DNA of 64,000 nucleotides from Fidelibacterota bacterium (GTDB lineage: Bacteria > Fidelibacterota > Marinisomatia > SCGC-AAA003-L08 > JACNLC01), in NCBI GenBank assembly GCA_013204025.1, contig JABMOW010000126.1, positions 4,399 through 68,398 on the forward strand. Reading direction: 5' to 3'. Positions 1 through 64,000 of this stretch are shown one piece after another. The translations under genes and the position numbers were made by a program. The notes below the pieces were generated by a model that had not been told where the DNA came from, ran no database searches, and worked only from the letters and a program-made list of their open reading frames with translations. Within the stretch, counting starts at the first letter, position 1, and every line of letters begins with the position of its first letter.

Positions 1-1
1 T

Positions 2-889
2 GTGGTGACAAATCTGGAAGACCGAATTAAAATCAATCCTGATTATCAGCATTCTCTGGCTGGATGGATTAAGACAGATAACGGAAGTGACGTAACTATC
101 ACAATCCGGTATTATTCCTCCAGGTCCTCTTCAGGAATTCTTGGATCAGGATCTGTCCACACTGGGATAACTGGTGATACAGATTGGCAATTTTATTACA
201 CTAACTTAACGATTCCTGCGAATGCCAATTACTTTGATATCCGCCTGGATAGTAATATGCCAGATTCGGGAGAGGCACTTTCGTGGTTCGATGATGTCTC
301 GGTGATTCAATGGACAGACTGGTTCCCTGAATCTGAAGCAGATTATGTGTTTAATCCCAACGATTACTACTTTCTTCAGTTACAGGGACAATCTGTGGGA
401 TTGGATCCTTTAGTTACTTTCACTGAAAGTGTTTACGGACCTGCACCACCATGTTCACCTGATTTCACTACTGAAATCACTGGCGGATTAAATCCGTTAA
501 TCGTACCATTTTTTGATATCAGTGACGGCCTTGTCGGTTGGTGGGAATGGGATTTCGGCGATGGCGAAACCAGTTTCGATGAGAATCCGGTGCATACTTA
601 TACTTCAGATGGGAATTACACAGTATCCCTGAATATTTTTGATTATACAGGGAATGTGATCAGCGAAGCAAAATCAGATTACATCCATGTGATATCGGAA
701 TTATTACCCGGAGATGTGAATTTTGATTTTGACCAGAATATTCTCGATATTGTGATCATGGTCAACATTATCGTTGGTGAATATCCAAATCCGCCTGAAG
801 CCGTGCTTGAGATTGGGGATATTACCGGTGATGGGGTGATCAATGTTTTGGATATTATTTTATTGATCAATATTATTTTGGAAGATTAA
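2..889 (+). CDS. Secreted protein, 5'-truncated by the window edge: carbohydrate-binding-like beta-sandwich + PKD domain + C-terminal dockerin-like module
   Basis: The frame is open to the window edge, so the true start lies upstream. There is a PKD signature at aa ~150-232 (WEWDFGDGETSFDENPVHTYTSDGNYTVSL). The last ~59 aa (nt 710-886) form two EF-hand-like dockerin segments: GDVNFDFDQNILDIVIMVNIIVG and GDITGDGVINVLDIILLINIILED. Confidence 0.75.
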   Translation: MVTNLEDRIKINPDYQHSLAGWIKTDNGSDVTITIRYYSSRSSSGILGSGSVHTGITGDTDWQFYYTNLTIPANANYFDIRLDSNMPDSGEALSWFDDVSVIQWTDWFPESEADYVFNPNDYYFLQLQGQSVGLDPLVTFTESVYGPAPPCSPDFTTEITGGLNPLIVPFFDISDGLVGWWEWDFGDGETSFDENPVHTYTSDGNYTVSLNIFDYTGNVISEAKSDYIHVISELLPGDVNFDFDQNILDIVIMVNIIVGEYPNPPEAVLEIGDITGDGVINVLDIILLINIILED

Positions 890-892
890 ATA

Positions 893-2056
893 CTATCCCT
901 CGGTAGTCTCTAGACGAATATCGAACTTCCGTTGTTTTGCTTCGGCAATAAACGTACTACCTTTCATCGCATTTTCAACAGGGATGACGCCCTTCTCCAG
1001 CTTACCCTGTGCTGCATGGATTAACATGATTGACGCATGCCAACCTGTCCATTTTTCCATGGCGGAAAAGCCCGTTTCTTGATCGGAATATTCAATTGAA
1101 TTGATAGTCACCGTTTTAGGACTTCCCTGATGATTCCCGGTGGCTCGGACTCTCATCAAACAGATATCTTCTACCCTGCCATGATCCAGCTGGGGTTCAA
1201 GTAGCTGATGATAAAATTCGCGAGGAGTAATCTCTTGTCCTTGAAATGGCACTGGATTTTCACTGAACAAACCCAATTGTCGAAAGCCTTTCATCCACTC
1301 CCAATGACCGGGATACCTCAACGTTTTATTTTCAAGTGTAAGTATCTTTCCTTCAAAAGTCCAGGGCATGGTGGACAATCCACCTGAGGTAACTGCAGCC
1401 TCGAGGATTCCAATGGGTTCTGGGAATTCCAAAGTCTCTATTCTTTCAAAACAGGGGACTTGCGTAATCTTTCCCTGATCCAGAAAAAATGCGCTCCCAT
1501 CATATTCGTTGGTCAATCCGTTGATATTAAAGAACAGAGAATAGTTCCATGGTGGTGTGGGTTTTTGGGGTAATCCACCGTCCCATATGGATACATGTTC
1601 TGGTGAATCCATTTGCTCCATTGCAGCGATCGCCAGAGTGATATTCATTCCGGGACCCATCCCACATTCAGGGACAATTGTAATTCCTGTTTCTTTCGCT
1701 TGGCCAGACATTGCGATTTGTTTCCGGGCATTATTCGTATGACCACCCAGATCTACCATATGGGTTCGGGTCTGGATGGCAATTTCTGTCAGCTTTGGTA
1801 AATATTTATAAGGGACGGCGGCTAGTATAGCATCCACATCGCGGAATTCTGATGCAAGATTGTCCTCTGATGTCACATCCACAACTTTTCCAGATACAAT
1901 CTGTGTATCTAGTAGCGAATTCAATTTTTGCACACCGTTTGAAACCGTATCAGGGCGATTATCCATGAGAATGATTTCATCCGCACCACCAAACCGTGCG
2001 ATATCATATGCGGAAGCCAGTCCCTGTCTTCCGGTTCCAAGAATTGCATATCTCAT
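893..2056 (-). CDS. Saccharopine dehydrogenase family NAD(P)-dependent oxidoreductase (lysine 6-dehydrogenase-like)
   Basis: 387-aa ORF with the N-terminal Rossmann motif AILGTGRQG. Its length and layout fit the Sacchrp_dh NADP-binding plus C-terminal domain family. The substrate cannot be assigned. Confidence 0.75.
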   Translation of the reverse strand: MRYAILGTGRQGLASAYDIARFGGADEIILMDNRPDTVSNGVQKLNSLLDTQIVSGKVVDVTSEDNLASEFRDVDAILAAVPYKYLPKLTEIAIQTRTHMVDLGGHTNNARKQIAMSGQAKETGITIVPECGMGPGMNITLAIAAMEQMDSPEHVSIWDGGLPQKPTPPWNYSLFFNINGLTNEYDGSAFFLDQGKITQVPCFERIETLEFPEPIGILEAAVTSGGLSTMPWTFEGKILTLENKTLRYPGHWEWMKGFRQLGLFSENPVPFQGQEITPREFYHQLLEPQLDHGRVEDICLMRVRATGNHQGSPKTVTINSIEYSDQETGFSAMEKWTGWHASIMLIHAAQGKLEKGVIPVENAMKGSTFIAEAKQRKFDIRLETTEG

Positions 2057-2074
2057 AATGTACTCACCTTTTGT

Positions 2075-2638
2075 TTATCGATAGTTAATTCCACCGGCTT
2101 CTTTAAATGCTCTTGCAATTTCATACCCCACCACACCGGTTGCAACTGAAACATTCAGACTTTGCTTGATCCCAAACATAGGAATTTCTACGGTAGTGTG
2201 ACACAGTTTTAATAATTCTTCGGTCACACCGGTTACCTCATTGCCCACCACAAAACAGGTGGGAAACTCCCATTGCATTTCATAAATCGATTGTGAGGAA
2301 ATTGTCTGTTCGATGCCAACTAATTGAATCCCTCTGGATTTTATCATTTCTGCCGCAACTAGAGGGTCCTCAAATTGCTCCCAGGGAGTAGACTCTTCTG
2401 CACCCAACGCCACTTTGTGGAGATCGTCACGGGGAGGATATGCCGTATAGCCGGTGAGATATATTTTTTCGGCGCCGAAACCGTCTGCAGAACGAAAGAT
2501 CGAACCTACATTATGGACTGATCGTACGTTTTCAACTAAAATACTGACGGGGATTCGCACCAGTTCCAGCAATTCACTTTTTGTGGGCCTGGCGGCTTTT
2601 AATTCATCATTGGTTCGTTTCAGGCGGCTGGGATTCAA
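2075..2638 (-). CDS. TrmH/SpoU family RNA 2'-O-methyltransferase
   Basis: 187-aa ORF with SpoU-type motifs: HNVGSIFRSADGFG, VVGNEVTGV and IPMFGIKQSLNVSVATGV. Confidence 0.85.
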   Translation of the reverse strand: MNPSRLKRTNDELKAARPTKSELLELVRIPVSILVENVRSVHNVGSIFRSADGFGAEKIYLTGYTAYPPRDDLHKVALGAEESTPWEQFEDPLVAAEMIKSRGIQLVGIEQTISSQSIYEMQWEFPTCFVVGNEVTGVTEELLKLCHTTVEIPMFGIKQSLNVSVATGVVGYEIARAFKEAGGINYR

Positions 2639-2651
2639 TTTCGAAAATGAG

Positions 2652-3425
2652 TTACTGATTTGTTGGTGTAAAGATTTCAGGTTCGTGAATTTTGGTAAAT
2701 GAATAATCAGTAATATTTATCACAATGTCCTGTCTTTTTTTCCTTTGGTGCACTTCAACCGTCCCGTACACAAATTTACCGTCAATTTCTTTTACTTCAG
2801 TGCATTCAGCCGTTTTGATTTCCCGGTCACGATTATCCAGAATCACAACCCGCATGATTAAAAATCTCTCTGGATCAATCCATAAACGTTTGGTTTCTCT
2901 ATTCTTGGGACGACTGGTTGTGTCCTGCAATTCGATGATCACCATCTCTCGACCAAGGAGGCTATCTAATCCCACTACCAAGTGGTTTTGATCTTCAATC
3001 ATTTGAGGCGTGAGCTCCAGTTCAGAAAAATCAAATCCGCTTTTCTTGATAGTTTTATAGACAGACTTTTTGAATTCTTTCAATTTCCCTGTCACAGGAA
3101 GTGTCCGCCATCTCTTTCTTGACTGATCTGAAAAACGGTGTTCCCAAAACACAACACCTTTCATTTCCGATGGAAGCAAATAGTCAATTCGTATGGATTG
3201 CCTAATATTACCTTCAGACCAACCAACTCGTGTTAAGAATTTACGATGGGTGTCCGGTTTTCCAATTTGAGATTGTTCCATTTCAATGACATACGAAAGG
3301 TCGATATTTTCCATTCGCTTCATTACATTGGTTAGCAGTTGTACAGAATTTGTAGAATCTTCTCCGCCCCATATCATTCCAAAGTTTGCGACAATACAAA
3401 TCACTAATAATAAATTCGTTTTCAT
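2652..3425 (-). CDS. Secreted hypothetical protein, LolA-like / outer-membrane lipoprotein-sorting-like (tentative)
   Basis: 257-aa ORF with an N-terminal signal peptide (MKTNLLLVICIVANFGMIWG). Its size and sequence pattern resemble LolA_like sorting proteins. This assignment has not been verified. Confidence 0.45.
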   Translation of the reverse strand: MKTNLLLVICIVANFGMIWGGEDSTNSVQLLTNVMKRMENIDLSYVIEMEQSQIGKPDTHRKFLTRVGWSEGNIRQSIRIDYLLPSEMKGVVFWEHRFSDQSRKRWRTLPVTGKLKEFKKSVYKTIKKSGFDFSELELTPQMIEDQNHLVVGLDSLLGREMVIIELQDTTSRPKNRETKRLWIDPERFLIMRVVILDNRDREIKTAECTEVKEIDGKFVYGTVEVHQRKKRQDIVINITDYSFTKIHEPEIFTPTNQ

Positions 3426-3693
3426 GAAGGTAAATTTAGGCTATCCTGCATGTTAATTTTGAGTGTACGTTTAGTGAATATTTTATCCTTTTCCTAAAGG
3501 CTTTATATCCATAGAATTATTAAATTAAGTTTCCATTTAAAAGAAATTCAGATGAAAATAATAAATTCTCTGTCCGAAAATGCTAACGAATTGCTAATGG
3601 CATGTATTGAGCAATTCCACAAGCTCATTATATCACCGCTCGATTGGCTCTGGCTGTCACGTGTCAAGACACTAAGAACTAAATGCTGTAATA

Positions 3694-4359
3694 ATGTGCG
3701 GTAGAAAAACACTCACGAAAGGTAAAATTGAGATCATTGAAGAACTCTCTGTGGATGACTGGGATGAAGAATTTGTACCCAGCTATAATATTGCTCCTAC
3801 CCAAATGGCTCCGGTTCTGACTTGGAGGAATCACCACAGAGTGGTCAAATCTATGAAATGGGGATTGATACCATCATGGTCAAAAGATATGTCCTTCGCG
3901 TCCAAAATGATCAATGCAAGAAGTGAAACATTAACAATAAAGCCCGCATTTCGAAATTTAATTTCACGTCAACGGGGGATTGCGATTACTGATGGATACT
4001 ATGAATGGCAGAAAACGCCATCTGGGAATATCCCTTATTATATCCACCGAAGTGATGGAAAATTGCTACTATTAGCAGCTCTTTGGGATACCTGGGTCAC
4101 TCCCGAAAAAGTCCTCATGTTTTCCTATACAATCATCACCAATCAGGCTTCACTGGCACTAAAGACAATTCATGATCGGATGCCGGTGGTGATCAATCCC
4201 GATGAAATGATGATCTGGCTAAACGCAGAACAAAATTCGCAGGTTTTGGCGCTTCGATTATTACAAGCAAATGATACAGGAATCACATCCTACCCCGTAT
4301 CTTCATTTGTGAACAATGTTAGGAGTAATTCACCCGAATGTATAAATCCACTCAAATGA
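3694..4359 (+). CDS. SOS response-associated peptidase (SRAP/YedK family, abasic-site processing protein)
   Basis: 221-aa ORF starting MCGR, which includes the catalytic Cys2 of the SRAP family. The length is typical for the family and conserved blocks are present (YNIAPTQ, MINARSET, PFYI-like). Confidence 0.9.
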   Translation: MCGRKTLTKGKIEIIEELSVDDWDEEFVPSYNIAPTQMAPVLTWRNHHRVVKSMKWGLIPSWSKDMSFASKMINARSETLTIKPAFRNLISRQRGIAITDGYYEWQKTPSGNIPYYIHRSDGKLLLLAALWDTWVTPEKVLMFSYTIITNQASLALKTIHDRMPVVINPDEMMIWLNAEQNSQVLALRLLQANDTGITSYPVSSFVNNVRSNSPECINPLK

Positions 4360-5627
4360 CAAACTCACCAATTATTTATGAAATTTTCCCCCGTAATCAT
4401 GGACCTAGAGGTACTTTTGCGGACATTATTGATGACCTTCCCCGTATCCGGAATTTAGGTGTGGATATCATCTGGCTCATGCCCATTCACCCTATCGGCG
4501 TGTTACATCGAAAGGGAAAAGATGGTTGCCCCTATGCCATTCAGGATTACCTGAAAATTCACGACGATCTGGGGACGGTGGAGCAGTTTTCTGAATTGAT
4601 CCGGCAAACCCACAACCTCGGTATGAAACTCATTCTGGATATGGTGTTCAATCACACGTCACCGGATTCACGACTGCGATCCGAACACCCAGAATATTTT
4701 TACAAAAATGACGCTGGTGAAATTTCGACTAAAGTCCCTGAATGGAGCGATGTCATCGATCTTGATTATTCCCATCGCAATCTGTGGGATGAACAAACGA
4801 ATGTATTGAAATACTGGACATCTCTGGGTGTCGACGGTTTCCGATGTGATGTAGCGCCTATAATTCCCGTGGCGTTTTGGGAGTTCGCACGTCAGAATGT
4901 TGATCCTGAACACAAACAAGTTTGGATCGCAGAGAGTGTTCATCTGTCATTCGTTCAGGAGTTGAGAGGACAAGGTTTTAATTGCCATAGCGACGCTGAA
5001 CTTCATCCCGTTTTCGATTTTACCTATGATTACGACGCGTTTGGATTTTTAGAACAATGGTTCCATGATCGTTCACCATTAAAACCCTGGATCGATTATC
5101 TCAATATTCAATCTTCTCTTTATCCGGATTGTGCACAAAAACTTCGGTTCCTCGAAAATCACGACTGCCAACGAATCGCTTCCCGACTGAAATCGATAGA
5201 TCAACTGAAAAATTGGACTCTACTCATGTTCTTACTTTCCGGTGCCAAACTGGTTTATGCGGGGCAGGAGTTTGGGTTCATGCATCTACCCAGTTTGTTT
5301 GAAAAGGATACTATTGATTGGTCTTTTAGCAATGAGGATTTTCACCAATTTTTTGAAATGGTTTTGAACTTTACCTCACATCATAAGCCGGATAAAAATC
5401 GTTTTCATATCAATCAAATTAGTGAAACACTGATTGAAATAAAATGGATAAGCAATGGAGAGTTTATCAGTTTTCTGAATCTGGCTCCTGACGAATGTAT
5501 GTTCACATCCCCGTATGAAATTACCGGCACGAATGTGTTTAGTGAAGAGAAACTGACATTATCAGTCGGTGATCCCATTCAGAAATTTCCATTCGTTATT
5601 CGGTCGGATTCACCAGTTGTAGAATAG
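4338..5627 (+). CDS. GH13 alpha-amylase family glycoside hydrolase
   Basis: All four GH13 conserved regions are visible: DMVFNHTS, GVDGFRCDVA, WIAES and FLENHD. An alternative in-frame start at 4356 forms an ATGA overlap with the stop of the upstream gene. Confidence 0.9.
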   Translation: MYKSTQMTNSPIIYEIFPRNHGPRGTFADIIDDLPRIRNLGVDIIWLMPIHPIGVLHRKGKDGCPYAIQDYLKIHDDLGTVEQFSELIRQTHNLGMKLILDMVFNHTSPDSRLRSEHPEYFYKNDAGEISTKVPEWSDVIDLDYSHRNLWDEQTNVLKYWTSLGVDGFRCDVAPIIPVAFWEFARQNVDPEHKQVWIAESVHLSFVQELRGQGFNCHSDAELHPVFDFTYDYDAFGFLEQWFHDRSPLKPWIDYLNIQSSLYPDCAQKLRFLENHDCQRIASRLKSIDQLKNWTLLMFLLSGAKLVYAGQEFGFMHLPSLFEKDTIDWSFSNEDFHQFFEMVLNFTSHHKPDKNRFHINQISETLIEIKWISNGEFISFLNLAPDECMFTSPYEITGTNVFSEEKLTLSVGDPIQKFPFVIRSDSPVVE

Positions 5628-5658
5628 ACGTACTACTGATTCCTAATATGATTTCTTG

Positions 5659-6225
5659 TCATGCATCCGATTCACCTTGTCGCCAAAGCGTATCCACAGC
5701 CCATTGCTCTGCAGGTAGATAGATCAGGTCAACTGCCGGGTCTTTCACTTCAGGATACATTGCTGGATCAGCCAGATGTTGTGCCAGGCGTGACTTCAGT
5801 TCTGCATAAGCTTCTGCTGTAGCTGGATGTTGACGCAGATAATCCCGGAACAGTAATGCATATCTCTGATTTGCCCGTCCCTGTTTCCGAATGTGGATAT
5901 GTGTTCTGCGTTGACCGGATGAGGGAAGAAATAACATTTTTTCCCACTCCTCTATCTTATCAGGTGAACCCGGGGGACAATGATCTCTCGTCACCCGTTT
6001 AAGTTGTTTGTACCCCAGAGATGTCATTCCGGTAATAATTTGAGTATCTAATTTTTTCACCGAGATCTGAATGTCAATGACATCTTTTGCTGATAATCCC
6101 GGTACCGAAGTTGAACCGATGTGGTCAATACGCAGGGCGAGTTCCCCCATTCCCTTTCGAAGGTTAAAAGCGATCTCTTGAAATTCATCAGGCCAATCCG
6201 ATTTGTATGGAACAATATCAATCAT
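5659..6225 (-). CDS. GrpB family protein (UPF0157 nucleotidyltransferase-like)
   Basis: 188-aa ORF with the characteristic GrpB block IDHIGSTSVPGLSAKDVIDIQISV and an HxH region (HIHIR). Confidence 0.85.
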   Translation of the reverse strand: MIDIVPYKSDWPDEFQEIAFNLRKGMGELALRIDHIGSTSVPGLSAKDVIDIQISVKKLDTQIITGMTSLGYKQLKRVTRDHCPPGSPDKIEEWEKMLFLPSSGQRRTHIHIRKQGRANQRYALLFRDYLRQHPATAEAYAELKSRLAQHLADPAMYPEVKDPAVDLIYLPAEQWAVDTLWRQGESDA

Positions 6226-6353
6226 TGATTCAAATAGTTAATGAGGTAGTTGTGTTAAAACGTTTAATGATTTTCCATTTTTGTGTGACAGTTAAATTCG
6301 TGAATTCTATGCAAAGTGAGATAGGTGCCAGCTCTACAGGATTGGATTGCAAT

Positions 6354-7115
6354 TTAAAATCTCAATGATAGACAGCTTAAACCACCATCAAGTTTTTGAA
6401 ATTCAGAAACATCAATTTCTTTTACCAAATACCCGGCACTTTCAATGGTTTTTCTGGCTTTTGGATAACCCTCGGGAATCAGTACCCGATCATTCACCCA
6501 AATACAATTTGCGGCGTAATTCTCATCCTCATCTATTTCCAAAATATTGAACTTTTGAAATTCTTCGTTTGAGACAAATTGATCACATGCTACCAAATTG
6601 TTCCGCTCCAAATATGCAACTCCATTCTTCAAATGAAGTACTCTTTCCAACTTGACAACCGACCCACTCATGCTGAATTTTTCCAGATAATCTATGACCT
6701 GTTGGGCACCATTTTCATTCGTCCTCTCTGATAATCCGATATAAAAATGCAATCCTACCATCATGATATCCCCGGCATCTACTCTTCCTGGTTCTTTCAC
6801 TTCTTCGATATCGCGATAGAAATCTACCAACACCTTTTTTATTTCTGTTGTCTCTCCCCTTCGTGAGTCCGCTCCGGGATTGGTTATAATTGCACAGCAT
6901 TTGGTGAGTAAAGCCACATCTTCAACGAAAGTTGAATCAGGATAGCGTTCATCTTCTGCCATGACGAATACGTCTAGCCCACATTCTTTTAAGGCTTTAA
7001 TGCATTCGGCATGCTGATTAAGCGCCTTTTCATGATTGGGGAGTCCTAATTCGGCATTGCTCAATCCTTTTGTCATACTTTTCGCAGGCGTTCTAACGAT
7101 TGCTTTACTGAACAT
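6354..7115 (-). CDS. Dimethylarginine dimethylaminohydrolase / amidinotransferase superfamily enzyme
   Basis: 253-aa ORF. The N-terminus is AIVRTPAKSMTKGL. The C-terminal GGLSCLSLRF carries the catalytic Cys typical of DDAH and arginine-deiminase-fold enzymes. Confidence 0.8.
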   Translation of the reverse strand: MFSKAIVRTPAKSMTKGLSNAELGLPNHEKALNQHAECIKALKECGLDVFVMAEDERYPDSTFVEDVALLTKCCAIITNPGADSRRGETTEIKKVLVDFYRDIEEVKEPGRVDAGDIMMVGLHFYIGLSERTNENGAQQVIDYLEKFSMSGSVVKLERVLHLKNGVAYLERNNLVACDQFVSNEEFQKFNILEIDEDENYAANCIWVNDRVLIPEGYPKARKTIESAGYLVKEIDVSEFQKLDGGLSCLSLRF

Positions 7116-7293
7116 GATTTTCCTTGAATAAATCTGTCGTGAACTATTTGTTTAAATTGAAATCATCTGAAGGATAAGGATTTAACTAAAGGGCTGGCTG
7201 AACTAACCGGATTAAAGTCTAGATAGCAGAAAAGAAACATAAAAAAATTGAATTGCGTTTTGGTGTCCCTATTGAGTGCCTGGTTAGTAAGCT

Positions 7294-7770
7294 TTAAAAT
7301 AATAATTGCACTCCAGTAAATATTGCGGCTGCAACCAATGAGGCAATGACCCCACCAACAAAACCAGCAACTTTGTCAGAGCTAGATTCTTTTATCTTAT
7401 TTACACCTAATACTTCTTTTAAATTACTAGATTCTTCAGCGAGAAGACGTTGAGTTAATTCAAATTTTTCATCGATATTTTCCTTCTCTTTTTGTTTTGA
7501 AATTATATTATTTACAATATTATCCAGTTCTTTTTTCTTGTCCATGAACTCATTCTTTAAATTGTCCACGGAGCTAATTGCATCGTTCAAATGTTCTTTT
7601 GTAGTTTCGATTTGTTCCAACGTTTTTTCATATGAAGTTTCAGGCTCATTTTTTAGTTCAAATTCTAATGGTCTAACTCTAATACGTCGATATTTGACAT
7701 TGACTTTTTTGAGGATTTTAGCAATTAGCTTAATGTAAAGGTCTATGATAGTTATTATATCTGCACTCAT
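7294..7770 (-). CDS. Hypothetical tail-anchored coiled-coil protein
   Basis: 158-aa ORF. A long Lys/Glu/Asn-rich heptad-like region is followed by one C-terminal TM helix (VAGFVGGVIASLVAAAIFTGVQLLF). I recognise no family. Confidence 0.55.
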   Translation of the reverse strand: MSADIITIIDLYIKLIAKILKKVNVKYRRIRVRPLEFELKNEPETSYEKTLEQIETTKEHLNDAISSVDNLKNEFMDKKKELDNIVNNIISKQKEKENIDEKFELTQRLLAEESSNLKEVLGVNKIKESSSDKVAGFVGGVIASLVAAAIFTGVQLLF

Positions 7771-7923
7771 ATTTTATATCCTTTCTTCAAGCTAGCGAAC
7801 GAGATCAGCAGCACCCAAGTTATTGTTTCCTCTACGATAAATCTTCATTTTCTCTGTATCAATTCTAAAAATCATGCTAACCAGTTCCTGTATCCGTTGC
7901 GGTAGTAGTTAAGAAGCCAACCA

Positions 7924-8802
7924 TTAATACTTCATGCAAAAGTCTAAGAACTGTTTCCCGAAATCAGTTCGTGATGCCTCTACCGGTGTCTGTTTAGGTG
8001 TTTCAAAGGTGATCGCACCTGAATGCATCACTGACATTACACCCGCAGAACCATCCTGCCATTCGAGGATTCTGCAGGGACCAGAATTTGCTAGATTGTG
8101 TCCCAAATTTGTAAGACCTTTAGCGTCCGAGAGACTAATGCCACCAATAGTAGTTCCCTCGTCACATTTGAGTGCAGTGCTGATATGTGACAATAGCGAA
8201 TGCTGATCTTCACAATCTTCAATACCCGATGGAATCCATCCACCAGCAGTTCCGAGTACTTGATATGCGTCAAGGTGACTACGTACATTGAGAATAATAC
8301 CATCTGGTGTTGTTTCAACATTTGAACTAGGGCTACCTCGATGTACTACAAATGGATCTTGACCATAGACCCAGGTGACAATTGATATTTCTATCGATGT
8401 AGCATTTCTCAGAATTTCCAGATATAATTGTTTTCGCTCAAATGAGTCAGGTTGCAAGAAAGTATAACTAAGTCCGCCTTTTAGCATTTTCAATTTTGTA
8501 TGATTACTTGTTTTTGAGGCTGTATTGAGTGTATCGTGTACAACTTCAATAATCTGGTCTTCTGTTAAGTGCTCTGTTGGTTCAATTCCCTGCGATTCAA
8601 GACGACTGTTGAGACTTGAAAGGATATCGCAAATTCTCTCTATCCGTCTGGATGTCGCGACCTCTCCGATTATTGCAGCGACAGCTCCACCAGCGTAGGG
8701 AATAACATTTAGTAAAGCAACTGTCGCTGCTCTAGCCTTTTCGGATATAGGTGGCTTCGCTAGTGTATCAATAATTAGAGCAATATCACTATTTTTATTC
8801 AT
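7924..8802 (-). CDS. Hypothetical protein (N-terminal Gly/Ala-rich hydrophobic segment, Cys-containing C-terminal domain)
   Basis: 292-aa ORF with ordinary codon structure and no recognisable motifs. It contains the hydrophobic segment ATVALLNVIPYAGGAVAAIIGEV. Confidence 0.6.
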   Translation of the reverse strand: MNKNSDIALIIDTLAKPPISEKARAATVALLNVIPYAGGAVAAIIGEVATSRRIERICDILSSLNSRLESQGIEPTEHLTEDQIIEVVHDTLNTASKTSNHTKLKMLKGGLSYTFLQPDSFERKQLYLEILRNATSIEISIVTWVYGQDPFVVHRGSPSSNVETTPDGIILNVRSHLDAYQVLGTAGGWIPSGIEDCEDQHSLLSHISTALKCDEGTTIGGISLSDAKGLTNLGHNLANSGPCRILEWQDGSAGVMSVMHSGAITFETPKQTPVEASRTDFGKQFLDFCMKY

Positions 8803-8824
8803 ATGTAATATAGGTTATCAACTA

Positions 8825-9058
8825 TTATTTATGACGAATTTTTTGTCGTTTCATTTTCTGTTTATTCTGAATCAATAATCTCAATTTTATTTCGTGTAAA
8901 TTTTCCCTCGTTAACCATGATTCACCACGTTGTTGTGCTTTTATTCGAGTTTTATCTGTATTGTTTAAGATCGAGGTATTTTTGATTGAATATATCCATT
9001 GTCCTAAGGAAATAATAACAATATTACTCATTACCAAACAAATAACCATATACAACAA
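8825..9058 (-). CDS. Small hypothetical membrane protein with a basic C-terminal tail
   Basis: 77-aa ORF lying 22 nt upstream of the 292-aa gene on the same strand. It has an N-terminal TM helix (MLYMVICLVMSNIVIISLGQWIY) and a Lys/Arg-rich tail. It could be spurious. Confidence 0.35.
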   Translation of the reverse strand: MLYMVICLVMSNIVIISLGQWIYSIKNTSILNNTDKTRIKAQQRGESWLTRENLHEIKLRLLIQNKQKMKRQKIRHK

Positions 9059-9134
9059 ACATCGAACGATTCGTTTTCTGACTATAAGTATTCAAGTTTC
9101 TGACGTCTGGGAATAATTTTATATCTGGAACGAA

Positions 9135-9164
9135 AAATCCCCTCCGATTAACCAGAGGGGATTT
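9135..9164 (-). terminator. Rho-independent terminator downstream of the TolB-like gene
   Basis: A perfect 10-bp stem (AAATCCCCTC / GAGGGGATTT) encloses a 10-nt loop. On the minus strand the stem is followed by TTTTT. Confidence 0.8.
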
Positions 9165-9222
9165 AGATATTGAGTCCGTACTTCCTTGAAACGACGGATT
9201 GCCGTTTTATAGTAAGGTGTTA

Positions 9223-10287
9223 TTATTCCGAAAAATCAGTGATATAAATATGCGTTGCACGAGGGTTTTCCGCGTCCCGGTTGGAGGCAAAGACCAATTG
9301 TTTACCATCCGCTTTAAACATTGGGAATGAATCAAATGTTTCGTTATGAGTCACCCGGGTCAGTCCACTGCCATCAACATTGATAAGATATAGTTCAAAG
9401 TTATGCCCAAATGTATGATATTCTTCATTCCAGTCATCCATATTGGAAGCAAAGATGATCCGTTTACCATTCGGGTGCCAAGACGGCGCCCAATTGGTTG
9501 CGCCATTATGAGTGAGTTGGACTTTATTCTTTCCATCAGCATCGGCAATATAAATTTCAAGGGGTACTGCTTCGATATAATTTTCACGAACATTTTCCGC
9601 CCACTTTGCTCTTTCCTCATCATTTTGAGGATACCACGCCCGCCATACAATTTTCGAACCATCAGGAGAATAAAATGCGGCACCATCGTAGCCATAATCA
9701 AAAGTGATCTGTTTAATATTTTCACCATTGGTGTCCATTTCAAACAGATTCATATCCTCATCCCGAAGTGATGAAAAAATGATCTTATCCAAAAAGGGAT
9801 GAACCGTTGCTTCCGCATCGTATCCTTCATTATGTGTGATCTGTTGAATATTGGACCCATCAGGATTCGCTTTGTAAATCTCAAAATTTCGAAGAGGCCA
9901 AATATATGTGTGCGGATCCTTCGGAACAAAAACTTCAGGGCAGGCAGTGCCTTCATGCATGGTAGAAGAGAAAATGATAAAGCTGTCATCCTTTGAATAA
10001 TACGAACAGGTGTGTGCGCCAATATCTGCGGATACCATTTTCTGATCGGAACCGTCCAGATTCATCGTGTAGATTTTGTCGCACTCGAATCCGTCTCGTT
10101 TGGACTGAAAGATCAATTTTTTTCCATCAACGCTGAGATATGCTTCTCCGTTATCTCCCTCGAAGGTCAATTGTTTGAGATTTGAAAGCAATACTTCTCC
10201 GTTGCTGTTACTGCAACCATTACCTACCAAAAATAAAACGACTAACACGATAAATAACTGTCTGTATTTCAACAGATTCATAATCAA
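9223..10287 (-). CDS. TolB-like periplasmic beta-propeller protein (PD40/WD40-like repeats)
   Basis: 354-aa ORF with a signal or lipoprotein-like N-terminus (LVGNGCS). It carries repeated PD40-type blocks: FSSxRDG, YSPDGSKIVW, PSWHPNGKRIIFASN and FKADGKQLVFASNRD. Confidence 0.85.
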   Translation of the reverse strand: MIMNLLKYRQLFIVLVVLFLVGNGCSNSNGEVLLSNLKQLTFEGDNGEAYLSVDGKKLIFQSKRDGFECDKIYTMNLDGSDQKMVSADIGAHTCSYYSKDDSFIIFSSTMHEGTACPEVFVPKDPHTYIWPLRNFEIYKANPDGSNIQQITHNEGYDAEATVHPFLDKIIFSSLRDEDMNLFEMDTNGENIKQITFDYGYDGAAFYSPDGSKIVWRAWYPQNDEERAKWAENVRENYIEAVPLEIYIADADGKNKVQLTHNGATNWAPSWHPNGKRIIFASNMDDWNEEYHTFGHNFELYLINVDGSGLTRVTHNETFDSFPMFKADGKQLVFASNRDAENPRATHIYITDFSE

Positions 10288-10293
10288 TATTCC

Positions 10294-10605
10294 TTATTTT
10301 GACAATTTATTGAATTTAAATTCTTTCGGTGTACATCCCCACTTCTTTAGGATATGCTCTATCTTTTGTTTATCAACTTTTGAGCCATCATATTGGAGGG
10401 TAATTGTATGGTTGAGTGTGGTACCATCGCATGATTTAACGCCTCTGATATCCTCGAATTCTTTCTCAAGATTTTCCATGGTTTCTTGAGATGAAAGGGT
10501 CGGAATTTCGATCACAACCTGAGTGATGTCTTTTGGTCTTCCATAATCAGAAGCCAGGATAAAGAATGATATTAATATAAAAGCTAGGACCAAAAATGAT
10601 CTCAA
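10294..10605 (-). CDS. Small secreted hypothetical protein
   Basis: 103-aa ORF with a signal peptide, located 6 nt upstream of the TolB-like gene. It has ferredoxin-like (HMA-like) beta-alpha-beta periodicity but lacks a CxxC metal site. Confidence 0.5.
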   Translation of the reverse strand: MRSFLVLAFILISFFILASDYGRPKDITQVVIEIPTLSSQETMENLEKEFEDIRGVKSCDGTTLNHTITLQYDGSKVDKQKIEHILKKWGCTPKEFKFNKLSK

Positions 10606-10725
10606 AAGTGTTTCCTTCTTTCAAATATAGCTATTGAAAATTAGGAGTATTTTTGCCTCCGGACAAGAAGTTCAGAGAGTGGTTTTTAGGAATATTCTAA
10701 CAATCAAATGGAATTCTAAATCAGT

Positions 10726-12021
10726 TTATTCTGATTCTGGTATTACGATGTTTCCTGCTGCTTCCATCCCCTCTTTCTCATCAACTTTTACAAGAAGGAA
10801 ACTACCCAAAATGAGGAAAAACAAGACTACCGCGATGCCTGCTCGCTGAGATTCAAATATATTTGTAAATACACCTAATAGAAACGGTCCCATAAATGCA
10901 GTGGCTTTCCCTGAAAATGCAAAAAATCCGAAAAACTCATTTTCTTTTTCTTTGGGGACAAACCGCGCCATCAAAGAGCGACTGGATGCTTGATTGGGTC
11001 CTGCGAAAATCCCAATAAGAATACCTGCTAACCAGAATACCGCTTTTGAGGAGGTAAGTATCGCTAGCAATACTGCAATAATCAGCCCGACTAAACTGAT
11101 TTGGATGGTTTTCTTGCCACCTAAAATATCATCTAGGAATCCCATTGCAAAGGCACCCATCCCTGCAGTGATATTTAATACAATCCCAAAGATAAATATT
11201 TCGCTCATGGTGAAGTGAAACGTGCCTGCTGCGAAAATTCCTCCAAACGCAAAAATAGTGATCAATCCATCATTATAAATCAAACGCGCGATAAGAAATC
11301 TGACTAGATTTTTATATCTTTTTATTTCACGAAATGTATCCCCCATTTGTCTGAAGGATTGTGAAAATAACTTTTTCCTTTGTCTCACAATATCTGAGTT
11401 TTCCCTAACCCAAATAAATGTAGGAAGACTGAATACAGCGAACCAGATTGCTACCAATAAAGTGGTTGCTCGTATGTTTTGACCTTGGTCTTTTGTGAAT
11501 CCAAACCAAGGAGTTTCAGGTTGGATCAGGAACATATAGGATATACCCAGAGCAAGCAATCCTCCCACATATCCAATTGACCAACCGTAACCGGAAATCC
11601 TTCCAATTTTTTCTTGAGGTGCAATATCCGGTAGGTAAGCATTACAGAACACACCACCCATCTCGAATCCTACATTGGCTAGAATAAACCAGAATAAAGC
11701 AGGAATTACACTGCCAGGTAATACCTTATACAACATCAGCGACCCGAGAATAGAGACCCATGTCCAAAGAATCAGGAAGAGCTTTCTAAAGCCACCCCGG
11801 TCTGCCATGGCACCCATTATTGGCGATAAGAGTGCAACCAATATACCTGTGATAGTGATCGCTCGAGACCATAATGCCATGCCAATAATCTCATTTTCAG
11901 CGACAACTTGAGTAAAATATGTCCCATAGATAAATGTAACAATCAGGGTCGTAAACGGCTGGTTGGCAAAATCATACAGCGACCAGGAAAAAATAGTCAG
12001 TTTCTTGTATGGTTGATTCAT
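10726..12021 (-). CDS. MFS transporter (UMF1 / Atg22-like family)
   Basis: 431-aa ORF with about 12 predicted TM helices. The N-terminal SWSLYDFANQPF block is typical of the UMF1 family. Confidence 0.85.
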   Translation of the reverse strand: MNQPYKKLTIFSWSLYDFANQPFTTLIVTFIYGTYFTQVVAENEIIGMALWSRAITITGILVALLSPIMGAMADRGGFRKLFLILWTWVSILGSLMLYKVLPGSVIPALFWFILANVGFEMGGVFCNAYLPDIAPQEKIGRISGYGWSIGYVGGLLALGISYMFLIQPETPWFGFTKDQGQNIRATTLLVAIWFAVFSLPTFIWVRENSDIVRQRKKLFSQSFRQMGDTFREIKRYKNLVRFLIARLIYNDGLITIFAFGGIFAAGTFHFTMSEIFIFGIVLNITAGMGAFAMGFLDDILGGKKTIQISLVGLIIAVLLAILTSSKAVFWLAGILIGIFAGPNQASSRSLMARFVPKEKENEFFGFFAFSGKATAFMGPFLLGVFTNIFESQRAGIAVVLFFLILGSFLLVKVDEKEGMEAAGNIVIPESE

Positions 12022-12274
12022 GAATTTTAGGAGAGGAAAAACTCTCTGAAAGGATTTATATTTTCGATTATCATTAACATAATTAGTGCGAATATTAGAC
12101 TGACTGAAAATTGATTTCCTATAAATAATATGTCCAGGTTTTCCAATGAGTATCTCTCAACCTGAAGTTATAGATTTTAATCTGGATTGGTAACCTGATC
12201 ACGGCAATCAAGGGTAATAAAAATGTTTTAAAATTCTGAAGGCACTGAATTCGACGGAATCCATTGTGGGTCTT

Positions 12275-13579
12275 TTACTCGTACAGCAGAAATTTCTCTC
12301 TGATTAGAAGAAATTCGGATACATCTTTCTCCCAAGTTCTAAAGAGCGAAGATGGATCGTTTTTGAGAGAGAAGTTTTTTTTCAATTCATCTGATCCGTA
12401 TAGCAGATCGATAAAATCGGTACTCATAAATTCAAACTGGTCAGGATATTTTTCTTTAATAATTGAGATCACCATGACAGCCGTTTGAAGCGGTAAAAAG
12501 GATTCACGGTCGGTGATGGTTATTCTACATCCTCCGCAAGGCTGATCTAAATATTTCGCCCATTTTGCCTTCCCGGGGATACTTTCCGGTGTAAAATCCA
12601 CGGATGAAAACCGCACACCCGGTAGACTTAACTGGTTGAGAATCGACGTCAGACTGTCACCGTCCATCCAGGGTGCACCAAATTGTTTGAATGGATCATG
12701 CGTCCCCCGTCCTTCCGAAATATTCGTCCCTTCCAAAAGACATAAGCCGTTATAGATCAGAGCCGTCGTATCATCCGGGATATTAGGTGACGGTGGAATC
12801 CAGGATAAATTCGTCTCATCAAACCACTGAGGTCGATACCAATTTTCCATGGGTATAACAGTGAGATCACATTGCGCACCATTTCTTATCCATCCAGATT
12901 CGTTGATCATTTTGGCCAACTCACCAATAGTCATTCCATGTCGTGTTGGGATGGGGTGCATCCCTACAAACGATCGAAAATTCGTTAACAGAATCGGTCC
13001 CTCAACCACTGAACCTCCAATGGGATTTGGTCTGTCCAATACAATCACAGGAATATTCGATACAGCAGCGGCCTCCATTACATAGGTAAGTGTGCTCAAA
13101 TATGTGTAATACCGAGAGCCTACATCCGCCATGTCAAAAACCAGAACATCTACATCGTCTAATTCTTCAGCTGATGGTTTTTTGTGATTACCATACAGAC
13201 TGATCACAGGGATATTCAGAGCGGATAGGGTATCATCAGCGACTGATTCACCGGCTTCACTGGTGCCCATAAATCCATGTTCAGGTGTGAATATTTTGGT
13301 AATGTGGATTGAATCTGTCTGATTCAGTAAATCAAGTATTGGTACACCTTTACGGTTTATACTGGTTCGATTAATAACCAACCCAATTGAAAGGTTTTTC
13401 AATTGATAAAATTCTTCTCGTTCCAGCACATCGAGTCCTGTCAAAGTGAATTCAGGTGTAATAGTTGGAGGTTCAGGTAATGGTTCAGGTTTTGGAACTG
13501 TTGAACAGGCGTGCATTACCAGTATTCCGATTATACACCAAAAAAGATGTATTGATTTAATTCGTTCGGGATAGATCAT
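12275..13579 (-). CDS. DUF1343 family protein (exo-beta-N-acetylmuramidase NamZ-like), lipoprotein
   Basis: 434-aa ORF with a lipoprotein-like N-terminus (ILVMHACS). DUF1343 blocks are present: VFDMADVGSRYYTYLSTL, LDRPNPIGG and GMHPIPTRHGMTIGELA. Confidence 0.85.
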   Translation of the reverse strand: MIYPERIKSIHLFWCIIGILVMHACSTVPKPEPLPEPPTITPEFTLTGLDVLEREEFYQLKNLSIGLVINRTSINRKGVPILDLLNQTDSIHITKIFTPEHGFMGTSEAGESVADDTLSALNIPVISLYGNHKKPSAEELDDVDVLVFDMADVGSRYYTYLSTLTYVMEAAAVSNIPVIVLDRPNPIGGSVVEGPILLTNFRSFVGMHPIPTRHGMTIGELAKMINESGWIRNGAQCDLTVIPMENWYRPQWFDETNLSWIPPSPNIPDDTTALIYNGLCLLEGTNISEGRGTHDPFKQFGAPWMDGDSLTSILNQLSLPGVRFSSVDFTPESIPGKAKWAKYLDQPCGGCRITITDRESFLPLQTAVMVISIIKEKYPDQFEFMSTDFIDLLYGSDELKKNFSLKNDPSSLFRTWEKDVSEFLLIREKFLLYE

Positions 13580-14975
13580 TTTTGATGAAGCACTTGATAA
13601 TTTTTTGAATAAATATAACGACGGTCAAATTCGTGAGTACAGAAATTGCAATGTACCATGTCCACGCAATACCAACATGTTGTAATAGAAATACCACAGC
13701 AATACTACCAAATAATCCGGTAAAAATTGCAACGCGATGAATAATCCAGGGTAATTTTTCGAGTATGAACAAACTGAGTAATGCACCATATGTAAATGAT
13801 GCTATTTTCAGTCCGACGACTACAACCTGATCGTTTGATTCATCAAATAATAGCGCTACTGTCATCAGTACGCCTGCCCAAAATAGACTGACAATTTTAG
13901 AAAATTTCAACGTAGCACGTGATTTAAACCAATCCATCACTGTCGATGATGCCAACGCATTCATTGATGAGCTAAGGGTAGACATTGCAGCAGATAGAAC
14001 GCCCGCCAAAAGAATTCCTCTCAATCCTACAGGAAGATAATTCACAATGAAGGTGGAGAACTCCCGGTCCTTTTCCAATACCGCACCATCCATAAAATGA
14101 AATAATAGCGTGCCCGCCAAAAGAAACAGAGTAAACTGTATGAAAACAAATATCCCGCTCCCAACCATTGCTTTCTTCGCATGAGATAGATTCTTGCATC
14201 CCAGCACTCGTTGAACCATTAGATAATCCGCACCATGGGACCCAAATGATAACAACGCTCCACCGATGAATGCGCTGAAAAAATTGAGTGGTGTGAAAAA
14301 GATATTCCCATCGAATCGAAAAATGTTCAATCTACCAGTGTCCAATGCATTTGACAGGAATGAAATAGATGATTTGTCCACGGTCATCACTATAAATAGA
14401 ATTGAAATGATCGCACCAGAAAGATAGAGAATGAACTGAAAGCTGTCTATCCACACGACTGCCCGTATCCCTCCTGAAAACGTATAGATAAGTGTCACCA
14501 CACCGATGACTAGCACCGACGCAGTAATAGACCACCCGGTAATTACCTGAACAATGGCTGCGGTTGCCAAAAACCGGACACCATCTGCAAGCACACGGGT
14601 AATCAGGAACAACAATGATGCAGACCGCTGAATTACAAGTCCGAATTTTTCATTCAGTGTTTCATAAATTGAAGTAACCCCGGATCGATAATATCCCGGA
14701 AGTAAAAACCGGGCAACCAAAATTCTGCCCAGTATGTACCCCATCGCCAGTTGCAGAAATGACCAATCTCCACGATAAGCAAGTCCGGGAACACTGATAA
14801 ACGTGAGGACTGATGTTTCTGTAGCAACGATGGAAAACATAGACATCCACCAGGGAAGTTTACGATCTGCAAGGAAGTAGTCGTCTGTTGATCGATTATA
14901 TTTCCGCTGCATCAGACCAAAAATTACCGTGGCTGTTAGAAAAATAATGATGATAAGGGTATCAATAAATGACAT
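13557..14975 (-). CDS. Sodium:solute symporter family (SSF) transporter
   Basis: 472-aa polytopic membrane ORF with an SSF-type N-terminus (DYFLADRKLPWW...SIVATETS). It overlaps the downstream NamZ-like gene by 23 nt. Confidence 0.85.
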   Translation of the reverse strand: MSFIDTLIIIIFLTATVIFGLMQRKYNRSTDDYFLADRKLPWWMSMFSIVATETSVLTFISVPGLAYRGDWSFLQLAMGYILGRILVARFLLPGYYRSGVTSIYETLNEKFGLVIQRSASLLFLITRVLADGVRFLATAAIVQVITGWSITASVLVIGVVTLIYTFSGGIRAVVWIDSFQFILYLSGAIISILFIVMTVDKSSISFLSNALDTGRLNIFRFDGNIFFTPLNFFSAFIGGALLSFGSHGADYLMVQRVLGCKNLSHAKKAMVGSGIFVFIQFTLFLLAGTLLFHFMDGAVLEKDREFSTFIVNYLPVGLRGILLAGVLSAAMSTLSSSMNALASSTVMDWFKSRATLKFSKIVSLFWAGVLMTVALLFDESNDQVVVVGLKIASFTYGALLSLFILEKLPWIIHRVAIFTGLFGSIAVVFLLQHVGIAWTWYIAISVLTNLTVVIFIQKIIKCFIKNDLSRTN

Positions 14976-14986
14976 GGTTCTCTCTG

Positions 14987-17893
14987 TTAATCGGTTATGA
15001 GTGCCTTCATCACTTCGGTATGGAATCTCCTGCGTACCTCATAAATCCCGCCTCTGTCTCGTGTGGGATGTACCCGGTTTGTGAGCATCACGACGACAAT
15101 TTTTCGGTCGGGATCAACCCAAAGAGACGTACCTGTAAACCCCAAATGACCGTATGAACTATCAGAAAACATATCTCCGGCAGAACTGTGGCCATTTCTT
15201 GATGGTGTGTCCCACCCAATCGCTCGATCTGATCCAGCAGGTAAGTCCTGTCGTCGGGTGTACTGGTTGATCATCCAACTTTCAAAATATCGTCGTCCCA
15301 GAAACGTTCCACCATTGACCATCATCTGTGCGTAGTTGGCAATATCCATTGCAGTTGAAAAGACTCCTGCATGAGGTGCTACACCACCCATGAGATACGT
15401 ATTTTCATCATGCACCACCCCTTGAATCAGGGTATGCCGATAAACGGAATCGTACTCCGTGGGAGCGATCTTCGGTTTCAGTGATGCAGCTGGCAGATAA
15501 CCGGTATGATCCATATTAAATGGTTTAAAAACCCAACTCCTTGCCATGCTGTCCAGGCTGCGTTTTCCGACTTTTTCAAGGATTTTTCCCATGAGGATCA
15601 TTCCAAGGTCGCTGTACTGGTATTGACTTCCCGGCGTAAAATCCAATGAAGTGGAAAGGATATCCACTATCACATCATCAGAATTTGAAAATCCATCCAT
15701 CTGATAGTAGGTCTTAAAAGGAGGCAAACCTGATGAATGTGTCATCAAATGTCGGAGTGTGACGCTCTCCTTGCCACCACCCGTAAATTCCGGGAAATAT
15801 TGATCCACCGTATGGTCCAACCCAATAAGGTATTTGGATGATAATTTCATCGTGATAGGTGTGGTCACCAATACCTTTGTTAAAGATGCCACATCGTATC
15901 GGGTCTGATCCGTGACTTCTGGAGAATCGGAGTCATAAGTCAAATGTCCAAATGAACGGTTGGCAATCAGTTTACCATCCTGTGCGATGAAAATCTGTGC
16001 GCCAGGGAAAATTCGCTCATCGATAGCGCTATCCAAAACCGCCCATGCTGCAGATAGATCGATATCAGTAACGGACAAATCAAATACGCGGGTCCTTTTC
16101 GGGATCGATATTCCGTGCCCTGCAGGATATTTTTCGCTGAGGGTTACAGGTAACTGACCATTCACATCAATCCTGCCCAACACCGCATCTGCTGCTGCAG
16201 AAAGGGAAACTGACCCATAACCGTATGCGCAAATGTATGTATTTAAAATGTCATATCTGGGAAGGTATGGACTTCCAAAACTGATGGTGATAAATGGAAT
16301 ATTTGCATCATTTAATTTTTTAAGTAAAAGATCATGACTGCTGTCAATAGTTGAGTTATCCTTCCCCATATGAATCCTCACTAACAAAGTGACAATCACC
16401 TGATCCATGTTTTCTAAGGTATTCACGATCTCACTTATCCGGTTGTCAGACAGGACTTCGGTGACGAGAATATTTGTTACGTTGCCGTGAGTAGACGAAA
16501 TATCATTTAGAAACACGGATAATTTATCCTGTACCTTGTCATCGGTGGATAATACCAGATGTCCGAGTTTGAAAATCTTCTCCGGTTTCAACGGCAATTG
16601 TCCGTTATCTTTTACCACCGTGATGGACTCGCGTGCGATCCGTTTGGCTGTATTTTTATGATCAGATTTTCCGATCATTTTCTGGGCATCTTCCCAGTTC
16701 GATGATCCTGATTCAGAGAATAATCCAAGTTCGGTTTTTGCACCCCATATTCTGGCTACCGATTCATCAATTCTGGCCTCGCTAATTCTCCCAGACAAAA
16801 CTGCCTGTTCAATGGCATCGATAGTCTGCCCCACGTCCATTGGGAGCAACAGGATATCCACCCCCGCTTCCACCGACCGTACGGCCGATTCACCTGCCCA
16901 CGCGGATTTAGTGAGACCCGCCATTTCCATTCCATCGGTGACAATCAATCCGTCAAATCCCCACTCATCTCTCAAAATCCCGGAAGTGATCTTATAGGAA
17001 TGGGTTGCCGGGAGATAACCGTCAATGCCAGGTAGAGCCATATGTCCAATCATGATCATTTTTATACCGTCTTTCACCGCTTGATGAAAGGGATAAAGTT
17101 CCATTTTATCAAGTGATTTCCGATCACCGGATATGACCGGCAGACGACTATGGCTGTCAGTAGCAGTATTGCCATGCCCTGGGAAATGTTTGGCGCATGC
17201 GATCATTCCTTCGCTTTGCAGTCCTTTAATAAACTGATTTCCATATTGGGTAACCAATTCTGGATCGTCGCCATAGGAACGGAAATTGATTATTGGGTTT
17301 CGGGGATTGTTATTCACGTCCATCACTGGAGAAAAGGAGATATGAACACCCAGTGTAGTTGCCTCTTTAGCGGTGATCACGCCCTGCTGAAATGCGTTCT
17401 CTGGGTTATCGGTCGCGGCTACAGCCATATTTGGTGGAAAAAGTGTGGCATCATCCATCCATTGACCGGTACCACGCTCATAATCCGCTGCTACCAATAA
17501 TGGAATCGATGACCATTCCTGGAATGTTTTGATATTTTGGAACGTCCCGTTTACACTGCCCCCAAAGGTGATCACCCCTCCAATTCCCACATTTTGGAAA
17601 TACCATTTAAAATCTTTCCACTGCCAGGTATCTGAATTGTAAAAATCACCACGGATTCGGACCATGATCATTTGAGCGATTTTTTGCCGCAAAGATAATT
17701 TCTGCCAGTCCATTTCACCACTTCCAACATTTTCGTCGAGAGACTGAATGACCAACTCAGTTTCAATATTCAAAGACGATGCGGCATTAAGAGAATCCTG
17801 TTTAGTGGCTTGAACGGAATCTGTCTGTGCAGGAGCTTGGCATAAAATAAGTGAAAAGGATAAGGAAATGATCAGCGCGTAGAATAATTTCAA
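14987..17893 (-). CDS. Fusion protein: GH3 beta-N-acetylhexosaminidase (NagZ-like) + serine beta-lactamase/PBP-fold hydrolase
   Basis: 968-aa ORF with a signal peptide. The GH3 signature KHFPGHG...DSH sits in the N-terminal half. The C-terminal third has the SxxK motif (ASLTKV) and a class-C beta-lactamase/AmpH-like pattern. Confidence 0.85.
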   Translation of the reverse strand: MKLFYALIISLSFSLILCQAPAQTDSVQATKQDSLNAASSLNIETELVIQSLDENVGSGEMDWQKLSLRQKIAQMIMVRIRGDFYNSDTWQWKDFKWYFQNVGIGGVITFGGSVNGTFQNIKTFQEWSSIPLLVAADYERGTGQWMDDATLFPPNMAVAATDNPENAFQQGVITAKEATTLGVHISFSPVMDVNNNPRNPIINFRSYGDDPELVTQYGNQFIKGLQSEGMIACAKHFPGHGNTATDSHSRLPVISGDRKSLDKMELYPFHQAVKDGIKMIMIGHMALPGIDGYLPATHSYKITSGILRDEWGFDGLIVTDGMEMAGLTKSAWAGESAVRSVEAGVDILLLPMDVGQTIDAIEQAVLSGRISEARIDESVARIWGAKTELGLFSESGSSNWEDAQKMIGKSDHKNTAKRIARESITVVKDNGQLPLKPEKIFKLGHLVLSTDDKVQDKLSVFLNDISSTHGNVTNILVTEVLSDNRISEIVNTLENMDQVIVTLLVRIHMGKDNSTIDSSHDLLLKKLNDANIPFITISFGSPYLPRYDILNTYICAYGYGSVSLSAAADAVLGRIDVNGQLPVTLSEKYPAGHGISIPKRTRVFDLSVTDIDLSAAWAVLDSAIDERIFPGAQIFIAQDGKLIANRSFGHLTYDSDSPEVTDQTRYDVASLTKVLVTTPITMKLSSKYLIGLDHTVDQYFPEFTGGGKESVTLRHLMTHSSGLPPFKTYYQMDGFSNSDDVIVDILSTSLDFTPGSQYQYSDLGMILMGKILEKVGKRSLDSMARSWVFKPFNMDHTGYLPAASLKPKIAPTEYDSVYRHTLIQGVVHDENTYLMGGVAPHAGVFSTAMDIANYAQMMVNGGTFLGRRYFESWMINQYTRRQDLPAGSDRAIGWDTPSRNGHSSAGDMFSDSSYGHLGFTGTSLWVDPDRKIVVVMLTNRVHPTRDRGGIYEVRRRFHTEVMKALITD

Positions 17894-18999
17894 TTCTGAT
17901 TCTCCGTATATTTTTTTTCAATCCGCCCGGAAATGGAGACCAACAATTCATAAGGGATTTTTCCAAGGGATGCAGCAACAGCCTCTACTTTCATCTTCGG
18001 ATGGTTACCTCCCCACAAATTCACCATATCGCCTGGCTGGATATCTGAACCAGTCACATCAATGGTAAGCATGTCCATAGAAACTTTGCCAATAAAAGGA
18101 AATAGCTGTCCTTTACACAGACCAAATCCACTGTCTGATGATTGGACGGAGATACCATCTGCATAGCCTGCCTGAACAATTGCGATGGTTTTGTTCTGTT
18201 TGAGAATTTCAGTGCGGTTATATCCAATTGAATCACCTTTTTTCAGATGCTTAACCAAAGATACTGGTGCATTTAATGACATCACCGGTTTTAGCACGGA
18301 CTGATGTGGTTTGCTTGTTGTGGCTCCAAACAGAGCAATACCGGGCCGAACCAAATTAAAATGCGATTCTGGATATTTCAACGCGGCAGCGCTATTTGCA
18401 AGATGAAGAAATTTTATCCCTCCAATCTTGGACTGAATTTTTTTCGTGGTTAATTTGAACAGTTCTAATTGTCTATAAAAATAGTCACCGTTTTCTTCTT
18501 CTGAAGTGGATAGATGTGACCACAATCCTTCAAGCTTGACGTATGGAATTTTTGTTAAAGCTATCGCAAGTTTCATGGATTCTTCAACGGGGATGCCCAA
18601 TCTGCCCATCCCAGTGTCAATTTTTAAATGAACTACAATGGGAGCGGTTCTCTTTTTCGATGCCCATTCAAGTAGGGAGATATCCTCAAATGAGTTGACG
18701 GTATACCAGATATTATACTGATGTTTTATTTCCAGTACTTCTTTATGTAAACGTCCTAAATGCAGTATTGGCTTTGTTATTGCCCCGCTTATCAATTGTT
18801 CTAGCTCTGAAATAACGGCGACACAAAATCCATCAATCCCCATTTTTTCTAAAGACTTTGCTATTGGAATCAATCCATGTCCATAAGCGTCCGCCTTAAC
18901 TACTGCAAATATCCGGGCGTCTCCAGTCCTTTCCCGGATGACTCCATAATTATATCTCAAATTTTCTAAGTTGATATCAGCTGATGGAACGATCCGCAC
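17890..18999 (-). CDS. alr: Alanine racemase
   Basis: 369-aa ORF with the PLP-lysine motif AVVKADAYGHG and a typical Alr length and C-terminal beta-domain. It overlaps the downstream gene by 4 nt. Confidence 0.92.
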   Translation of the reverse strand: MRIVPSADINLENLRYNYGVIRERTGDARIFAVVKADAYGHGLIPIAKSLEKMGIDGFCVAVISELEQLISGAITKPILHLGRLHKEVLEIKHQYNIWYTVNSFEDISLLEWASKKRTAPIVVHLKIDTGMGRLGIPVEESMKLAIALTKIPYVKLEGLWSHLSTSEEENGDYFYRQLELFKLTTKKIQSKIGGIKFLHLANSAAALKYPESHFNLVRPGIALFGATTSKPHQSVLKPVMSLNAPVSLVKHLKKGDSIGYNRTEILKQNKTIAIVQAGYADGISVQSSDSGFGLCKGQLFPFIGKVSMDMLTIDVTGSDIQPGDMVNLWGGNHPKMKVEAVAASLGKIPYELLVSISGRIEKKYTENQN

Positions 19000-19978
19000 G
19001 TAATTGCTCCGTGATGGAAATCAAAGAAACCGGGATTTTACGGAATTTACTTGCTAAAATTCCAGCGCCATATGCAGGGGATAATTCAGAAAACACCCAG
19101 CCCAAATGAGGAATATCAAACCGTAACGCATCTCGCAGTCCATTGCGATAAAGAGGATTATTTAATACACTACCATTACCTGCGATGATAAAGGGATTGG
19201 TTTTGGTATTTACATTCATTTCTGCGGCCAGTTCAATTATGAGTTCGGCAACACTCATTGTAGCTTCCTGAATAATTCCAAGAGCAACGTCATTTCCATC
19301 GTCCGCTAATTGACAAATGGGTAGGCATAAAGATGCAATTTTAGATACAGATTTGGTAGATTTCATCGCTGATTCCACCGCATCAGAGAAGTCGTCACCA
19401 TCAAAGTGACCGGTTATAAGTGTGGAGATGGCCATCAAATCCGGTTCTGAATGGATGGTATTATCGCTCAAAGCCACTTTTAGCATGGCTTCTTTCCCCA
19501 TCCAGAAACCACTCCCACTATCTACATCGTGTCCCAGCCCACCGGTTCTGATGATTTCTCCGTTATCATTTCTCGCCATACAAATCACACCGGTACCGAT
19601 GGAAACCAGAATCCCTTTTCCGATGGGACAACTGATCTCATATGCAGCTTCTGCATCCGACATAATGATCGCACGATTGGATATCTGCATGCCATCCAAT
19701 TCTTTAAAAACTTTATCTCTGCCATCCTCATTGCTAGCTCCTGCCAATCCTAATCCGATGGCGTCAATTTCGGTTAGCTCCAGATTGTGTTTTGTGCATA
19801 AAGCGTTAATCGCTTTTGATATCCGCCCAGGGGCTTTATCAAAATTAACCGTAAGGCTGCTCCCCTTGAATGATATTTGATCAATGGTTTTTCCATTATC
19901 ATCAAAAAGGATCGCTTTGCTATGAGATGCACCGCCGTCAATTCCGATGATCAGTTTTGGTCGTATTGAGTTCTTCAA
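18977..19978 (-). CDS. BadF/BadG/BcrA/BcrD-type ATPase, probable N-acetylglucosamine/N-acetylmuramate kinase
   Basis: 333-aa ORF with the ASKHA phosphate-1 motif IGIDGGASHSK and a DxGSG block. Confidence 0.8.
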   Translation of the reverse strand: MKNSIRPKLIIGIDGGASHSKAILFDDNGKTIDQISFKGSSLTVNFDKAPGRISKAINALCTKHNLELTEIDAIGLGLAGASNEDGRDKVFKELDGMQISNRAIIMSDAEAAYEISCPIGKGILVSIGTGVICMARNDNGEIIRTGGLGHDVDSGSGFWMGKEAMLKVALSDNTIHSEPDLMAISTLITGHFDGDDFSDAVESAMKSTKSVSKIASLCLPICQLADDGNDVALGIIQEATMSVAELIIELAAEMNVNTKTNPFIIAGNGSVLNNPLYRNGLRDALRFDIPHLGWVFSELSPAYGAGILASKFRKIPVSLISITEQLRADRSIS

Positions 19979-19979
19979 T

Positions 19980-20732
19980 TTATTTGCGTATCCAATGTTG
20001 AATCATTGCACCATTAAGAATAAATAGACACGCTGAAAGGACCAATGTTAGCACTGCTCCTGAAAACATGACCTCTGAGTATAAAATGAGATGTTGCACA
20101 GCACTGATCTCCATGACAATCGGAACGATCATAAACATACTCTGCAAGGAATGCGGGAAATAGGTTAAAGGAATAAAGCTGCCTGAACATGACAAAAATG
20201 CAATGATGATCACCATATTTACCAGCATTGCAGAAAACAATCTTCTCACCCACGAACCAACAAATGTCCCTAATACGGCTCCAAAAACCACAGAAGGAAA
20301 AATCAGAACCAATAAGGTCGCCCATTTGATCACCGAATAGAGTTCTCCATTGATAATTCCAATTAATAAAAGGGAAACGATCAACTGCACCGAGCCAATG
20401 AGGATACTCCATACCGTCTGACCGGTCAACCATGTCCAGCATGATACAGGGGCTTTCAGGTAGATAGTTAATAATCCACTTGTCTGCCGAAGGTGATGCA
20501 TCGCAATAAAAGCAGTCAGATAGGACATAAGAAATCCAGAGGAAACCCAAATACCGGGCGCTGCCCAATGCAGATAATTTAATTGATTAACGTTTGCAAT
20601 TACTTTATAGAGGGATAATCCAAACACCATATACAAAATGATGGGTAACAGCACTAAAAAAATGAACCAAGATAATAAATGTCGTCGAAGTCCGTACCAT
20701 TGTCGCTTAATAATAACAATAACAGCACTCAT
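19980..20732 (-). CDS. ABC-2 type transporter permease
   Basis: 250-aa ORF with six predicted TM helices. It overlaps the upstream ABC ATPase gene by 4 nt. Confidence 0.8.
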   Translation of the reverse strand: MSAVIVIIKRQWYGLRRHLLSWFIFLVLLPIILYMVFGLSLYKVIANVNQLNYLHWAAPGIWVSSGFLMSYLTAFIAMHHLRQTSGLLTIYLKAPVSCWTWLTGQTVWSILIGSVQLIVSLLLIGIINGELYSVIKWATLLVLIFPSVVFGAVLGTFVGSWVRRLFSAMLVNMVIIIAFLSCSGSFIPLTYFPHSLQSMFMIVPIVMEISAVQHLILYSEVMFSGAVLTLVLSACLFILNGAMIQHWIRK

Positions 20733-21655
20733 TCAAGACCTCCGTCGGTGAGACCGGTAAACAGATCTCGTAATTGGCACATTGAAGTATCGATGTCCTG
20801 TAACCCGTATTTGAGAGCGATTTGAAGAACATTGAAGAATTGTTGCCTTTCACGTGAATAAAATTCCAGATCCTTACCATTGAGCGATGGACGAACCACC
20901 TTGGGAAAATCTTTCAGCTCATCCATCAATTTATCAGGAGGAGTTTCCAGGAATGTCAAATGGTAACGGGTAAGACCGTGCGTCGTTTCAATAAGCCTGT
21001 CCAAAGTACCATTCATCTTAATATTTCCATGGTGCAGGATGGCGATTCGATCCGAAAATCGTTCAGCTTCTTCGAAATTTTGGGTCACAAAAAGAATCGT
21101 TTTCTTATTGCGATAACCATCCAGTATCTTCCAGATTGTCGCTCGGCTTACAGGATCCAAACCCGTTGTAGGTTCATCAAGCAGGATCACCTCTGGGTCG
21201 TGAATTAATGCCCGGGCAAAACAAATTTTCCGCTGTGTTCCAAATGACAACGTTTGTGGCATTTCCATTAGTACAGATTTGAAATGTAATTTTTCTGACC
21301 ATAGAATGGCTTTTTGTTTTGCCATTTGTGATGATAGACCGTGTAGTTGGGCATATACTGTCAGATTTTCAAAAATATTCAGTTCCTCGTCCAAATTACT
21401 GATTTGAGGAAGATATCCTGTAATTGATCGTGTTTCCTTCCATCGGGTTTCGATATCCTTACCGTGGATGTACGCTGTCCCTGCGTTACGTTCAATTAGT
21501 CCTACGAGAATTTTGAGCAATGTGGATTTCCCCGAACCGCTCTCACCGATAATGACAAAAGTCGTTCCTTTTTCCACGCCAAAAGACAAATCAGCAAGAA
21601 CAATATTGGATTTGTATTTTTTAGCAACCGCTTTAAGTGTAATTGATGCTTCCAT
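20729..21655 (-). CDS. ABC transporter ATP-binding protein
   Basis: 308-aa ORF with Walker A (GESGSGKST), an ABC signature (LSFGTQRK) and Walker B (ILLDEPTTGLD). Confidence 0.92.
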   Translation of the reverse strand: MEASITLKAVAKKYKSNIVLADLSFGVEKGTTFVIIGESGSGKSTLLKILVGLIERNAGTAYIHGKDIETRWKETRSITGYLPQISNLDEELNIFENLTVYAQLHGLSSQMAKQKAILWSEKLHFKSVLMEMPQTLSFGTQRKICFARALIHDPEVILLDEPTTGLDPVSRATIWKILDGYRNKKTILFVTQNFEEAERFSDRIAILHHGNIKMNGTLDRLIETTHGLTRYHLTFLETPPDKLMDELKDFPKVVRPSLNGKDLEFYSRERQQFFNVLQIALKYGLQDIDTSMCQLRDLFTGLTDGGLE

Positions 21656-21675
21656 TGATTCTTTATAAAAATATT

Positions 21676-24393
21676 TTAATGAGCGTCATACCAAGTTTCA
21701 CCGATCCCTGCCGTCACTTTTAATGGTACTTTCAACTGAACGGCATTTTCCATTTCATTTACTACCATTTCGGACATGATCTCCAATTCATCCTCTGGGA
21801 CTTCAAATAATAGTTCGTCATGAACCTGAAGAATCATTTTACTTTTCAAATTTTGTGAGATCAGTTTATCATGGATTCTGCACATGGCGATCTTTATGAT
21901 CTCTGCTGCCGTCCCCTGGATGGGCATATTGATGGCGGCACGTTCCTCTGCCTGAACCAACTGAACCCGTTCAGAGGTGAGATTTTTGGTATATCGTTTT
22001 CGTCCAAACAATGTTTCCACATATCCGGTTTGACGAGCTGTTTCGAGTAATTCGTCGATGAATTTTTGAATGCCGGGGTATGTTGCAAAGTACGATGAGA
22101 TTAATGTCTTGGCATCAATCATCGATATGTTTAATTCCTGTGACATCCGATAGGGTCCTGCGCCATACATGATACCAAAATTCACAACTTTAGCTTGTCT
22201 CCGTTGATCTTCAGTGATAGCATCGAGTGGAACACCGAAAACGGTAGATGCTGTCCGGGCATGAATATCTTCATCGTTTTGGAATGCATCAATCAATTGA
22301 GGTTCGCCGCAAAAATGAGCCATCACTCGCAATTCGATCTGGGAATAGTCTGCGGATAGTATTTTCCACGTTGGATCTGATGCACGAAATGCTTTTCGAA
22401 CTTCCTTCCCTAACTCCGTACGGATGGGGATATTTTGAAAATTCGGTCGTGTGGAGGACAATCTTCCAGTGGCGGCAATGGTCTGGTTCAACGACGTATG
22501 GACTCTCCCGGTAGCTGGGTTTACGTATCCAGGAAATGCATCCGTATAAGTAGATACTAATTTTTTCAAATGTCGGTAATCTAAAATCAATCCGGGTAAT
22601 GGATGGTGATGCTTCAATACTTCCAGCACATTCACATCAGTACTGCGCTTACGAACCGTTTTTAAATTAAGCTGATCAAATAATATTTCAGCTAATTGTT
22701 GAGTGGAATTAATATTGAATTCGTTATCAGCCATCTGATATATCCGACTCTCAAGGTCTTTGATGTCTCCATTAATCCGAAGTGAAAGTTCCTCCAGAAA
22801 ATTCAAATCAAGATAAACTCCATTTCTTTCAATCTGGATGAGAACAGGGATTAACGGCATTTCAATTGTTTTAAATACGTTGAATAAATCTTTTTCCTGC
22901 AAGTTATCGGTAAATACCTGCATCAGTTGAAATGCCACATCTGCATCTTCAACCGCATAAAATGAAATTTCCTTTAACGGAACATCAGCCATCGAAATCT
23001 GATTTTTCCCATTACCAATCAAATCTGTAATAGGTACCATTCGGTATTTGAGGAATTCAAGAGACAGATAATCAATTTTAAATCGACTGGATTCAGGGTG
23101 GATGAGATGTGCTGCTACCATTGTGTCAAATTCAATACCATTCAGTTCGATGCCATATCTCGAAAGGACTAACGCATCATATTTTATGTTCTGACCGCAG
23201 AATTTTACCTGATTGTCTTCGAACATTGGTCGAAGTTCCTGAAGGATCAAATTTAGAGAAAATTCATCGAATAAAGATTGATTTTCCTTTTCTGGATATT
23301 CTACCGGGATGTACCAACCGGTGTGTGCTTTCGTGGAAAATGACATGCCGACAATGGATGCTTCCAGAGCATTTTTGGATGTAGTTTCAAGATCGAATGA
23401 AATAATGGGTGCTTTGGTCAAATCAGCGATTAATTGTCGCACACCGATAATTGTGGTAACCGTCTTGTACGATTTAGGGATGTCATCAATTTTCGTTTCT
23501 TCCTGAACGGTCACTGATTCAATTTGAGGAATTAAAGAACGCAACTCCCAATCCATACACAAATCAATCAGCTTGGGTACATCCATGGGTTGGCGTTTCA
23601 ATTCATTTACGTGAAGTTCAACTGGGACTTGAAGTTCAATCGTTGCCAGCTCTTTCGACAGGTGCAATAGGTCTTTTGAGTTTATCAATCCATTATGCAT
23701 GCGCTTATTTGCGATATTATCTACGTTTTTCAATATTTCATCAAGAGTACCATATTCATTCAATAACTTGGCAGCCCCTACCTTCCCTATGCCATCAACA
23801 CCGGGAATATTGTCTGAAGAATCTCCAAGGAGTGTTAAAAAATCAACAATTTGTTCTGGTTCAACCCCCCATTTATTTTTAACGCCAGAGCGATCATAAA
23901 TGGTAATCGGGGCAAATCTTGATGCGGGAGTATAAATAAAGGTAGTTTCTGTCACCAATTGCATCATGTCTTTGTCGCTCGTGACAATATGGGTAGTATA
24001 TCCCACATGATCTGCTTGTTTGGCAAGCGTTCCCAAAATATCATCCGCTTCGTAACCGGGCATAGCGATGACTGGAATGTTCGTAGCTCTGATGATTTCA
24101 TAAAGAGGCTCGATCTGTTCGATCAGTTCTTCGGGCATCCGTTCACGTGTGGCTTTATAGTCAGTGTACAATTTATGCCTAAAAGTAGGTTCTTTACTGT
24201 CCATCACGACGGCAAGATAGTCAGGGTTTTTATCCCGGATAAGTTTGAATAACATATTCATAAACCCGAAGATCGCTGACGTATGACGACCATCCTTGGT
24301 GATCATAGGGTTTTTAATCATCGCAAAATGAGAGCGGTACACCTGGGCCATACCATCAATTAAAAATAGACTCTGATTTGTTTTATTTGGCAT
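21676..24393 (-). CDS. polA: DNA polymerase I
   Basis: 905-aa ORF with a 5'-3' exonuclease N-terminus, a 3'-5' exonuclease domain and a family-A polymerase domain. Polymerase motifs include DYSQIELRV, KxxNFGxxYG and QVHDELLFEVP. Confidence 0.97.
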   Translation of the reverse strand: MPNKTNQSLFLIDGMAQVYRSHFAMIKNPMITKDGRHTSAIFGFMNMLFKLIRDKNPDYLAVVMDSKEPTFRHKLYTDYKATRERMPEELIEQIEPLYEIIRATNIPVIAMPGYEADDILGTLAKQADHVGYTTHIVTSDKDMMQLVTETTFIYTPASRFAPITIYDRSGVKNKWGVEPEQIVDFLTLLGDSSDNIPGVDGIGKVGAAKLLNEYGTLDEILKNVDNIANKRMHNGLINSKDLLHLSKELATIELQVPVELHVNELKRQPMDVPKLIDLCMDWELRSLIPQIESVTVQEETKIDDIPKSYKTVTTIIGVRQLIADLTKAPIISFDLETTSKNALEASIVGMSFSTKAHTGWYIPVEYPEKENQSLFDEFSLNLILQELRPMFEDNQVKFCGQNIKYDALVLSRYGIELNGIEFDTMVAAHLIHPESSRFKIDYLSLEFLKYRMVPITDLIGNGKNQISMADVPLKEISFYAVEDADVAFQLMQVFTDNLQEKDLFNVFKTIEMPLIPVLIQIERNGVYLDLNFLEELSLRINGDIKDLESRIYQMADNEFNINSTQQLAEILFDQLNLKTVRKRSTDVNVLEVLKHHHPLPGLILDYRHLKKLVSTYTDAFPGYVNPATGRVHTSLNQTIAATGRLSSTRPNFQNIPIRTELGKEVRKAFRASDPTWKILSADYSQIELRVMAHFCGEPQLIDAFQNDEDIHARTASTVFGVPLDAITEDQRRQAKVVNFGIMYGAGPYRMSQELNISMIDAKTLISSYFATYPGIQKFIDELLETARQTGYVETLFGRKRYTKNLTSERVQLVQAEERAAINMPIQGTAAEIIKIAMCRIHDKLISQNLKSKMILQVHDELLFEVPEDELEIMSEMVVNEMENAVQLKVPLKVTAGIGETWYDAH

Positions 24394-24549
24394 ATTTAAA
24401 TGGGATTTTATTAAGAATTCTCTTCATACAAAGAGAGAAATTTACTTCTGATATTGAGGGAGTTTCCATAACGAAAAATATAATTATTCAGTGAGCGGAA
24501 AAGGAGAATGCCACGGGATTCAAATGTGCAAGTAGGTATGAATATGAAA

Positions 24550-24571
24550 CAGGGAGCCCGAAAGCTCCCTG
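24550..24571 (-). terminator. Putative rho-independent terminator after the large T9SS cargo gene
   Basis: An 8-bp GC-rich stem (CAGGGAGC / GCTCCCTG) encloses a 6-nt loop. On the minus strand it is followed by a T-rich tail (TTTCATATTC). Confidence 0.6.
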
Positions 24572-24604
24572 AATGTGTATAAGTTTTGAAAGTTGTTCTA
24601 TGGT

Positions 24605-27600
24605 TTACTTCACCAGCATCACCTTTTGGGTTTGGGTGAAGTCGTCTGATGTCATCTTAACGAAATAGGCGCCTGATGCATAAGATGTAGCATCCCATTT
24701 AACAGAATGGTATCCCGCATTCTCGACTGCATTAACCAGTTGAGTTACTTCTCTACCCATCATGTCGTAGATTATGATCTTCACATCACCGGTTTCAGGA
24801 AGATCATATTTGATGGTAGTCACCGGATTGAAGGGATTGGGAAAAGCGGAATGTAATGCATAGTTTTCAGGAATACCCAGTAATGTATTTGTCCCGTCTT
24901 CAACTAATCGGACAAATTCTTCAATCTCGACACTATGAGATTCAAGATAAGTACTTCCATCCGCAGTAACAAGTAATTCAGATACTGATCCAGCAGATGG
25001 GTCGAAATTATTGCGAGATAGTCCCACGTAGATAAGACCTATTTCAAGAATTTTTCCATTCCCAATTGGGTAACTTTCACCATTCATACCGTATGAAAGA
25101 AATTTTACAACTGTACTATCGGCTGAAATTGAACAAGGAAGTGTCATGCCAGCATTAGTAGTATAGTCTCCTGGTGTAGCGTTGACTGCCTTATATCCTT
25201 GGTTAATGTCAATTTGCATTTGCATACCTGCAACTTCAACATCTGTTAACATTAATACATCCATGACGTAAGGAGGATTTCCTCCCTGTTTAATTATTTT
25301 GGTGACAACGGTCACTCCATTTGGTCCACCACTAGGTAAATCTTCTGATAAGATTATCATTACAAGTGTTACAATGTCAAGAACATCTATCGTCCCACTT
25401 TGGTTCAGATCGGCATTTTGAAATTGATAATCTGTCAATGTGCCTGTACCAAGAATAAATTGAACCATTGCAACCACATCTAATACGTCGATGTATTCAT
25501 CCATGTTTACATCACCACTTGCTAAAAATTGGGGGAAATAAAATGCACCCATATCTGCGATAGTATCATCGAGATCAATTATTGAATCAGGATTACCTGT
25601 GTCTATGCAAGGGCTATTCCACTCAAGTGTATATTGGAAATTAGACGGATCAGTGAATAATGGATTAGAGTCAATAACTCCAATATTCCCCATCACAGAA
25701 CCACCACCAGGATTACCAATACTTTCTATCCCACCACCTAATAACGAATAATTTAAATTTAGAGAAGAATTTGTCATACCAAATACAATTTCATTTTGAC
25801 CATATTGACTATTACCGAAGATAATTGTATTTAAAAGATTAATATCTGATCCGTCTTTAATATAAATTCCAGCTCCATCTGGGCTGTTATTATTAGTAAT
25901 GGTTACTTTTTCTATGCCCGCTTGGCAATGATTTGTATATATACCACCACCATCATCCGTGGCATCATTTTCTGCTATTATAGTATTAGTTGCTATTATT
26001 TCAGAGTTGCCCCGGCAATATATTCCACCACCATCATCACCTGCTGTATTGTTTTTGACTACAACATTGTTCAATGTAATCGTTGAATTTGATGCTAGGT
26101 AGATACCTCCACCGTCACGATCTACAATATTATTAGTAATAACTGTGTTTTCAATAGTTGGTTTTGCATCATATTCACAATAAATACCACCTCCATAGTC
26201 TGGGTAAGTATTATTTTCAATTACAAGGTTTTTTAGAATTGGATTTGAGTTATTTAAACAAGAAATTCCACCGCCATAATAATAATAGTTACCACCTGCT
26301 GGGTTTAAATAATTCCCTCGCCCACCAGTTAATGTTAATCCTGCGAGGTATTGTTCTGCACCTTGAGTTGAAAAGGTCACTACACTTCCTGATAAACCAG
26401 TCCCATTGATTATTGTATTTTCGATATGACTAGGATTCTGGTCCACTAGAAATTGTGAACCGAGGTAAACATTTTTATCATTAAATTCAATAGTTTCGTT
26501 GTACGATCCAGGTTCAAGTATTATAACTTTTCTCAAATCAGTATAATTTATTGCTTCCTGAATTGTGGAGTAATCAGTTGGAATAAATGCTGGCTGTGCG
26601 ATCTGATAATTAGCCGTTACACTTGCTCCAGGATCTTTGAATACTACATCGGTAATGTTGTTTACTGTAGGCTGATCTTCACCATTTCCAAAATCTGCAC
26701 CATTGGCTGCTGACCAATTGGTAAATTCATAAATATCGCCTTCTGGTGAAGTGTAAAAATTGGGTGCTTTAAGTTGATAAATGGGATAATCCTCATAAAA
26801 ATATTCATTCTGGTCAAGAAACACTTGAACATTTCCTGAACCATCGTCCTGTTCACTCAGTGGTCTAAACTGATCGGGTTGAATCCATTCCGAAGGGTTC
26901 AATAGATACCAGGGATCGTGAAATTGGAGAGAAACGGGAGCGGAAGTGGTGATGGCGATTTGATCCTGCGAATCATACCAGGCAGTGATTTCTGACCAGC
27001 CTTCCATCTGGAAATTTTCCCATTTCAGTTTGAATATTGTCGGATCGTCCCACATGATATGTGCCTCTGCGCCAGTTATATTGTTATGTGTTATCGCGGA
27101 ATAATTATCATCCAGTTTTACTAATACGGAAGTACCGGATACTTGGTTTTCCTGGTTCAGTACGGGTCTGTCATTATTGATCAAACTTAATGTTCCATCA
27201 AGATTGCTTATGGGATTCCCTAATTGTCTATTGGCAACAACAAGAAAATATGGTATAGATAAATAGATAACGATTTTATCATTAGTAACGTATAGATCCG
27301 GGTCGGTTGTGACATATAAATTTGTCACATCGGGGAATAAATTTGCATAAGGTCCTATCTGAATGTCCCTCAGTGGAATATCAAGATTTTCAAGAATCAA
27401 TATCAATTTAAGACCGATTAAGGCTGGCAGAAGATCAGCCCATCCGGAGACGTTATCTATATTAGCAACCAGATCATTAAAAGAGAGTGAAAATCCTGCG
27501 CCCTCTGAACTTTGAACTAATGAAATATTTCCTGTGATTAAACCATTAAATGTTGCTCCAGCATCTAACGGTACTATTTGAATTACAGTTCCACTACCTT

Positions 27601-27877
27601 TTGCACTAACTGAAAAAGATAATGCAAAATTATTAGCATTAGTCTCTTCGTCAAGTAAATCTATTGATATGCTTGTGATGTCAGCAGTCCATATATATTG
27701 CACAGGACCGTCTACGTCATAGCCTCCTGAATGAAATATTTTTGAATGCTTTAACATATCAATTGTACTTTGAAGACTTGTTTCATCGATCACCAATCCA
27801 ACTGATTCTTGAGAAAATATGTAAGATAAAGCTACTATTAGTAATAAAATGTTTAAGGTTCGTTTTAATATTTTCAT
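24605..27877 (-). CDS. Large secreted surface protein: N-terminal unknown region + parallel beta-helix (PbH1/Pmp-like GGGIY repeats) + dockerin-like module + cohesin-like domain + T9SS C-terminal sorting domain
   Basis: 1090-aa ORF with a signal peptide. Beta-helix repeats span aa ~432-745 (NNTxxDxGGGIY, repeated at least 5 times). The dockerin lies at aa 787-846 (nt 25340-25519: GDVNMDEYIDVLDVVAMVQFILG / ADLNQSGTIDVLDIVTLVMIIL). A beta-rich cohesin-like segment occupies aa ~855-975 (EVAGMQMQIDI). The Por_Secre_tail-type CTD covers aa ~1008-1090 (FPNPFNPVTTIKYDLP...YFVKM...QKVMLVK). Confidence 0.85.
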   Translation of the reverse strand: MKILKRTLNILLLIVALSYIFSQESVGLVIDETSLQSTIDMLKHSKIFHSGGYDVDGPVQYIWTADITSISIDLLDEETNANNFALSFSVSAKGSGTVIQIVPLDAGATFNGLITGNISLVQSSEGAGFSLSFNDLVANIDNVSGWADLLPALIGLKLILILENLDIPLRDIQIGPYANLFPDVTNLYVTTDPDLYVTNDKIVIYLSIPYFLVVANRQLGNPISNLDGTLSLINNDRPVLNQENQVSGTSVLVKLDDNYSAITHNNITGAEAHIMWDDPTIFKLKWENFQMEGWSEITAWYDSQDQIAITTSAPVSLQFHDPWYLLNPSEWIQPDQFRPLSEQDDGSGNVQVFLDQNEYFYEDYPIYQLKAPNFYTSPEGDIYEFTNWSAANGADFGNGEDQPTVNNITDVVFKDPGASVTANYQIAQPAFIPTDYSTIQEAINYTDLRKVIILEPGSYNETIEFNDKNVYLGSQFLVDQNPSHIENTIINGTGLSGSVVTFSTQGAEQYLAGLTLTGGRGNYLNPAGGNYYYYGGGISCLNNSNPILKNLVIENNTYPDYGGGIYCEYDAKPTIENTVITNNIVDRDGGGIYLASNSTITLNNVVVKNNTAGDDGGGIYCRGNSEIIATNTIIAENDATDDGGGIYTNHCQAGIEKVTITNNNSPDGAGIYIKDGSDINLLNTIIFGNSQYGQNEIVFGMTNSSLNLNYSLLGGGIESIGNPGGGSVMGNIGVIDSNPLFTDPSNFQYTLEWNSPCIDTGNPDSIIDLDDTIADMGAFYFPQFLASGDVNMDEYIDVLDVVAMVQFILGTGTLTDYQFQNADLNQSGTIDVLDIVTLVMIILSEDLPSGGPNGVTVVTKIIKQGGNPPYVMDVLMLTDVEVAGMQMQIDINQGYKAVNATPGDYTTNAGMTLPCSISADSTVVKFLSYGMNGESYPIGNGKILEIGLIYVGLSRNNFDPSAGSVSELLVTADGSTYLESHSVEIEEFVRLVEDGTNTLLGIPENYALHSAFPNPFNPVTTIKYDLPETGDVKIIIYDMMGREVTQLVNAVENAGYHSVKWDATSYASGAYFVKMTSDDFTQTQKVMLVK

Positions 27878-27892
27878 TTTGTTCTCCTGTTT

Positions 27893-28834
27893 TTAAAATA
27901 ATGCTTGATCAGTGGCCATCACTGCCCAGCCATTCGTTGGGAATTCAAGGAAATACAGATGGAACTCAGCCCGGCCTAATAATCCATTTTCATTCTCAAA
28001 ATAAGCAACAATATAAATTATATTGTTCGTAGAAATATTCCCCGGTCCATAAACGTTGCCCACTGCAGAATAAATATAATCAGTCCCTTCTGATTGTGGT
28101 ATATTCATATCATATTCATTTTCATACATTTCTGCACCCAATAAAATGTATGATCTTAACCTGGTAACAGTCATTTCAGCATTTGCATAGAACTTATACT
28201 GGAACTGATTGCTATTTACTTTACGGACCTTGCACCGCACCCAGGGCACCGAAGCTTCAAAATTAAAAACCAGATTTATTCTTACTTTATCATCAAGATA
28301 TTCAAAGAACGAAATCCCAAAATTTTGAATATCAATATCATAGTATGTCGGTAGCTGCTCATTCAACAAATCGATTAAGGCATTGGGATACGCCAGAAGA
28401 TCAAGAGCTTCAAATTCATTTATCAATAAATCTTTGATCCATTGAGGGATATTTTCAGTATTCTGAATTATATTCGGGACATTTTCCAGATCAGCTATAA
28501 TTCCCTGAATTGATATATCAACCGTATTGAAGCTTATTGGGAATGTATAGTCATAAGTAAAAGTGATGATCTGTCCCGCTGATTCATATTCAATAGTCAC
28601 ACCGATTGTGGCAGTAGCCAAGCCCTGAGTAAAGGTGACATGCGGGGTATTTATTTCACCACTGATAAAATCCCCTATGCTCGCCTGAATTGGATGTGGA
28701 AACAGTTGCGTTTCTATGCAAGCATTCACAGCTTCTTCAGTGATATCTATGTGCATATTGACATCGAATTCTTGCGGATCTGCAAGTAGAAACGTAGCCA
28801 ATAATGCTATTAGAAGTAGTTTATTGTTTTTCAT
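27893..28834 (-). CDS. Secreted hypothetical protein
   Basis: I trimmed the ORF to the internal ATG at 28834 (MKNNKLLLIALLATFLLA, a signal peptide), which is preceded by GGAAG. The gene ends 15 nt before the start of the large T9SS cargo gene. I recognise no family. Confidence 0.6.
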   Translation of the reverse strand: MKNNKLLLIALLATFLLADPQEFDVNMHIDITEEAVNACIETQLFPHPIQASIGDFISGEINTPHVTFTQGLATATIGVTIEYESAGQIITFTYDYTFPISFNTVDISIQGIIADLENVPNIIQNTENIPQWIKDLLINEFEALDLLAYPNALIDLLNEQLPTYYDIDIQNFGISFFEYLDDKVRINLVFNFEASVPWVRCKVRKVNSNQFQYKFYANAEMTVTRLRSYILLGAEMYENEYDMNIPQSEGTDYIYSAVGNVYGPGNISTNNIIYIVAYFENENGLLGRAEFHLYFLEFPTNGWAVMATDQALF

Positions 28835-29058
28835 TTTCTTCCTTTCGTGTTTGTTTATTGTCTCATGCAGATCAACAGTTTTAATTTTAAAGAGGAAAAT
28901 ACCTATCTTGCTGTTGGTTTGCTTACCACATGATAACGAGTATTCCGTCAGCATGTGGTTTTTCCGTCTTGTCCCGGTGGTAATTGCCAGAAAACTCTCA
29001 CCATCGGGACCCCTTCTTTATCAATTATAACAATTGATAAAATTTTATTATAGTTAAC

Positions 29059-30165
29059 CTACCGGTACCCTCTTCCCACAATCGCATGCCCACCTCCGCA
29101 GCAATACCCAACAACTACAGCAAAATTGTCTTTAAAATCAGCACCTTTTGCATAAATATTACCATCTCCGTAATAATTAAGTATTGTAAAATCACTGTAC
29201 CATCCCACACCATTATAATGCAGAAATGCAAACCATAAGCCAACCAGCAAAATGTCATTTTCGCTGTTTGACAAGCTTTCTGTAAAACTGAAATAAGAAA
29301 AATAATCCAAATCACTGTATTGTAATGAAAAAACTTTTGTGTGATAATTATATTTTACCAAACCGGCTCTTGTAGCAAAATTTGCAGTATCAGAGATTAA
29401 GTCAACTGTCTGAATTTTTCCATAGTTACCGTTTTGTGGAACGAAGTTATTTGAACTAGATATTATATTCCAATTACTATGATCTAGCTCTAGGGCTACA
29501 CTTTCACCTGAATAATCCCACCCCACCGTAAACACATGCTCCCCGTCCTGTGTTCCGTTAACATCCTTTAATTTCACATTGGTTCCACTTTCCATTTGTA
29601 CGAAATCCGTTCCGTCATAATGAACAATGGCACCTTGTAATCCCACAAAATACATGTCGGAAGATGAGGTGCCCCAAAGGTGATTTACACTGACATGAAT
29701 ACCCATATTTTGTAAATGATACAGAGTCCACTCATTTCCATCCCAATGAATTGGAGAACTAGTATCTGTCACCCAAATATCATTTTCGGAAAAAGAAAAA
29801 ATACTATACAAATTAAGAGTATTACTCATAATGCCAATTAATTCCCATTCGCTTCCATCCCAGTGTGCAGCGTTGTATTCTCCCTCATCCGTCTCGATAT
29901 TTCCTACCACCCAGATATTGTTCTCATCAACGATTGCCACATCATTCAGGTAACTACCATAGATACCCAACGTGTCAATCTCCCAAACAAAATCATGACT
30001 TGTAGTATCCATGCAACAGATTGTATTATCATAATCACATTGGTGATACCCAACGTTGCAGTCTGCTGGTTGAGGTGTTGTTGAGGTTTTGCAGGTTGAG
30101 GAGCCTATTAACATCACAATGATGCTTAAATAAAAAACAACTCGGTTTTTATATTCTTCTACCAT
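29059..30165 (-). CDS. Secreted/lipoprotein beta-propeller-like hypothetical protein
   Basis: 368-aa ORF with a hydrophobic N-terminus ending GSSTC. It contains five or more repeats of the type IWVVG...HWDGSEW and FVGLQGAIVHYDG, reminiscent of Ycf48/BNR-like propellers. Confidence 0.6.
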   Translation of the reverse strand: MVEEYKNRVVFYLSIIVMLIGSSTCKTSTTPQPADCNVGYHQCDYDNTICCMDTTSHDFVWEIDTLGIYGSYLNDVAIVDENNIWVVGNIETDEGEYNAAHWDGSEWELIGIMSNTLNLYSIFSFSENDIWVTDTSSPIHWDGNEWTLYHLQNMGIHVSVNHLWGTSSSDMYFVGLQGAIVHYDGTDFVQMESGTNVKLKDVNGTQDGEHVFTVGWDYSGESVALELDHSNWNIISSSNNFVPQNGNYGKIQTVDLISDTANFATRAGLVKYNYHTKVFSLQYSDLDYFSYFSFTESLSNSENDILLVGLWFAFLHYNGVGWYSDFTILNYYGDGNIYAKGADFKDNFAVVVGYCCGGGHAIVGRGYR

Positions 30166-30662
30166 TTTAATATAACAACAAATGGTGTGATTTTATAATT
30201 TGTGTAATCATAGTTAGTACAAAATTAAGGTTATTTATTTTCATATGCAATAATATTATTCCTTTAGCGAAATAATATTTGTTGATCTTTCGAAATAGAC
30301 TTGTAACAGGTACCTAGTGAATAGAAGATAGTGGTTCATTTTGTGAACATATAAATTGCCACGTAGAGAATAGAAATTTTTAATAAAAACTTTTAATAAA
30401 TTCCCAAAAAATATCTCATTAGCCGTTTTTACCCATGAAATTAACTAACAAAAAAAGAAATGATTTTGTAATATCACCCACGAGAGACAAATCTTGGAGA
30501 CACTCCCGGTGTTCAATAGTAAATTAAAAAATTGCAGAAGGAATAGAAAAGTGATAGAAGTAGAAGAATGGGTATAGAATTGGGAAAATTACTCAGAAAC
30601 CCAATACCGTCATCTGTGACCCTGTGAATACAAACCTTCGAAACATAACAGATAAAACCAAG

Positions 30663-30686
30663 CCTGATAATAGTACATTTATCAGG
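30663..30686 (-). terminator. Possible terminator hairpin after the CBS-domain gene
   Basis: An 8-bp stem (CCTGATAA / TTATCAGG) encloses an 8-nt loop. The minus-strand tail is CTTGGTTTT. The stem is AT-rich, so this call is weak. Confidence 0.35.
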
Positions 30687-30717
30687 GATATTCCGTTTTT
30701 TTACACCGCCTTCGGGG

Positions 30718-31200
30718 TCATGATGATTTATCTCCAAGAGATGCTTTCATTTGAGGAGATAGATATTTGGAAGGATATTTTTCAATCTTCGCAGATTTCG
30801 CAGCATCCTGAATTGCTCGAAGAACATCTCTTCGACTGATCTGTCCAACCAGACGATTTTTTTTATCCACGATGGGAATTCTTCGGAATTTATGATGTAA
30901 GAACGTGTCGGCAGCTTGGAAGATATCATCATCCACATGTAATGTTTGTATATTTTTACTCATGTAGTCATTAACCACACCACCAGGCAGTTCATGGAAT
31001 GAACCATTTGCCATAATTCGAAGACAATCTCGTTCCGACAATACTCCAATAAGATGTCCTGATTCATCCACAACCGGAGCACCAGAGATTTTGTTTTTTA
31101 GCAATAGATCAATTGATTCGTAAACATCCATATTGCTGTTGAGTTTGACCAATGATGTGATCATGTAATTTTTAATTTTCGGTACTTGTAATTTTTCCAT
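30718..31200 (-). CDS. CBS domain pair protein
   Basis: 160-aa ORF with two CBS motifs (ISGAPVVDESGHLIGVLSERD and FRRIPIVDKKNRLVGQISRRD). Confidence 0.88.
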   Translation of the reverse strand: MEKLQVPKIKNYMITSLVKLNSNMDVYESIDLLLKNKISGAPVVDESGHLIGVLSERDCLRIMANGSFHELPGGVVNDYMSKNIQTLHVDDDIFQAADTFLHHKFRRIPIVDKKNRLVGQISRRDVLRAIQDAAKSAKIEKYPSKYLSPQMKASLGDKSS

Positions 31201-31337
31201 TTTTCTCTCGTTCCTATAAAAAATAAATATCCTTTAAAATAATAGCGGTTATTACCTGAAAGTAGTTTAATGAAAATATTTCAATGATTAAAAGACAATT
31301 CTATTCCGATCCACATTCATCGAATTTTATAAGTATT

Positions 31338-33620
31338 TCAGTCGGATCCATTTTTCAACATCATCGAATATGTAAATGAACTACCATTTGATATGACAGT
31401 AACTGCTCCAGTTTGATCTGTACGAAATATCTGTGTCCCTTGGTTTTCCCACCGATCGATTATTTCTTGAGAAGGATGTCGAAACTTATTGTTCTTCCCA
31501 ACTGAAATTATTCCGATTTTAGCATCTACCTGATTACAAAATAGATCAGTTGAACTGGTAGTGGATCCATGATGCCCAATTTTGATGATATCCATTTGAT
31601 TTATCGTTGGAATTTTAGTCACCCACGTTTCACCTTCACTTTCCATATCCCCTACAAATAGTATGGAATTTTCTTCGTGATCTATTCGAAGAACAATTGA
31701 AGCATTATTAACATTCCGCGCTGATTTACCGATCCGTTCTGTGGGATAGAGACATGTGAGCGTTAATTTCCCTAATTGATAAATCTCCCCGGGATTGACA
31801 TATTCAATTGGAATTTGTTTGCTCTTACACAGATCAAGATTACTCGTATTTAATTGTGATTTATAATCTGTAAATGTACTCCATATCGCGTTTACCGGGA
31901 CAGATTCTAGTATAGCAGAAATACCCCCAATATGATCGGAATGTGGATGGCTCATGATTAACAGATCAATATTCTTGATACCTTCATACGCCAAAAAAGG
32001 AAGAATAATCTGCTGCCCCATATCCCTACCAAATCCACCATATCCTGCATCAATCAGAATCGTAATTTGGTCATCTTGTATAATGCACGAGTCACCCTGC
32101 CCCACATCCAAAAAGGTAATTTTTACATCATCGCCGGTGAATAATGTGGACCAAATCTGAAAATTCCAGAAAAGGAGAGTTGCCATTGCAGCAATACCGA
32201 TACTTTTTCTCTCAATAGACCATACCCACAAAACCAGTACGACGAAAATAACGATAACTGTAAGAATACTTAAACCACCCAACGGTAATTTTCTAAAAGG
32301 GAGAAGGAATATTATTTCGCTAAACATATTTAACAGCCAAAGGATGCTCCATGCAGCATGTCCAAAGATGGAAGCCAAACCTGAATAGAGAAACGATGAT
32401 AGAATTGTGAGTATCCCGCTAATCACTGCTACACCAGCCAGAAATACGATGAAAAGATTCGATAAAAATCCCCAAACAGGGAAAAACCTAAAATAAACAG
32501 CCACAGGAATAAAAGTACCAATTTGCGCTCCGATTGTGACCATGGTGAGATTTGTCACACCTCGCACTACTTTATTTTTCCTGATCTCTTTCCATTTCGG
32601 AAAATGGCTGTCAAGTTGCTGCAATCGTGGATAAGTAAATAATATCCCCCATACAGCTCCGAATGATAGCACAAATCCAGGAGAGAAAAGTTGGAGGGGA
32701 TCCACAGCCAATATTATTACCGCCGCAGCAGCAATAATATTCCATGTGGAAATGTTTTTTTCTCTCATCTTTCCCCATGAATACATGATTGCCATGAGAC
32801 TTGCCCTCAGCACACTGGTGGTAAAACCGGTAAGTGCTGCGTAGAATACCAGTCCAGCAAAAATGATCCAGAACTGGCCTTTCCCCCGGATATTCAATCC
32901 AGATGCAAGAAAGGAAAGCATCATAAAAATGTATCCCACGTGTAGTCCTGAAACCGCAAGGATGTGGATCACACCAATTTCCTGAAATCTGTCTTTCAAT
33001 TCTTCGTCGATCCCAGAACGATCGCCTAAAATAAGTCCGGTCATTATCCCGGAAAACGGTGCATCCACAAATGTGTTAATGATCTTTCTCACACTATTCT
33101 GGATTTCAAAAAATTGTCGATTGATTGACCATTCACCTTCTACAATTTGTTCGATTTTTCCTTTAGTGAGGATGTAGGATATCCCTTTTTGCTTCAGATA
33201 TTTCCCATAATCGAATTGACCTGGATTTCTCGGTGGATCTGGAATTACGAGATTTCCATTCACATGTAATGTATCTCCAGGTAAGACCTTACTGTTATCA
33301 CGATCAGTATAAATAAAAGAAAAGGGATAATCTCCAACGGTGGAAACTTTAAGACGATTGCCCGTTTTAGAAGCCTTCACCCAATCTACAACTCCGGTAA
33401 ATGATCCTTTAGGATTCGTAATATCTATTGATGGAATTTGGACAGCTGTCCATCTGAACATCATCATACAGATGATGATCAAAGGAAGTACAATGTGATC
33501 TAATCGAGTCAACAACAGTAGAAGGAGTACAGATAACATTATCAACGTCATCAATTCTGTGACGTGAAAAGTTTGTGCGAATAGAATACCCACTACCTGT
33601 AAAATCAGATATTTAACCAA
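31338..33620 (-). CDS. comEC: DNA internalization-related competence protein ComEC/Rec2
   Basis: 760-aa ORF. It has a polytopic competence domain (ILAVSGLHVG) and a C-terminal metallo-beta-lactamase domain (MSHPHSDHIGG, KIGHHGS). Confidence 0.9.
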   Translation of the reverse strand: MVKYLILQVVGILFAQTFHVTELMTLIMLSVLLLLLLTRLDHIVLPLIIICMMMFRWTAVQIPSIDITNPKGSFTGVVDWVKASKTGNRLKVSTVGDYPFSFIYTDRDNSKVLPGDTLHVNGNLVIPDPPRNPGQFDYGKYLKQKGISYILTKGKIEQIVEGEWSINRQFFEIQNSVRKIINTFVDAPFSGIMTGLILGDRSGIDEELKDRFQEIGVIHILAVSGLHVGYIFMMLSFLASGLNIRGKGQFWIIFAGLVFYAALTGFTTSVLRASLMAIMYSWGKMREKNISTWNIIAAAAVIILAVDPLQLFSPGFVLSFGAVWGILFTYPRLQQLDSHFPKWKEIRKNKVVRGVTNLTMVTIGAQIGTFIPVAVYFRFFPVWGFLSNLFIVFLAGVAVISGILTILSSFLYSGLASIFGHAAWSILWLLNMFSEIIFLLPFRKLPLGGLSILTVIVIFVVLVLWVWSIERKSIGIAAMATLLFWNFQIWSTLFTGDDVKITFLDVGQGDSCIIQDDQITILIDAGYGGFGRDMGQQIILPFLAYEGIKNIDLLIMSHPHSDHIGGISAILESVPVNAIWSTFTDYKSQLNTSNLDLCKSKQIPIEYVNPGEIYQLGKLTLTCLYPTERIGKSARNVNNASIVLRIDHEENSILFVGDMESEGETWVTKIPTINQMDIIKIGHHGSTTSSTDLFCNQVDAKIGIISVGKNNKFRHPSQEIIDRWENQGTQIFRTDQTGAVTVISNGSSFTYSMMLKNGSD

Positions 33621-33866
33621 GGGTGACTCTTTGTTAAACCCGAATAATGCTTTGACAAAATGTGAAATAATAATCGCTATGCCTTGAATTTATATTGAAT
33701 TTACACAACTATCCACTTATCGAAATATTATAATTTTGTATAGGAATATTTACTTCTGCTTATAATTACAATAAAAACAAATCTATTTGCTGTAAGAATC
33801 CATCGCTGATAAATTTGAATCGAATTTTTCATTTCTTTACATCAATTAAAAATAAAAGGAGACGCT

Positions 33867-34991
33867 ATGTCTCGTTCTTTTCTAACATTAATATTATTCG
33901 TTAGCTTGATAATTTCTCAGGATCATGCTAGTTTTTATAACGGAGAATTATCTTTTTCTTATAGTGGTGCTATGAACGGTACTTTTTATGCCAATCTGGA
34001 TAATCCCGATTCATTATCCATCGCATCCAGTGGAGCATTTTGTATTATCAATTCTGATTCAGTATCCAACAGGATCATCATCCCCGCATTTCAACCATCA
34101 CCGAATTTGTCAAGCGCCATAGACCTTTTTATTCTGTATATGACCAGTGATGGAACGGAGATCGATCCTCAACAATGGGATGTGGTCACACCGGACCCCA
34201 CGAATCTTGAAAATACTTCCGCAACGATGTTATTTATCCCTGAAGTGGACTCCTCACAGGTCATGGGCATCATTGCACCACTCCTGAATGGTGAAGTAGA
34301 TTCAACCAATTTTTCTGATTTCCTTTTGGAAACCATTGCTGCTTTGATAACCGATTCCTTCCTCCCACTATCCGGTGAAATCGTTCTGGATGCAATTGAT
34401 GAATCGGATATGTCAGGCGGATTTTCCGGCACTCTCTTTCAGACTGGGTTCCCCCCTCCCATCGTATTTATAACAAACGGGAGTTTTACGCTTACTGCAC
34501 CTGCCGGGCAATTGCAGCCATCACCCCCTGTAGATTTTACCATACAATTAGTCGAAAGTGACGCCTATCTTCAATGGAATTTTGCTGGCGTAGATTCATT
34601 GCTAAACTTCACAACTGTTCATAAATTGGCATATCTCGATAGCGGAATGATCACCATCAACATTGAAGTCCCATTTCCTGAAACAGAGTTCTTCGATACG
34701 GACATCGAGCCGATGATTGATTATGAATATTTTTTAACCGTTACCAATATTTTAGGAATGTCTAGTGAACCTACAGAAACGATTTCGTTTTATTTTGAGA
34801 CGAACCTTTTAGGTGATTTGAACATGGATGGTGATATCAATGTACTGGATATCGTAACGATGGTGAATTTTGTTCTGGGAGCGGATACGCCTACAGATTA
34901 TGAAATGTGGGCTGGTGATCTAAATTCAGATGGAAACCTGGATGTTTTAGACATTGTCACCATTGTGAATATTATTTTGGAAGATAGCTAA
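33867..34991 (+). CDS. Secreted protein with an Fn3-like region and a C-terminal dockerin-like module
   Basis: 374-aa ORF with a signal peptide. The last 59 aa (nt 34812-34988) are GDLNMDGDINVLDIVTMVNFVLG and GDLNSDGNLDVLDIVTIVNIILEDS. An AAGGAG RBS lies upstream. Confidence 0.8.
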   Translation: MSRSFLTLILFVSLIISQDHASFYNGELSFSYSGAMNGTFYANLDNPDSLSIASSGAFCIINSDSVSNRIIIPAFQPSPNLSSAIDLFILYMTSDGTEIDPQQWDVVTPDPTNLENTSATMLFIPEVDSSQVMGIIAPLLNGEVDSTNFSDFLLETIAALITDSFLPLSGEIVLDAIDESDMSGGFSGTLFQTGFPPPIVFITNGSFTLTAPAGQLQPSPPVDFTIQLVESDAYLQWNFAGVDSLLNFTTVHKLAYLDSGMITINIEVPFPETEFFDTDIEPMIDYEYFLTVTNILGMSSEPTETISFYFETNLLGDLNMDGDINVLDIVTMVNFVLGADTPTDYEMWAGDLNSDGNLDVLDIVTIVNIILEDS

Positions 34992-35025
34992 TATTATAGA
35001 TTCGGGTTCACCCGGAAAATAATCC

Positions 35026-36636
35026 TCATTCCCTGAACCCGTTGACGATGGGATATCGCCGACCGATCCCAAAAGCTTTCGACGATACGCGGAGACTCGG
35101 TGCAGCCTGTCGACGTTTATATTCATTCACTCGAATCATTCCTAAAAGTTCTCGCACCAGCTTTTCATCATATCCTTTACGGACAAGATAATTTAAATGC
35201 CGATTATCGCTGATAATTTCATCTACCAAGGGGCTCACAGTATCATAATCAAAAGGGTCTACCTGCTCGGGTTTCAATTCTGCAGAAGGCGCTTTGGTTA
35301 ATGTCCTATGAGGGATCATCTCCTTCCCCCGGCTTGAATTCACCCATCGGCTGATCTCATAAACCTGTATTTTATTCAGATCGCTGATGACTCCCAGAGC
35401 GCCGCACATGTCTCCATACAGGGTGCAATACCCTAAAGCGATTTCTGTTTTATTCCCGGTATTGAGAACAAGTCCATGGATTTTGTTTGCCAATGACATC
35501 AGGATATTTCCTCGAATTCTGGCCTGAAGATTTTCTTCCGCCAGGCCGGATTCCGTATTTTTGAACAATGGATCAACGGTTATTAAGAATTGCTCGTTAA
35601 TATCTGTAATGGGCATCAGATGAAAGGCGATCCCCAAATTCTCTGCCAATCGACGGGCATCTGTTATGCTGTGTTCCGATGAAAATGGAGATGGCATGGA
35701 TATCCCAATGACATTGTCTGCACCTAATGCATTCACAGCTACGGCACAGGTTAATGCTGAATCGATTCCACCACTCAACCCTAAAATGGCAGTTTTAAAA
35801 CCGGTTTTAATGAAATAATCTTTTACTCCCAGAGTCAGTGCACTAAAAATCTCTTCTTCACGCGGTATGACTTCAGTCGATGTGGATGGCTTGGATAATT
35901 TTGTATCAACCAACAGTTGGTCTGTCTCAAATGGTTTTGCTTTATCCATTAATACACCATCCGGATTGACCGCAAATGAACCACCATCGAATATCAATTC
36001 ATCCTGTGCACCCACCAGATTACAGTAGAAGAACCATCTTCTTCCCTCAAAGACTTTTTCGCGAACGAGTTTGAGTCGTTCTTCATTTTTCCCCACGCAG
36101 TAGGGTGATGCGGAGATATTGATGATTATATCCGATTGCTGCGAGAATAGCTCGGATGATACTTTTTGTGGATATTCCCTGTCCCAGAGGTCTTCACAGA
36201 TTTCAACACCTATTTTCACAGGCTCACCAGCAATGGTTAGCTGAAAGGTCTCAACAACGTCTGCCGGAGTAAAATATCGATCTTCATCAAACACATCATA
36301 TGTGGGAAGTAACGTTTTATCCCGATACCCAAGCAGTTTTCCGTTTTGAATGACTGCAGCGGTGTTGAACAGAATTTTTCCTGACCGTCGGACCGTTCCC
36401 AAAATCACAACTGCAGAGGATACAGTTTTGATAATTTGGCAAAGTATACTTTCCGTTTGCTGAATAAAATGAGATTCAAGCAGTAAATCGCCTGGTGGAT
36501 AACCAGTCAATGCAAGCTCTGGAAAAACGATGATATCTGCATCAAGTGATCGTTGTTTGATAACAGAAATGATCAAATCACGATTATATTCTAATGCCCC
36601 CACCGTGGAATTAATTTGCGCTAATAGAATTTTCAA
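35026..36636 (-). CDS. nadE: NAD+ synthase (glutamine-hydrolysing)
   Basis: 536-aa ORF. An N-terminal CN-hydrolase domain (FPELALTGY, EICEDLW) is followed by an NAD synthetase domain with the SGGxDS PP-loop (LGLSGGIDSA). Confidence 0.93.
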   Translation of the reverse strand: MKILLAQINSTVGALEYNRDLIISVIKQRSLDADIIVFPELALTGYPPGDLLLESHFIQQTESILCQIIKTVSSAVVILGTVRRSGKILFNTAAVIQNGKLLGYRDKTLLPTYDVFDEDRYFTPADVVETFQLTIAGEPVKIGVEICEDLWDREYPQKVSSELFSQQSDIIINISASPYCVGKNEERLKLVREKVFEGRRWFFYCNLVGAQDELIFDGGSFAVNPDGVLMDKAKPFETDQLLVDTKLSKPSTSTEVIPREEEIFSALTLGVKDYFIKTGFKTAILGLSGGIDSALTCAVAVNALGADNVIGISMPSPFSSEHSITDARRLAENLGIAFHLMPITDINEQFLITVDPLFKNTESGLAEENLQARIRGNILMSLANKIHGLVLNTGNKTEIALGYCTLYGDMCGALGVISDLNKIQVYEISRWVNSSRGKEMIPHRTLTKAPSAELKPEQVDPFDYDTVSPLVDEIISDNRHLNYLVRKGYDEKLVRELLGMIRVNEYKRRQAAPSLRVSSKAFGIGRRYPIVNGFRE

Positions 36637-36712
36637 ATCATATCCTTAGTATGCAACACGACGCTTTTTGTCATTAACCTTTGAATTGTATAAACATGCT
36701 TCCAGCTCACAG

Positions 36713-36753
36713 CCACTGCTGCTTCTACTGCTGCCACTGCTACTGCTTCCTTC
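36713..36753. repeat. Imperfect trinucleotide (CTG/CTN) repeat tract in the asnS-nadE spacer
   Basis: The sequence is cca ctg ctg ctt cta ctg ctg cca ctg cta ctg ctt cct tc, with period 3 and strong strand asymmetry. It directly abuts the asnS stop codon (36754-36756). Confidence 0.7.
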
Positions 36754-38064
36754 TCAGGGTCTCAACCGTCCATACATTCTGGGAAAAGGAATCGTCTCGC
36801 GAAGGTGCGATAGTTTACAGATCCAAGTGACGGTCCTTTCGAGGCCCATCCCAAAACCTGCATGAGGGACTGAACCATACTTTCTCAGGTCAAGATACCA
36901 TTGAAAATCATCGAGGGATAAACCATCCGCGTTAATCCGTTTGAGAAGGGTATCGTGATCAGCTTCACGCTCGGAGCCACCAATAATTTCACCATATCCT
37001 TCTGGAGCAAGAACATCCATCCCCATGACTAAGTCTTCATTTTCAGGGTCGCGCTTCATGTAGAAAGCTTTGATGGCTGATGGAAACCGATGAACAAACA
37101 CGGGACGGTCAAACTTTTCAGAAATGTACGTTTCCTCAGGAGATCCGAAATCCCCGCCCCATTGAAAATCAAATCCACCTTCCTTGAGCATATCTACGCA
37201 TTCGGTGTAAGAGATTCGTGGGAACGGTGCTTTTACTTTTTCCAGCATGGATGTATCCCGTTCGAGAATTTCAAGTTCGAACTTTCTGTTCTCCAATACT
37301 CGCTGCACAATGAACTCCAACATTTTCTCGGCCCACACCATATCTTCATCCAGATCGCAGTAAGCTATCTCTGGCTCAACCATCCAGAATTCAAGCAGAT
37401 GACGGCGGGTTTTGCTCTTCTCTGCCCTAAAGGTAGGACCAAAATTATATTGTCGCCCAAAGGCAAAAGCATTGGCTTCTCCATACAATTGCCCCGATTG
37501 TGCCAGAAATGCTCGTTGCCCGAAGTATTCTGTTTCAAATAAGGTGGTAGTCCCTTCACAAACGTTGGGGGTCAGAATGGGCGTATCCACTAGTGTGAAA
37601 TCGTTAGAATCAAAGAAGTCTCTGGTGGCTTTGATGATCTCATGACGAATCTTCAAAATAGCATGCTGACGCTTTGAACGCAACCAGAGATGCCGGTTGT
37701 TCATTAAAAATTCGGTGCCATGCTCCTTGGGTGTGATGGGATATTCCTCGCTCACCTGATGGATAGTCAATGTATTAACTTGAATTTCAAATCCTCCTGG
37801 CGCTCGTTCGTTTTCTACGACAGTTCCAGAGACTGACAAGGACGATTCCTGAGTAAGGCTTTTAAAGCTTTCAAACTGATCTTCTCCAACGTCATTTTTT
37901 ACGATGATACATTGGATGGTTCCTGTTCCGTCCCGAAGCAGTAAAAATCCGATTTTTCCACTCCGTCTTGAATTGTACACCCATCCGTTCAGGGTAACCG
38001 ATTGGTTTGCATGTTCCTGAATCCGACAGATCAGGGTTGTGTTCAAATGTTCCTTTTCTACCAA
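36754..38064 (-). CDS. asnS: Asparagine--tRNA ligase
   Basis: 436-aa class IIb aaRS. It has an N-terminal OB anticodon-binding domain, motif 2/3 blocks ([29 protein letters not shown]) and the AsnRS-type C-terminus ...IPFPR. Confidence 0.92.
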
Positions 38065-38639
38065 GTTGAAGTAACCTCCGTAATTATTCGTTCAGATAAT
38101 TTTCGCAATGCGAATTCAATAGCGCTTTCCCGTGGGGAACCGTATTCGTCATCATCCTCCGCATCCAGAAATCCATCATTATCATTATCAATGCCATCAC
38201 TGTGAATATCCAAGCCTGTACCATAGGCTCCCCAGTCAGAAATGCTTTTTTCAAACAAGGGTTCATTTCGAGTCAGATCGTACCAAACCACTTTCGCTGA
38301 AATGGTGATCCTCCACTCTTCTACTACTTCATAGTTTAAACCTGTAGGCGCAGATATGGTGTAGGGTTGATCTTTCACCGATGTGATAATCACATTCAGA
38401 CGGCTGTCAGCAATGTCTTCCCCTGTGACTTCCAGTACATTGTCCGATATCATTCTTTCGGTGAGTTTAATCTCCAAATTTTCAGACACACCAAATTCGC
38501 TTGATTCATTTACGACCGGTGTTAATGAAATACTTTTGATATGTGCGGGGATCGAACCTTTGAGAGAGTAGAATCCGCAACCGGTGACCACTAGCCCGAT
38601 AAAGGCAATGATGCTAATTTTTACGTATGCCATATTCAC
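38058..38639 (-). CDS. LptE-like LPS-assembly lipoprotein with an acidic Asp-rich C-terminal extension
   Basis: 193-aa ORF. The lipobox and N-terminus ([28 protein letters not shown]) match the Bacteroidetes-style LptE pattern. The C-terminal [24 protein letters not shown] is calcium-binding-loop-like. Confidence 0.65.
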
Positions 38640-39831
38640 TAATCTTTCGATAAAGGGTTCGTTCTGAAATATCTAAAGCCCGAGCGGTTTTCCGTCGGTT
38701 ATCGTTAAATTTTTCTAATGTACGTTCTATCATTTCATGTTCGAGGTCGGTGATAGTAATCTCGCCAATGGCTTCTTTTCTGATTGCCCGAAACCGACCC
38801 TCTTCAACTTCCTGAATTTCTCCGGAAGGTATATGTGCATTCACTTTTTTATCGGTTGGTGGCAGGTACAACGCTGAATTTGCCGGATACATACTTTCGT
38901 TTGTCCGATCATGTTCAGACAGAAGAAGTTGTTTGATCTCATTCACATCTTGCCGAACATACAGCAATTGTTTCAAAATAAGTTCGCGTTCCATTTTATC
39001 TGATTCACCATCGATAAGGATCGGTAAATTCATATTAATATCTTTGACATTCAATCCCAGGGATTTGCGAACCTGATCTTCTGTGATGCGTTCACCCCTG
39101 TGGATGACAATCAGACTTTCCACCAGATTTTTTAATTCACGGATATTTCCCGGCCAGTGGTACGATCGCATAACTTTAATCGCATCGGCGACAAACCCTC
39201 TAAACACGATGTCATTTTTTGCACAAAATTCTAATCCAAATCGTTCAATGAACAAATGGATATCTGAAGTATGGTCTCTTAACGGCGGGACCTTAATCGT
39301 TATGGTTTTCAGTCTAAAATACAGGTCTTTTCGAAATTTTTCTTTACGGACTTCATTTGTTAATTCGCGATTGGTGGCGGCGATCACCCTTGTGTCCACT
39401 CGTTCAGTTTTGCTGCCACCTACTCTCATAAATTCGCCCTGTTCGATGACGCGCAGTAATTTTGCCTGGGTTTCTATAGGTGTCTCACCGATCTCATCCA
39501 GAAAGATGGTACCTTTATGAGCGGTTTCAAAATAACCTTTCCGTTCCTCGGTGGCACCCGTAAAAGAGCCTTTTTTATGCCCGAATAATTCACTCTCAAT
39601 GATTCCTGCAGGGATGGCCCCGCAATTGACGGTAACCATTGGTTCAAATTTCCGACGGCTGTTTTTATGGATGGCTTTTGCGACCATTTCTTTTCCGGTC
39701 CCGGATTCTCCATCAATCAGTACACTGATATTCGTATCCGCCACCTGTCCGATAAGCATCAACATGTCGCGAATCAATTCGGATTCTCCAACGATGCCTA
39801 CCGATTTTCTGATTTTTTCTATATCAATCAT
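38614..39831 (-). CDS. Sigma-54-dependent transcriptional activator (AAA+ domain + C-terminal HTH, no N-terminal sensory or receiver domain)
   Basis: 405-aa ORF with Walker A (GESGTGKE), a GAFTGA-type loop (KGSFTGA), ESELFGH and the arginine-finger region. A Fis-type HTH lies at the C-terminus (NRRKTARALDISERTLYRKI). The AAA+ domain starts within ~20 aa of the N-terminus. Confidence 0.9.
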   Translation of the reverse strand: MIDIEKIRKSVGIVGESELIRDMLMLIGQVADTNISVLIDGESGTGKEMVAKAIHKNSRRKFEPMVTVNCGAIPAGIIESELFGHKKGSFTGATEERKGYFETAHKGTIFLDEIGETPIETQAKLLRVIEQGEFMRVGGSKTERVDTRVIAATNRELTNEVRKEKFRKDLYFRLKTITIKVPPLRDHTSDIHLFIERFGLEFCAKNDIVFRGFVADAIKVMRSYHWPGNIRELKNLVESLIVIHRGERITEDQVRKSLGLNVKDINMNLPILIDGESDKMERELILKQLLYVRQDVNEIKQLLLSEHDRTNESMYPANSALYLPPTDKKVNAHIPSGEIQEVEEGRFRAIRKEAIGEITITDLEHEMIERTLEKFNDNRRKTARALDISERTLYRKISEYGIRKN

Positions 39832-41122
39832 CTTGTTTCCTCAATAAGTATCGTAGTCCTCGTTGACCGATATCACGTCGATAAATCATATGGTCAAAAC
39901 GGATGGTTCCAATACTGGAATATGCGTCCCGGATCGCACTGGATAAATCCTGCCCAAGACCGCAAACATTTAATACTCTCCCACCGGTAGTTACAACAGT
40001 TTGATCGCTACGTCGTTCGGTACCTGCATGAAAGATAAGTTGGTGGGCACATTCTTCCAACCCCTCGATGATCATTCCTTTTGGATATTTGCCTGGATAT
40101 CCATCCACAGCTAAAACCACTGTCACGGCTGTGTCCGACGATATCTCAACATTGACATTGTGCAATTCCTGTTGAAGCGAAGCAAATATCAACTCTGCGA
40201 ATGAGGATTTTAGCAATGGAAGTACGACTTGGGTTTCAGGATCACCCAAACGCACATTATATTCAATCACATACGGCTCACCATTCACTACCATGATCCC
40301 AGCATACAAAAATCCCTTGTATGGAGTTCCTTCCTTTTTCAGTCCGGCTAACGTGGGGATCAAAACCAGGGATTCAATTCTTGACATTAATTCGGGAGTT
40401 GCCAGTCGTGTTGGAGAATATGCACCCATCCCTCCGGTATTGGGTCCCTCATCTTCTTCAAAAATCCGCTTGTGATCCTGTGCGGTGTTTAGCACAACGA
40501 AGGTGTCACCGTCACATACAGCAAAAACGGATAATTCCTCTCCCTCTAAAAATTTTTCTATGGTGATACGTTCACCGGCAGTACCAAACACCTGACGCGT
40601 AAACATCTGATCCATTGCAGTGTCAAATTCAGATTCGGTGTTACAGATGATCACTCCTTTTCCTGCAGCCAAACCATCTGCTTTTACTACCAATGGAAAG
40701 CCAAATGTCTTTTGTGCTTCCCTAGCCGCATCAAGAGAGTCACAGACGATGAACTTCGGCTGCGGGATGTGGTTTCGTTCCATAAACTCACGTGCAAATA
40801 TTTTGCTGCTTTCCAGGCGAGCAGCGGATTGTGTTGGACCAAAGATCAGTTCACCTTCTGCATCGAAGTGATCCACAATGCCTGCAGATAGGGGTAATTC
40901 GGGACCAACTACTGTAAAATCGATATTGTGTTGCCGTACGAAACGGATCAATCCATCAAAATCGTTTATGGATATTTTTACGTTTTCAGCCAGCGATGCA
41001 GTACCACCGTTCCCGGGAGCGCAAAAGACTTTCTCCACGTTGGTATCACGGGTGAAGGACCATGCAATAGCATGTTCCCTGCCACCACTGCCAATGATCA
41101 GAATACGGAATTTTTTCTTCAC
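39824..41122 (-). CDS. purD: Phosphoribosylamine--glycine ligase
   Basis: 432-aa ORF with the N-terminus [15 protein letters not shown], an ATP-grasp core and a typical PurD length. Confidence 0.95.
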
Positions 41123-43122
41123 GATGCCACCTGTTTCAATTTACTTTCAATTTCCAGAATTTTATCCCGCAGGATGGCTGCCTGTTCAAACTGGAGTTCC
41201 TTCGCACACCGAAGCATACGTCGCTTTAAAGTAGCCAGTTGATCTTTGTCCTCGATATTGTCTAGAGTCGTATCGGGTAGGGAATCCGGGATGCCAGATA
41301 GATAATCTGTTTGCTCATCAGCTACAGATGTACTCAGCCGGATTTCTTCCACTGATTTGTAAATGGTTTGAGCTGTGATGTTATGAGCTTTGTTATGCGC
41401 TTCCTGAATTTTTCGACGTCGGGCAGTTTCATCAATCACAAATTGCATTGATGCAGTAATCTTATCGGCATAAAATATGACCCGGCCTTTCACATTTCTT
41501 GCGGCTCGTCCTGCCACCTGCATCAGAGATGTTTTCGATCTCAGAAATCCCTCTTTATCGGCGTCAAATACCGCTACCAGTGAGACCTCCGGCAGATCCA
41601 ACCCCTCTCGGAGAAGGTTGATTCCCACCAGTACATCGAATTCGCCCAGTCGCAGAGATCGAAGTATTCTCACACGCTCCATGGTTTCCACCTTACTATG
41701 CATGTACCGGGTTCGAATACCTGTCCCCAACAAATAGTCCGTGAGATCTTCCGCCATTCGGATGGTGAGAGTGGTGATGAGTACACGTTCTCTCCGAGCA
41801 GATCGGGTTTTAATCTCCTCAATTACATTATCAATCTGACCTCGTGATGGACGTATAACGATTTCAGGGTCTAGCAAGCCTGTGGGCCGGATGACCTGTT
41901 CCACAATGACGCCCTCAGATTTTACCAGTTCGTATTCCCGCGGTGTTGCAGAAACAAAGATCACCTGATTCAGCACTTTTTCAAACTCTTCAAATTTCAT
42001 CGGACGGTTATCCAGTGCAGATGGCAGTCGAAAGCCATAATCTACTAATGTGGTTTTTCTGGATCGATCACCGTTGTACATGCCACCAATCTGTGGAACG
42101 GAGACATGGGATTCATCAATAAACATGAGAAAATCTTTGGGGAAAAAATCCATCAGCGTATGAGGACGCTTACCTGCCATTCGGCCTTCCAGGTGCCGGG
42201 AGTAGTTCTCAATACCGGAGCAGTAACCCAGTTCCATCATCATTTCCATATCGAAATGAGTACGTTGCTCCAACCGCTGAATTTCCAGTAGTTTGTCCTG
42301 ATCTCGAAAATTTTTCAACTGACCTGATAATTCTCCACGGATATCTTCCAGGGCACGATTGATATTTTCACGGGTCGTGACAAAATGTTTGGCGGGATAG
42401 ACGGAAAAAGTATCCATCGATTCCAGAACTTCGCCGGTCATGACGTTGAACCGAACAATGGATTCGATCTCATCTCCGAACAGATCCACCCGGATAGCAT
42501 ATTCATCATATGCAGGAAAAACTTCTAGCACATCTCCTCGCATACGGAAAACACCCTGCTCCAGAGCCAGATCGTTGCGCCGATAATGGATATCCACCAG
42601 ATGCTTTAGCGTCTGTTTTAGGTTTATAGATTTCCCCACTTCAAACGGTACCAACATGGCTTTATAATCTTGTGGAGACCCAATGCCGTAAATACAACTC
42701 ACAGACGAAACAATGATCACGTCTTGGCGACTCATGAGAGAAGTGGTGGCTCGTAGACGAAGACGGTCAATCTCTTCATCAATAGAAGAATCTTTTTCAA
42801 TAAAGGTGTCAGTGACCGGCATATAAGCTTCCGGCTGGTAATAGTCGTAATAGGAAATGAAAAATTCCACGGCATTTTGGGGGAACAGCGATTTGAATTC
42901 ACCATAGAGTTGTGCAGCAAGTGTCTTATTGTGAGAGAGGATCAGCGTAGGCTTTTGAACCTGCTGAATCACATTCGCCATGGTGAAGGTCTTCCCTGAA
43001 CCGGTGATACCCAATAGCGTCTGAAAAGGTTTGCCCGTATCCAAACCTTGTACTAATTCCCGGATGGCGTTTGGTTGATCCCCTGCGGGTTCAAAGGTTG
43101 AGTGTAGTTTAAAGTCTGCCAT
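41119..43122 (-). CDS. uvrB: Excinuclease ABC subunit B
   Basis: It has Walker A (GITGSGKTF), helicase motifs and a C-terminal UVR domain ([12 protein letters not shown]). I set the start at the internal ATG 43122 ([20 protein letters not shown]), which matches canonical UvrB N-termini. The track ORF extends 18 codons further upstream. Confidence 0.95.
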
Positions 43123-43393
43123 AATGACTCTAAATTTACAGCGGTTTCCCCTTTCGGGAAAATGACAGGATTGCATATTTTTATCTCGATTATTGGATTA
43201 GCTGGATGCTCCTCTAACTTTTATTTTGATCGATGGTTAAAGCTCGATCTGTGATTTCGATAATGATTCTTAAGGAAGACTCCAACACAGTAAATTACCG
43301 GAAGTGCGTGCACCTTGTTAAAAACATCAGGTAAAAATAATTGCAACGGTGGTTATTGTGTAGATAGCGTTAACAAAGTGGTCATTATTTAAT

Positions 43394-43409
43394 TTTACAT
43401 TAATGTAAA
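43394..43409. promoter_or_regulatory. Perfect 16-bp palindrome immediately upstream of the sensor kinase start codon (possible operator)
   Basis: TTTACATTAATGTAAA ends 3 nt before the ATG at 43413 and occupies the position where an RBS would lie. Confidence 0.3.
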
Positions 43410-43412
43410 TCG

Positions 43413-44843
43413 ATGAAGAAAAAACATTTAGTCTGGCTTATCCTCATTTGGACATCCATAATTGCCACCTCTTTTGGGTGGAATTATTTATTGCTTTTAT
43501 CCAATAACCAAAAAGTAGTTCTCAATAAATCACAGGCTTTTTTTGAACAAATATTGGTTACGCGAGCTTGGAACGCTCAACACGGCGGTGTATATGTCCC
43601 CGTAACTGAAACCACACCTCCAAATCCGTATCTTAAAGACCCACTCAGAGACGTCGTTACTGTTGATGGGTTGCAGCTTACAAAATTAAATCCGTCTTAT
43701 ATGACCCGACAGATCTCTGAAATAGACAAAAATAATTACGATCTTCATTTTCACATCACCAGTTTGAATCCCATACGCCCGGAGAATAAGGCCGATGAGT
43801 GGGAAACCACTGCACTTACTTTATTCGAAAAAGAAACCCCTGAAATACTTGAAGTGGTCAAAACGGAATCAAGTTCTCAATATCGGTATATGGCTCCGTT
43901 GATTACCGAAAAAAGCTGTCTTAAATGCCATGAAAAGCAAGGGTATAAATTGGGGGACGTCCGTGGTGGCATCAGTATATCTTTTTCTTCAGATATGTAT
44001 TTAAAAGGGATGGAAAAACAAATATTCGCCTTATCTGCGATCCATCTTCTGATCCTTGGATTGGGAATAATGGGTATTTTTTATTATCGCAAAAAAACTA
44101 ATACTTATTTTTCTATTATCAAGAACAAGAATACAGAACTGATGCAAACGAATGCAACAAAAGATAAGTTTTTCTCAATCATTGCCCATGATCTACGAAA
44201 TCCGTTCAATATAATTCTTGGGTACACGGACTTATTAAAATCAGGATACCACGATCTCAAAGATGATGATCGAGAAGAGATCATTGGAGAAATTGATAAA
44301 TCATCAAATAGAGCGTTTGAATTATTAGAAAACTTATTGTTGTGGGCAAGAGTTCAAAAAGATAGACTTGAAATAGTAAAAGTAGATTTGAATGTAAAAG
44401 AAATAATCAATGGGGCAACTGAGGCATATCTCTCTGGCGCGGAAAAGAAAAACCTCACAGTTGATTTTGGGATTCCTGAGAACATTATTATTCATGCAGA
44501 TAAATTCACCATAAGTACCGTTATTGTCAATCTGTTTAGTAATGCAATTAAGTTCACTCCCGAAAATGGGAATATAGATATTAGTGCAACCGATAAAGAT
44601 CATTTTATTGAGATCAGTATTTCTGACAATGGGATGGGTATCCCTCCTGAAAACATATCAAAACTATTTCGCGTGGAATATAATCTCTCCACTTTGGGTA
44701 CAAATGATGAAAAAGGCACCGGATTGGGGTTAATACTGTGTAAAGAATTCGTAGAAAAAAATGGCGGAACCATACGGGTTGAAAGTGAAGTGGGAAAAGG
44801 TACGAATTTTATCATTACGATTCCCAAAAGGAACGACCTATAA
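43413..44843 (+). CDS. Sensor histidine kinase with a periplasmic DUF3365 (Tll0287-like) domain carrying a c-type heme-binding motif
   Basis: 476-aa ORF. TM1 (aa ~5-27) is followed by a periplasmic domain containing C169-LK-CH (nt 43917-43931) and then TM2 (aa ~205-225). It has an H-box (FFSIIAHDLRNP) and an HATPase_c domain (N-box NAIKFT, G-boxes DNGMGI and GTGLGL). Confidence 0.88.
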   Translation: MKKKHLVWLILIWTSIIATSFGWNYLLLLSNNQKVVLNKSQAFFEQILVTRAWNAQHGGVYVPVTETTPPNPYLKDPLRDVVTVDGLQLTKLNPSYMTRQISEIDKNNYDLHFHITSLNPIRPENKADEWETTALTLFEKETPEILEVVKTESSSQYRYMAPLITEKSCLKCHEKQGYKLGDVRGGISISFSSDMYLKGMEKQIFALSAIHLLILGLGIMGIFYYRKKTNTYFSIIKNKNTELMQTNATKDKFFSIIAHDLRNPFNIILGYTDLLKSGYHDLKDDDREEIIGEIDKSSNRAFELLENLLLWARVQKDRLEIVKVDLNVKEIINGATEAYLSGAEKKNLTVDFGIPENIIIHADKFTISTVIVNLFSNAIKFTPENGNIDISATDKDHFIEISISDNGMGIPPENISKLFRVEYNLSTLGTNDEKGTGLGLILCKEFVEKNGGTIRVESEVGKGTNFIITIPKRNDL

Positions 44844-44934
44844 ATCGTTCCACTCATCTTTACACAAAATCATAACATCCACTTATCCATCGATTTATGA
44901 GTAAATTGTACAAACCAAAAGTCAGGTAATTGTT

Positions 44935-45672
44935 ATGGATTTAAAACTCGCTGTATTAATAGATGGTGATAATATTCCTTCAGCTTATGTGAAAGAGATG
45001 ATGGAAGAAATTGCCAAGTATGGGAATCCCACCATAAAACGAATTTATGGAGACTGGACCAACCCCAAGGTCTCAAAGTGGAAGAATATTCTTCTTGAAA
45101 ACGCCATCACCCCCATTCAACAATATGGATATACTACCGGTAAAAATGCTACCGATTCCGCCATGATCATCGATGCAATGGATATTCTGTATTCTGGTCG
45201 TGTGGACGGATTTTGTCTGGTTTCAAGTGATAGCGATTTTACCCGGCTTGCCACCCGACTTCGTGAAGCCGGTATGCATGTCATCGGTATCGGCGAGAAG
45301 AAAACACCGAACCCGTTTATCGTTGCCTGTGATAAATTCATTTATCTCGAAATTCTTAAATCCACTTCAGATGAAAACGAATCGGAACCAACAAAGAGCA
45401 CATCCTCCCTCAAAGCCAGTTTTGATAAAATCACTCCGAAGGTGATCAAGCTGATCTCAATGACAATCTCTGATTTGGCAGACGATGACGGGTGGGCTTT
45501 TTTGGGTGATGTGGGAAATCTGCTGCAGAAAAAGCAACCCAATTTTGATTCCAGAAACTATGGCTTTCAAAAACTTACACCATTGATTAAATCCATTCAG
45601 AAATTCGAAGTTGAACTGCGCGAAAGTCCAAAAGGACGATTCAAATTAATTTATGTGAAGAACAAGGATTAG
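44935..45672 (+). CDS. NYN domain ribonuclease-like protein with a C-terminal OST-HTH/LOTUS domain
   Basis: 245-aa ORF. The N-terminal LAVLIDGDN...SDSDF pattern fits PIN-like NYN domains. The C-terminal ~70 aa fit the LOTUS pattern (GWAFLGDVGNLLQKKQPNFDSRNYGFQKL). Confidence 0.8.
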   Translation: MDLKLAVLIDGDNIPSAYVKEMMEEIAKYGNPTIKRIYGDWTNPKVSKWKNILLENAITPIQQYGYTTGKNATDSAMIIDAMDILYSGRVDGFCLVSSDSDFTRLATRLREAGMHVIGIGEKKTPNPFIVACDKFIYLEILKSTSDENESEPTKSTSSLKASFDKITPKVIKLISMTISDLADDDGWAFLGDVGNLLQKKQPNFDSRNYGFQKLTPLIKSIQKFEVELRESPKGRFKLIYVKNKD

Positions 45673-45991
45673 AATCCTCACTTTAGAACAAACCTGAAAT
45701 AACTTAATCTTACAGTTTACGCCACTCCATTCTGACTTATATCGGTCAGAACTTCAAGATATTATAAATTACGCATCTCCTCAAATCCACACTCGTTGTG
45801 GAGTAATAGTGATATTACATGAGTGCATGGGAGAATGTAAAATCCCATCCACGAAGAAGATGGAGTCTAAAACCGTTTTTCCACGATGGTATCGCTTCTG
45901 GCGATGCTATCGGTTTTTTCAGAGTCTATCGATAGCATTGGAAATTCAATCTCAACTGGGATTACCAATACTATCGCGCAGAAATAGGTGT

Positions 45992-46699
45992 TTATCTCAA
46001 CCAGCGAGCAGTGATCCAATTCGCCAGATGCCGGATAAAACCCCCGTTTTTATGTTTAAGATTCATATCTTTTCGAAGAGAATACCGAAAGCGCTGTTCA
46101 TCAGCAAGGGGTGTTTTTAGAACGTATAGGCGATATTGATCTGATCGGGTTTTTAGCATCACATCCATGGACCTTCGATTGTCATAGGGTGTGAGTATGT
46201 CCTTTAACGTCATGGCATTAGCTGCTTTAACCAGATAGCAATATGTCCCGGCGTTTGCTCCTTTAATATACCCAGTAGGTGGACGCATTACATGATCTGA
46301 TACCGAGTCACCGGTGATCTTGTGGCATGCCAAACGGATCACATCCCAATCATCAGGGACCTCATCCCAACTAATCTCATTCAATTTTAAAAGAAAATCA
46401 TTTTCCAATATTGCATCATCTTCGCAGATGAGGGCGATGTTCACATCTGGATCATTATAAATTTTTTCCCATAGAGTCACATGACTCAGCAAGCATCCCA
46501 GACTACCGGGCATATTCATCTTAAAATCAGAAACGAGATATCCATCTTGCGCCCATTGAATAAGGTCGATGCTGTCACCTCTCACTGCAGGAAAAATCTC
46601 AACTTGAACACCTGCGATTCGACAGGATTCAAAAAAACGATCCAGCCTTTCGCTCTTCTGATCGGGGAAGCCGATCACAAATGCTTGATCAAAATGCAT
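45992..46699 (-). CDS. Glycosyltransferase family 25 (LPS/LOS biosynthesis type)
   Basis: 235-aa ORF with the GT25-type N-terminus (FVIGFPDQKSERLDRF...EIFPAV), GCLLSH and a DD-containing block (ICEDDAIL). Confidence 0.75.
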   Translation of the reverse strand: MHFDQAFVIGFPDQKSERLDRFFESCRIAGVQVEIFPAVRGDSIDLIQWAQDGYLVSDFKMNMPGSLGCLLSHVTLWEKIYNDPDVNIALICEDDAILENDFLLKLNEISWDEVPDDWDVIRLACHKITGDSVSDHVMRPPTGYIKGANAGTYCYLVKAANAMTLKDILTPYDNRRSMDVMLKTRSDQYRLYVLKTPLADEQRFRYSLRKDMNLKHKNGGFIRHLANWITARWLR

Positions 46700-47541
46700 T
46701 ATGTATCCTTTTTACTCTGTGAAGGTGTACTGTCAGAAATTTTTTCTAATAGGAAAACCGTTCCCAAATTCACAATTTCTCCCAGGATTGGGATATTCCC
46801 CATCTTCGATTCCCGCGTCTTCCACCCATAGCGTATCTCGTGAGAAGGTCGGATGTGAAAATACTTTTCGTTTTGTATAAAATAGTCTGCATTATTAGCG
46901 AGTTTTCGAAACGCACTGATGGTGATCCTGCACTCACGAATGTGGGCAATCTCCTGAATGTCCTCCTCCGTTTCACCTGACCATTCCAGAATCGGAGTCA
47001 GCAACATTTCAGGAATCCACCCCAGAAATGGGATCTTTTTTAATCCCCGTTTCAATAGCGTCTGCTGATGTAAACCAAAGGGTGAATAAAATGGTGGGAA
47101 GGTCACCAGTACTTTGGATCCGGGATGGATAAGCTTATCAATGGCTCGGAAAAATTCATGTTTTTGCGAAATGGCGATATGTTCTATCACGTCACGAAGG
47201 ATGATGATATCAAAGGGCGCACCCAGTACATCAGGCGCATTTATCGAAGTGATATCCTGAACCAGAAACCGGGGATTCTTTGATCCTCCCGGCCATGGGA
47301 CCGGACGAATCTCCACGCCAGTACAATCACTATCTGCCTGTGCAAATGCCGAGGTGAATCCACCGTTTCCACATCCAATATCCAACACAGATTTGTTTGC
47401 TACCTCCACTCCCCAGTGTTGAATGAGGGGGATATAATAATTCTGTGCCAACTGAAACTGGTATTGAAAGTAGTATTCCTGCCAGGATGAAAAATCATTT
47501 TGATTGAGAAATGACAATTTTGTGAATAATCGAGTGGTCAT
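46699..47541 (-). CDS. Class I SAM-dependent methyltransferase
   Basis: 280-aa ORF with motif I (VLDIGCGNGGF) and a post-I acidic residue. It overlaps GT25 by 1 nt and uvrC by 4 nt. Confidence 0.85.
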   Translation of the reverse strand: MTTRLFTKLSFLNQNDFSSWQEYYFQYQFQLAQNYYIPLIQHWGVEVANKSVLDIGCGNGGFTSAFAQADSDCTGVEIRPVPWPGGSKNPRFLVQDITSINAPDVLGAPFDIIILRDVIEHIAISQKHEFFRAIDKLIHPGSKVLVTFPPFYSPFGLHQQTLLKRGLKKIPFLGWIPEMLLTPILEWSGETEEDIQEIAHIRECRITISAFRKLANNADYFIQNEKYFHIRPSHEIRYGWKTRESKMGNIPILGEIVNLGTVFLLEKISDSTPSQSKKDT

Positions 47542-49394
47542 AAAATATCTTCATTCTCCGGTGTGGTTTCAATGGATGCTAATTTTTCGATGATCTGCAA
47601 GGCAAGGTCAACGGGGATGCCTGTTTTTTGTTGAATATCGATGGCTTCGGATTCCAGAATTTCGGAAATCGACGAATACTCCTTCCACAATTTCTGCACT
47701 CGTTTCTTACTCATCCCTGGTAATTCTTCCAGAACAGACTGTGTCATAACATTATCTCGTTTCTGGCGGTGAAATTCGATAGCAAATCGATGGGCTTCAT
47801 CCCGGATATTCCTCAAGAGAAACAATCCTGGAGAAGTTTTGGATATATTTTGTGGATCGCTCATCCCCGGTTTGTACACATCCTCCAACCGCTTTGCAAG
47901 TCCCACAATCGGGATGAACGACAGTTCAAGTTCACAAAGTGCCTGATATGCTGCAGATAATTGTCCTTTCCCCCCATCTACCAGGATCAGATCAGGGTAC
48001 GATAATTTTTCTACCTTAACACGGGTATATCTGCGTGTTATGATCTCCTTCATGGAAGCAAAGTCGTCAATTCCTTCAACCGTTTTAATGGAATACTTGC
48101 GGTACTCCGTTTTTTTCGGCCTGCCATCCACAAAACAAACCATAGATGCTACTGGATGTTTGCCCTGAAAATTGGAGTTGTCAAATGCTTCGATACGCCG
48201 AGGTGGTACTTTCAAGTCCAAATCTTCTTGTAATTGCAGGACTTTCTTTGAAACCACATCCTTTCGTTTCAGTTTTTTCAGCCGGATGTCACCCAACAGA
48301 AGGTCAGCATTTCGTTTACAAACCTGAACCAGTTTGTGTTTTTCCCCTCGAGAAGGTTGCAGCAATTTGACACAATTTCCACGAATAGACCTAAGCCAGA
48401 TTTCTACCTCCTCTTTGTCAGCAACGGGCAAATCAGTGAGAATCTCCTTGGGGATATCATCTGTAGCCGAATAAAACTGAATCAGAAATTGGTTGAGAAT
48501 TTCTTCAGAAAGATCAGGATTTGGAACCTGGAGATCGAATTTCTCGCGCCCGATGAATAACCCGTTCCGAACTCTCATAACGACACCCACGCCATAATGA
48601 TTTTCTGCACTGACCACCACTACATCTCTATCGATAAAATCCTGACTGATCTTCTTTTGTTTCCTGGTGAAATGCTCCACAGCGCGTAACTGTTCACGAT
48701 ACCGAATGGCTTCTTCAAATTGAAGATCCGTACTGGCAGCATCCATTTTCTGTTTCAGATAGAGTTTCACCTGTTCATTTTTTCCCCGGATGAACAACTC
48801 AATTTGGTGAATCATTTTTTGGTAGATTTCCTGACTAACCCGTCCCTCACAGGGACCTTCACATTGTTTGATATGATAGTCGAGACAAATTTTTACGGTT
48901 CCTTTTTGGATGACATCTTCGTCGATAAAAAAGTCACAGGTTCTTAATGGAAATATTTTATGAATAGCTCTTAGTGTTTCCCGAAGGTATCGCGTATCGG
49001 TGAAGGGTCCGTAATATTTATGCCCATCCTTTTGCAGATTCTTGGATCGGATGATTTGGATTTTGGGGAAAGGTTCTTTTGTGATCCGTAAATATGGGAA
49101 TGATTTATCATCCTTCATAAAAATATTATAGCGAGGACGATGCTCTTTGATAAGATTGGTTTCCGTTAGTAGCGCTTCTACCTCATCCCGCACAACCATC
49201 CATTCGATAAATTCGATATTCTTCACAAGGGTTTGGGTTTTAGCGTCTTTTTTATCCGTACCACTGAAGTAAGATCTCACCCGATTTTTCAAGATTTTTG
49301 CTTTACCGATGTAAATAATCTCATTCAGGTGATCTTTGAAGAAATAGACTCCTGGTGCGTTGGGTACCTGTTTCAATATTTCGGTAAATTTCAT
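47538..49394 (-). CDS. uvrC: Excinuclease ABC subunit C
   Basis: 618-aa ORF with a GIY-YIG N-terminus (GVYFFKD...IIYIGKAKILKNRV), a UVR domain, an Endo V-like domain and a C-terminal (HhH)2. Confidence 0.95.
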   Translation of the reverse strand: MKFTEILKQVPNAPGVYFFKDHLNEIIYIGKAKILKNRVRSYFSGTDKKDAKTQTLVKNIEFIEWMVVRDEVEALLTETNLIKEHRPRYNIFMKDDKSFPYLRITKEPFPKIQIIRSKNLQKDGHKYYGPFTDTRYLRETLRAIHKIFPLRTCDFFIDEDVIQKGTVKICLDYHIKQCEGPCEGRVSQEIYQKMIHQIELFIRGKNEQVKLYLKQKMDAASTDLQFEEAIRYREQLRAVEHFTRKQKKISQDFIDRDVVVVSAENHYGVGVVMRVRNGLFIGREKFDLQVPNPDLSEEILNQFLIQFYSATDDIPKEILTDLPVADKEEVEIWLRSIRGNCVKLLQPSRGEKHKLVQVCKRNADLLLGDIRLKKLKRKDVVSKKVLQLQEDLDLKVPPRRIEAFDNSNFQGKHPVASMVCFVDGRPKKTEYRKYSIKTVEGIDDFASMKEIITRRYTRVKVEKLSYPDLILVDGGKGQLSAAYQALCELELSFIPIVGLAKRLEDVYKPGMSDPQNISKTSPGLFLLRNIRDEAHRFAIEFHRQKRDNVMTQSVLEELPGMSKKRVQKLWKEYSSISEILESEAIDIQQKTGIPVDLALQIIEKLASIETTPENEDIL

Positions 49395-49465
49395 TGGACT
49401 AATTTACGGGTTCTGTATTAATCAGGAGACAGAATATGAAGATTATCATAAATCGATTCGATAAA

Positions 49466-49497
49466 AAAATGCCGCAACTGTTACGTTGCGGCATTTT
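49466..49497 (-). terminator. Rho-independent (bidirectional-looking) terminator downstream of the SppA-like gene
   Basis: AAAATGCCGCAAC-tgttac-GTTGCGGCATTTT forms an 8-bp GC-rich core stem extended by A/T pairs. A-runs and T-runs flank both sides. Confidence 0.85.
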
Positions 49498-49516
49498 AAT
49501 TTGAGATAATTGAAAA

Positions 49517-51991
49517 TTACTGGATTGTAATTTTGTACGGCATTAAAAAGAGATACTGATCTTCGTCCAGCATGGGGATGATCTGCAGAACTTCAAGCTC
49601 CTTAGCCAGTTCAGGAGGAAGAATGTCTAACAACTCGGCACCCATAAAGTTGCTTTTCAACATGCTGAATTTTTGTTTGAAATTAGGATATTCCACAATT
49701 TCTACTTCCTGGTCTTCCAATCCGGCGGCAGCTTTGGCGATTTCGATGGCTCTATCCAAGCCACCAATTTCATCAATGAGGTGGTTTTCCTTCGCCTGTC
49801 TCCCACTCCATATCCGACCCACACCAATTTCATTTACCTGAAGAGAATCCAGGTCTTCCCTGCCATGAGCCACTCTTGACAAAAAGGTGCCGTACACATC
49901 CACAATTGCATCGCGAATGATTTTTCTTTCTTCATCATTCCATCGCTTGGTACCTGAATAAAAATCAGAGTGTTCACCAAATTTAATACGTTCCGTATTG
50001 ATACCAATTTTTTCCAAAAGTCCTGAAAAATTGATACGCCCTGATATAACACCGATACTTCCGGTTATGGTTCCAGGATCTGCTACGATAGTGTCTGCCT
50101 GACAAGCGATGTAATATCCCCCTGAAGCAGCCACATCCGACATGGATGCAATAAAGGGCTTGGTTTTTCCACTGTCAGTTTCAGTTGTTTTCATTACTTC
50201 GCGCCACATCATATCTGATGCCAACGCAGACCCGCCACCGCTGTCTATCCTTAAGACAATTGCTTTGACACTATTGTCTTCACGCGCTGCAACAATTGCC
50301 TCACTGATCGTCTGATTCCCCATAATAGTAGAACCTCCGGAACCCGGTTTGCTTCGGCCGGATTGAATGCCACCTACTGCATATATGAGAGCGATTTTGG
50401 GTTTATCCTCGGTTGACCATTCATGCACATAATTTTCTTCATTCCCCACAGTATGGAAAGGTTTGATTTTCACATCAACATCATCAATTTTTTTAATATA
50501 CTCCTCAAATTCGTCAGGATATTTCAATCCATCTATCAGACCCGCTTTCAATGCTTCAGGCGATCCGTATGGACCGTTATTGATCACTTCAATGGTTTTT
50601 TCTGTGCTCCATGATCTACCAGCAGCTATCGCTTCGACAAATTGATTATAAATATCGTCGAATACCATTCCGTAATTTTCTCTCATTTCGGGTGACATAT
50701 TTTTTCGGATGAGAGGATCCATAGCTGTTTTATATGGGCTGATCTGCTCTACTTCTGCAACAATATCCAAGGTGTCCAGTAATCCCTTTAGGAAAGAAAT
50801 TTCTATCATTAATCCTCTCAGATCAATTTCACCCAGTTCTGGTAAGTATATTTCATCGGCAAGGGAAAGTAGATAGTAATTACTGTTACTCATTCCACTC
50901 GTGTACACAATTATTTTTTTACCTGATTCTTTAAATTTTAGAAGCGCATTTCTCATTTCGGACAGTTTTCCAAAACCAGCGCTAACAAATTTCAAATCAA
51001 TAATCAATCCAGCAACTGAAGGATCGTTGGTAATTTCATCCATTTTCAACAACCAAGCCCGGAGTTGTGTACCGTGAACAGATTTTTGAAATGGGTTAAA
51101 GTTAAAACTGAAAGAATGAAACGGCTTTTCCTCGATCATGTAATCTTCCAGAGTCATCCTGTAATAGACTTCCGGTTTTACAGGTTTCATTTTGACCAAC
51201 GTATTTTGAACCTGTGAATGGGATATCAAACCAAATTCAGTTATTGTCGTACTGTTGGCTCCTCTCTGGGATTGGGAAGAATAAACAGCGCCCGTACCAA
51301 AGTCTAATCCAACTTGCACTGTAAAATCATTACTGCCCATTGAGGATGCGGAGAAATAAAGACCATCAAGCGGTTGGATTTCTAGAAAGCCAGCAATATC
51401 AGAAAAGTCATTTAGTTTATCAATGTTCTTCACTTCATCCATATCAGGGATGATCAGGTCTGCGCCAATTGTGATCCTGTGTCCTAAAGGTCTGATGGCA
51501 ATCCCTAAACGACTATTACTGATATCGGTATTCTTATCCCAACCGTAAGTTAATCCGAAAGAAACATAATGAATTGGACGGCTAATCAATCCCAGTTGAC
51601 TGATTTTGGAATCATCCCAAACATAACCAAGATAAGTATTTTTACCCAGTTCGCTTCCTAAACCGATTTTGTAATGAACGTCTCCATTACCATATAAAGA
51701 AAATCCCAGTCCACCGATTCGGAATGCTGAGTGATAAAGCATATCGTCATCTTCTGAATCTACCACATGAAAACCTGATTGGAACCCTCTGTCCACACCT
51801 AAACCTGCAGGATTAAGGGAGATGGCATCCAGATTATCGGATGTGGCGACACTCATTCCCCGCCAATAGGTTACACCGGATTGGGTAAAGCCCATCGAAA
51901 CTAGGACTAACAATATGATTATAAAATTTTGGTATCGATTTTTCACTATTTTCCTTTCAAGAATTAGTATTTTTTTTAATGATAATTTCAA
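49517..51991 (-). CDS. sppA: Signal peptide peptidase SppA (S49, 67K tandem type) with an extra ~260-aa N-terminal beta-barrel-like domain
   Basis: 824-aa ORF. The C-terminal ~560 aa contain two S49 repeats, including the catalytic-Ser block AASGGYYIA. The N-terminal extension has alternating beta-strand periodicity and a GMSVATSDNLDAISLNPAGLG motif. Confidence 0.85.
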   Translation of the reverse strand: MKLSLKKILILERKIVKNRYQNFIIILLVLVSMGFTQSGVTYWRGMSVATSDNLDAISLNPAGLGVDRGFQSGFHVVDSEDDDMLYHSAFRIGGLGFSLYGNGDVHYKIGLGSELGKNTYLGYVWDDSKISQLGLISRPIHYVSFGLTYGWDKNTDISNSRLGIAIRPLGHRITIGADLIIPDMDEVKNIDKLNDFSDIAGFLEIQPLDGLYFSASSMGSNDFTVQVGLDFGTGAVYSSQSQRGANSTTITEFGLISHSQVQNTLVKMKPVKPEVYYRMTLEDYMIEEKPFHSFSFNFNPFQKSVHGTQLRAWLLKMDEITNDPSVAGLIIDLKFVSAGFGKLSEMRNALLKFKESGKKIIVYTSGMSNSNYYLLSLADEIYLPELGEIDLRGLMIEISFLKGLLDTLDIVAEVEQISPYKTAMDPLIRKNMSPEMRENYGMVFDDIYNQFVEAIAAGRSWSTEKTIEVINNGPYGSPEALKAGLIDGLKYPDEFEEYIKKIDDVDVKIKPFHTVGNEENYVHEWSTEDKPKIALIYAVGGIQSGRSKPGSGGSTIMGNQTISEAIVAAREDNSVKAIVLRIDSGGGSALASDMMWREVMKTTETDSGKTKPFIASMSDVAASGGYYIACQADTIVADPGTITGSIGVISGRINFSGLLEKIGINTERIKFGEHSDFYSGTKRWNDEERKIIRDAIVDVYGTFLSRVAHGREDLDSLQVNEIGVGRIWSGRQAKENHLIDEIGGLDRAIEIAKAAAGLEDQEVEIVEYPNFKQKFSMLKSNFMGAELLDILPPELAKELEVLQIIPMLDEDQYLFLMPYKITIQ

Positions 51992-52052
51992 TTATGCACC
52001 ATGTGACAATGAATGTTTACATCGGTTGTCTGATATTTTGTGAGGTTATGCG

Positions 52053-53930
52053 CTAGCCAGAGGTCTGGTCCAACATCTCAACTTCCACCCGGTTTCGTCC
52101 GTTTCTTTTGGCTTCATATAGCGCTACATCCGCTTTTTCAATAAGAATTGTTGGTTCGTATTCCTCTCCGGGAGTGATGCAACTGACTCCAAGACTTAAG
52201 CTGATAAAATCAAATACATCAGAATCTTTGTGGGGAATTTTTCTACCTACTATCTTTTCCCTCACTTTATTTGCAAGCTTGATCGCACCTTCCAATGGAG
52301 TATTGGGAAGAACAATTCCAAATTCTTCTCCACCATATCTCCCTACAAGATCGCTCACTCGATTTGTAGAATTTGCAATTGTCTTTGCTACTGTGATGAG
52401 ACATTGGTCACCCTTTTGGTGGCCGTATGCATCATTATATTTTTTGAAATAGTCAATATCACACATAATAAGAGAAATTGGATTGTGATCACGATTCATT
52501 CTTCGACATTCTGTCGATAAATATTCATCAAATCGTCTGCGGTTTGCGACTCCCGTCAAGCCGTCTTTCATAGAGATTTCCTGCAATTTCTGATTGACTT
52601 TCTGTAATTCAGAAGTCCGTTGCTTAACCTTCTCTTCCAGATCAGTTTGGTGATATTCTAGCAATTGCCGTTGCTGATCGACGGTGTGAAATAAAACAAA
52701 AAATCGCTTTGAAAGAATCATTGATTGACAAAATATAAAATACACAACACCAAACGAGATGATTTGAGCCGTATCAATAATCTCATTATTATGAAGGATA
52801 TCGTTCACCATCGCAACAAATAACACAACAGCGCCATGAAGAAAAATTCTTGCACCTTCTCGTCCAACCATCGCCGCTTTTAGCAAGAACCAGAACATAT
52901 GTAAAGATGCAAAAAATGAGAACGCCTGGTAAATCACAATGGATTCGGAATATACACGAGCAGGAGCGAATATTACCAACAGTGTAAAGAAAACAGATAT
53001 GGTGATCACGACCCTAATAAAGGATTTACTCACCTCTTCCTTAAATAAGGTGTAGAGGAAGATGGTAAACAATGGAAATCCACAGTAGTACGTCAGGTAT
53101 TCCAGTTTCACCAGAAATTCCCACGGAATATCTATCACCCTAACAATAAAAATATCACCGATAATCAAAGCACGGATGGTAAGAATGAAACAGAATATAC
53201 TAAATATTAGTGGTGATAAAAATTTCTTTCTAATGATAAAAAGCGAGAGATGATACATCGCGATAATAAAGATGCACCCTACGAGAAATATTTGCATTGC
53301 ACGTGTTAGTTCTAATTCATCCCATACACTAGTGATTGTACCCAGTTTTACAGGTTCCCAAATACCACCTACGCGATGATAAAAATTGGATACCTGCATA
53401 ATCAATTCGATATGATCAGTATCGTATGAAAAATTGTAGTATGTTGGCTTGTATTCAGGAGTAGATAGATCCGGGGTCATCCCAACTTTTCCTACTTGCC
53501 CCATTAATTTCCCATTGATATAAACAATGTAGGAAGTGCTTACCGACCCAACTTTTAAGGATAGTGATTGGTTTGTAGAATCTGTTAAAATAGTAAGCCG
53601 ATATGTTGCATATCCATTCGGTTTATATTTTTCTTCTTTGGGGAAAAGGGATGTCCATACACCAGGGACTATCAGGTATTTAACATAACCTGAATAATCA
53701 TTTTTTTTAAAATCTTCGGGAGAAATTAATTGATCCCAATAAAACTCCCATTCACCACCTAAATCAACGGGATCAGTTTGAGACAGGTCAATACCACGTA
53801 GGTCCAATACACCATCATGTATTTTAGGTATATCTGAAATGTTTCCCGATACATTATTACCGAATGTGACTCCGATAATAAATAGAAGTGAGATGATTCT
53901 AAAAGAGGAAATGATTTTACTAATTTTCAT
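52053..53930 (-). CDS. Diguanylate cyclase with 7TMR-DISM extracellular and 7TM sensor domains
   Basis: 625-aa ORF. The order is signal peptide, extracellular beta-sandwich-like domain, seven TM helices, coiled-coil linker and GGDEF domain (RYGGEEFGIVL). Confidence 0.88.
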   Translation of the reverse strand: MKISKIISSFRIISLLFIIGVTFGNNVSGNISDIPKIHDGVLDLRGIDLSQTDPVDLGGEWEFYWDQLISPEDFKKNDYSGYVKYLIVPGVWTSLFPKEEKYKPNGYATYRLTILTDSTNQSLSLKVGSVSTSYIVYINGKLMGQVGKVGMTPDLSTPEYKPTYYNFSYDTDHIELIMQVSNFYHRVGGIWEPVKLGTITSVWDELELTRAMQIFLVGCIFIIAMYHLSLFIIRKKFLSPLIFSIFCFILTIRALIIGDIFIVRVIDIPWEFLVKLEYLTYYCGFPLFTIFLYTLFKEEVSKSFIRVVITISVFFTLLVIFAPARVYSESIVIYQAFSFFASLHMFWFLLKAAMVGREGARIFLHGAVVLFVAMVNDILHNNEIIDTAQIISFGVVYFIFCQSMILSKRFFVLFHTVDQQRQLLEYHQTDLEEKVKQRTSELQKVNQKLQEISMKDGLTGVANRRRFDEYLSTECRRMNRDHNPISLIMCDIDYFKKYNDAYGHQKGDQCLITVAKTIANSTNRVSDLVGRYGGEEFGIVLPNTPLEGAIKLANKVREKIVGRKIPHKDSDVFDFISLSLGVSCITPGEEYEPTILIEKADVALYEAKRNGRNRVEVEMLDQTSG

Positions 53931-54032
53931 ACGGTCATTGCTGTTCCGAAATAATAAACACTTTGAATTGTTGCATAAATATATTGCAATAACTAAAAAA
54001 GAAAGAACATCATTCTTAAAAACGTCTAAAAT

Positions 54033-55793
54033 CTATTCTCCCAGCATTTCTTTTCTAATATAATGAATTGGAATTGATCCGAAGGACAACACCGACTCGT
54101 GGAACTCTGCGAGATTGAAATCACGTCCTTTGAGCTGCTCATAATCTTGTCGGAGCTTCCACATTTCTAGAGTTCCTGTAAAATATGTTGAGAGCTGACA
54201 GGAAGTTAATTGTGCTCTGATCCACTTCCCTTCTGCTTCTGCGGTTTCCTGAAATCCTTGTTCCACCATGAACTTGATCGCATCATCTCTTGACATAGAG
54301 TTTGCATGGATTTGTTGATCAATAATCGCATTGATAATCCCTCTTAAAGCCCACTTCTTTTGTACAATTTCATAATTAGGATCACCATTTCCAAATCCTG
54401 CATTAATCATCATACCTTCAGTATAATGCGCCCAGCCTTCGATCATGGATCCATTTTCAAATATGGCCCTTATTACAGACGGTTCTCTTTGTGCATAAGA
54501 TAGTTGTACGTAATGACCCGGTAATGCTTCATGGATACTCAACATCTTTACGGAAATATCGTTGTATTCCCGCAAGAAACTTTCAACTTTGGTATTCGAC
54601 CAATCCTCTGGGATGGGTGATACATTATAGTAAACCGCCTGATTCTTTTCCAAAGCTCCGGGTGCATCCAAGTTTGCAACTGAAACCCCCTGCATATAAG
54701 CCGGCATTTCGCGAATGATTAGAGGTCTGGAATCATCAAGTGTAACAATGTGATGAGCTTGAATAAACTGTGTAAGTTCATCAATTGTATCCTTTACGTT
54801 TTGAACGACTTTATCTCTGCCAACATGTTTTACAGCGATTCTATCCAGAACCCATTTGATAACATTCAAAGTATCAGACCGGGTTACCCATACCGGTTCA
54901 TCATTTTTAGAAAGGTATTCCGGCAACGCCAATCGGAACATATCATTTTGAGTACTGATCAATGAGGAGTGCGCCTGCTCGAAAAGTACTTCGGGAGTCA
55001 TGCTTTCCGTTACTGCATATTTGAATTTTTCTCGAAATAATGTTTCACCAAGACGAAAATCCCGAGGATGATTCTGAAGCGGACCATTTTGTAACCAATC
55101 TCGATATTGGGTCAGAGATTTGACTGCAGCGTTGATATGATTTTCTATCCGATCGAACGTGCTGTTATCTGTTCTGATTTCAAGGGGGATATCGATAATG
55201 GATCCAATCAATCCATCTGTTTGTTTGATGGCTGTTTCAACATAAATTTCCGGAGCCTCCACAAGAAGGTTTTGCAATTCCGACACAACTCTTGGAACCT
55301 GAGATAACCTTGATTCAAGCGCCTGCACCCTTACCTCCATTGGTGCAAATTCTCTTTCTATCAAAGAATAAAGTCCACCACCGATAATTGATGGAACGAA
55401 TTGAGGCGACCACTGTAATTTTTTTACTTTTACGATATCAAAGATCAATCCATTAATTGAATGACTTAAAATTTGATAATCAATCTGGTCATTTTCAGGT
55501 AGGATAGCAGGATCAATTTGAGATAGCTCGATATTGAACCTTTTTAAATCCGCAAGGATTTCTGTTTCGGAATCCTTATCATATTTCCCAAATTCTGCGT
55601 CATGTGAGTGAAATCCCGTTTGCGTAGCAGCAACCGGCCAGCTTTTGAAATACCACTGGACAAATGCATCTGTTAACTTGTCAAATTCAGTTTTCTGATT
55701 TCTGCCACATCCGGTAATAAATACTAGTAGGATTATCAGGATGAATTGCGCGATTCTGGTTCGTAAAAATAAATGAAAGAATTTTGGGTGCAT
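54033..55793 (-). CDS. DUF885 family lipoprotein (metallopeptidase-like)
   Basis: 586-aa ORF with a lipoprotein signal (VFITGCG). It has the DUF885 hallmark block HEALPGHYVQ and a typical length. Confidence 0.85.
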   Translation of the reverse strand: MHPKFFHLFLRTRIAQFILIILLVFITGCGRNQKTEFDKLTDAFVQWYFKSWPVAATQTGFHSHDAEFGKYDKDSETEILADLKRFNIELSQIDPAILPENDQIDYQILSHSINGLIFDIVKVKKLQWSPQFVPSIIGGGLYSLIEREFAPMEVRVQALESRLSQVPRVVSELQNLLVEAPEIYVETAIKQTDGLIGSIIDIPLEIRTDNSTFDRIENHINAAVKSLTQYRDWLQNGPLQNHPRDFRLGETLFREKFKYAVTESMTPEVLFEQAHSSLISTQNDMFRLALPEYLSKNDEPVWVTRSDTLNVIKWVLDRIAVKHVGRDKVVQNVKDTIDELTQFIQAHHIVTLDDSRPLIIREMPAYMQGVSVANLDAPGALEKNQAVYYNVSPIPEDWSNTKVESFLREYNDISVKMLSIHEALPGHYVQLSYAQREPSVIRAIFENGSMIEGWAHYTEGMMINAGFGNGDPNYEIVQKKWALRGIINAIIDQQIHANSMSRDDAIKFMVEQGFQETAEAEGKWIRAQLTSCQLSTYFTGTLEMWKLRQDYEQLKGRDFNLAEFHESVLSFGSIPIHYIRKEMLGE

Positions 55794-55878
55794 GTTTCAA
55801 TATTCCGTAAATTTTTCTAAGTTATTATGGTTTTAACATATTACATTTCGTCCGTCATCTGAAAGCAAGGAGATTCTC

Positions 55879-56325
55879 ATGGAAAACTTACCCGTTTACT
55901 CAAACATATTGCTAACAACAGATTTTTCGGAATTATCTGTCAGAGCGGTGTCGCACGCTATCGCTATTTCCAGGAAATTTAATTCAAAAATCTATGTCTT
56001 ACATGTTTTGGAACCCATTTTATCACCTGTAGAATATTCGTGGGGATCGGTGCAAATCGATTCAATCGAGAACTCTAGACAGGAAAACACTGATAAAAAC
56101 CTATTGGTTTGGTGTGAGGATCACATCCCAGAGGACATAGACACAAGGATACTGATCAGAAACGGGATTGCCGTCAGTGAGATTATAAGTGTGATTGAAG
56201 AATACAATGTCGACCTGATTTGTATGGCAACTCATGGTCATACCGGAATTTCACATGTGATTTTTGGAAGCACCACCGAACAAATTCTTAAAAAATCCAC
56301 AGTACCAGTATTATCCGTCAGATAG
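55879..56325 (+). CDS. Universal stress protein (UspA family)
   Basis: 148-aa ORF containing ILLTTDFSE...VLHV, the ATP-binding-type C-terminal block GSTTEQILKKSTVPVLSV and an AAGGAG RBS. Confidence 0.9.
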   Translation: MENLPVYSNILLTTDFSELSVRAVSHAIAISRKFNSKIYVLHVLEPILSPVEYSWGSVQIDSIENSRQENTDKNLLVWCEDHIPEDIDTRILIRNGIAVSEIISVIEEYNVDLICMATHGHTGISHVIFGSTTEQILKKSTVPVLSVR

Positions 56326-56367
56326 TAGTTTACAATTCCAACATTATACGATAATAAATCCTCAAAT

Positions 56368-57102
56368 ATGAAAATAGGCTATCCGGAGTTTGAACAACTG
56401 TTTTACGACCCTAACATTGGCACAGAATCCTCTTGTCTGTCCAGCGAAGAATCCAGACATTGTATCCGCGTGCTACGACACCAGGCGAATGATTTCATTC
56501 ATATTGTCGATGGGATGGGAACACTGTATCGATGTAAAATCATTGAACCGAATGAGAAAAAATGCACCTATGAAATAACTGACACCATTCCACATTGGAA
56601 ACAAAGAAATTACCGCATTCAGATCGGAATCTCTCCGACAAAAAATATTGCCAGATTTGAATGGTTTGTAGAAAAAGCAACTGAGTTGGGTGTGGATGAA
56701 ATCATTCCACTTATATCACATTATACACTAAGAACTCGCGTGAATCATACTCGTCTAGAAAAAATCGCGATTTCTGCAATGAAACAATCTAAACAGGCAA
56801 AACTTCCAATTATAAAGTCACTAACTGATTTTTATCAATTTATTAATAAACCACATTTATCTGAATGCCGCATCATCGCTCATCAAGGTGAAAACTCTCA
56901 ACCAATAAATAAATGGTACAAATCTGGAAATGATGTAATCGCTTTGTTAGGTCCCGAAGGTGGTTTCTCTCCTCATGAAATACAATTGACTACATCTTTA
57001 GGATTCAACCAGATATCATTGGGGCAGAACCGATTACGTACTGAAACTGCAGGAATTACGCTCATGGCAATTATCCAATCGATGAATTTTGACGATCTAT
57101 AA
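56368..57102 (+). CDS. rsmE: 16S rRNA (uracil1498-N3)-methyltransferase
   Basis: 244-aa ORF. An N-terminal PUA-like domain (HCIRVLR) is followed by the SPOUT C-terminus (LLGPEGGFSPHE, LGQNRLRTETA). Confidence 0.9.
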   Translation: MKIGYPEFEQLFYDPNIGTESSCLSSEESRHCIRVLRHQANDFIHIVDGMGTLYRCKIIEPNEKKCTYEITDTIPHWKQRNYRIQIGISPTKNIARFEWFVEKATELGVDEIIPLISHYTLRTRVNHTRLEKIAISAMKQSKQAKLPIIKSLTDFYQFINKPHLSECRIIAHQGENSQPINKWYKSGNDVIALLGPEGGFSPHEIQLTTSLGFNQISLGQNRLRTETAGITLMAIIQSMNFDDL

Positions 57103-57495
57103 ATAATAGGATAATACTATCAGATTTTTATTTTATTCACTTGATTTTCAAACAGTTAACATAATTACTGAGTATTATTTAAGAAAAATAATGCACAAAT
57201 ATTTCTCTAAATACATGATTATTAATAACTAATGTATTTTTTACCATCTGAACTTAAATTATTGTTCTGCAAAATAATGGTGTTTTTATATTTGGATGCT
57301 TTGGTATTTTATTGGTAAACTTAACCCGTTGGCACCAAGTTTATTGACATTGCAAAGCGGCGGTATTGTTTAAGAAATACCTTTCCTTAAGTTACTTTCC
57401 TTTTTTGTTGTGGTGATGAACAAAATCCTAGGAAGCAATATCTCCTGAATTCAATAACTTGATGATCATGGCTTTTAAGCCACATATTAATGTAT

Positions 57496-57530
57496 AAGAG
57501 TCCCGCTCCCTCCGCGGGACTCTTTTTTTT
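57496..57530 (+). terminator. Strong orphan rho-independent terminator in the 775-bp rsmE/porin spacer
   Basis: AAGAGTCCCGC-tccctcc-GCGGGACTCTT forms an 11-bp stem followed by a T8 run. It lies ~400 nt downstream of the rsmE stop and ~350 nt upstream of the next gene. Confidence 0.85.
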
Positions 57531-57877
57531 AGGTAAACTTCATCCAAATTATACCAATTTAAGATAAAATTCCGTCCTGTTGATATTAAGGCAAAGGCAT
57601 CTTTTATATTGTTTAGGGTTTACTCAGATTGATAAATTTTGCTGCTTAAAACGTTGATAACTAAATATTTTAACAGTTATGATGATGATTAAGGAGAACT
57701 GCGTGTCGGTCTGCGATCACGGAAAAGAAATTGCAATCAAGATAGGTAAGGCATCAGAAATGTGGAAAATCTGCATCCATTTTTCAGATTGTAGACAAAC
57801 CTAATCATGATCAATTTTCACATGCGGTTTATTTTACCTGGAATCATTGATGCTCTTTTCAAAATGGAGGTTCATGA

Positions 57878-59074
57878 ATGAAAATATCTTACTTTAAAAT
57901 AGTAAAGATTGTAATTTGTATGTGCACATGTTTGACAATGCTATTGTCAATTTCGAAACCTGAAATCACCCTTTCACAATATGTTGTCTCCCCCAGAATA
58001 AACTTATTTACTGATCCTGCTTATGAATATAACCAGGTACCGGGTTTAGATGAGAATGTTCTTTACCGCACTCAAATAGATTTTCGATATCAATTTTCGG
58101 AACGAGTTCATATCTCATGCATATCAGAATACGGCTCTCCGAATTTCAGATATGATCAAGACTTCCGTCTTCAATCTTTGATAGTCGATTTTAAACAGGA
58201 GAACTATAACGTATCGGTCGGTCGTCAAACATTACGTAATCCGTTTTACTATACACATATTGACGGAATCAAACTAGAAACACCCGACGGACAAGGGAAT
58301 CAATTCTCCATATCTGCAGGACTAATACCTGAATTTTTTAATAATCCGGGAACTCAAAAAAAGATCATCCAGGCTTCAGGAAAATTTACCTACGATCTTG
58401 GAGTGTCCACCCTATCTATCTGGGATATAAAAGAGAATTCCGAAAATTCATACACTGCAGGATTGATCAACCGTCATCGGATATCCGATCAGCTGAATTT
58501 CACTACCTATCTGTCATGGAATCTGAAAGAAAATATCCCTTACTATAACAAACTACATATCAGGTATGGAAAAGGTAAGCAATCTATGTATCTGGGATTT
58601 CGCCAGAGAGTATTTAACATTGAGGACCTTTATCCATGGATACCTGATGAGAATTGGGTCATTAAGTCAATGTATGTAGGCGGCTACCACAATTTATCAC
58701 ATGATCTGATGTTTAAATTACATTATAGTGTCCGATATGCCGATCGCCAGGGTTCACAGTTTCAGACATCCTTTCAATACAAGAAATATAATTTGACAAT
58801 ATTGACTGGTGACATAGATGGAAGCAAATTAACAGGAGGTATGTTTTCCGCCCGGTACGATTTAAATTCGGCGATATCATTTGGCGGAAACTTCTCATTG
58901 AACTCAGTGGATGAGATTGACGAAACCGAACTTTTAGAATCCACTTCAATTTATGGCTGGTCTGAAGTGAAAATCGGTCACAGTCTAAAAGTACGGATAT
59001 TCGGCCAATATTCTGAAAATTCTTATTACACTCAAGATGGCAGAGGAGGAATATTTTTAAGTTATGTATTCTAA
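57878..59074 (+). CDS. Putative outer-membrane beta-barrel protein (porin component of a porin-cytochrome module)
   Basis: 398-aa ORF with a GGAGG RBS 8 nt upstream and a hydrophobic signal-like N-terminus. Alternating hydrophobic/polar strands with Tyr/Gly-rich girdle residues run throughout. It has no CxxCH motif. The C-terminal ...GGIFLSYVF has the aromatic terminal residue typical of OMPs. The downstream gene starts 11 nt before its stop codon. Confidence 0.7.
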   Translation: MKISYFKIVKIVICMCTCLTMLLSISKPEITLSQYVVSPRINLFTDPAYEYNQVPGLDENVLYRTQIDFRYQFSERVHISCISEYGSPNFRYDQDFRLQSLIVDFKQENYNVSVGRQTLRNPFYYTHIDGIKLETPDGQGNQFSISAGLIPEFFNNPGTQKKIIQASGKFTYDLGVSTLSIWDIKENSENSYTAGLINRHRISDQLNFTTYLSWNLKENIPYYNKLHIRYGKGKQSMYLGFRQRVFNIEDLYPWIPDENWVIKSMYVGGYHNLSHDLMFKLHYSVRYADRQGSQFQTSFQYKKYNLTILTGDIDGSKLTGGMFSARYDLNSAISFGGNFSLNSVDEIDETELLESTSIYGWSEVKIGHSLKVRIFGQYSENSYYTQDGRGGIFLSYVF

Positions 59075-59897
59075 AATTAAATTACTTACCATTTGCATCC
59101 TTGGGGTAACCACCTGGTTATTTGCCAGGGATCAAATTGTCTTCCCTCATGATTATCATATTGGTGAAGAGGAATTGGAATGTACGTTGTGTCATGAAGA
59201 TGTCTATAATTCCAAGTCTCTGGGTAGCTCATTGCTTCCCAAGATGGATGTCTGCTCAGAATGTCACGATACGGATGATGACTGCGAACTATGTCATACA
59301 AACCCGGATGACCCACTTAGTTTTCCTCTATTCGGGAATACTTCAGGAAAGGATTTTTCTCATTCATTCCACCTGGATCGATTTATAGATTGTACTACCT
59401 GTCACTCATCCATTTTAGCGGATGATGGCCAGGGTGATCGACCTGTGTGGGAAAGTTGGAAATGTACAACCTGCCATCAATCCAACAAACCGGCGGATCA
59501 TGACCTGGCATGGAAATCCTTTCACGGAATGGATGCTGCCGCGGTCAGTGAAACACGTTGCCAATTGTGCCATACAGAAATATTCTGCGAGGACTGTCAT
59601 TCCTATCAACAGTTTGAACCTACATCTCACCCAATTAATTATATTTACCAACATTCTTTTGAAGCAAGAGCGGAGACATTTGAATGCTCCACTTGTCATA
59701 ACATTGACAACGATTGCAGGAAGTGTCATAACGAACAAATGGTTTTCCCTACAAATCACAGTTTAATTCAATGGTATGTCCCAACAGATAACCTCAGTGG
59801 TGGGTTGCACGGCGATGAAGCTATCAATAATCCAGATAATTGTCAGGTTTGTCATTCCACAACGAGCTGCATGGAATGTCATGGAGGTAACGAATGA
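59064..59897 (+). CDS. Periplasmic undecaheme c-type cytochrome (11 CxxCH)
   Basis: 277-aa ORF with a Sec signal peptide (MYSKIKLLTICILGVTTWLFA). I counted 11 CxxCH motifs. It has a c7/c3-like start, FPHDYHIGEEELECTLCH. Confidence 0.9.
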   Translation: MYSKIKLLTICILGVTTWLFARDQIVFPHDYHIGEEELECTLCHEDVYNSKSLGSSLLPKMDVCSECHDTDDDCELCHTNPDDPLSFPLFGNTSGKDFSHSFHLDRFIDCTTCHSSILADDGQGDRPVWESWKCTTCHQSNKPADHDLAWKSFHGMDAAAVSETRCQLCHTEIFCEDCHSYQQFEPTSHPINYIYQHSFEARAETFECSTCHNIDNDCRKCHNEQMVFPTNHSLIQWYVPTDNLSGGLHGDEAINNPDNCQVCHSTTSCMECHGGNE

Positions 59898-61897
59898 AGA
59901 TAAAAAATATTCTATCAGTTTTTGTAGTCTTGTCCCTAATACTACTGATAAATAGATGTTCCGAGACCGTTCAACCAAATGTTCATCCCGTTGAATGGAT
60001 GGATACTTCCAGCGAAAACTTTCACGGCAGACAACTTTTAAATGAAGGGTTGGGGGGAATAGAGTATTGCCGAACATGCCATGGTGAAAACCTGAATGGC
60101 GGTAATGCAGACATCGCCTGTGACCAATGCCATGCTGGTGGTTTAAGTGGCCACCCCGCTTGGAATGCATTTGTTACGAGTGTCGACAGTTTGACGCACC
60201 ATGGTCGTTTCTTTTATGAAAACGGGATCGATGGCGTAGAGTATTGTAAAAATTGTCACGGCGATGATTTGACTGGCGGTTTAGCTGGGTACTCATGTTA
60301 CCAGTGCCACAGCGGTGGACCAACCGGACATCCAGCTGATTCGATTTTCATGTCTTTTTCCTCTGGTCAGTTCCACGGTGAAGGGAGAGAATGGCAATCG
60401 GGTACATCTCATTGTATGAATTGTCACGGAGATAATCTGGATGGTGGTGTAGCTGAATATACCTGCAGAGAGTGCCATACCGAAGAACTTCCCGTACACA
60501 CTCATGATCCGGGATGGATCGATATTTCATCCCCTCTGTTTCATGGATCTGATTATATTTGGGATTCTGTTACGGTTTTGTGCATAGGTTGTCACGGAGA
60601 CAATCTGGATGGTGGAATGCTTACCATCAATTGTGGAGACTGTCACTCTAGTCAATTACCAATGCACACCCATGACCCGGACTTTGGGGATTATGGTACA
60701 CTTTTATTTCATGGAAACCAGTTTGACTGGGATAACGATCTGAACTTATGTTTTACTTGTCATGGAGAGGACCTCGATGGTGGATCCGCTCAGTTTTCCT
60801 GCAGAGGTTGCCATGCAGAAGAGCTTCCGTTACATACGCATGCACCGGAGTTTAATCAATATGCAGCCGATGGATTTCATGGTGATGTATTCAGTTGGGG
60901 TACCGATCTGACCTTGTGCTCCAATTGTCATGGTGTAAACCTTGATGGTGGTGAAGTTGATTTTTCGTGCCGTAATTGCCACACAATTGGTCTACCCTTA
61001 CATACTCATGACCTTGGATCGTTAATCTATGGTTCTCCTGAATTTCATGGAGACTATTTCGACTGGGAAATGGATGCCAATACATGCAAATCTTGTCATG
61101 GCGACGCTCTAAACGGCGGATTTGTCGGTTTATCATGCAGGACTTGCCATACAGAAGAATTACCATACCATGCACACGGCGCTTCTGCACTTGACCCATT
61201 TTCCCCTGACTATCACGGTAAACTTCTTTGGGAAAATGGTTGGGATTTCGATGCCTGTGGGAATTGCCATGGCGCAGACCTTAGTGGAGGAATAGTTAAT
61301 GTTAGTTGTACCGCCAGCTGTCACCAAGAACAAAATGGACTTGGATATTGCGCTAATTGCCACGGAGACCGACTAAGCGGAAATCCTGTACCGCCATTGG
61401 GAATCATGAATAGCGATGACCCCAGCGATCTGTCTGTGGGTACGCATCAGATTCATTTAAACTCTGCAATTGCTATTGTCTCCTGTAGTGATTGCCATGT
61501 TATTCCCAATGATTATTTGGATGATGGACATCTGGGAGCAGATAATCGGGCAGAAGTTGTAATCACAGAAGATTTCAATTTTTATCAGCTCATCCCGGAA
61601 TATGATTATTCTACCGGGACATGTTCAAACAGCTATTGTCACGGCGGATTTTCATTTCCAAAAGCTGGAAGCAGTGCAGCATGGGTTCATACGCAGGATG
61701 AGATTATCGGAAATAATCAGCCGATGATTTGGAATGATCTGCAAAGCTTGACCTGTACCGGCTGTCACGGTTTACCTCCGGAAGGTCATTTGAATAATGG
61801 TCTTCCTTGTATCAACTGTCATTCAAGTGTGGTAAACGGATCTTTACAAATTATTAATCCACCACTACATATCAACGGAGAAATTAATCGTAATTAA
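59894..61897 (+). CDS. Large multiheme c-type cytochrome, probable lipoprotein (19 CxxCH + one CX3CH + one CX4CH)
   Basis: 667-aa ORF whose start forms an ATGA overlap with the upstream gene. The signal peptide ends LLINRC (Cys22). Eight tandem di-heme modules are followed by a C-terminal CANCHG...CSDCH...CSNSYCHGG...CTGCHGLPP...CINCH region resembling the Geobacter CxxxxCH...CXXCH domain. Confidence 0.9.
   Translation: MKIKNILSVFVVLSLILLINRCSETVQPNVHPVEWMDTSSENFHGRQLLNEGLGGIEYCRTCHGENLNGGNADIACDQCHAGGLSGHPAWNAFVTSVDSLTHHGRFFYENGIDGVEYCKNCHGDDLTGGLAGYSCYQCHSGGPTGHPADSIFMSFSSGQFHGEGREWQSGTSHCMNCHGDNLDGGVAEYTCRECHTEELPVHTHDPGWIDISSPLFHGSDYIWDSVTVLCIGCHGDNLDGGMLTINCGDCHSSQLPMHTHDPDFGDYGTLLFHGNQFDWDNDLNLCFTCHGEDLDGGSAQFSCRGCHAEELPLHTHAPEFNQYAADGFHGDVFSWGTDLTLCSNCHGVNLDGGEVDFSCRNCHTIGLPLHTHDLGSLIYGSPEFHGDYFDWEMDANTCKSCHGDALNGGFVGLSCRTCHTEELPYHAHGASALDPFSPDYHGKLLWENGWDFDACGNCHGADLSGGIVNVSCTASCHQEQNGLGYCANCHGDRLSGNPVPPLGIMNSDDPSDLSVGTHQIHLNSAIAIVSCSDCHVIPNDYLDDGHLGADNRAEVVITEDFNFYQLIPEYDYSTGTCSNSYCHGGFSFPKAGSSAAWVHTQDEIIGNNQPMIWNDLQSLTCTGCHGLPPEGHLNNGLPCINCHSSVVNGSLQIINPPLHINGEINRN
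59996..61333 (+). repeat. Eight in-frame tandem ~168-nt (56-aa) di-heme modules inside the 21-heme cytochrome gene
   Basis: The first-heme cysteines fall at aa 59, 118, 174, 230, 286, 342, 398 and 455, giving spacings of 59/56/56/56/56/56/57. The module consensus is FHG..(F/W)........C..CHG.NLDGG.....C..CH.EELP.HTHDP. Confidence 0.85.
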
Positions 61898-62059
61898 TTC
61901 GAAAATCTGATTAGATAAAAGATAGATTAGTAAAAGTAAAGAAAATCGAATTTTGAACAAAATTAAACGTCTGTAAACATTTGGTAGCGTGGTCGATATC
62001 TCTTCGACCACCTGAGATGAATCGGACATATATTCTTATAGAACGAACTTAAGGACCAA

Positions 62060-64000
62060 ATGAAGAAATATCTTAATTTGCTTTTGAGTGTTGTCCTCAT
62101 TGCTTTGAGCCTTTCTCAGGACAATGATACCTGTGAAGATTGCCATGATGACGAGTCGTTGTCCATTGTAAAATATGGGCTCGAATATTCACTGTATGTT
62201 ACCAGCGACCATCTTGAAGATTCTCCCCATGAAGGATTCGATTGCATAGATTGTCATACGGACTTGGATGGAGTTGAAGATTTCCCTCATACTGAACGGT
62301 TAATTCTTCCCGATTGCGGTAATTGCCATGAAGAGGCAGCTGCTGAATTTATTGAGGGATTTTTTCAGCCTTTAAGGGACAAAGGATATACTTCTATTCC
62401 AAAATGTGCTGATTGTCACGGTACTCACAAAGTTTCATGGAAGGGTGAGCCGCGACAGGTTTGTGGTATTTGTCATCAGGATATTCTCGATGATTTTCTG
62501 CACTCTGCTCACTGGAAAGAAGATCAGACATCCGATCTTACCTGCGTCACTTGCCATTCACCACATAATAAAGTTGAAAAAGAATCTTTCACACCCAGTC
62601 AGTGGAAAATCCATATTACTGAGTACTGTCGTGATTGCCATGCATCTGAAGTGGCCAATTATGACTTAAGCGGCCATTTTAACGAAGTTGAAAACGGAAA
62701 TCTTTCCGCCCCCATCTGCGTTGACTGCCATGATCAGCATAAAGTATTGTCGCCCCTAGATTCTCAAAGCCGTGTCTCCGTTGCCCGATTGGATGTAACC
62801 TGCACAAAATGTCATATAGATTATGAAAAATCTATCCACCGATTAGAAGTGCAAGATGATCCGCGTCTGGAGACCTGTGTTGTATGCCACACTGGACATG
62901 AGACTGCCATGAATGATAAGACTCGTTCCGGTGTGTTCGACCTTCATCTGAGTCAGGTTTGTTTAAAATGTCATGAGGTGAGTCTGATTACCGGTGAAAA
63001 TGATGCCCATGGTTCCATCCATCGAACCGAACTGGAAAAAATTAATAATGGCCAGAATGCAGATTGCGGAAACTGTCACGCATATCACTTCACAACCGAA
63101 GGTCACCTCATCCACTCCGGATTACAAAAATCATGTGCCGACTGTCACCCGAAACAACAACAGGAATATGAAAAATCGTCCCATTATGTTGCCTTGGAAA
63201 AAGGACACCCTGAAGCCCCCGGATGTATGACCTGTCATGGATTGAGTGAAATTCAGAAACCCAAGGGGCAGCTTACCGGAAAAAATGTAGTAGATATGTG
63301 TGGAAGATGTCATGGCGATCGGGAAATGACCCTAAAATTCCAGTTGAGTACAGAGGTTATGGCAGGATATGAGTCTTCTTATCATGGACAGATGTATCAG
63401 TTGGGATATCAGGGTGAAGAGTTTGCCACCTGTGTTTCCTGTCATGACAATCACTCAATCATGCCAAGTGATGACCCGGAATCCTCTATCGGTCAGGCAC
63501 ACATCATGGAGACTTGTGCCCAATGTCATAAGAACGTTACACCAAATTTCGTGCGCTATCTGCAGCACTACACACCAATGGTCACAGAAAAAAATGTGCC
63601 TTTGCATATGATCCATACATTCATGCTTTGGCTTTTGGGAGTCACATTGTTCATCTTTGGTGGACACACAATTCTGTGGTTTATACGTTTGATCATTAAA
63701 AGAGTTATCGATGGACCCATCAAAAAAGTACCAAAATCTAATACTCGAATTATCCGGTTTAAACCCTTCGAAAGGATTATGCATTTAGGTGTTATTATCT
63801 CTTTTATAACCTTGGCTACTACAGGGTTACCCTTGAAATACAGTCATTCAAAATTGGCTACCTGGTTTGTAAATAATATCATTGGTTTTGAGAATGCTGC
63901 TTTATTGCACAGGGCAGCTGCGATTTTAATATTTACCGTATTTTTTATACACCTATGCATCATCATATATAAAGCATTCGTTATAAAGAAAAAAGGCGTA
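62060..64000 (+). CDS. Multiheme c-type cytochrome (17 CxxCH) fused to a cytochrome-b-type (FdnI/HydC/b561-like) membrane domain; 3'-truncated by the window edge
   Basis: This ORF is absent from the ORF track because it has no stop codon in the window. I translated it by hand: ATG at 62060 (AAGGA RBS), then 647 uninterrupted codons to 64000. It has a signal peptide (MKKYLNLLLSVVLIALSLSQ) and 17 CxxCH, many in the paired form CxxCHxxH. From nt ~63600 there are at least 3 TM helices with His residues (FERIMHLGVIISFITLATTGLPLKY; LLHRAAAILIFTVFFIHL). Confidence 0.85.
   Translation, partial: MKKYLNLLLSVVLIALSLSQDNDTCEDCHDDESLSIVKYGLEYSLYVTSDHLEDSPHEGFDCIDCHTDLDGVEDFPHTERLILPDCGNCHEEAAAEFIEGFFQPLRDKGYTSIPKCADCHGTHKVSWKGEPRQVCGICHQDILDDFLHSAHWKEDQTSDLTCVTCHSPHNKVEKESFTPSQWKIHITEYCRDCHASEVANYDLSGHFNEVENGNLSAPICVDCHDQHKVLSPLDSQSRVSVARLDVTCTKCHIDYEKSIHRLEVQDDPRLETCVVCHTGHETAMNDKTRSGVFDLHLSQVCLKCHEVSLITGENDAHGSIHRTELEKINNGQNADCGNCHAYHFTTEGHLIHSGLQKSCADCHPKQQQEYEKSSHYVALEKGHPEAPGCMTCHGLSEIQKPKGQLTGKNVVDMCGRCHGDREMTLKFQLSTEVMAGYESSYHGQMYQLGYQGEEFATCVSCHDNHSIMPSDDPESSIGQAHIMETCAQCHKNVTPNFVRYLQHYTPMVTEKNVPLHMIHTFMLWLLGVTLFIFGGHTILWFIRLIIKRVIDGPIKKVPKSNTRIIRFKPFERIMHLGVIISFITLATTGLPLKYSHSKLATWFVNNIIGFENAALLHRAAAILIFTVFFIHLCIIIYKAFVIKKKGV

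What the first reader, a model, noticed from the sequence alone, without database searches (positions are those of the whole stretch)
57878..64000. Candidate complete extracellular electron transfer conduit: beta-barrel OMP + 11-heme + 21-heme + 17-heme/cytochrome-b fusion (49 heme-binding motifs)
Seen in sequence: the window ends with four co-directional genes. (1) 57878-59074 encodes a 398-aa heme-free protein with a signal-like N-terminus, barrel-type strand periodicity and a C-terminal ...FLSYVF. (2) 59064-59897 starts 11 nt before the barrel's stop codon and encodes a 277-aa protein with a Sec signal and 11 CxxCH. (3) 59894-61897 starts with an ATGA overlap and encodes a 667-aa protein. 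Its signal peptide ends at Cys22 (possible lipoprotein), and it has 19 CxxCH plus one CX3CH and one CX4CH. (4) After a 162-nt spacer, 62060 to beyond 64000 encodes a signal peptide, 17 CxxCH and then a polytopic His-containing cytochrome-b-like domain. Established knowledge: the order barrel, small periplasmic multiheme, large lipoprotein multiheme is that of the Geobacter ombB-omaB-omcB porin-cytochrome clusters, which are functionally analogous to MtrCAB. Geobacter CbcL is a multiheme-c/diheme-b fusion that connects the menaquinone pool to periplasmic carriers. Inference: together these genes would wire the quinone pool to the cell surface. The direction of electron flow (metal or electrode reduction versus Fe(II) or electrode oxidation) is undetermined. 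Other features of the window (T9SS CTD, dockerins, Bacteroidetes-style LptE) point to an FCB-type organism rather than to a relative of the model electroactive Proteobacteria or Desulfuromonadia. The 11/21/17 heme architecture does not match any described Pcc, Mtr or Cbc protein known to me.
Basis: partly seen in the sequence, partly recalled or inferred. Interest (0 to 1): 0.88.

Follow-up and report, generated by a model that had tools for sequence, protein, structure and literature searches.

The report
Marinimicrobia porin-cytochrome electron conduit cluster
An uncultured marine Marinimicrobia bacterium carries a gene cluster that looks built to pass respiratory electrons from its inner membrane through an outer-membrane barrel to the cell surface; this kind of wiring is known from metal-breathing bacteria, and I found no report of it for this abundant ocean phylum.

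Summary

- The heme-free protein models with high confidence as a 22-stranded beta-barrel.
- The Cys that ends the signal peptide of the 21-heme protein is kept in 23 of the 24 homologues read. In distant ones the lipobox is canonical.
- The order barrel, ~11-heme, lipoprotein multiheme is conserved down to 19% barrel identity and across 44 non-redundant lineages.
- No catalytic reductase lies in the 12-gene cluster or is consistently linked elsewhere.

The window cuts the cluster short. On the parent 81-kb contig it has 12 genes and 99 heme motifs. It holds five putative quinone-pool modules: two CbcL-like c/b fusions, one NapC/NirT-type 18-heme protein and two FeS-NrfD-multiheme sets.

NCBI names a protein 100% identical to one cluster protein as Candidatus Marinimicrobia. 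Near-identical copies occur in Baltic Sea water-column metagenomes.

This is a new variant of the known porin-cytochrome kind, not a new kind. Three things are distinctive:
- a barrel family with no Pfam, NCBIfam or PDB match;
- a surface cytochrome built from 1 to 17 copies of a 56-residue diheme module;
- the host phylum.

Function, surface exposure and direction of electron flow remain inferred.

The parts
57496..57532 (+). Intrinsic terminator that closes the upstream unit, so g1 starts its own transcription unit about 350 nt further on
   Evidence: The scan finds an 11-bp stem with 7 G-C pairs followed by T8. The sequence is identical in L008.
57878..59074 (+). g1: heme-free outer-membrane 22-strand beta-barrel of 398 aa, with a signal peptide and a C-terminal ...Y-x-F signal
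   Evidence: AlphaFold2 gives pLDDT 88, pTM 0.76 and 22 strands. Foldseek matches only large barrels: ushers, a TonB-dependent receptor, porins, and MtrB at rank 49. There is no Pfam or NCBIfam hit and no PDB sequence hit. The family has 36 representative clusters among 1.84 billion proteins. A GGAGG Shine-Dalgarno sequence precedes the ATG.
59064..59897 (+). g2: soluble periplasmic 11-heme cytochrome of 277 aa, 25 residues per heme, with a Sec signal and no lipobox
   Evidence: It has 11 CxxCH, all conserved in 42 homologues. The family profile matches PDB 3ov0 at E = 3e-30, the pentaheme subunit A of Alternative Complex III at E = 1e-18, and chain 6r2q_A at 1.4e-5. PF14522 scores 59.8 bits. 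The start overlaps g1 by 11 nt, and the same overlap is seen in L012 at 19% barrel identity.
59894..61897 (+). g3: 21-heme lipoprotein cytochrome of 667 aa and the proposed surface component
   Evidence: It has 19 CxxCH, one Cx3CH and one Cx4CH. The lipobox Cys22 is conserved. TIGR01904 scores 33.2 bits against a cut-off of 27.
59957..59959 (+). Codon for Cys22 of g3, the predicted lipidation site (..LINRC|SETV)
   Evidence: 23 of the 24 homologue N-termini read have a Cys after the hydrophobic region; L022 is cut right after its Cys, and in L060 no Cys was seen in the 30 residues printed. 20 of the 24 have C-x-[D/E] (read).
60002..61327 (+). g3 residues 37-478: eight tandem ~56-residue diheme modules of the form FHG..CxxCHG.(N/D)L.GG..CxxCH..LP.H.H
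   Evidence: The repeats are aligned. The module count in homologues ranges from 1 to 17, giving 7 to 38 hemes. The module has no PDB homologue beyond the heme motif itself.
61328..61897 (+). g3 C-terminal five-heme domain with the Cx4CH...CxxCH motif, ending ..HINGEINRN
   Evidence: Scanned alone, the domain scores 22.4 bits for PF09698 against a cut-off of 21.7. The (K/L)HING ending recurs in many homologues.
61898..62059 (+). 162-nt spacer between the g1-g3 unit and the g4-g8 unit; it holds an 8-bp hairpin with no T-run after it
   Evidence: The sequence is. The terminator scan reports nothing here.
62060..64000 (+). g4, cut by the window end (829 aa in full): a signal peptide, a 17-heme periplasmic c domain (about 62117-63574), then a FdnI/HydC-type cytochrome b membrane domain (from about 63602)
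   Evidence: It has 17 CxxCH. Full-length g4 scores 35.2 bits for PF01292 against a cut-off of 30.1 and 42 bits for TIGR01583, which is below that model's cut-off. It has six hydrophobic stretches, two of them overlapping. Conserved His are H575, H617, H631, H731 and H746.

Best explanation
g1, g2 and g3 encode a three-part outer-membrane electron conduit of the porin-cytochrome type.
- g1 is a 22-strand barrel that forms a sheath in the outer membrane.
- g2 is a very heme-dense 11-heme rod. It is proposed to sit inside the barrel and to project into the periplasm.
- g3 is a lipoprotein proposed to be lipid-anchored on the outer face. It would take electrons from g2 through its conserved N-terminal part and carry them along eight diheme modules to a five-heme end domain.

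Electrons are proposed to enter from the quinol pool through inner-membrane cytochromes encoded directly downstream. These are the 17-heme/diheme-b fusion g4 (CbcL-like), the NapC/NirT-type 18-heme g5, and three further modules beyond the window: g6-g8, g9 and g10-g12.

The net function proposed is respiration of an extracellular, probably particulate, acceptor such as Mn(IV) or Fe(III) oxides or humic material at pelagic redoxclines. The same hardware could also run inward.

Shown here: gene structure, motif counts, the barrel fold prediction, domain memberships, conserved gene order, the conserved lipobox and the absence of catalytic subunits.

Inferred: complex formation, surface exposure of g3, the electron acceptor and the direction of flow.
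For: - Barrel. pLDDT is 88 with 22 strands. The nominal backbone radius is about 20 A, against 23.5 A for a 26-strand barrel such as MtrB.
- Overlapping start codons. The g1/g2 and g2/g3 overlaps suggest translational coupling. They are kept in L012 at 19% barrel identity.
- Triad conservation. All four GTDB-genome loci found with the barrel alignment carry the triad.
- Wider gene order. Among 44 non-redundant g2-family lineages, 27 of 28 with enough upstream DNA have an abutting heme-free ORF of at least 330 aa. 24 of 30 have a multiheme ORF just downstream.
- Lipoprotein. The g3 homologues have a conserved lipobox Cys.
- Conserved versus variable parts. g2 keeps 10-14 hemes while g3 varies from 7 to 38 by module number. 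Geobacter conduits show the same contrast between a conserved periplasmic part and a variable extracellular part (PMC6148476).
- Pure electron carriers. g2 has 25 and g3 has 32 residues per heme, there is no CxxCK, and the His count is enough for nearly all bis-His ligation.
- g2 relatives. The g2 profile matches the elongated dodecaheme 3ov0 at E = 3e-30.
- Inner-membrane partners. g4 passes PF01292 and g5 passes PF03264.
- No catalytic subunit. The 12-gene, 99-heme cluster has none.
- Smallest locus. L012 has only barrel, g2, g3 and g5, between the lon gene and the ATP synthase operon.
- Composition. The cluster's GC content of 41.4% is close to the window's 40.3%.
- Definition met. All three elements used to define putative conduits in Geobacter are predicted here (PMC6148476).
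Against: - There are no expression, biochemical or localisation data.
- Insertion of g2 into the barrel was not modelled. No multimer tool was available, and the single-sequence model of g2 failed with pLDDT 34.
- The window's own lipobox (L-I-N-R-C) is non-canonical.
- Surface exposure of a lipoprotein cannot be predicted for this phylum.
- The barrel shows no sequence similarity to MtrB or to any annotated family. Homology to known conduit barrels is therefore unproven.
- NrfD/FeS/multiheme modules of the type found downstream also serve inward electron flow in sulfate reducers (own knowledge).
- I found no published physiology linking Marinimicrobia to metal respiration.
Confidence: 0.68

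Rival explanations
1. The hardware is the same but the direction is reversed. The conduit takes electrons up from an extracellular donor (Fe(II), reduced minerals, a partner cell or a cathode) and delivers them to the quinone pool or to periplasmic oxidants.
For: Mtr, Mto and CbcL/MtoC homologues occur in both Fe(III) reducers and Fe(II) oxidisers, so sequence does not fix direction (PMC6295460). NrfD/FeS/cytochrome modules like g6-g8 and g10-g12 reduce menaquinone in sulfate reducers (own knowledge).
Against: Five parallel quinone-pool modules resemble the ImcH/CbcL set that Geobacter uses for acceptors of different redox potential (PMC6295460). No terminal oxidase, carbon-fixation or reverse-electron-flow genes lie in the cluster. 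Marinimicrobia are described as heterotrophs (PMC5688066, PMC7382037).
Confidence: 0.2
2. The conduit has two components, as in MtoAB or PioAB. Barrel plus g2 alone cross the outer membrane. g3 is anchored on the inner leaflet and acts as a periplasmic wire or electron store that links the inner-membrane cytochromes to g2.
For: Eleven hemes are enough to span an outer membrane, and published work argues that 10-14-heme periplasmic cytochromes can do so without an outer cytochrome (PMC4245776). Surface exposure of g3 is untested. A 21-heme chain is about as long as the periplasm is wide (own estimate).
Against: g3 homologues range from 7 to 38 hemes. That range is hard to reconcile with a fixed periplasmic gap and is typical of extracellular components (PMC6148476). 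g4 and g5 already carry 17 to 18 periplasmic hemes each.
Confidence: 0.12
3. This is a conventional periplasmic respiratory module. The barrel is a substrate porin, for example for polysulfide or another soluble acceptor, and one of the multiheme proteins is the reductase.
For: In the Saanich Inlet relative, a molybdoenzyme/FeS/NrfD set lies about 8 kb upstream. This fits the psrABC genes reported for Marinimicrobia (PMC5688066). Some multiheme cytochromes are catalytic (own knowledge).
Against: That linkage is seen in only one lineage, and rsmE and other genes lie in between. No CxxCK or Cx15CH motifs occur, and the heme density leaves no room for a catalytic domain. The triad stands alone in many loci. 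Overlapping start codons between a barrel gene and a cytochrome gene, kept across the family, are not expected for a plain porin.
Confidence: 0.06

Closest known systems
Geobacter sulfurreducens OmbB-OmaB-OmcB porin-cytochrome (Pcc) complex and the ExtABCD/ExtEFG conduits
   Same: The gene order is barrel, periplasmic multiheme, lipoprotein multiheme. The barrel size class is the same (18-22 predicted strands). An atypical Cx4CH motif occurs in the outer cytochrome. The periplasmic part is conserved and the outer part is variable (PMC4282303, PMC4245776, PMC6148476).
   Different: Heme numbers are 11 and 21 here, against 8 and 12 in OmaB and OmcB. The outer cytochrome here is a tandem array of a 56-residue diheme module. 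No TetR-type regulator is adjacent. The host is Marinimicrobia. Sequence homology of barrel and cytochromes to the Geobacter proteins could not be tested here.
Ignavibacterium album pcc cluster (IALB_1837/1838) and the OmbB-like clusters of other Ignavibacteria
   Same: It is an FCB-group host with a large periplasmic cytochrome (14 hemes, 400 aa) and an outer cytochrome with atypical motifs (PMC4245776, PMC7399161). Low-GC metagenome loci in the wider g2 family have g2 homologues of 390-401 aa with 14 hemes, the same size class.
   Different: The window's subfamily has 11 hemes in 277 aa and a smaller barrel of 380-415 aa. Direct homology was not tested because no reference sequence was available.
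Shewanella MtrCAB (PDB 6R2Q)
   Same: The logic is the same: a barrel sheath, an internal multiheme rod and a surface lipoprotein cytochrome.
   Different: MtrB has 26 strands and about 650 aa and belongs to PF11854, which g1 does not match. g2 is not in the MtrA/DmsE family, with no NCBIfam hit. MtrC-type domains are only weakly matched in g3.
CbcL/MtrH/MtoC family of inner-membrane quinol oxidases/quinone reductases
   Same: g4, and g9 beyond the window, have an N-terminal periplasmic multiheme c domain and a C-terminal HydC/FdnI-type b domain of about six helices. The 17 motifs of g4 lie within the published 3-23 range (PMC6295460).
   Different: CbcL itself has 9 hemes. Marinimicrobia are not among the 15 phyla listed in that survey. 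Here the fusion sits in one cluster with the outer-membrane conduit and four further quinone modules.
GSU1996 dodecaheme 'nanowire' cytochrome (PDB 3OV0; the identity of this entry is from my own knowledge)
   Same: It is the best solved-structure relative of the g2 family (E = 3e-30). It is a chain of c7-type domains forming an elongated heme wire.
   Different: GSU1996 is a free periplasmic protein that is not encoded next to a barrel. g2 has 11 hemes rather than 12.

Membership tests
Outer-membrane electron conduit / porin-cytochrome gene cluster (criteria of PMC6148476 and PMC4245776) | [quoted passage not shown] | tested here: met
   g2 has a Sec-type signal with no lipobox Cys and 11 conserved CxxCH. 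Its location is predicted, not measured.
Outer-membrane electron conduit / porin-cytochrome gene cluster | An integral outer-membrane protein with transmembrane beta-strands lies next to the cytochrome gene | tested here: met
   AlphaFold2 gives 22 strands at pLDDT 88. There is a C-terminal aromatic signal. An abutting heme-free ORF is present in 27 of 28 lineages.
Outer-membrane electron conduit / porin-cytochrome gene cluster | An outer-membrane lipoprotein carries redox cofactors | tested here: met
   g3 has 21 heme motifs and a conserved lipobox Cys. Whether the protein faces outward is not testable with these tools.
Outer-membrane electron conduit / porin-cytochrome gene cluster | The three proteins form a complex that passes electrons across a membrane | not testable with these tools
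   This needs purification and proteoliposome assays, or genetics.
MtrB/PioB barrel family (PF11854) | Sequence match to the family model and a barrel of about 26-28 strands | tested here: not met
   There is no Pfam hit at E <= 1. The g1 profile finds no MtrB in the PDB. The model has 22 strands. MtrB is only rank 49 by fold.
MtrA/DmsE decaheme family (TIGR03508) | Score above the family cut-off for the periplasmic cytochrome | tested here: not met
   g2 has no NCBIfam hit. Only the c domain of g4 scores, at 89 bits against a cut-off of 192.
Geobacter OmbB / OmaB / OmcB families | Sequence homology to GSU2739, GSU2738 and GSU2737 | not testable with these tools
   None of the libraries used returned a model named for these proteins, and no reference sequences could be fetched. 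Gene order and predicted locations agree, but heme numbers differ.
CxxxxCH/CxxCH domain cytochromes (TIGR01904 / PF09698) | Score above the curated cut-off | tested here: met
   g3 scores 33.2 bits against a cut-off of 27 for TIGR01904. Its C-terminal domain alone scores 22.4 against 21.7 for PF09698.
CbcL/MtrH/MtoC family | An N-terminal multiheme c domain plus a C-terminal HydC/FdnI-type diheme-b domain of about six helices | tested here: met
   g4 has 17 CxxCH. PF01292 scores 35.2 bits against a cut-off of 30.1. There are six hydrophobic stretches, two of them overlapping, and five conserved His in or beside them. Orthology to GSU0274 was not tested.
NapC/NirT/NrfH quinol dehydrogenases (PF03264) | An N-terminal membrane helix followed directly by CxxCH, and a score above the cut-off | tested here: met
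   g5 (beyond the window) scores 41.1 bits against a cut-off of 24.1. It has one helix at residues 9-27 followed by CSTCH. It is below the equivalog cut-off for NrfH, at 49 against 134.
ImcH family | Three N-terminal helices, one Cx3CH and five to nine CxxCH | tested here: not met
   g5 has one helix, 17 CxxCH and one Cx4CH. The family criteria are from PMC6295460.

The most novel reading that the evidence does not exclude
The cluster encodes a fully hard-wired heme path with no soluble periplasmic shuttle.
- The inner-membrane-anchored g4 and g5 carry 17 to 18 periplasmic hemes each. That is long enough to reach across the periplasm to the 11-heme g2 in the barrel.
- The surface cytochrome g3 works as a length-adjustable wire. 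Evolution has set its reach by adding or removing a 56-residue diheme module, from 1 to 17 copies and from 7 to 38 hemes.

If so, free-living or particle-attached Marinimicrobia at pelagic redoxclines such as the Baltic Sea and Saanich Inlet would respire particulate Mn/Fe oxides or exchange electrons with partner cells. That would add a major uncultured ocean phylum to the electroactive bacteria.
Probability: 0.2. Interest if true: 0.85.

Novelty: new variant of a known kind. Interest (0 to 1): 0.62.

Why it matters
Marinimicrobia (SAR406) are among the most abundant uncultured bacteria of the dark and oxygen-poor ocean. Published reconstructions give them nitrate, N2O and polysulfide respiration and fermentation (PMC5688066, PMC7382037). 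My literature searches found no paper that links them to multiheme conduits or extracellular electron transfer.

A complete path from quinol pool to cell surface, found in populations from Baltic Sea and Saanich Inlet water columns, suggests a direct role in Mn/Fe-oxide or humic cycling, or in electron exchange between cells, at redoxclines.

The finding also supplies three things.
- A barrel family that current Pfam and NCBIfam models did not match. Marker-based surveys may therefore miss such conduits; this is inference.
- A simple modular diheme repeat that could be used to study or engineer how heme-wire length is set.
- A compact four-gene minimal unit (barrel, g2, g3, g5) suited to heterologous testing.

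Tried and rejected
- **Word-indexed homologue search.** For g1 it found only 2-3 relatives, even when given a profile. The exhaustive HMMER search was needed.
- **Genome scan with the 31-sequence barrel alignment.** It failed for lack of a conserved stretch. A 6-sequence alignment worked.
- **Structure prediction of g2.** The single-sequence model was useless at pLDDT 34, so no fold comparison of g2 was possible.
- **Complex modelling.** No multimer modelling or coordinate output was available, so insertion of g2 into the barrel could not be examined.
- **Sequence searches against solved structures.** g3 gave nothing, the g4 b domain gave nothing, and the g3 repeat profile gave only heme-motif noise.
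- **Context look-up.** I got round this by first finding that protein in a homologue search.
- **Considered and rejected: chance adjacency.** The gene order is conserved down to 19% barrel identity.
- **Considered and rejected: recent horizontal acquisition.** The GC content matches the window. Flanking rsmE, usp and DUF885 are syntenic in a relative with only 57% barrel identity.
- **Considered and rejected: membership of MtrB, MtrA/DmsE or ImcH.** The tests were not met.
- **Considered and rejected: nitrite, sulfite or hydroxylamine reductase roles.** No CxxCK motif was found, the Cx15CH count was zero in g1-g4, and the heme density leaves no room for a catalytic domain.

Full report
**1. 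Observation**

- g1 (57878-59074) is 398 aa, has no heme motif and ends ...FLSYVF.
- g2 (59064-59897) is 277 aa with 11 CxxCH. It starts 11 nt before the g1 stop codon.
- g3 (59894-61897) is 667 aa with an ATGA overlap. Cys22 follows the hydrophobic region. It has 19 CxxCH, one Cx3CH and one Cx4CH.
- After a 162-nt spacer, g4 runs from 62060 to the end of the window with 17 CxxCH and then hydrophobic, His-rich segments.

A strong intrinsic terminator at 57496-57532 separates the cluster from the upstream rsmE gene.

**2. The window cuts the cluster short**

An exact look-up of g3 found the parent contig: JGI 3300032524, 81,436 bp, identical over the overlap. On that contig the cluster continues as follows.

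| Gene | Size | Features |
|---|---|---|
| g4 | 829 aa | 17 c-heme motifs; PF01292 cytochrome b domain, 35.2 bits against a cut-off of 30.1 |
| g5 | 661 aa | one N-terminal helix, then CSTCH; PF03264 NapC/NirT; 18 heme motifs |
| g6 | 268 aa | membrane-anchored, 8 hemes |
| g7 | 249 aa | four-cluster FeS protein with a Tat-like leader |
| g8 | 399 aa | NrfD |
| g9 | 663 aa | 11 c-hemes plus cytochrome b |
| g10 | 292 aa | FeS protein |
| g11 | 406 aa | NrfD |
| g12 | 386 aa | 13 hemes |

Together with g1-g3 this makes twelve co-directional genes in three tightly packed blocks: g1-g3, g4-g8 and g9-g12. They carry 99 c-heme motifs and five putative quinone-pool modules. There is no molybdopterin or other catalytic subunit and no CxxCK motif.

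**3. Organism and habitat**
- NCBI names a protein 100% identical to g9 as 'cytochrome b/b6 domain-containing protein [Candidatus Marinimicrobia bacterium]'.
- A relative with 36% barrel identity is a Candidatus Neomarinimicrobiota MAG named SI047_bin25. That this name refers to Saanich Inlet is my own reading.
- The window also encodes a T9SS-sorted dockerin protein.
- Copies with 95% barrel identity occur in ENA project PRJEB22997. Several papers cite that project as Baltic Sea water-column metagenomes.
- The cluster's GC content (41.4%) is close to the window's (40.3%).
- The flanking DUF885, usp and rsmE genes are syntenic in a relative with only 57% barrel identity. The cluster is therefore resident, not a recent import.

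**4. The barrel**
- g1 has no Pfam or NCBIfam hit, and its family profile has no PDB sequence hit.
- An exhaustive HMMER search of 1.84 billion representative proteins found only 36 clusters. Nearly all are 375-450 aa.
- AlphaFold2 on a 31-sequence alignment gives pLDDT 88, pTM 0.76 and 22 strands joined by short turns.
- The best structural matches are large barrels: the FimD/PapC ushers, a TonB-dependent receptor and porins. MtrB is at rank 49.
- With standard barrel geometry, 22 strands give a backbone radius of about 20 A, against 23.5 A for 26 strands. The lumen is therefore in the size class of barrels that hold a plug domain or a cytochrome. This last step is inference.

**5. The periplasmic cytochrome**
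- g2 has a Sec signal without a lipobox.
- It has 25 residues per heme, and 21 His for 11 hemes.
- All its motifs are conserved in 42 homologues.
- The family profile matches PDB 3ov0 at E = 3e-30. By my own knowledge this is the elongated dodecaheme GSU1996.
- The profile then matches the pentaheme subunit A of Alternative Complex III. Chain 6r2q_A matches only weakly, at 1.4e-5.
- g2 is therefore a pure electron-transfer rod made of c7-type units.

**6. The lipoprotein cytochrome**

g3 has three parts.
- A conserved N-terminal segment follows Cys22 (HP.EWMD..S..FHG).
- Eight tandem modules of about 56 residues follow, each with two hemes.
- A five-heme C-terminal domain carries the Cx4CH...CxxCH signature. 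TIGR01904 scores 33.2 bits against a cut-off of 27. The domain ends in (K/L)HING.

The module has no relative among solved structures.

Across homologues the module count is 1, 2, 3, 5, 6, 8, 9, 11, 13 or 17, which gives 7 to 38 hemes. g2, by contrast, stays at 10-14 hemes.

A Cys after the hydrophobic region is present in 23 of the 24 homologue N-termini read. Most of these have a canonical lipobox. 20 of the 24 have C-x-[D/E].

**7. Conserved gene order**
- All four GTDB-genome loci found with the barrel alignment carry barrel, g2 and g3 in that order.
- A family member with only 19% identity to g1 has barrel, g2, an 11-heme g3 and g5, with the same 11-nt and 4-nt overlaps. It lies between lon and the ATP synthase operon.
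- A metagenome scan with the g2 alignment gave 56 loci. After collapsing g2 homologues at 90% identity, 44 lineages remain.
  - 27 of the 28 lineages with enough upstream DNA have an abutting heme-free ORF of at least 330 aa.
  - 24 of the 30 lineages with enough downstream DNA have a multiheme ORF just after g2.
- In many distant loci the triad stands alone among unrelated genes.
- The only molybdoenzyme seen nearby is about 8 kb upstream in one lineage.

**8. Inner-membrane partners**
- The b domains of g4 and g9 share five conserved His (H575, H617, H631, H731, H746) in or beside hydrophobic segments. This is compatible with the four-His diheme pattern of FdnI. The FdnI comparison is from my own knowledge.
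- The architecture is that of CbcL/MtrH/MtoC: N-terminal c hemes (3-23 in the published survey) and about six helices (PMC6295460).
- g5 is a NapC/NirT-type anchor extended to 18 hemes. It follows the triad in the window, L008, L011, L012 and L019, including two loci where the g4-type fusion is absent.
- The g9 family is very large, with at least 6,733 hits at E <= 1e-10. The barrel family is small. The quinol modules are therefore common in this lineage and the outer-membrane conduit is the rare addition.

**9. Mechanism**

The best-supported reading is a porin-cytochrome conduit.
1. Quinol is oxidised at g4, g5 or one of the other modules.
2. Electrons pass along their 17-18 periplasmic hemes to g2, which sits in the barrel.
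3. They then pass to g3 on the surface and on to an insoluble or extracellular acceptor.

The gene structures, domains, barrel fold, lipobox, gene order and absence of catalytic subunits are shown. Complex formation, surface exposure, the acceptor and the direction of flow are inferred.

I lean towards outward flow for two reasons. Several parallel quinol modules recall the acceptor-potential-specific set of Geobacter (PMC6295460), and the phylum is described as heterotrophic (PMC5688066, PMC7382037). The hardware is nevertheless bidirectional in principle.

The rivals are:
- inward electron uptake;
- a two-component conduit with g3 in the periplasm;
- a periplasmic reductase system with the barrel acting as a porin.

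**10. Comparison with what is known**

The cluster meets all three predictive criteria used for Geobacter conduits (PMC6148476). It has the ombB-omaB-omcB gene order (PMC4282303, PMC4245776).

It is not a member of the MtrB, MtrA/DmsE or ImcH families; these were tested and not met. Homology to OmbB, OmaB and OmcB, or to the Ignavibacterium album cluster, could not be tested because no reference sequences or models were available.

Pcc clusters are already described in the FCB-group Ignavibacteria (PMC4245776, PMC7399161). The kind is therefore known.

Four things are new:
- the barrel family;
- the modular diheme outer cytochrome;
- the co-location with five quinone modules;
- the host phylum.

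For the host phylum, six literature searches found no report of multiheme conduits or extracellular electron transfer (PMC5688066 checked).

**11. Verdict**

This is a new variant of a known kind. Its interest is mainly ecological and comparative, and it is moderately high.

Noticed in passing
window 57287-57532 (+), between rsmE and g1: A non-coding element of about 245 nt ends in the strong terminator. It is 88% identical in a relative whose flanking proteins are only 52-57% identical. It is 70% identical in the Saanich Inlet MAG, where it lies directly after rsmE and 3.4 kb from the barrel. Rfam has no match at the gathering threshold, and the best sub-threshold hit has E = 0.13. A consensus fold of 4 sequences has 55 pairs, 4 of them with compensatory changes. 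It is probably an unannotated small RNA linked to rsmE.
   Followed up: partly
window 12275-19978 (-): A run of genes looks like muropeptide uptake and recycling: the NamZ exo-N-acetylmuramidase, a sodium:solute symporter, a 968-aa GH3/beta-lactamase-fold fusion, alanine racemase and a BadF-type sugar kinase. The only cultured member of this phylum is reported to depend on exogenous muropeptides (PMC11652737, abstract seen).
   Followed up: no
window 43413-44843 (+), 38614-39831 (-), 52053-53930 (-): Three possible regulators lie near the cluster: a histidine kinase with a Tll0287-like sensor domain and a single CxxCH (a possible heme-c redox sensor), a sigma-54 activator, and a 7TMR-DISM GGDEF diguanylate cyclase. 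No link to the cytochrome cluster was tested.
   Followed up: no
window 24605-27877 (-) and 33867-34991 (+): A 1090-aa beta-helix protein carries a dockerin and a T9SS C-terminal sorting domain. A second protein also carries a dockerin.
   Followed up: partly
L074 15433-17006 (parent contig, about 13 kb beyond the window end); L072/L073 17269-21992: After g12 come a TfoX_N protein and a 402-426-aa protein with no Pfam hit. That protein has an N-terminal hydrophobic segment and ends ...GTRF, so it may be a second outer-membrane protein. In close relatives an integrase and differing restriction-modification genes follow, so the cluster borders a variable region.
   Followed up: no
L009 55-3681 and 7414-9769 (Saanich Inlet Neomarinimicrobiota MAG): Upstream of this relative's barrel lie a 10-heme cytochrome and a lipoprotein. 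About 8 kb upstream lies a 713-aa ORF followed by an FeS protein (similar to g7) and a 313-aa membrane protein. This is a psrABC-like arrangement judged by gene order and size only. It is not seen in the other lineages.
   Followed up: partly
L010 3628-4266, L011 3232-3870; L057 3723-4265, L066 8003-8590: Some relatives add a small tetraheme cytochrome of about 180-212 aa, either just after g3 or just before the barrel. The window's cluster has no such gene. It could be a soluble shuttle.
   Followed up: no
L001 19659-21650 (g9, beyond the window): The 11-heme/cytochrome-b fusion g9 belongs to a very large family, with at least 6,733 database proteins at E <= 1e-10 and many at 62-73% identity. 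The barrel family has only 36 representative clusters. These inner-membrane fusions must therefore usually work without this outer-membrane conduit.
   Followed up: partly
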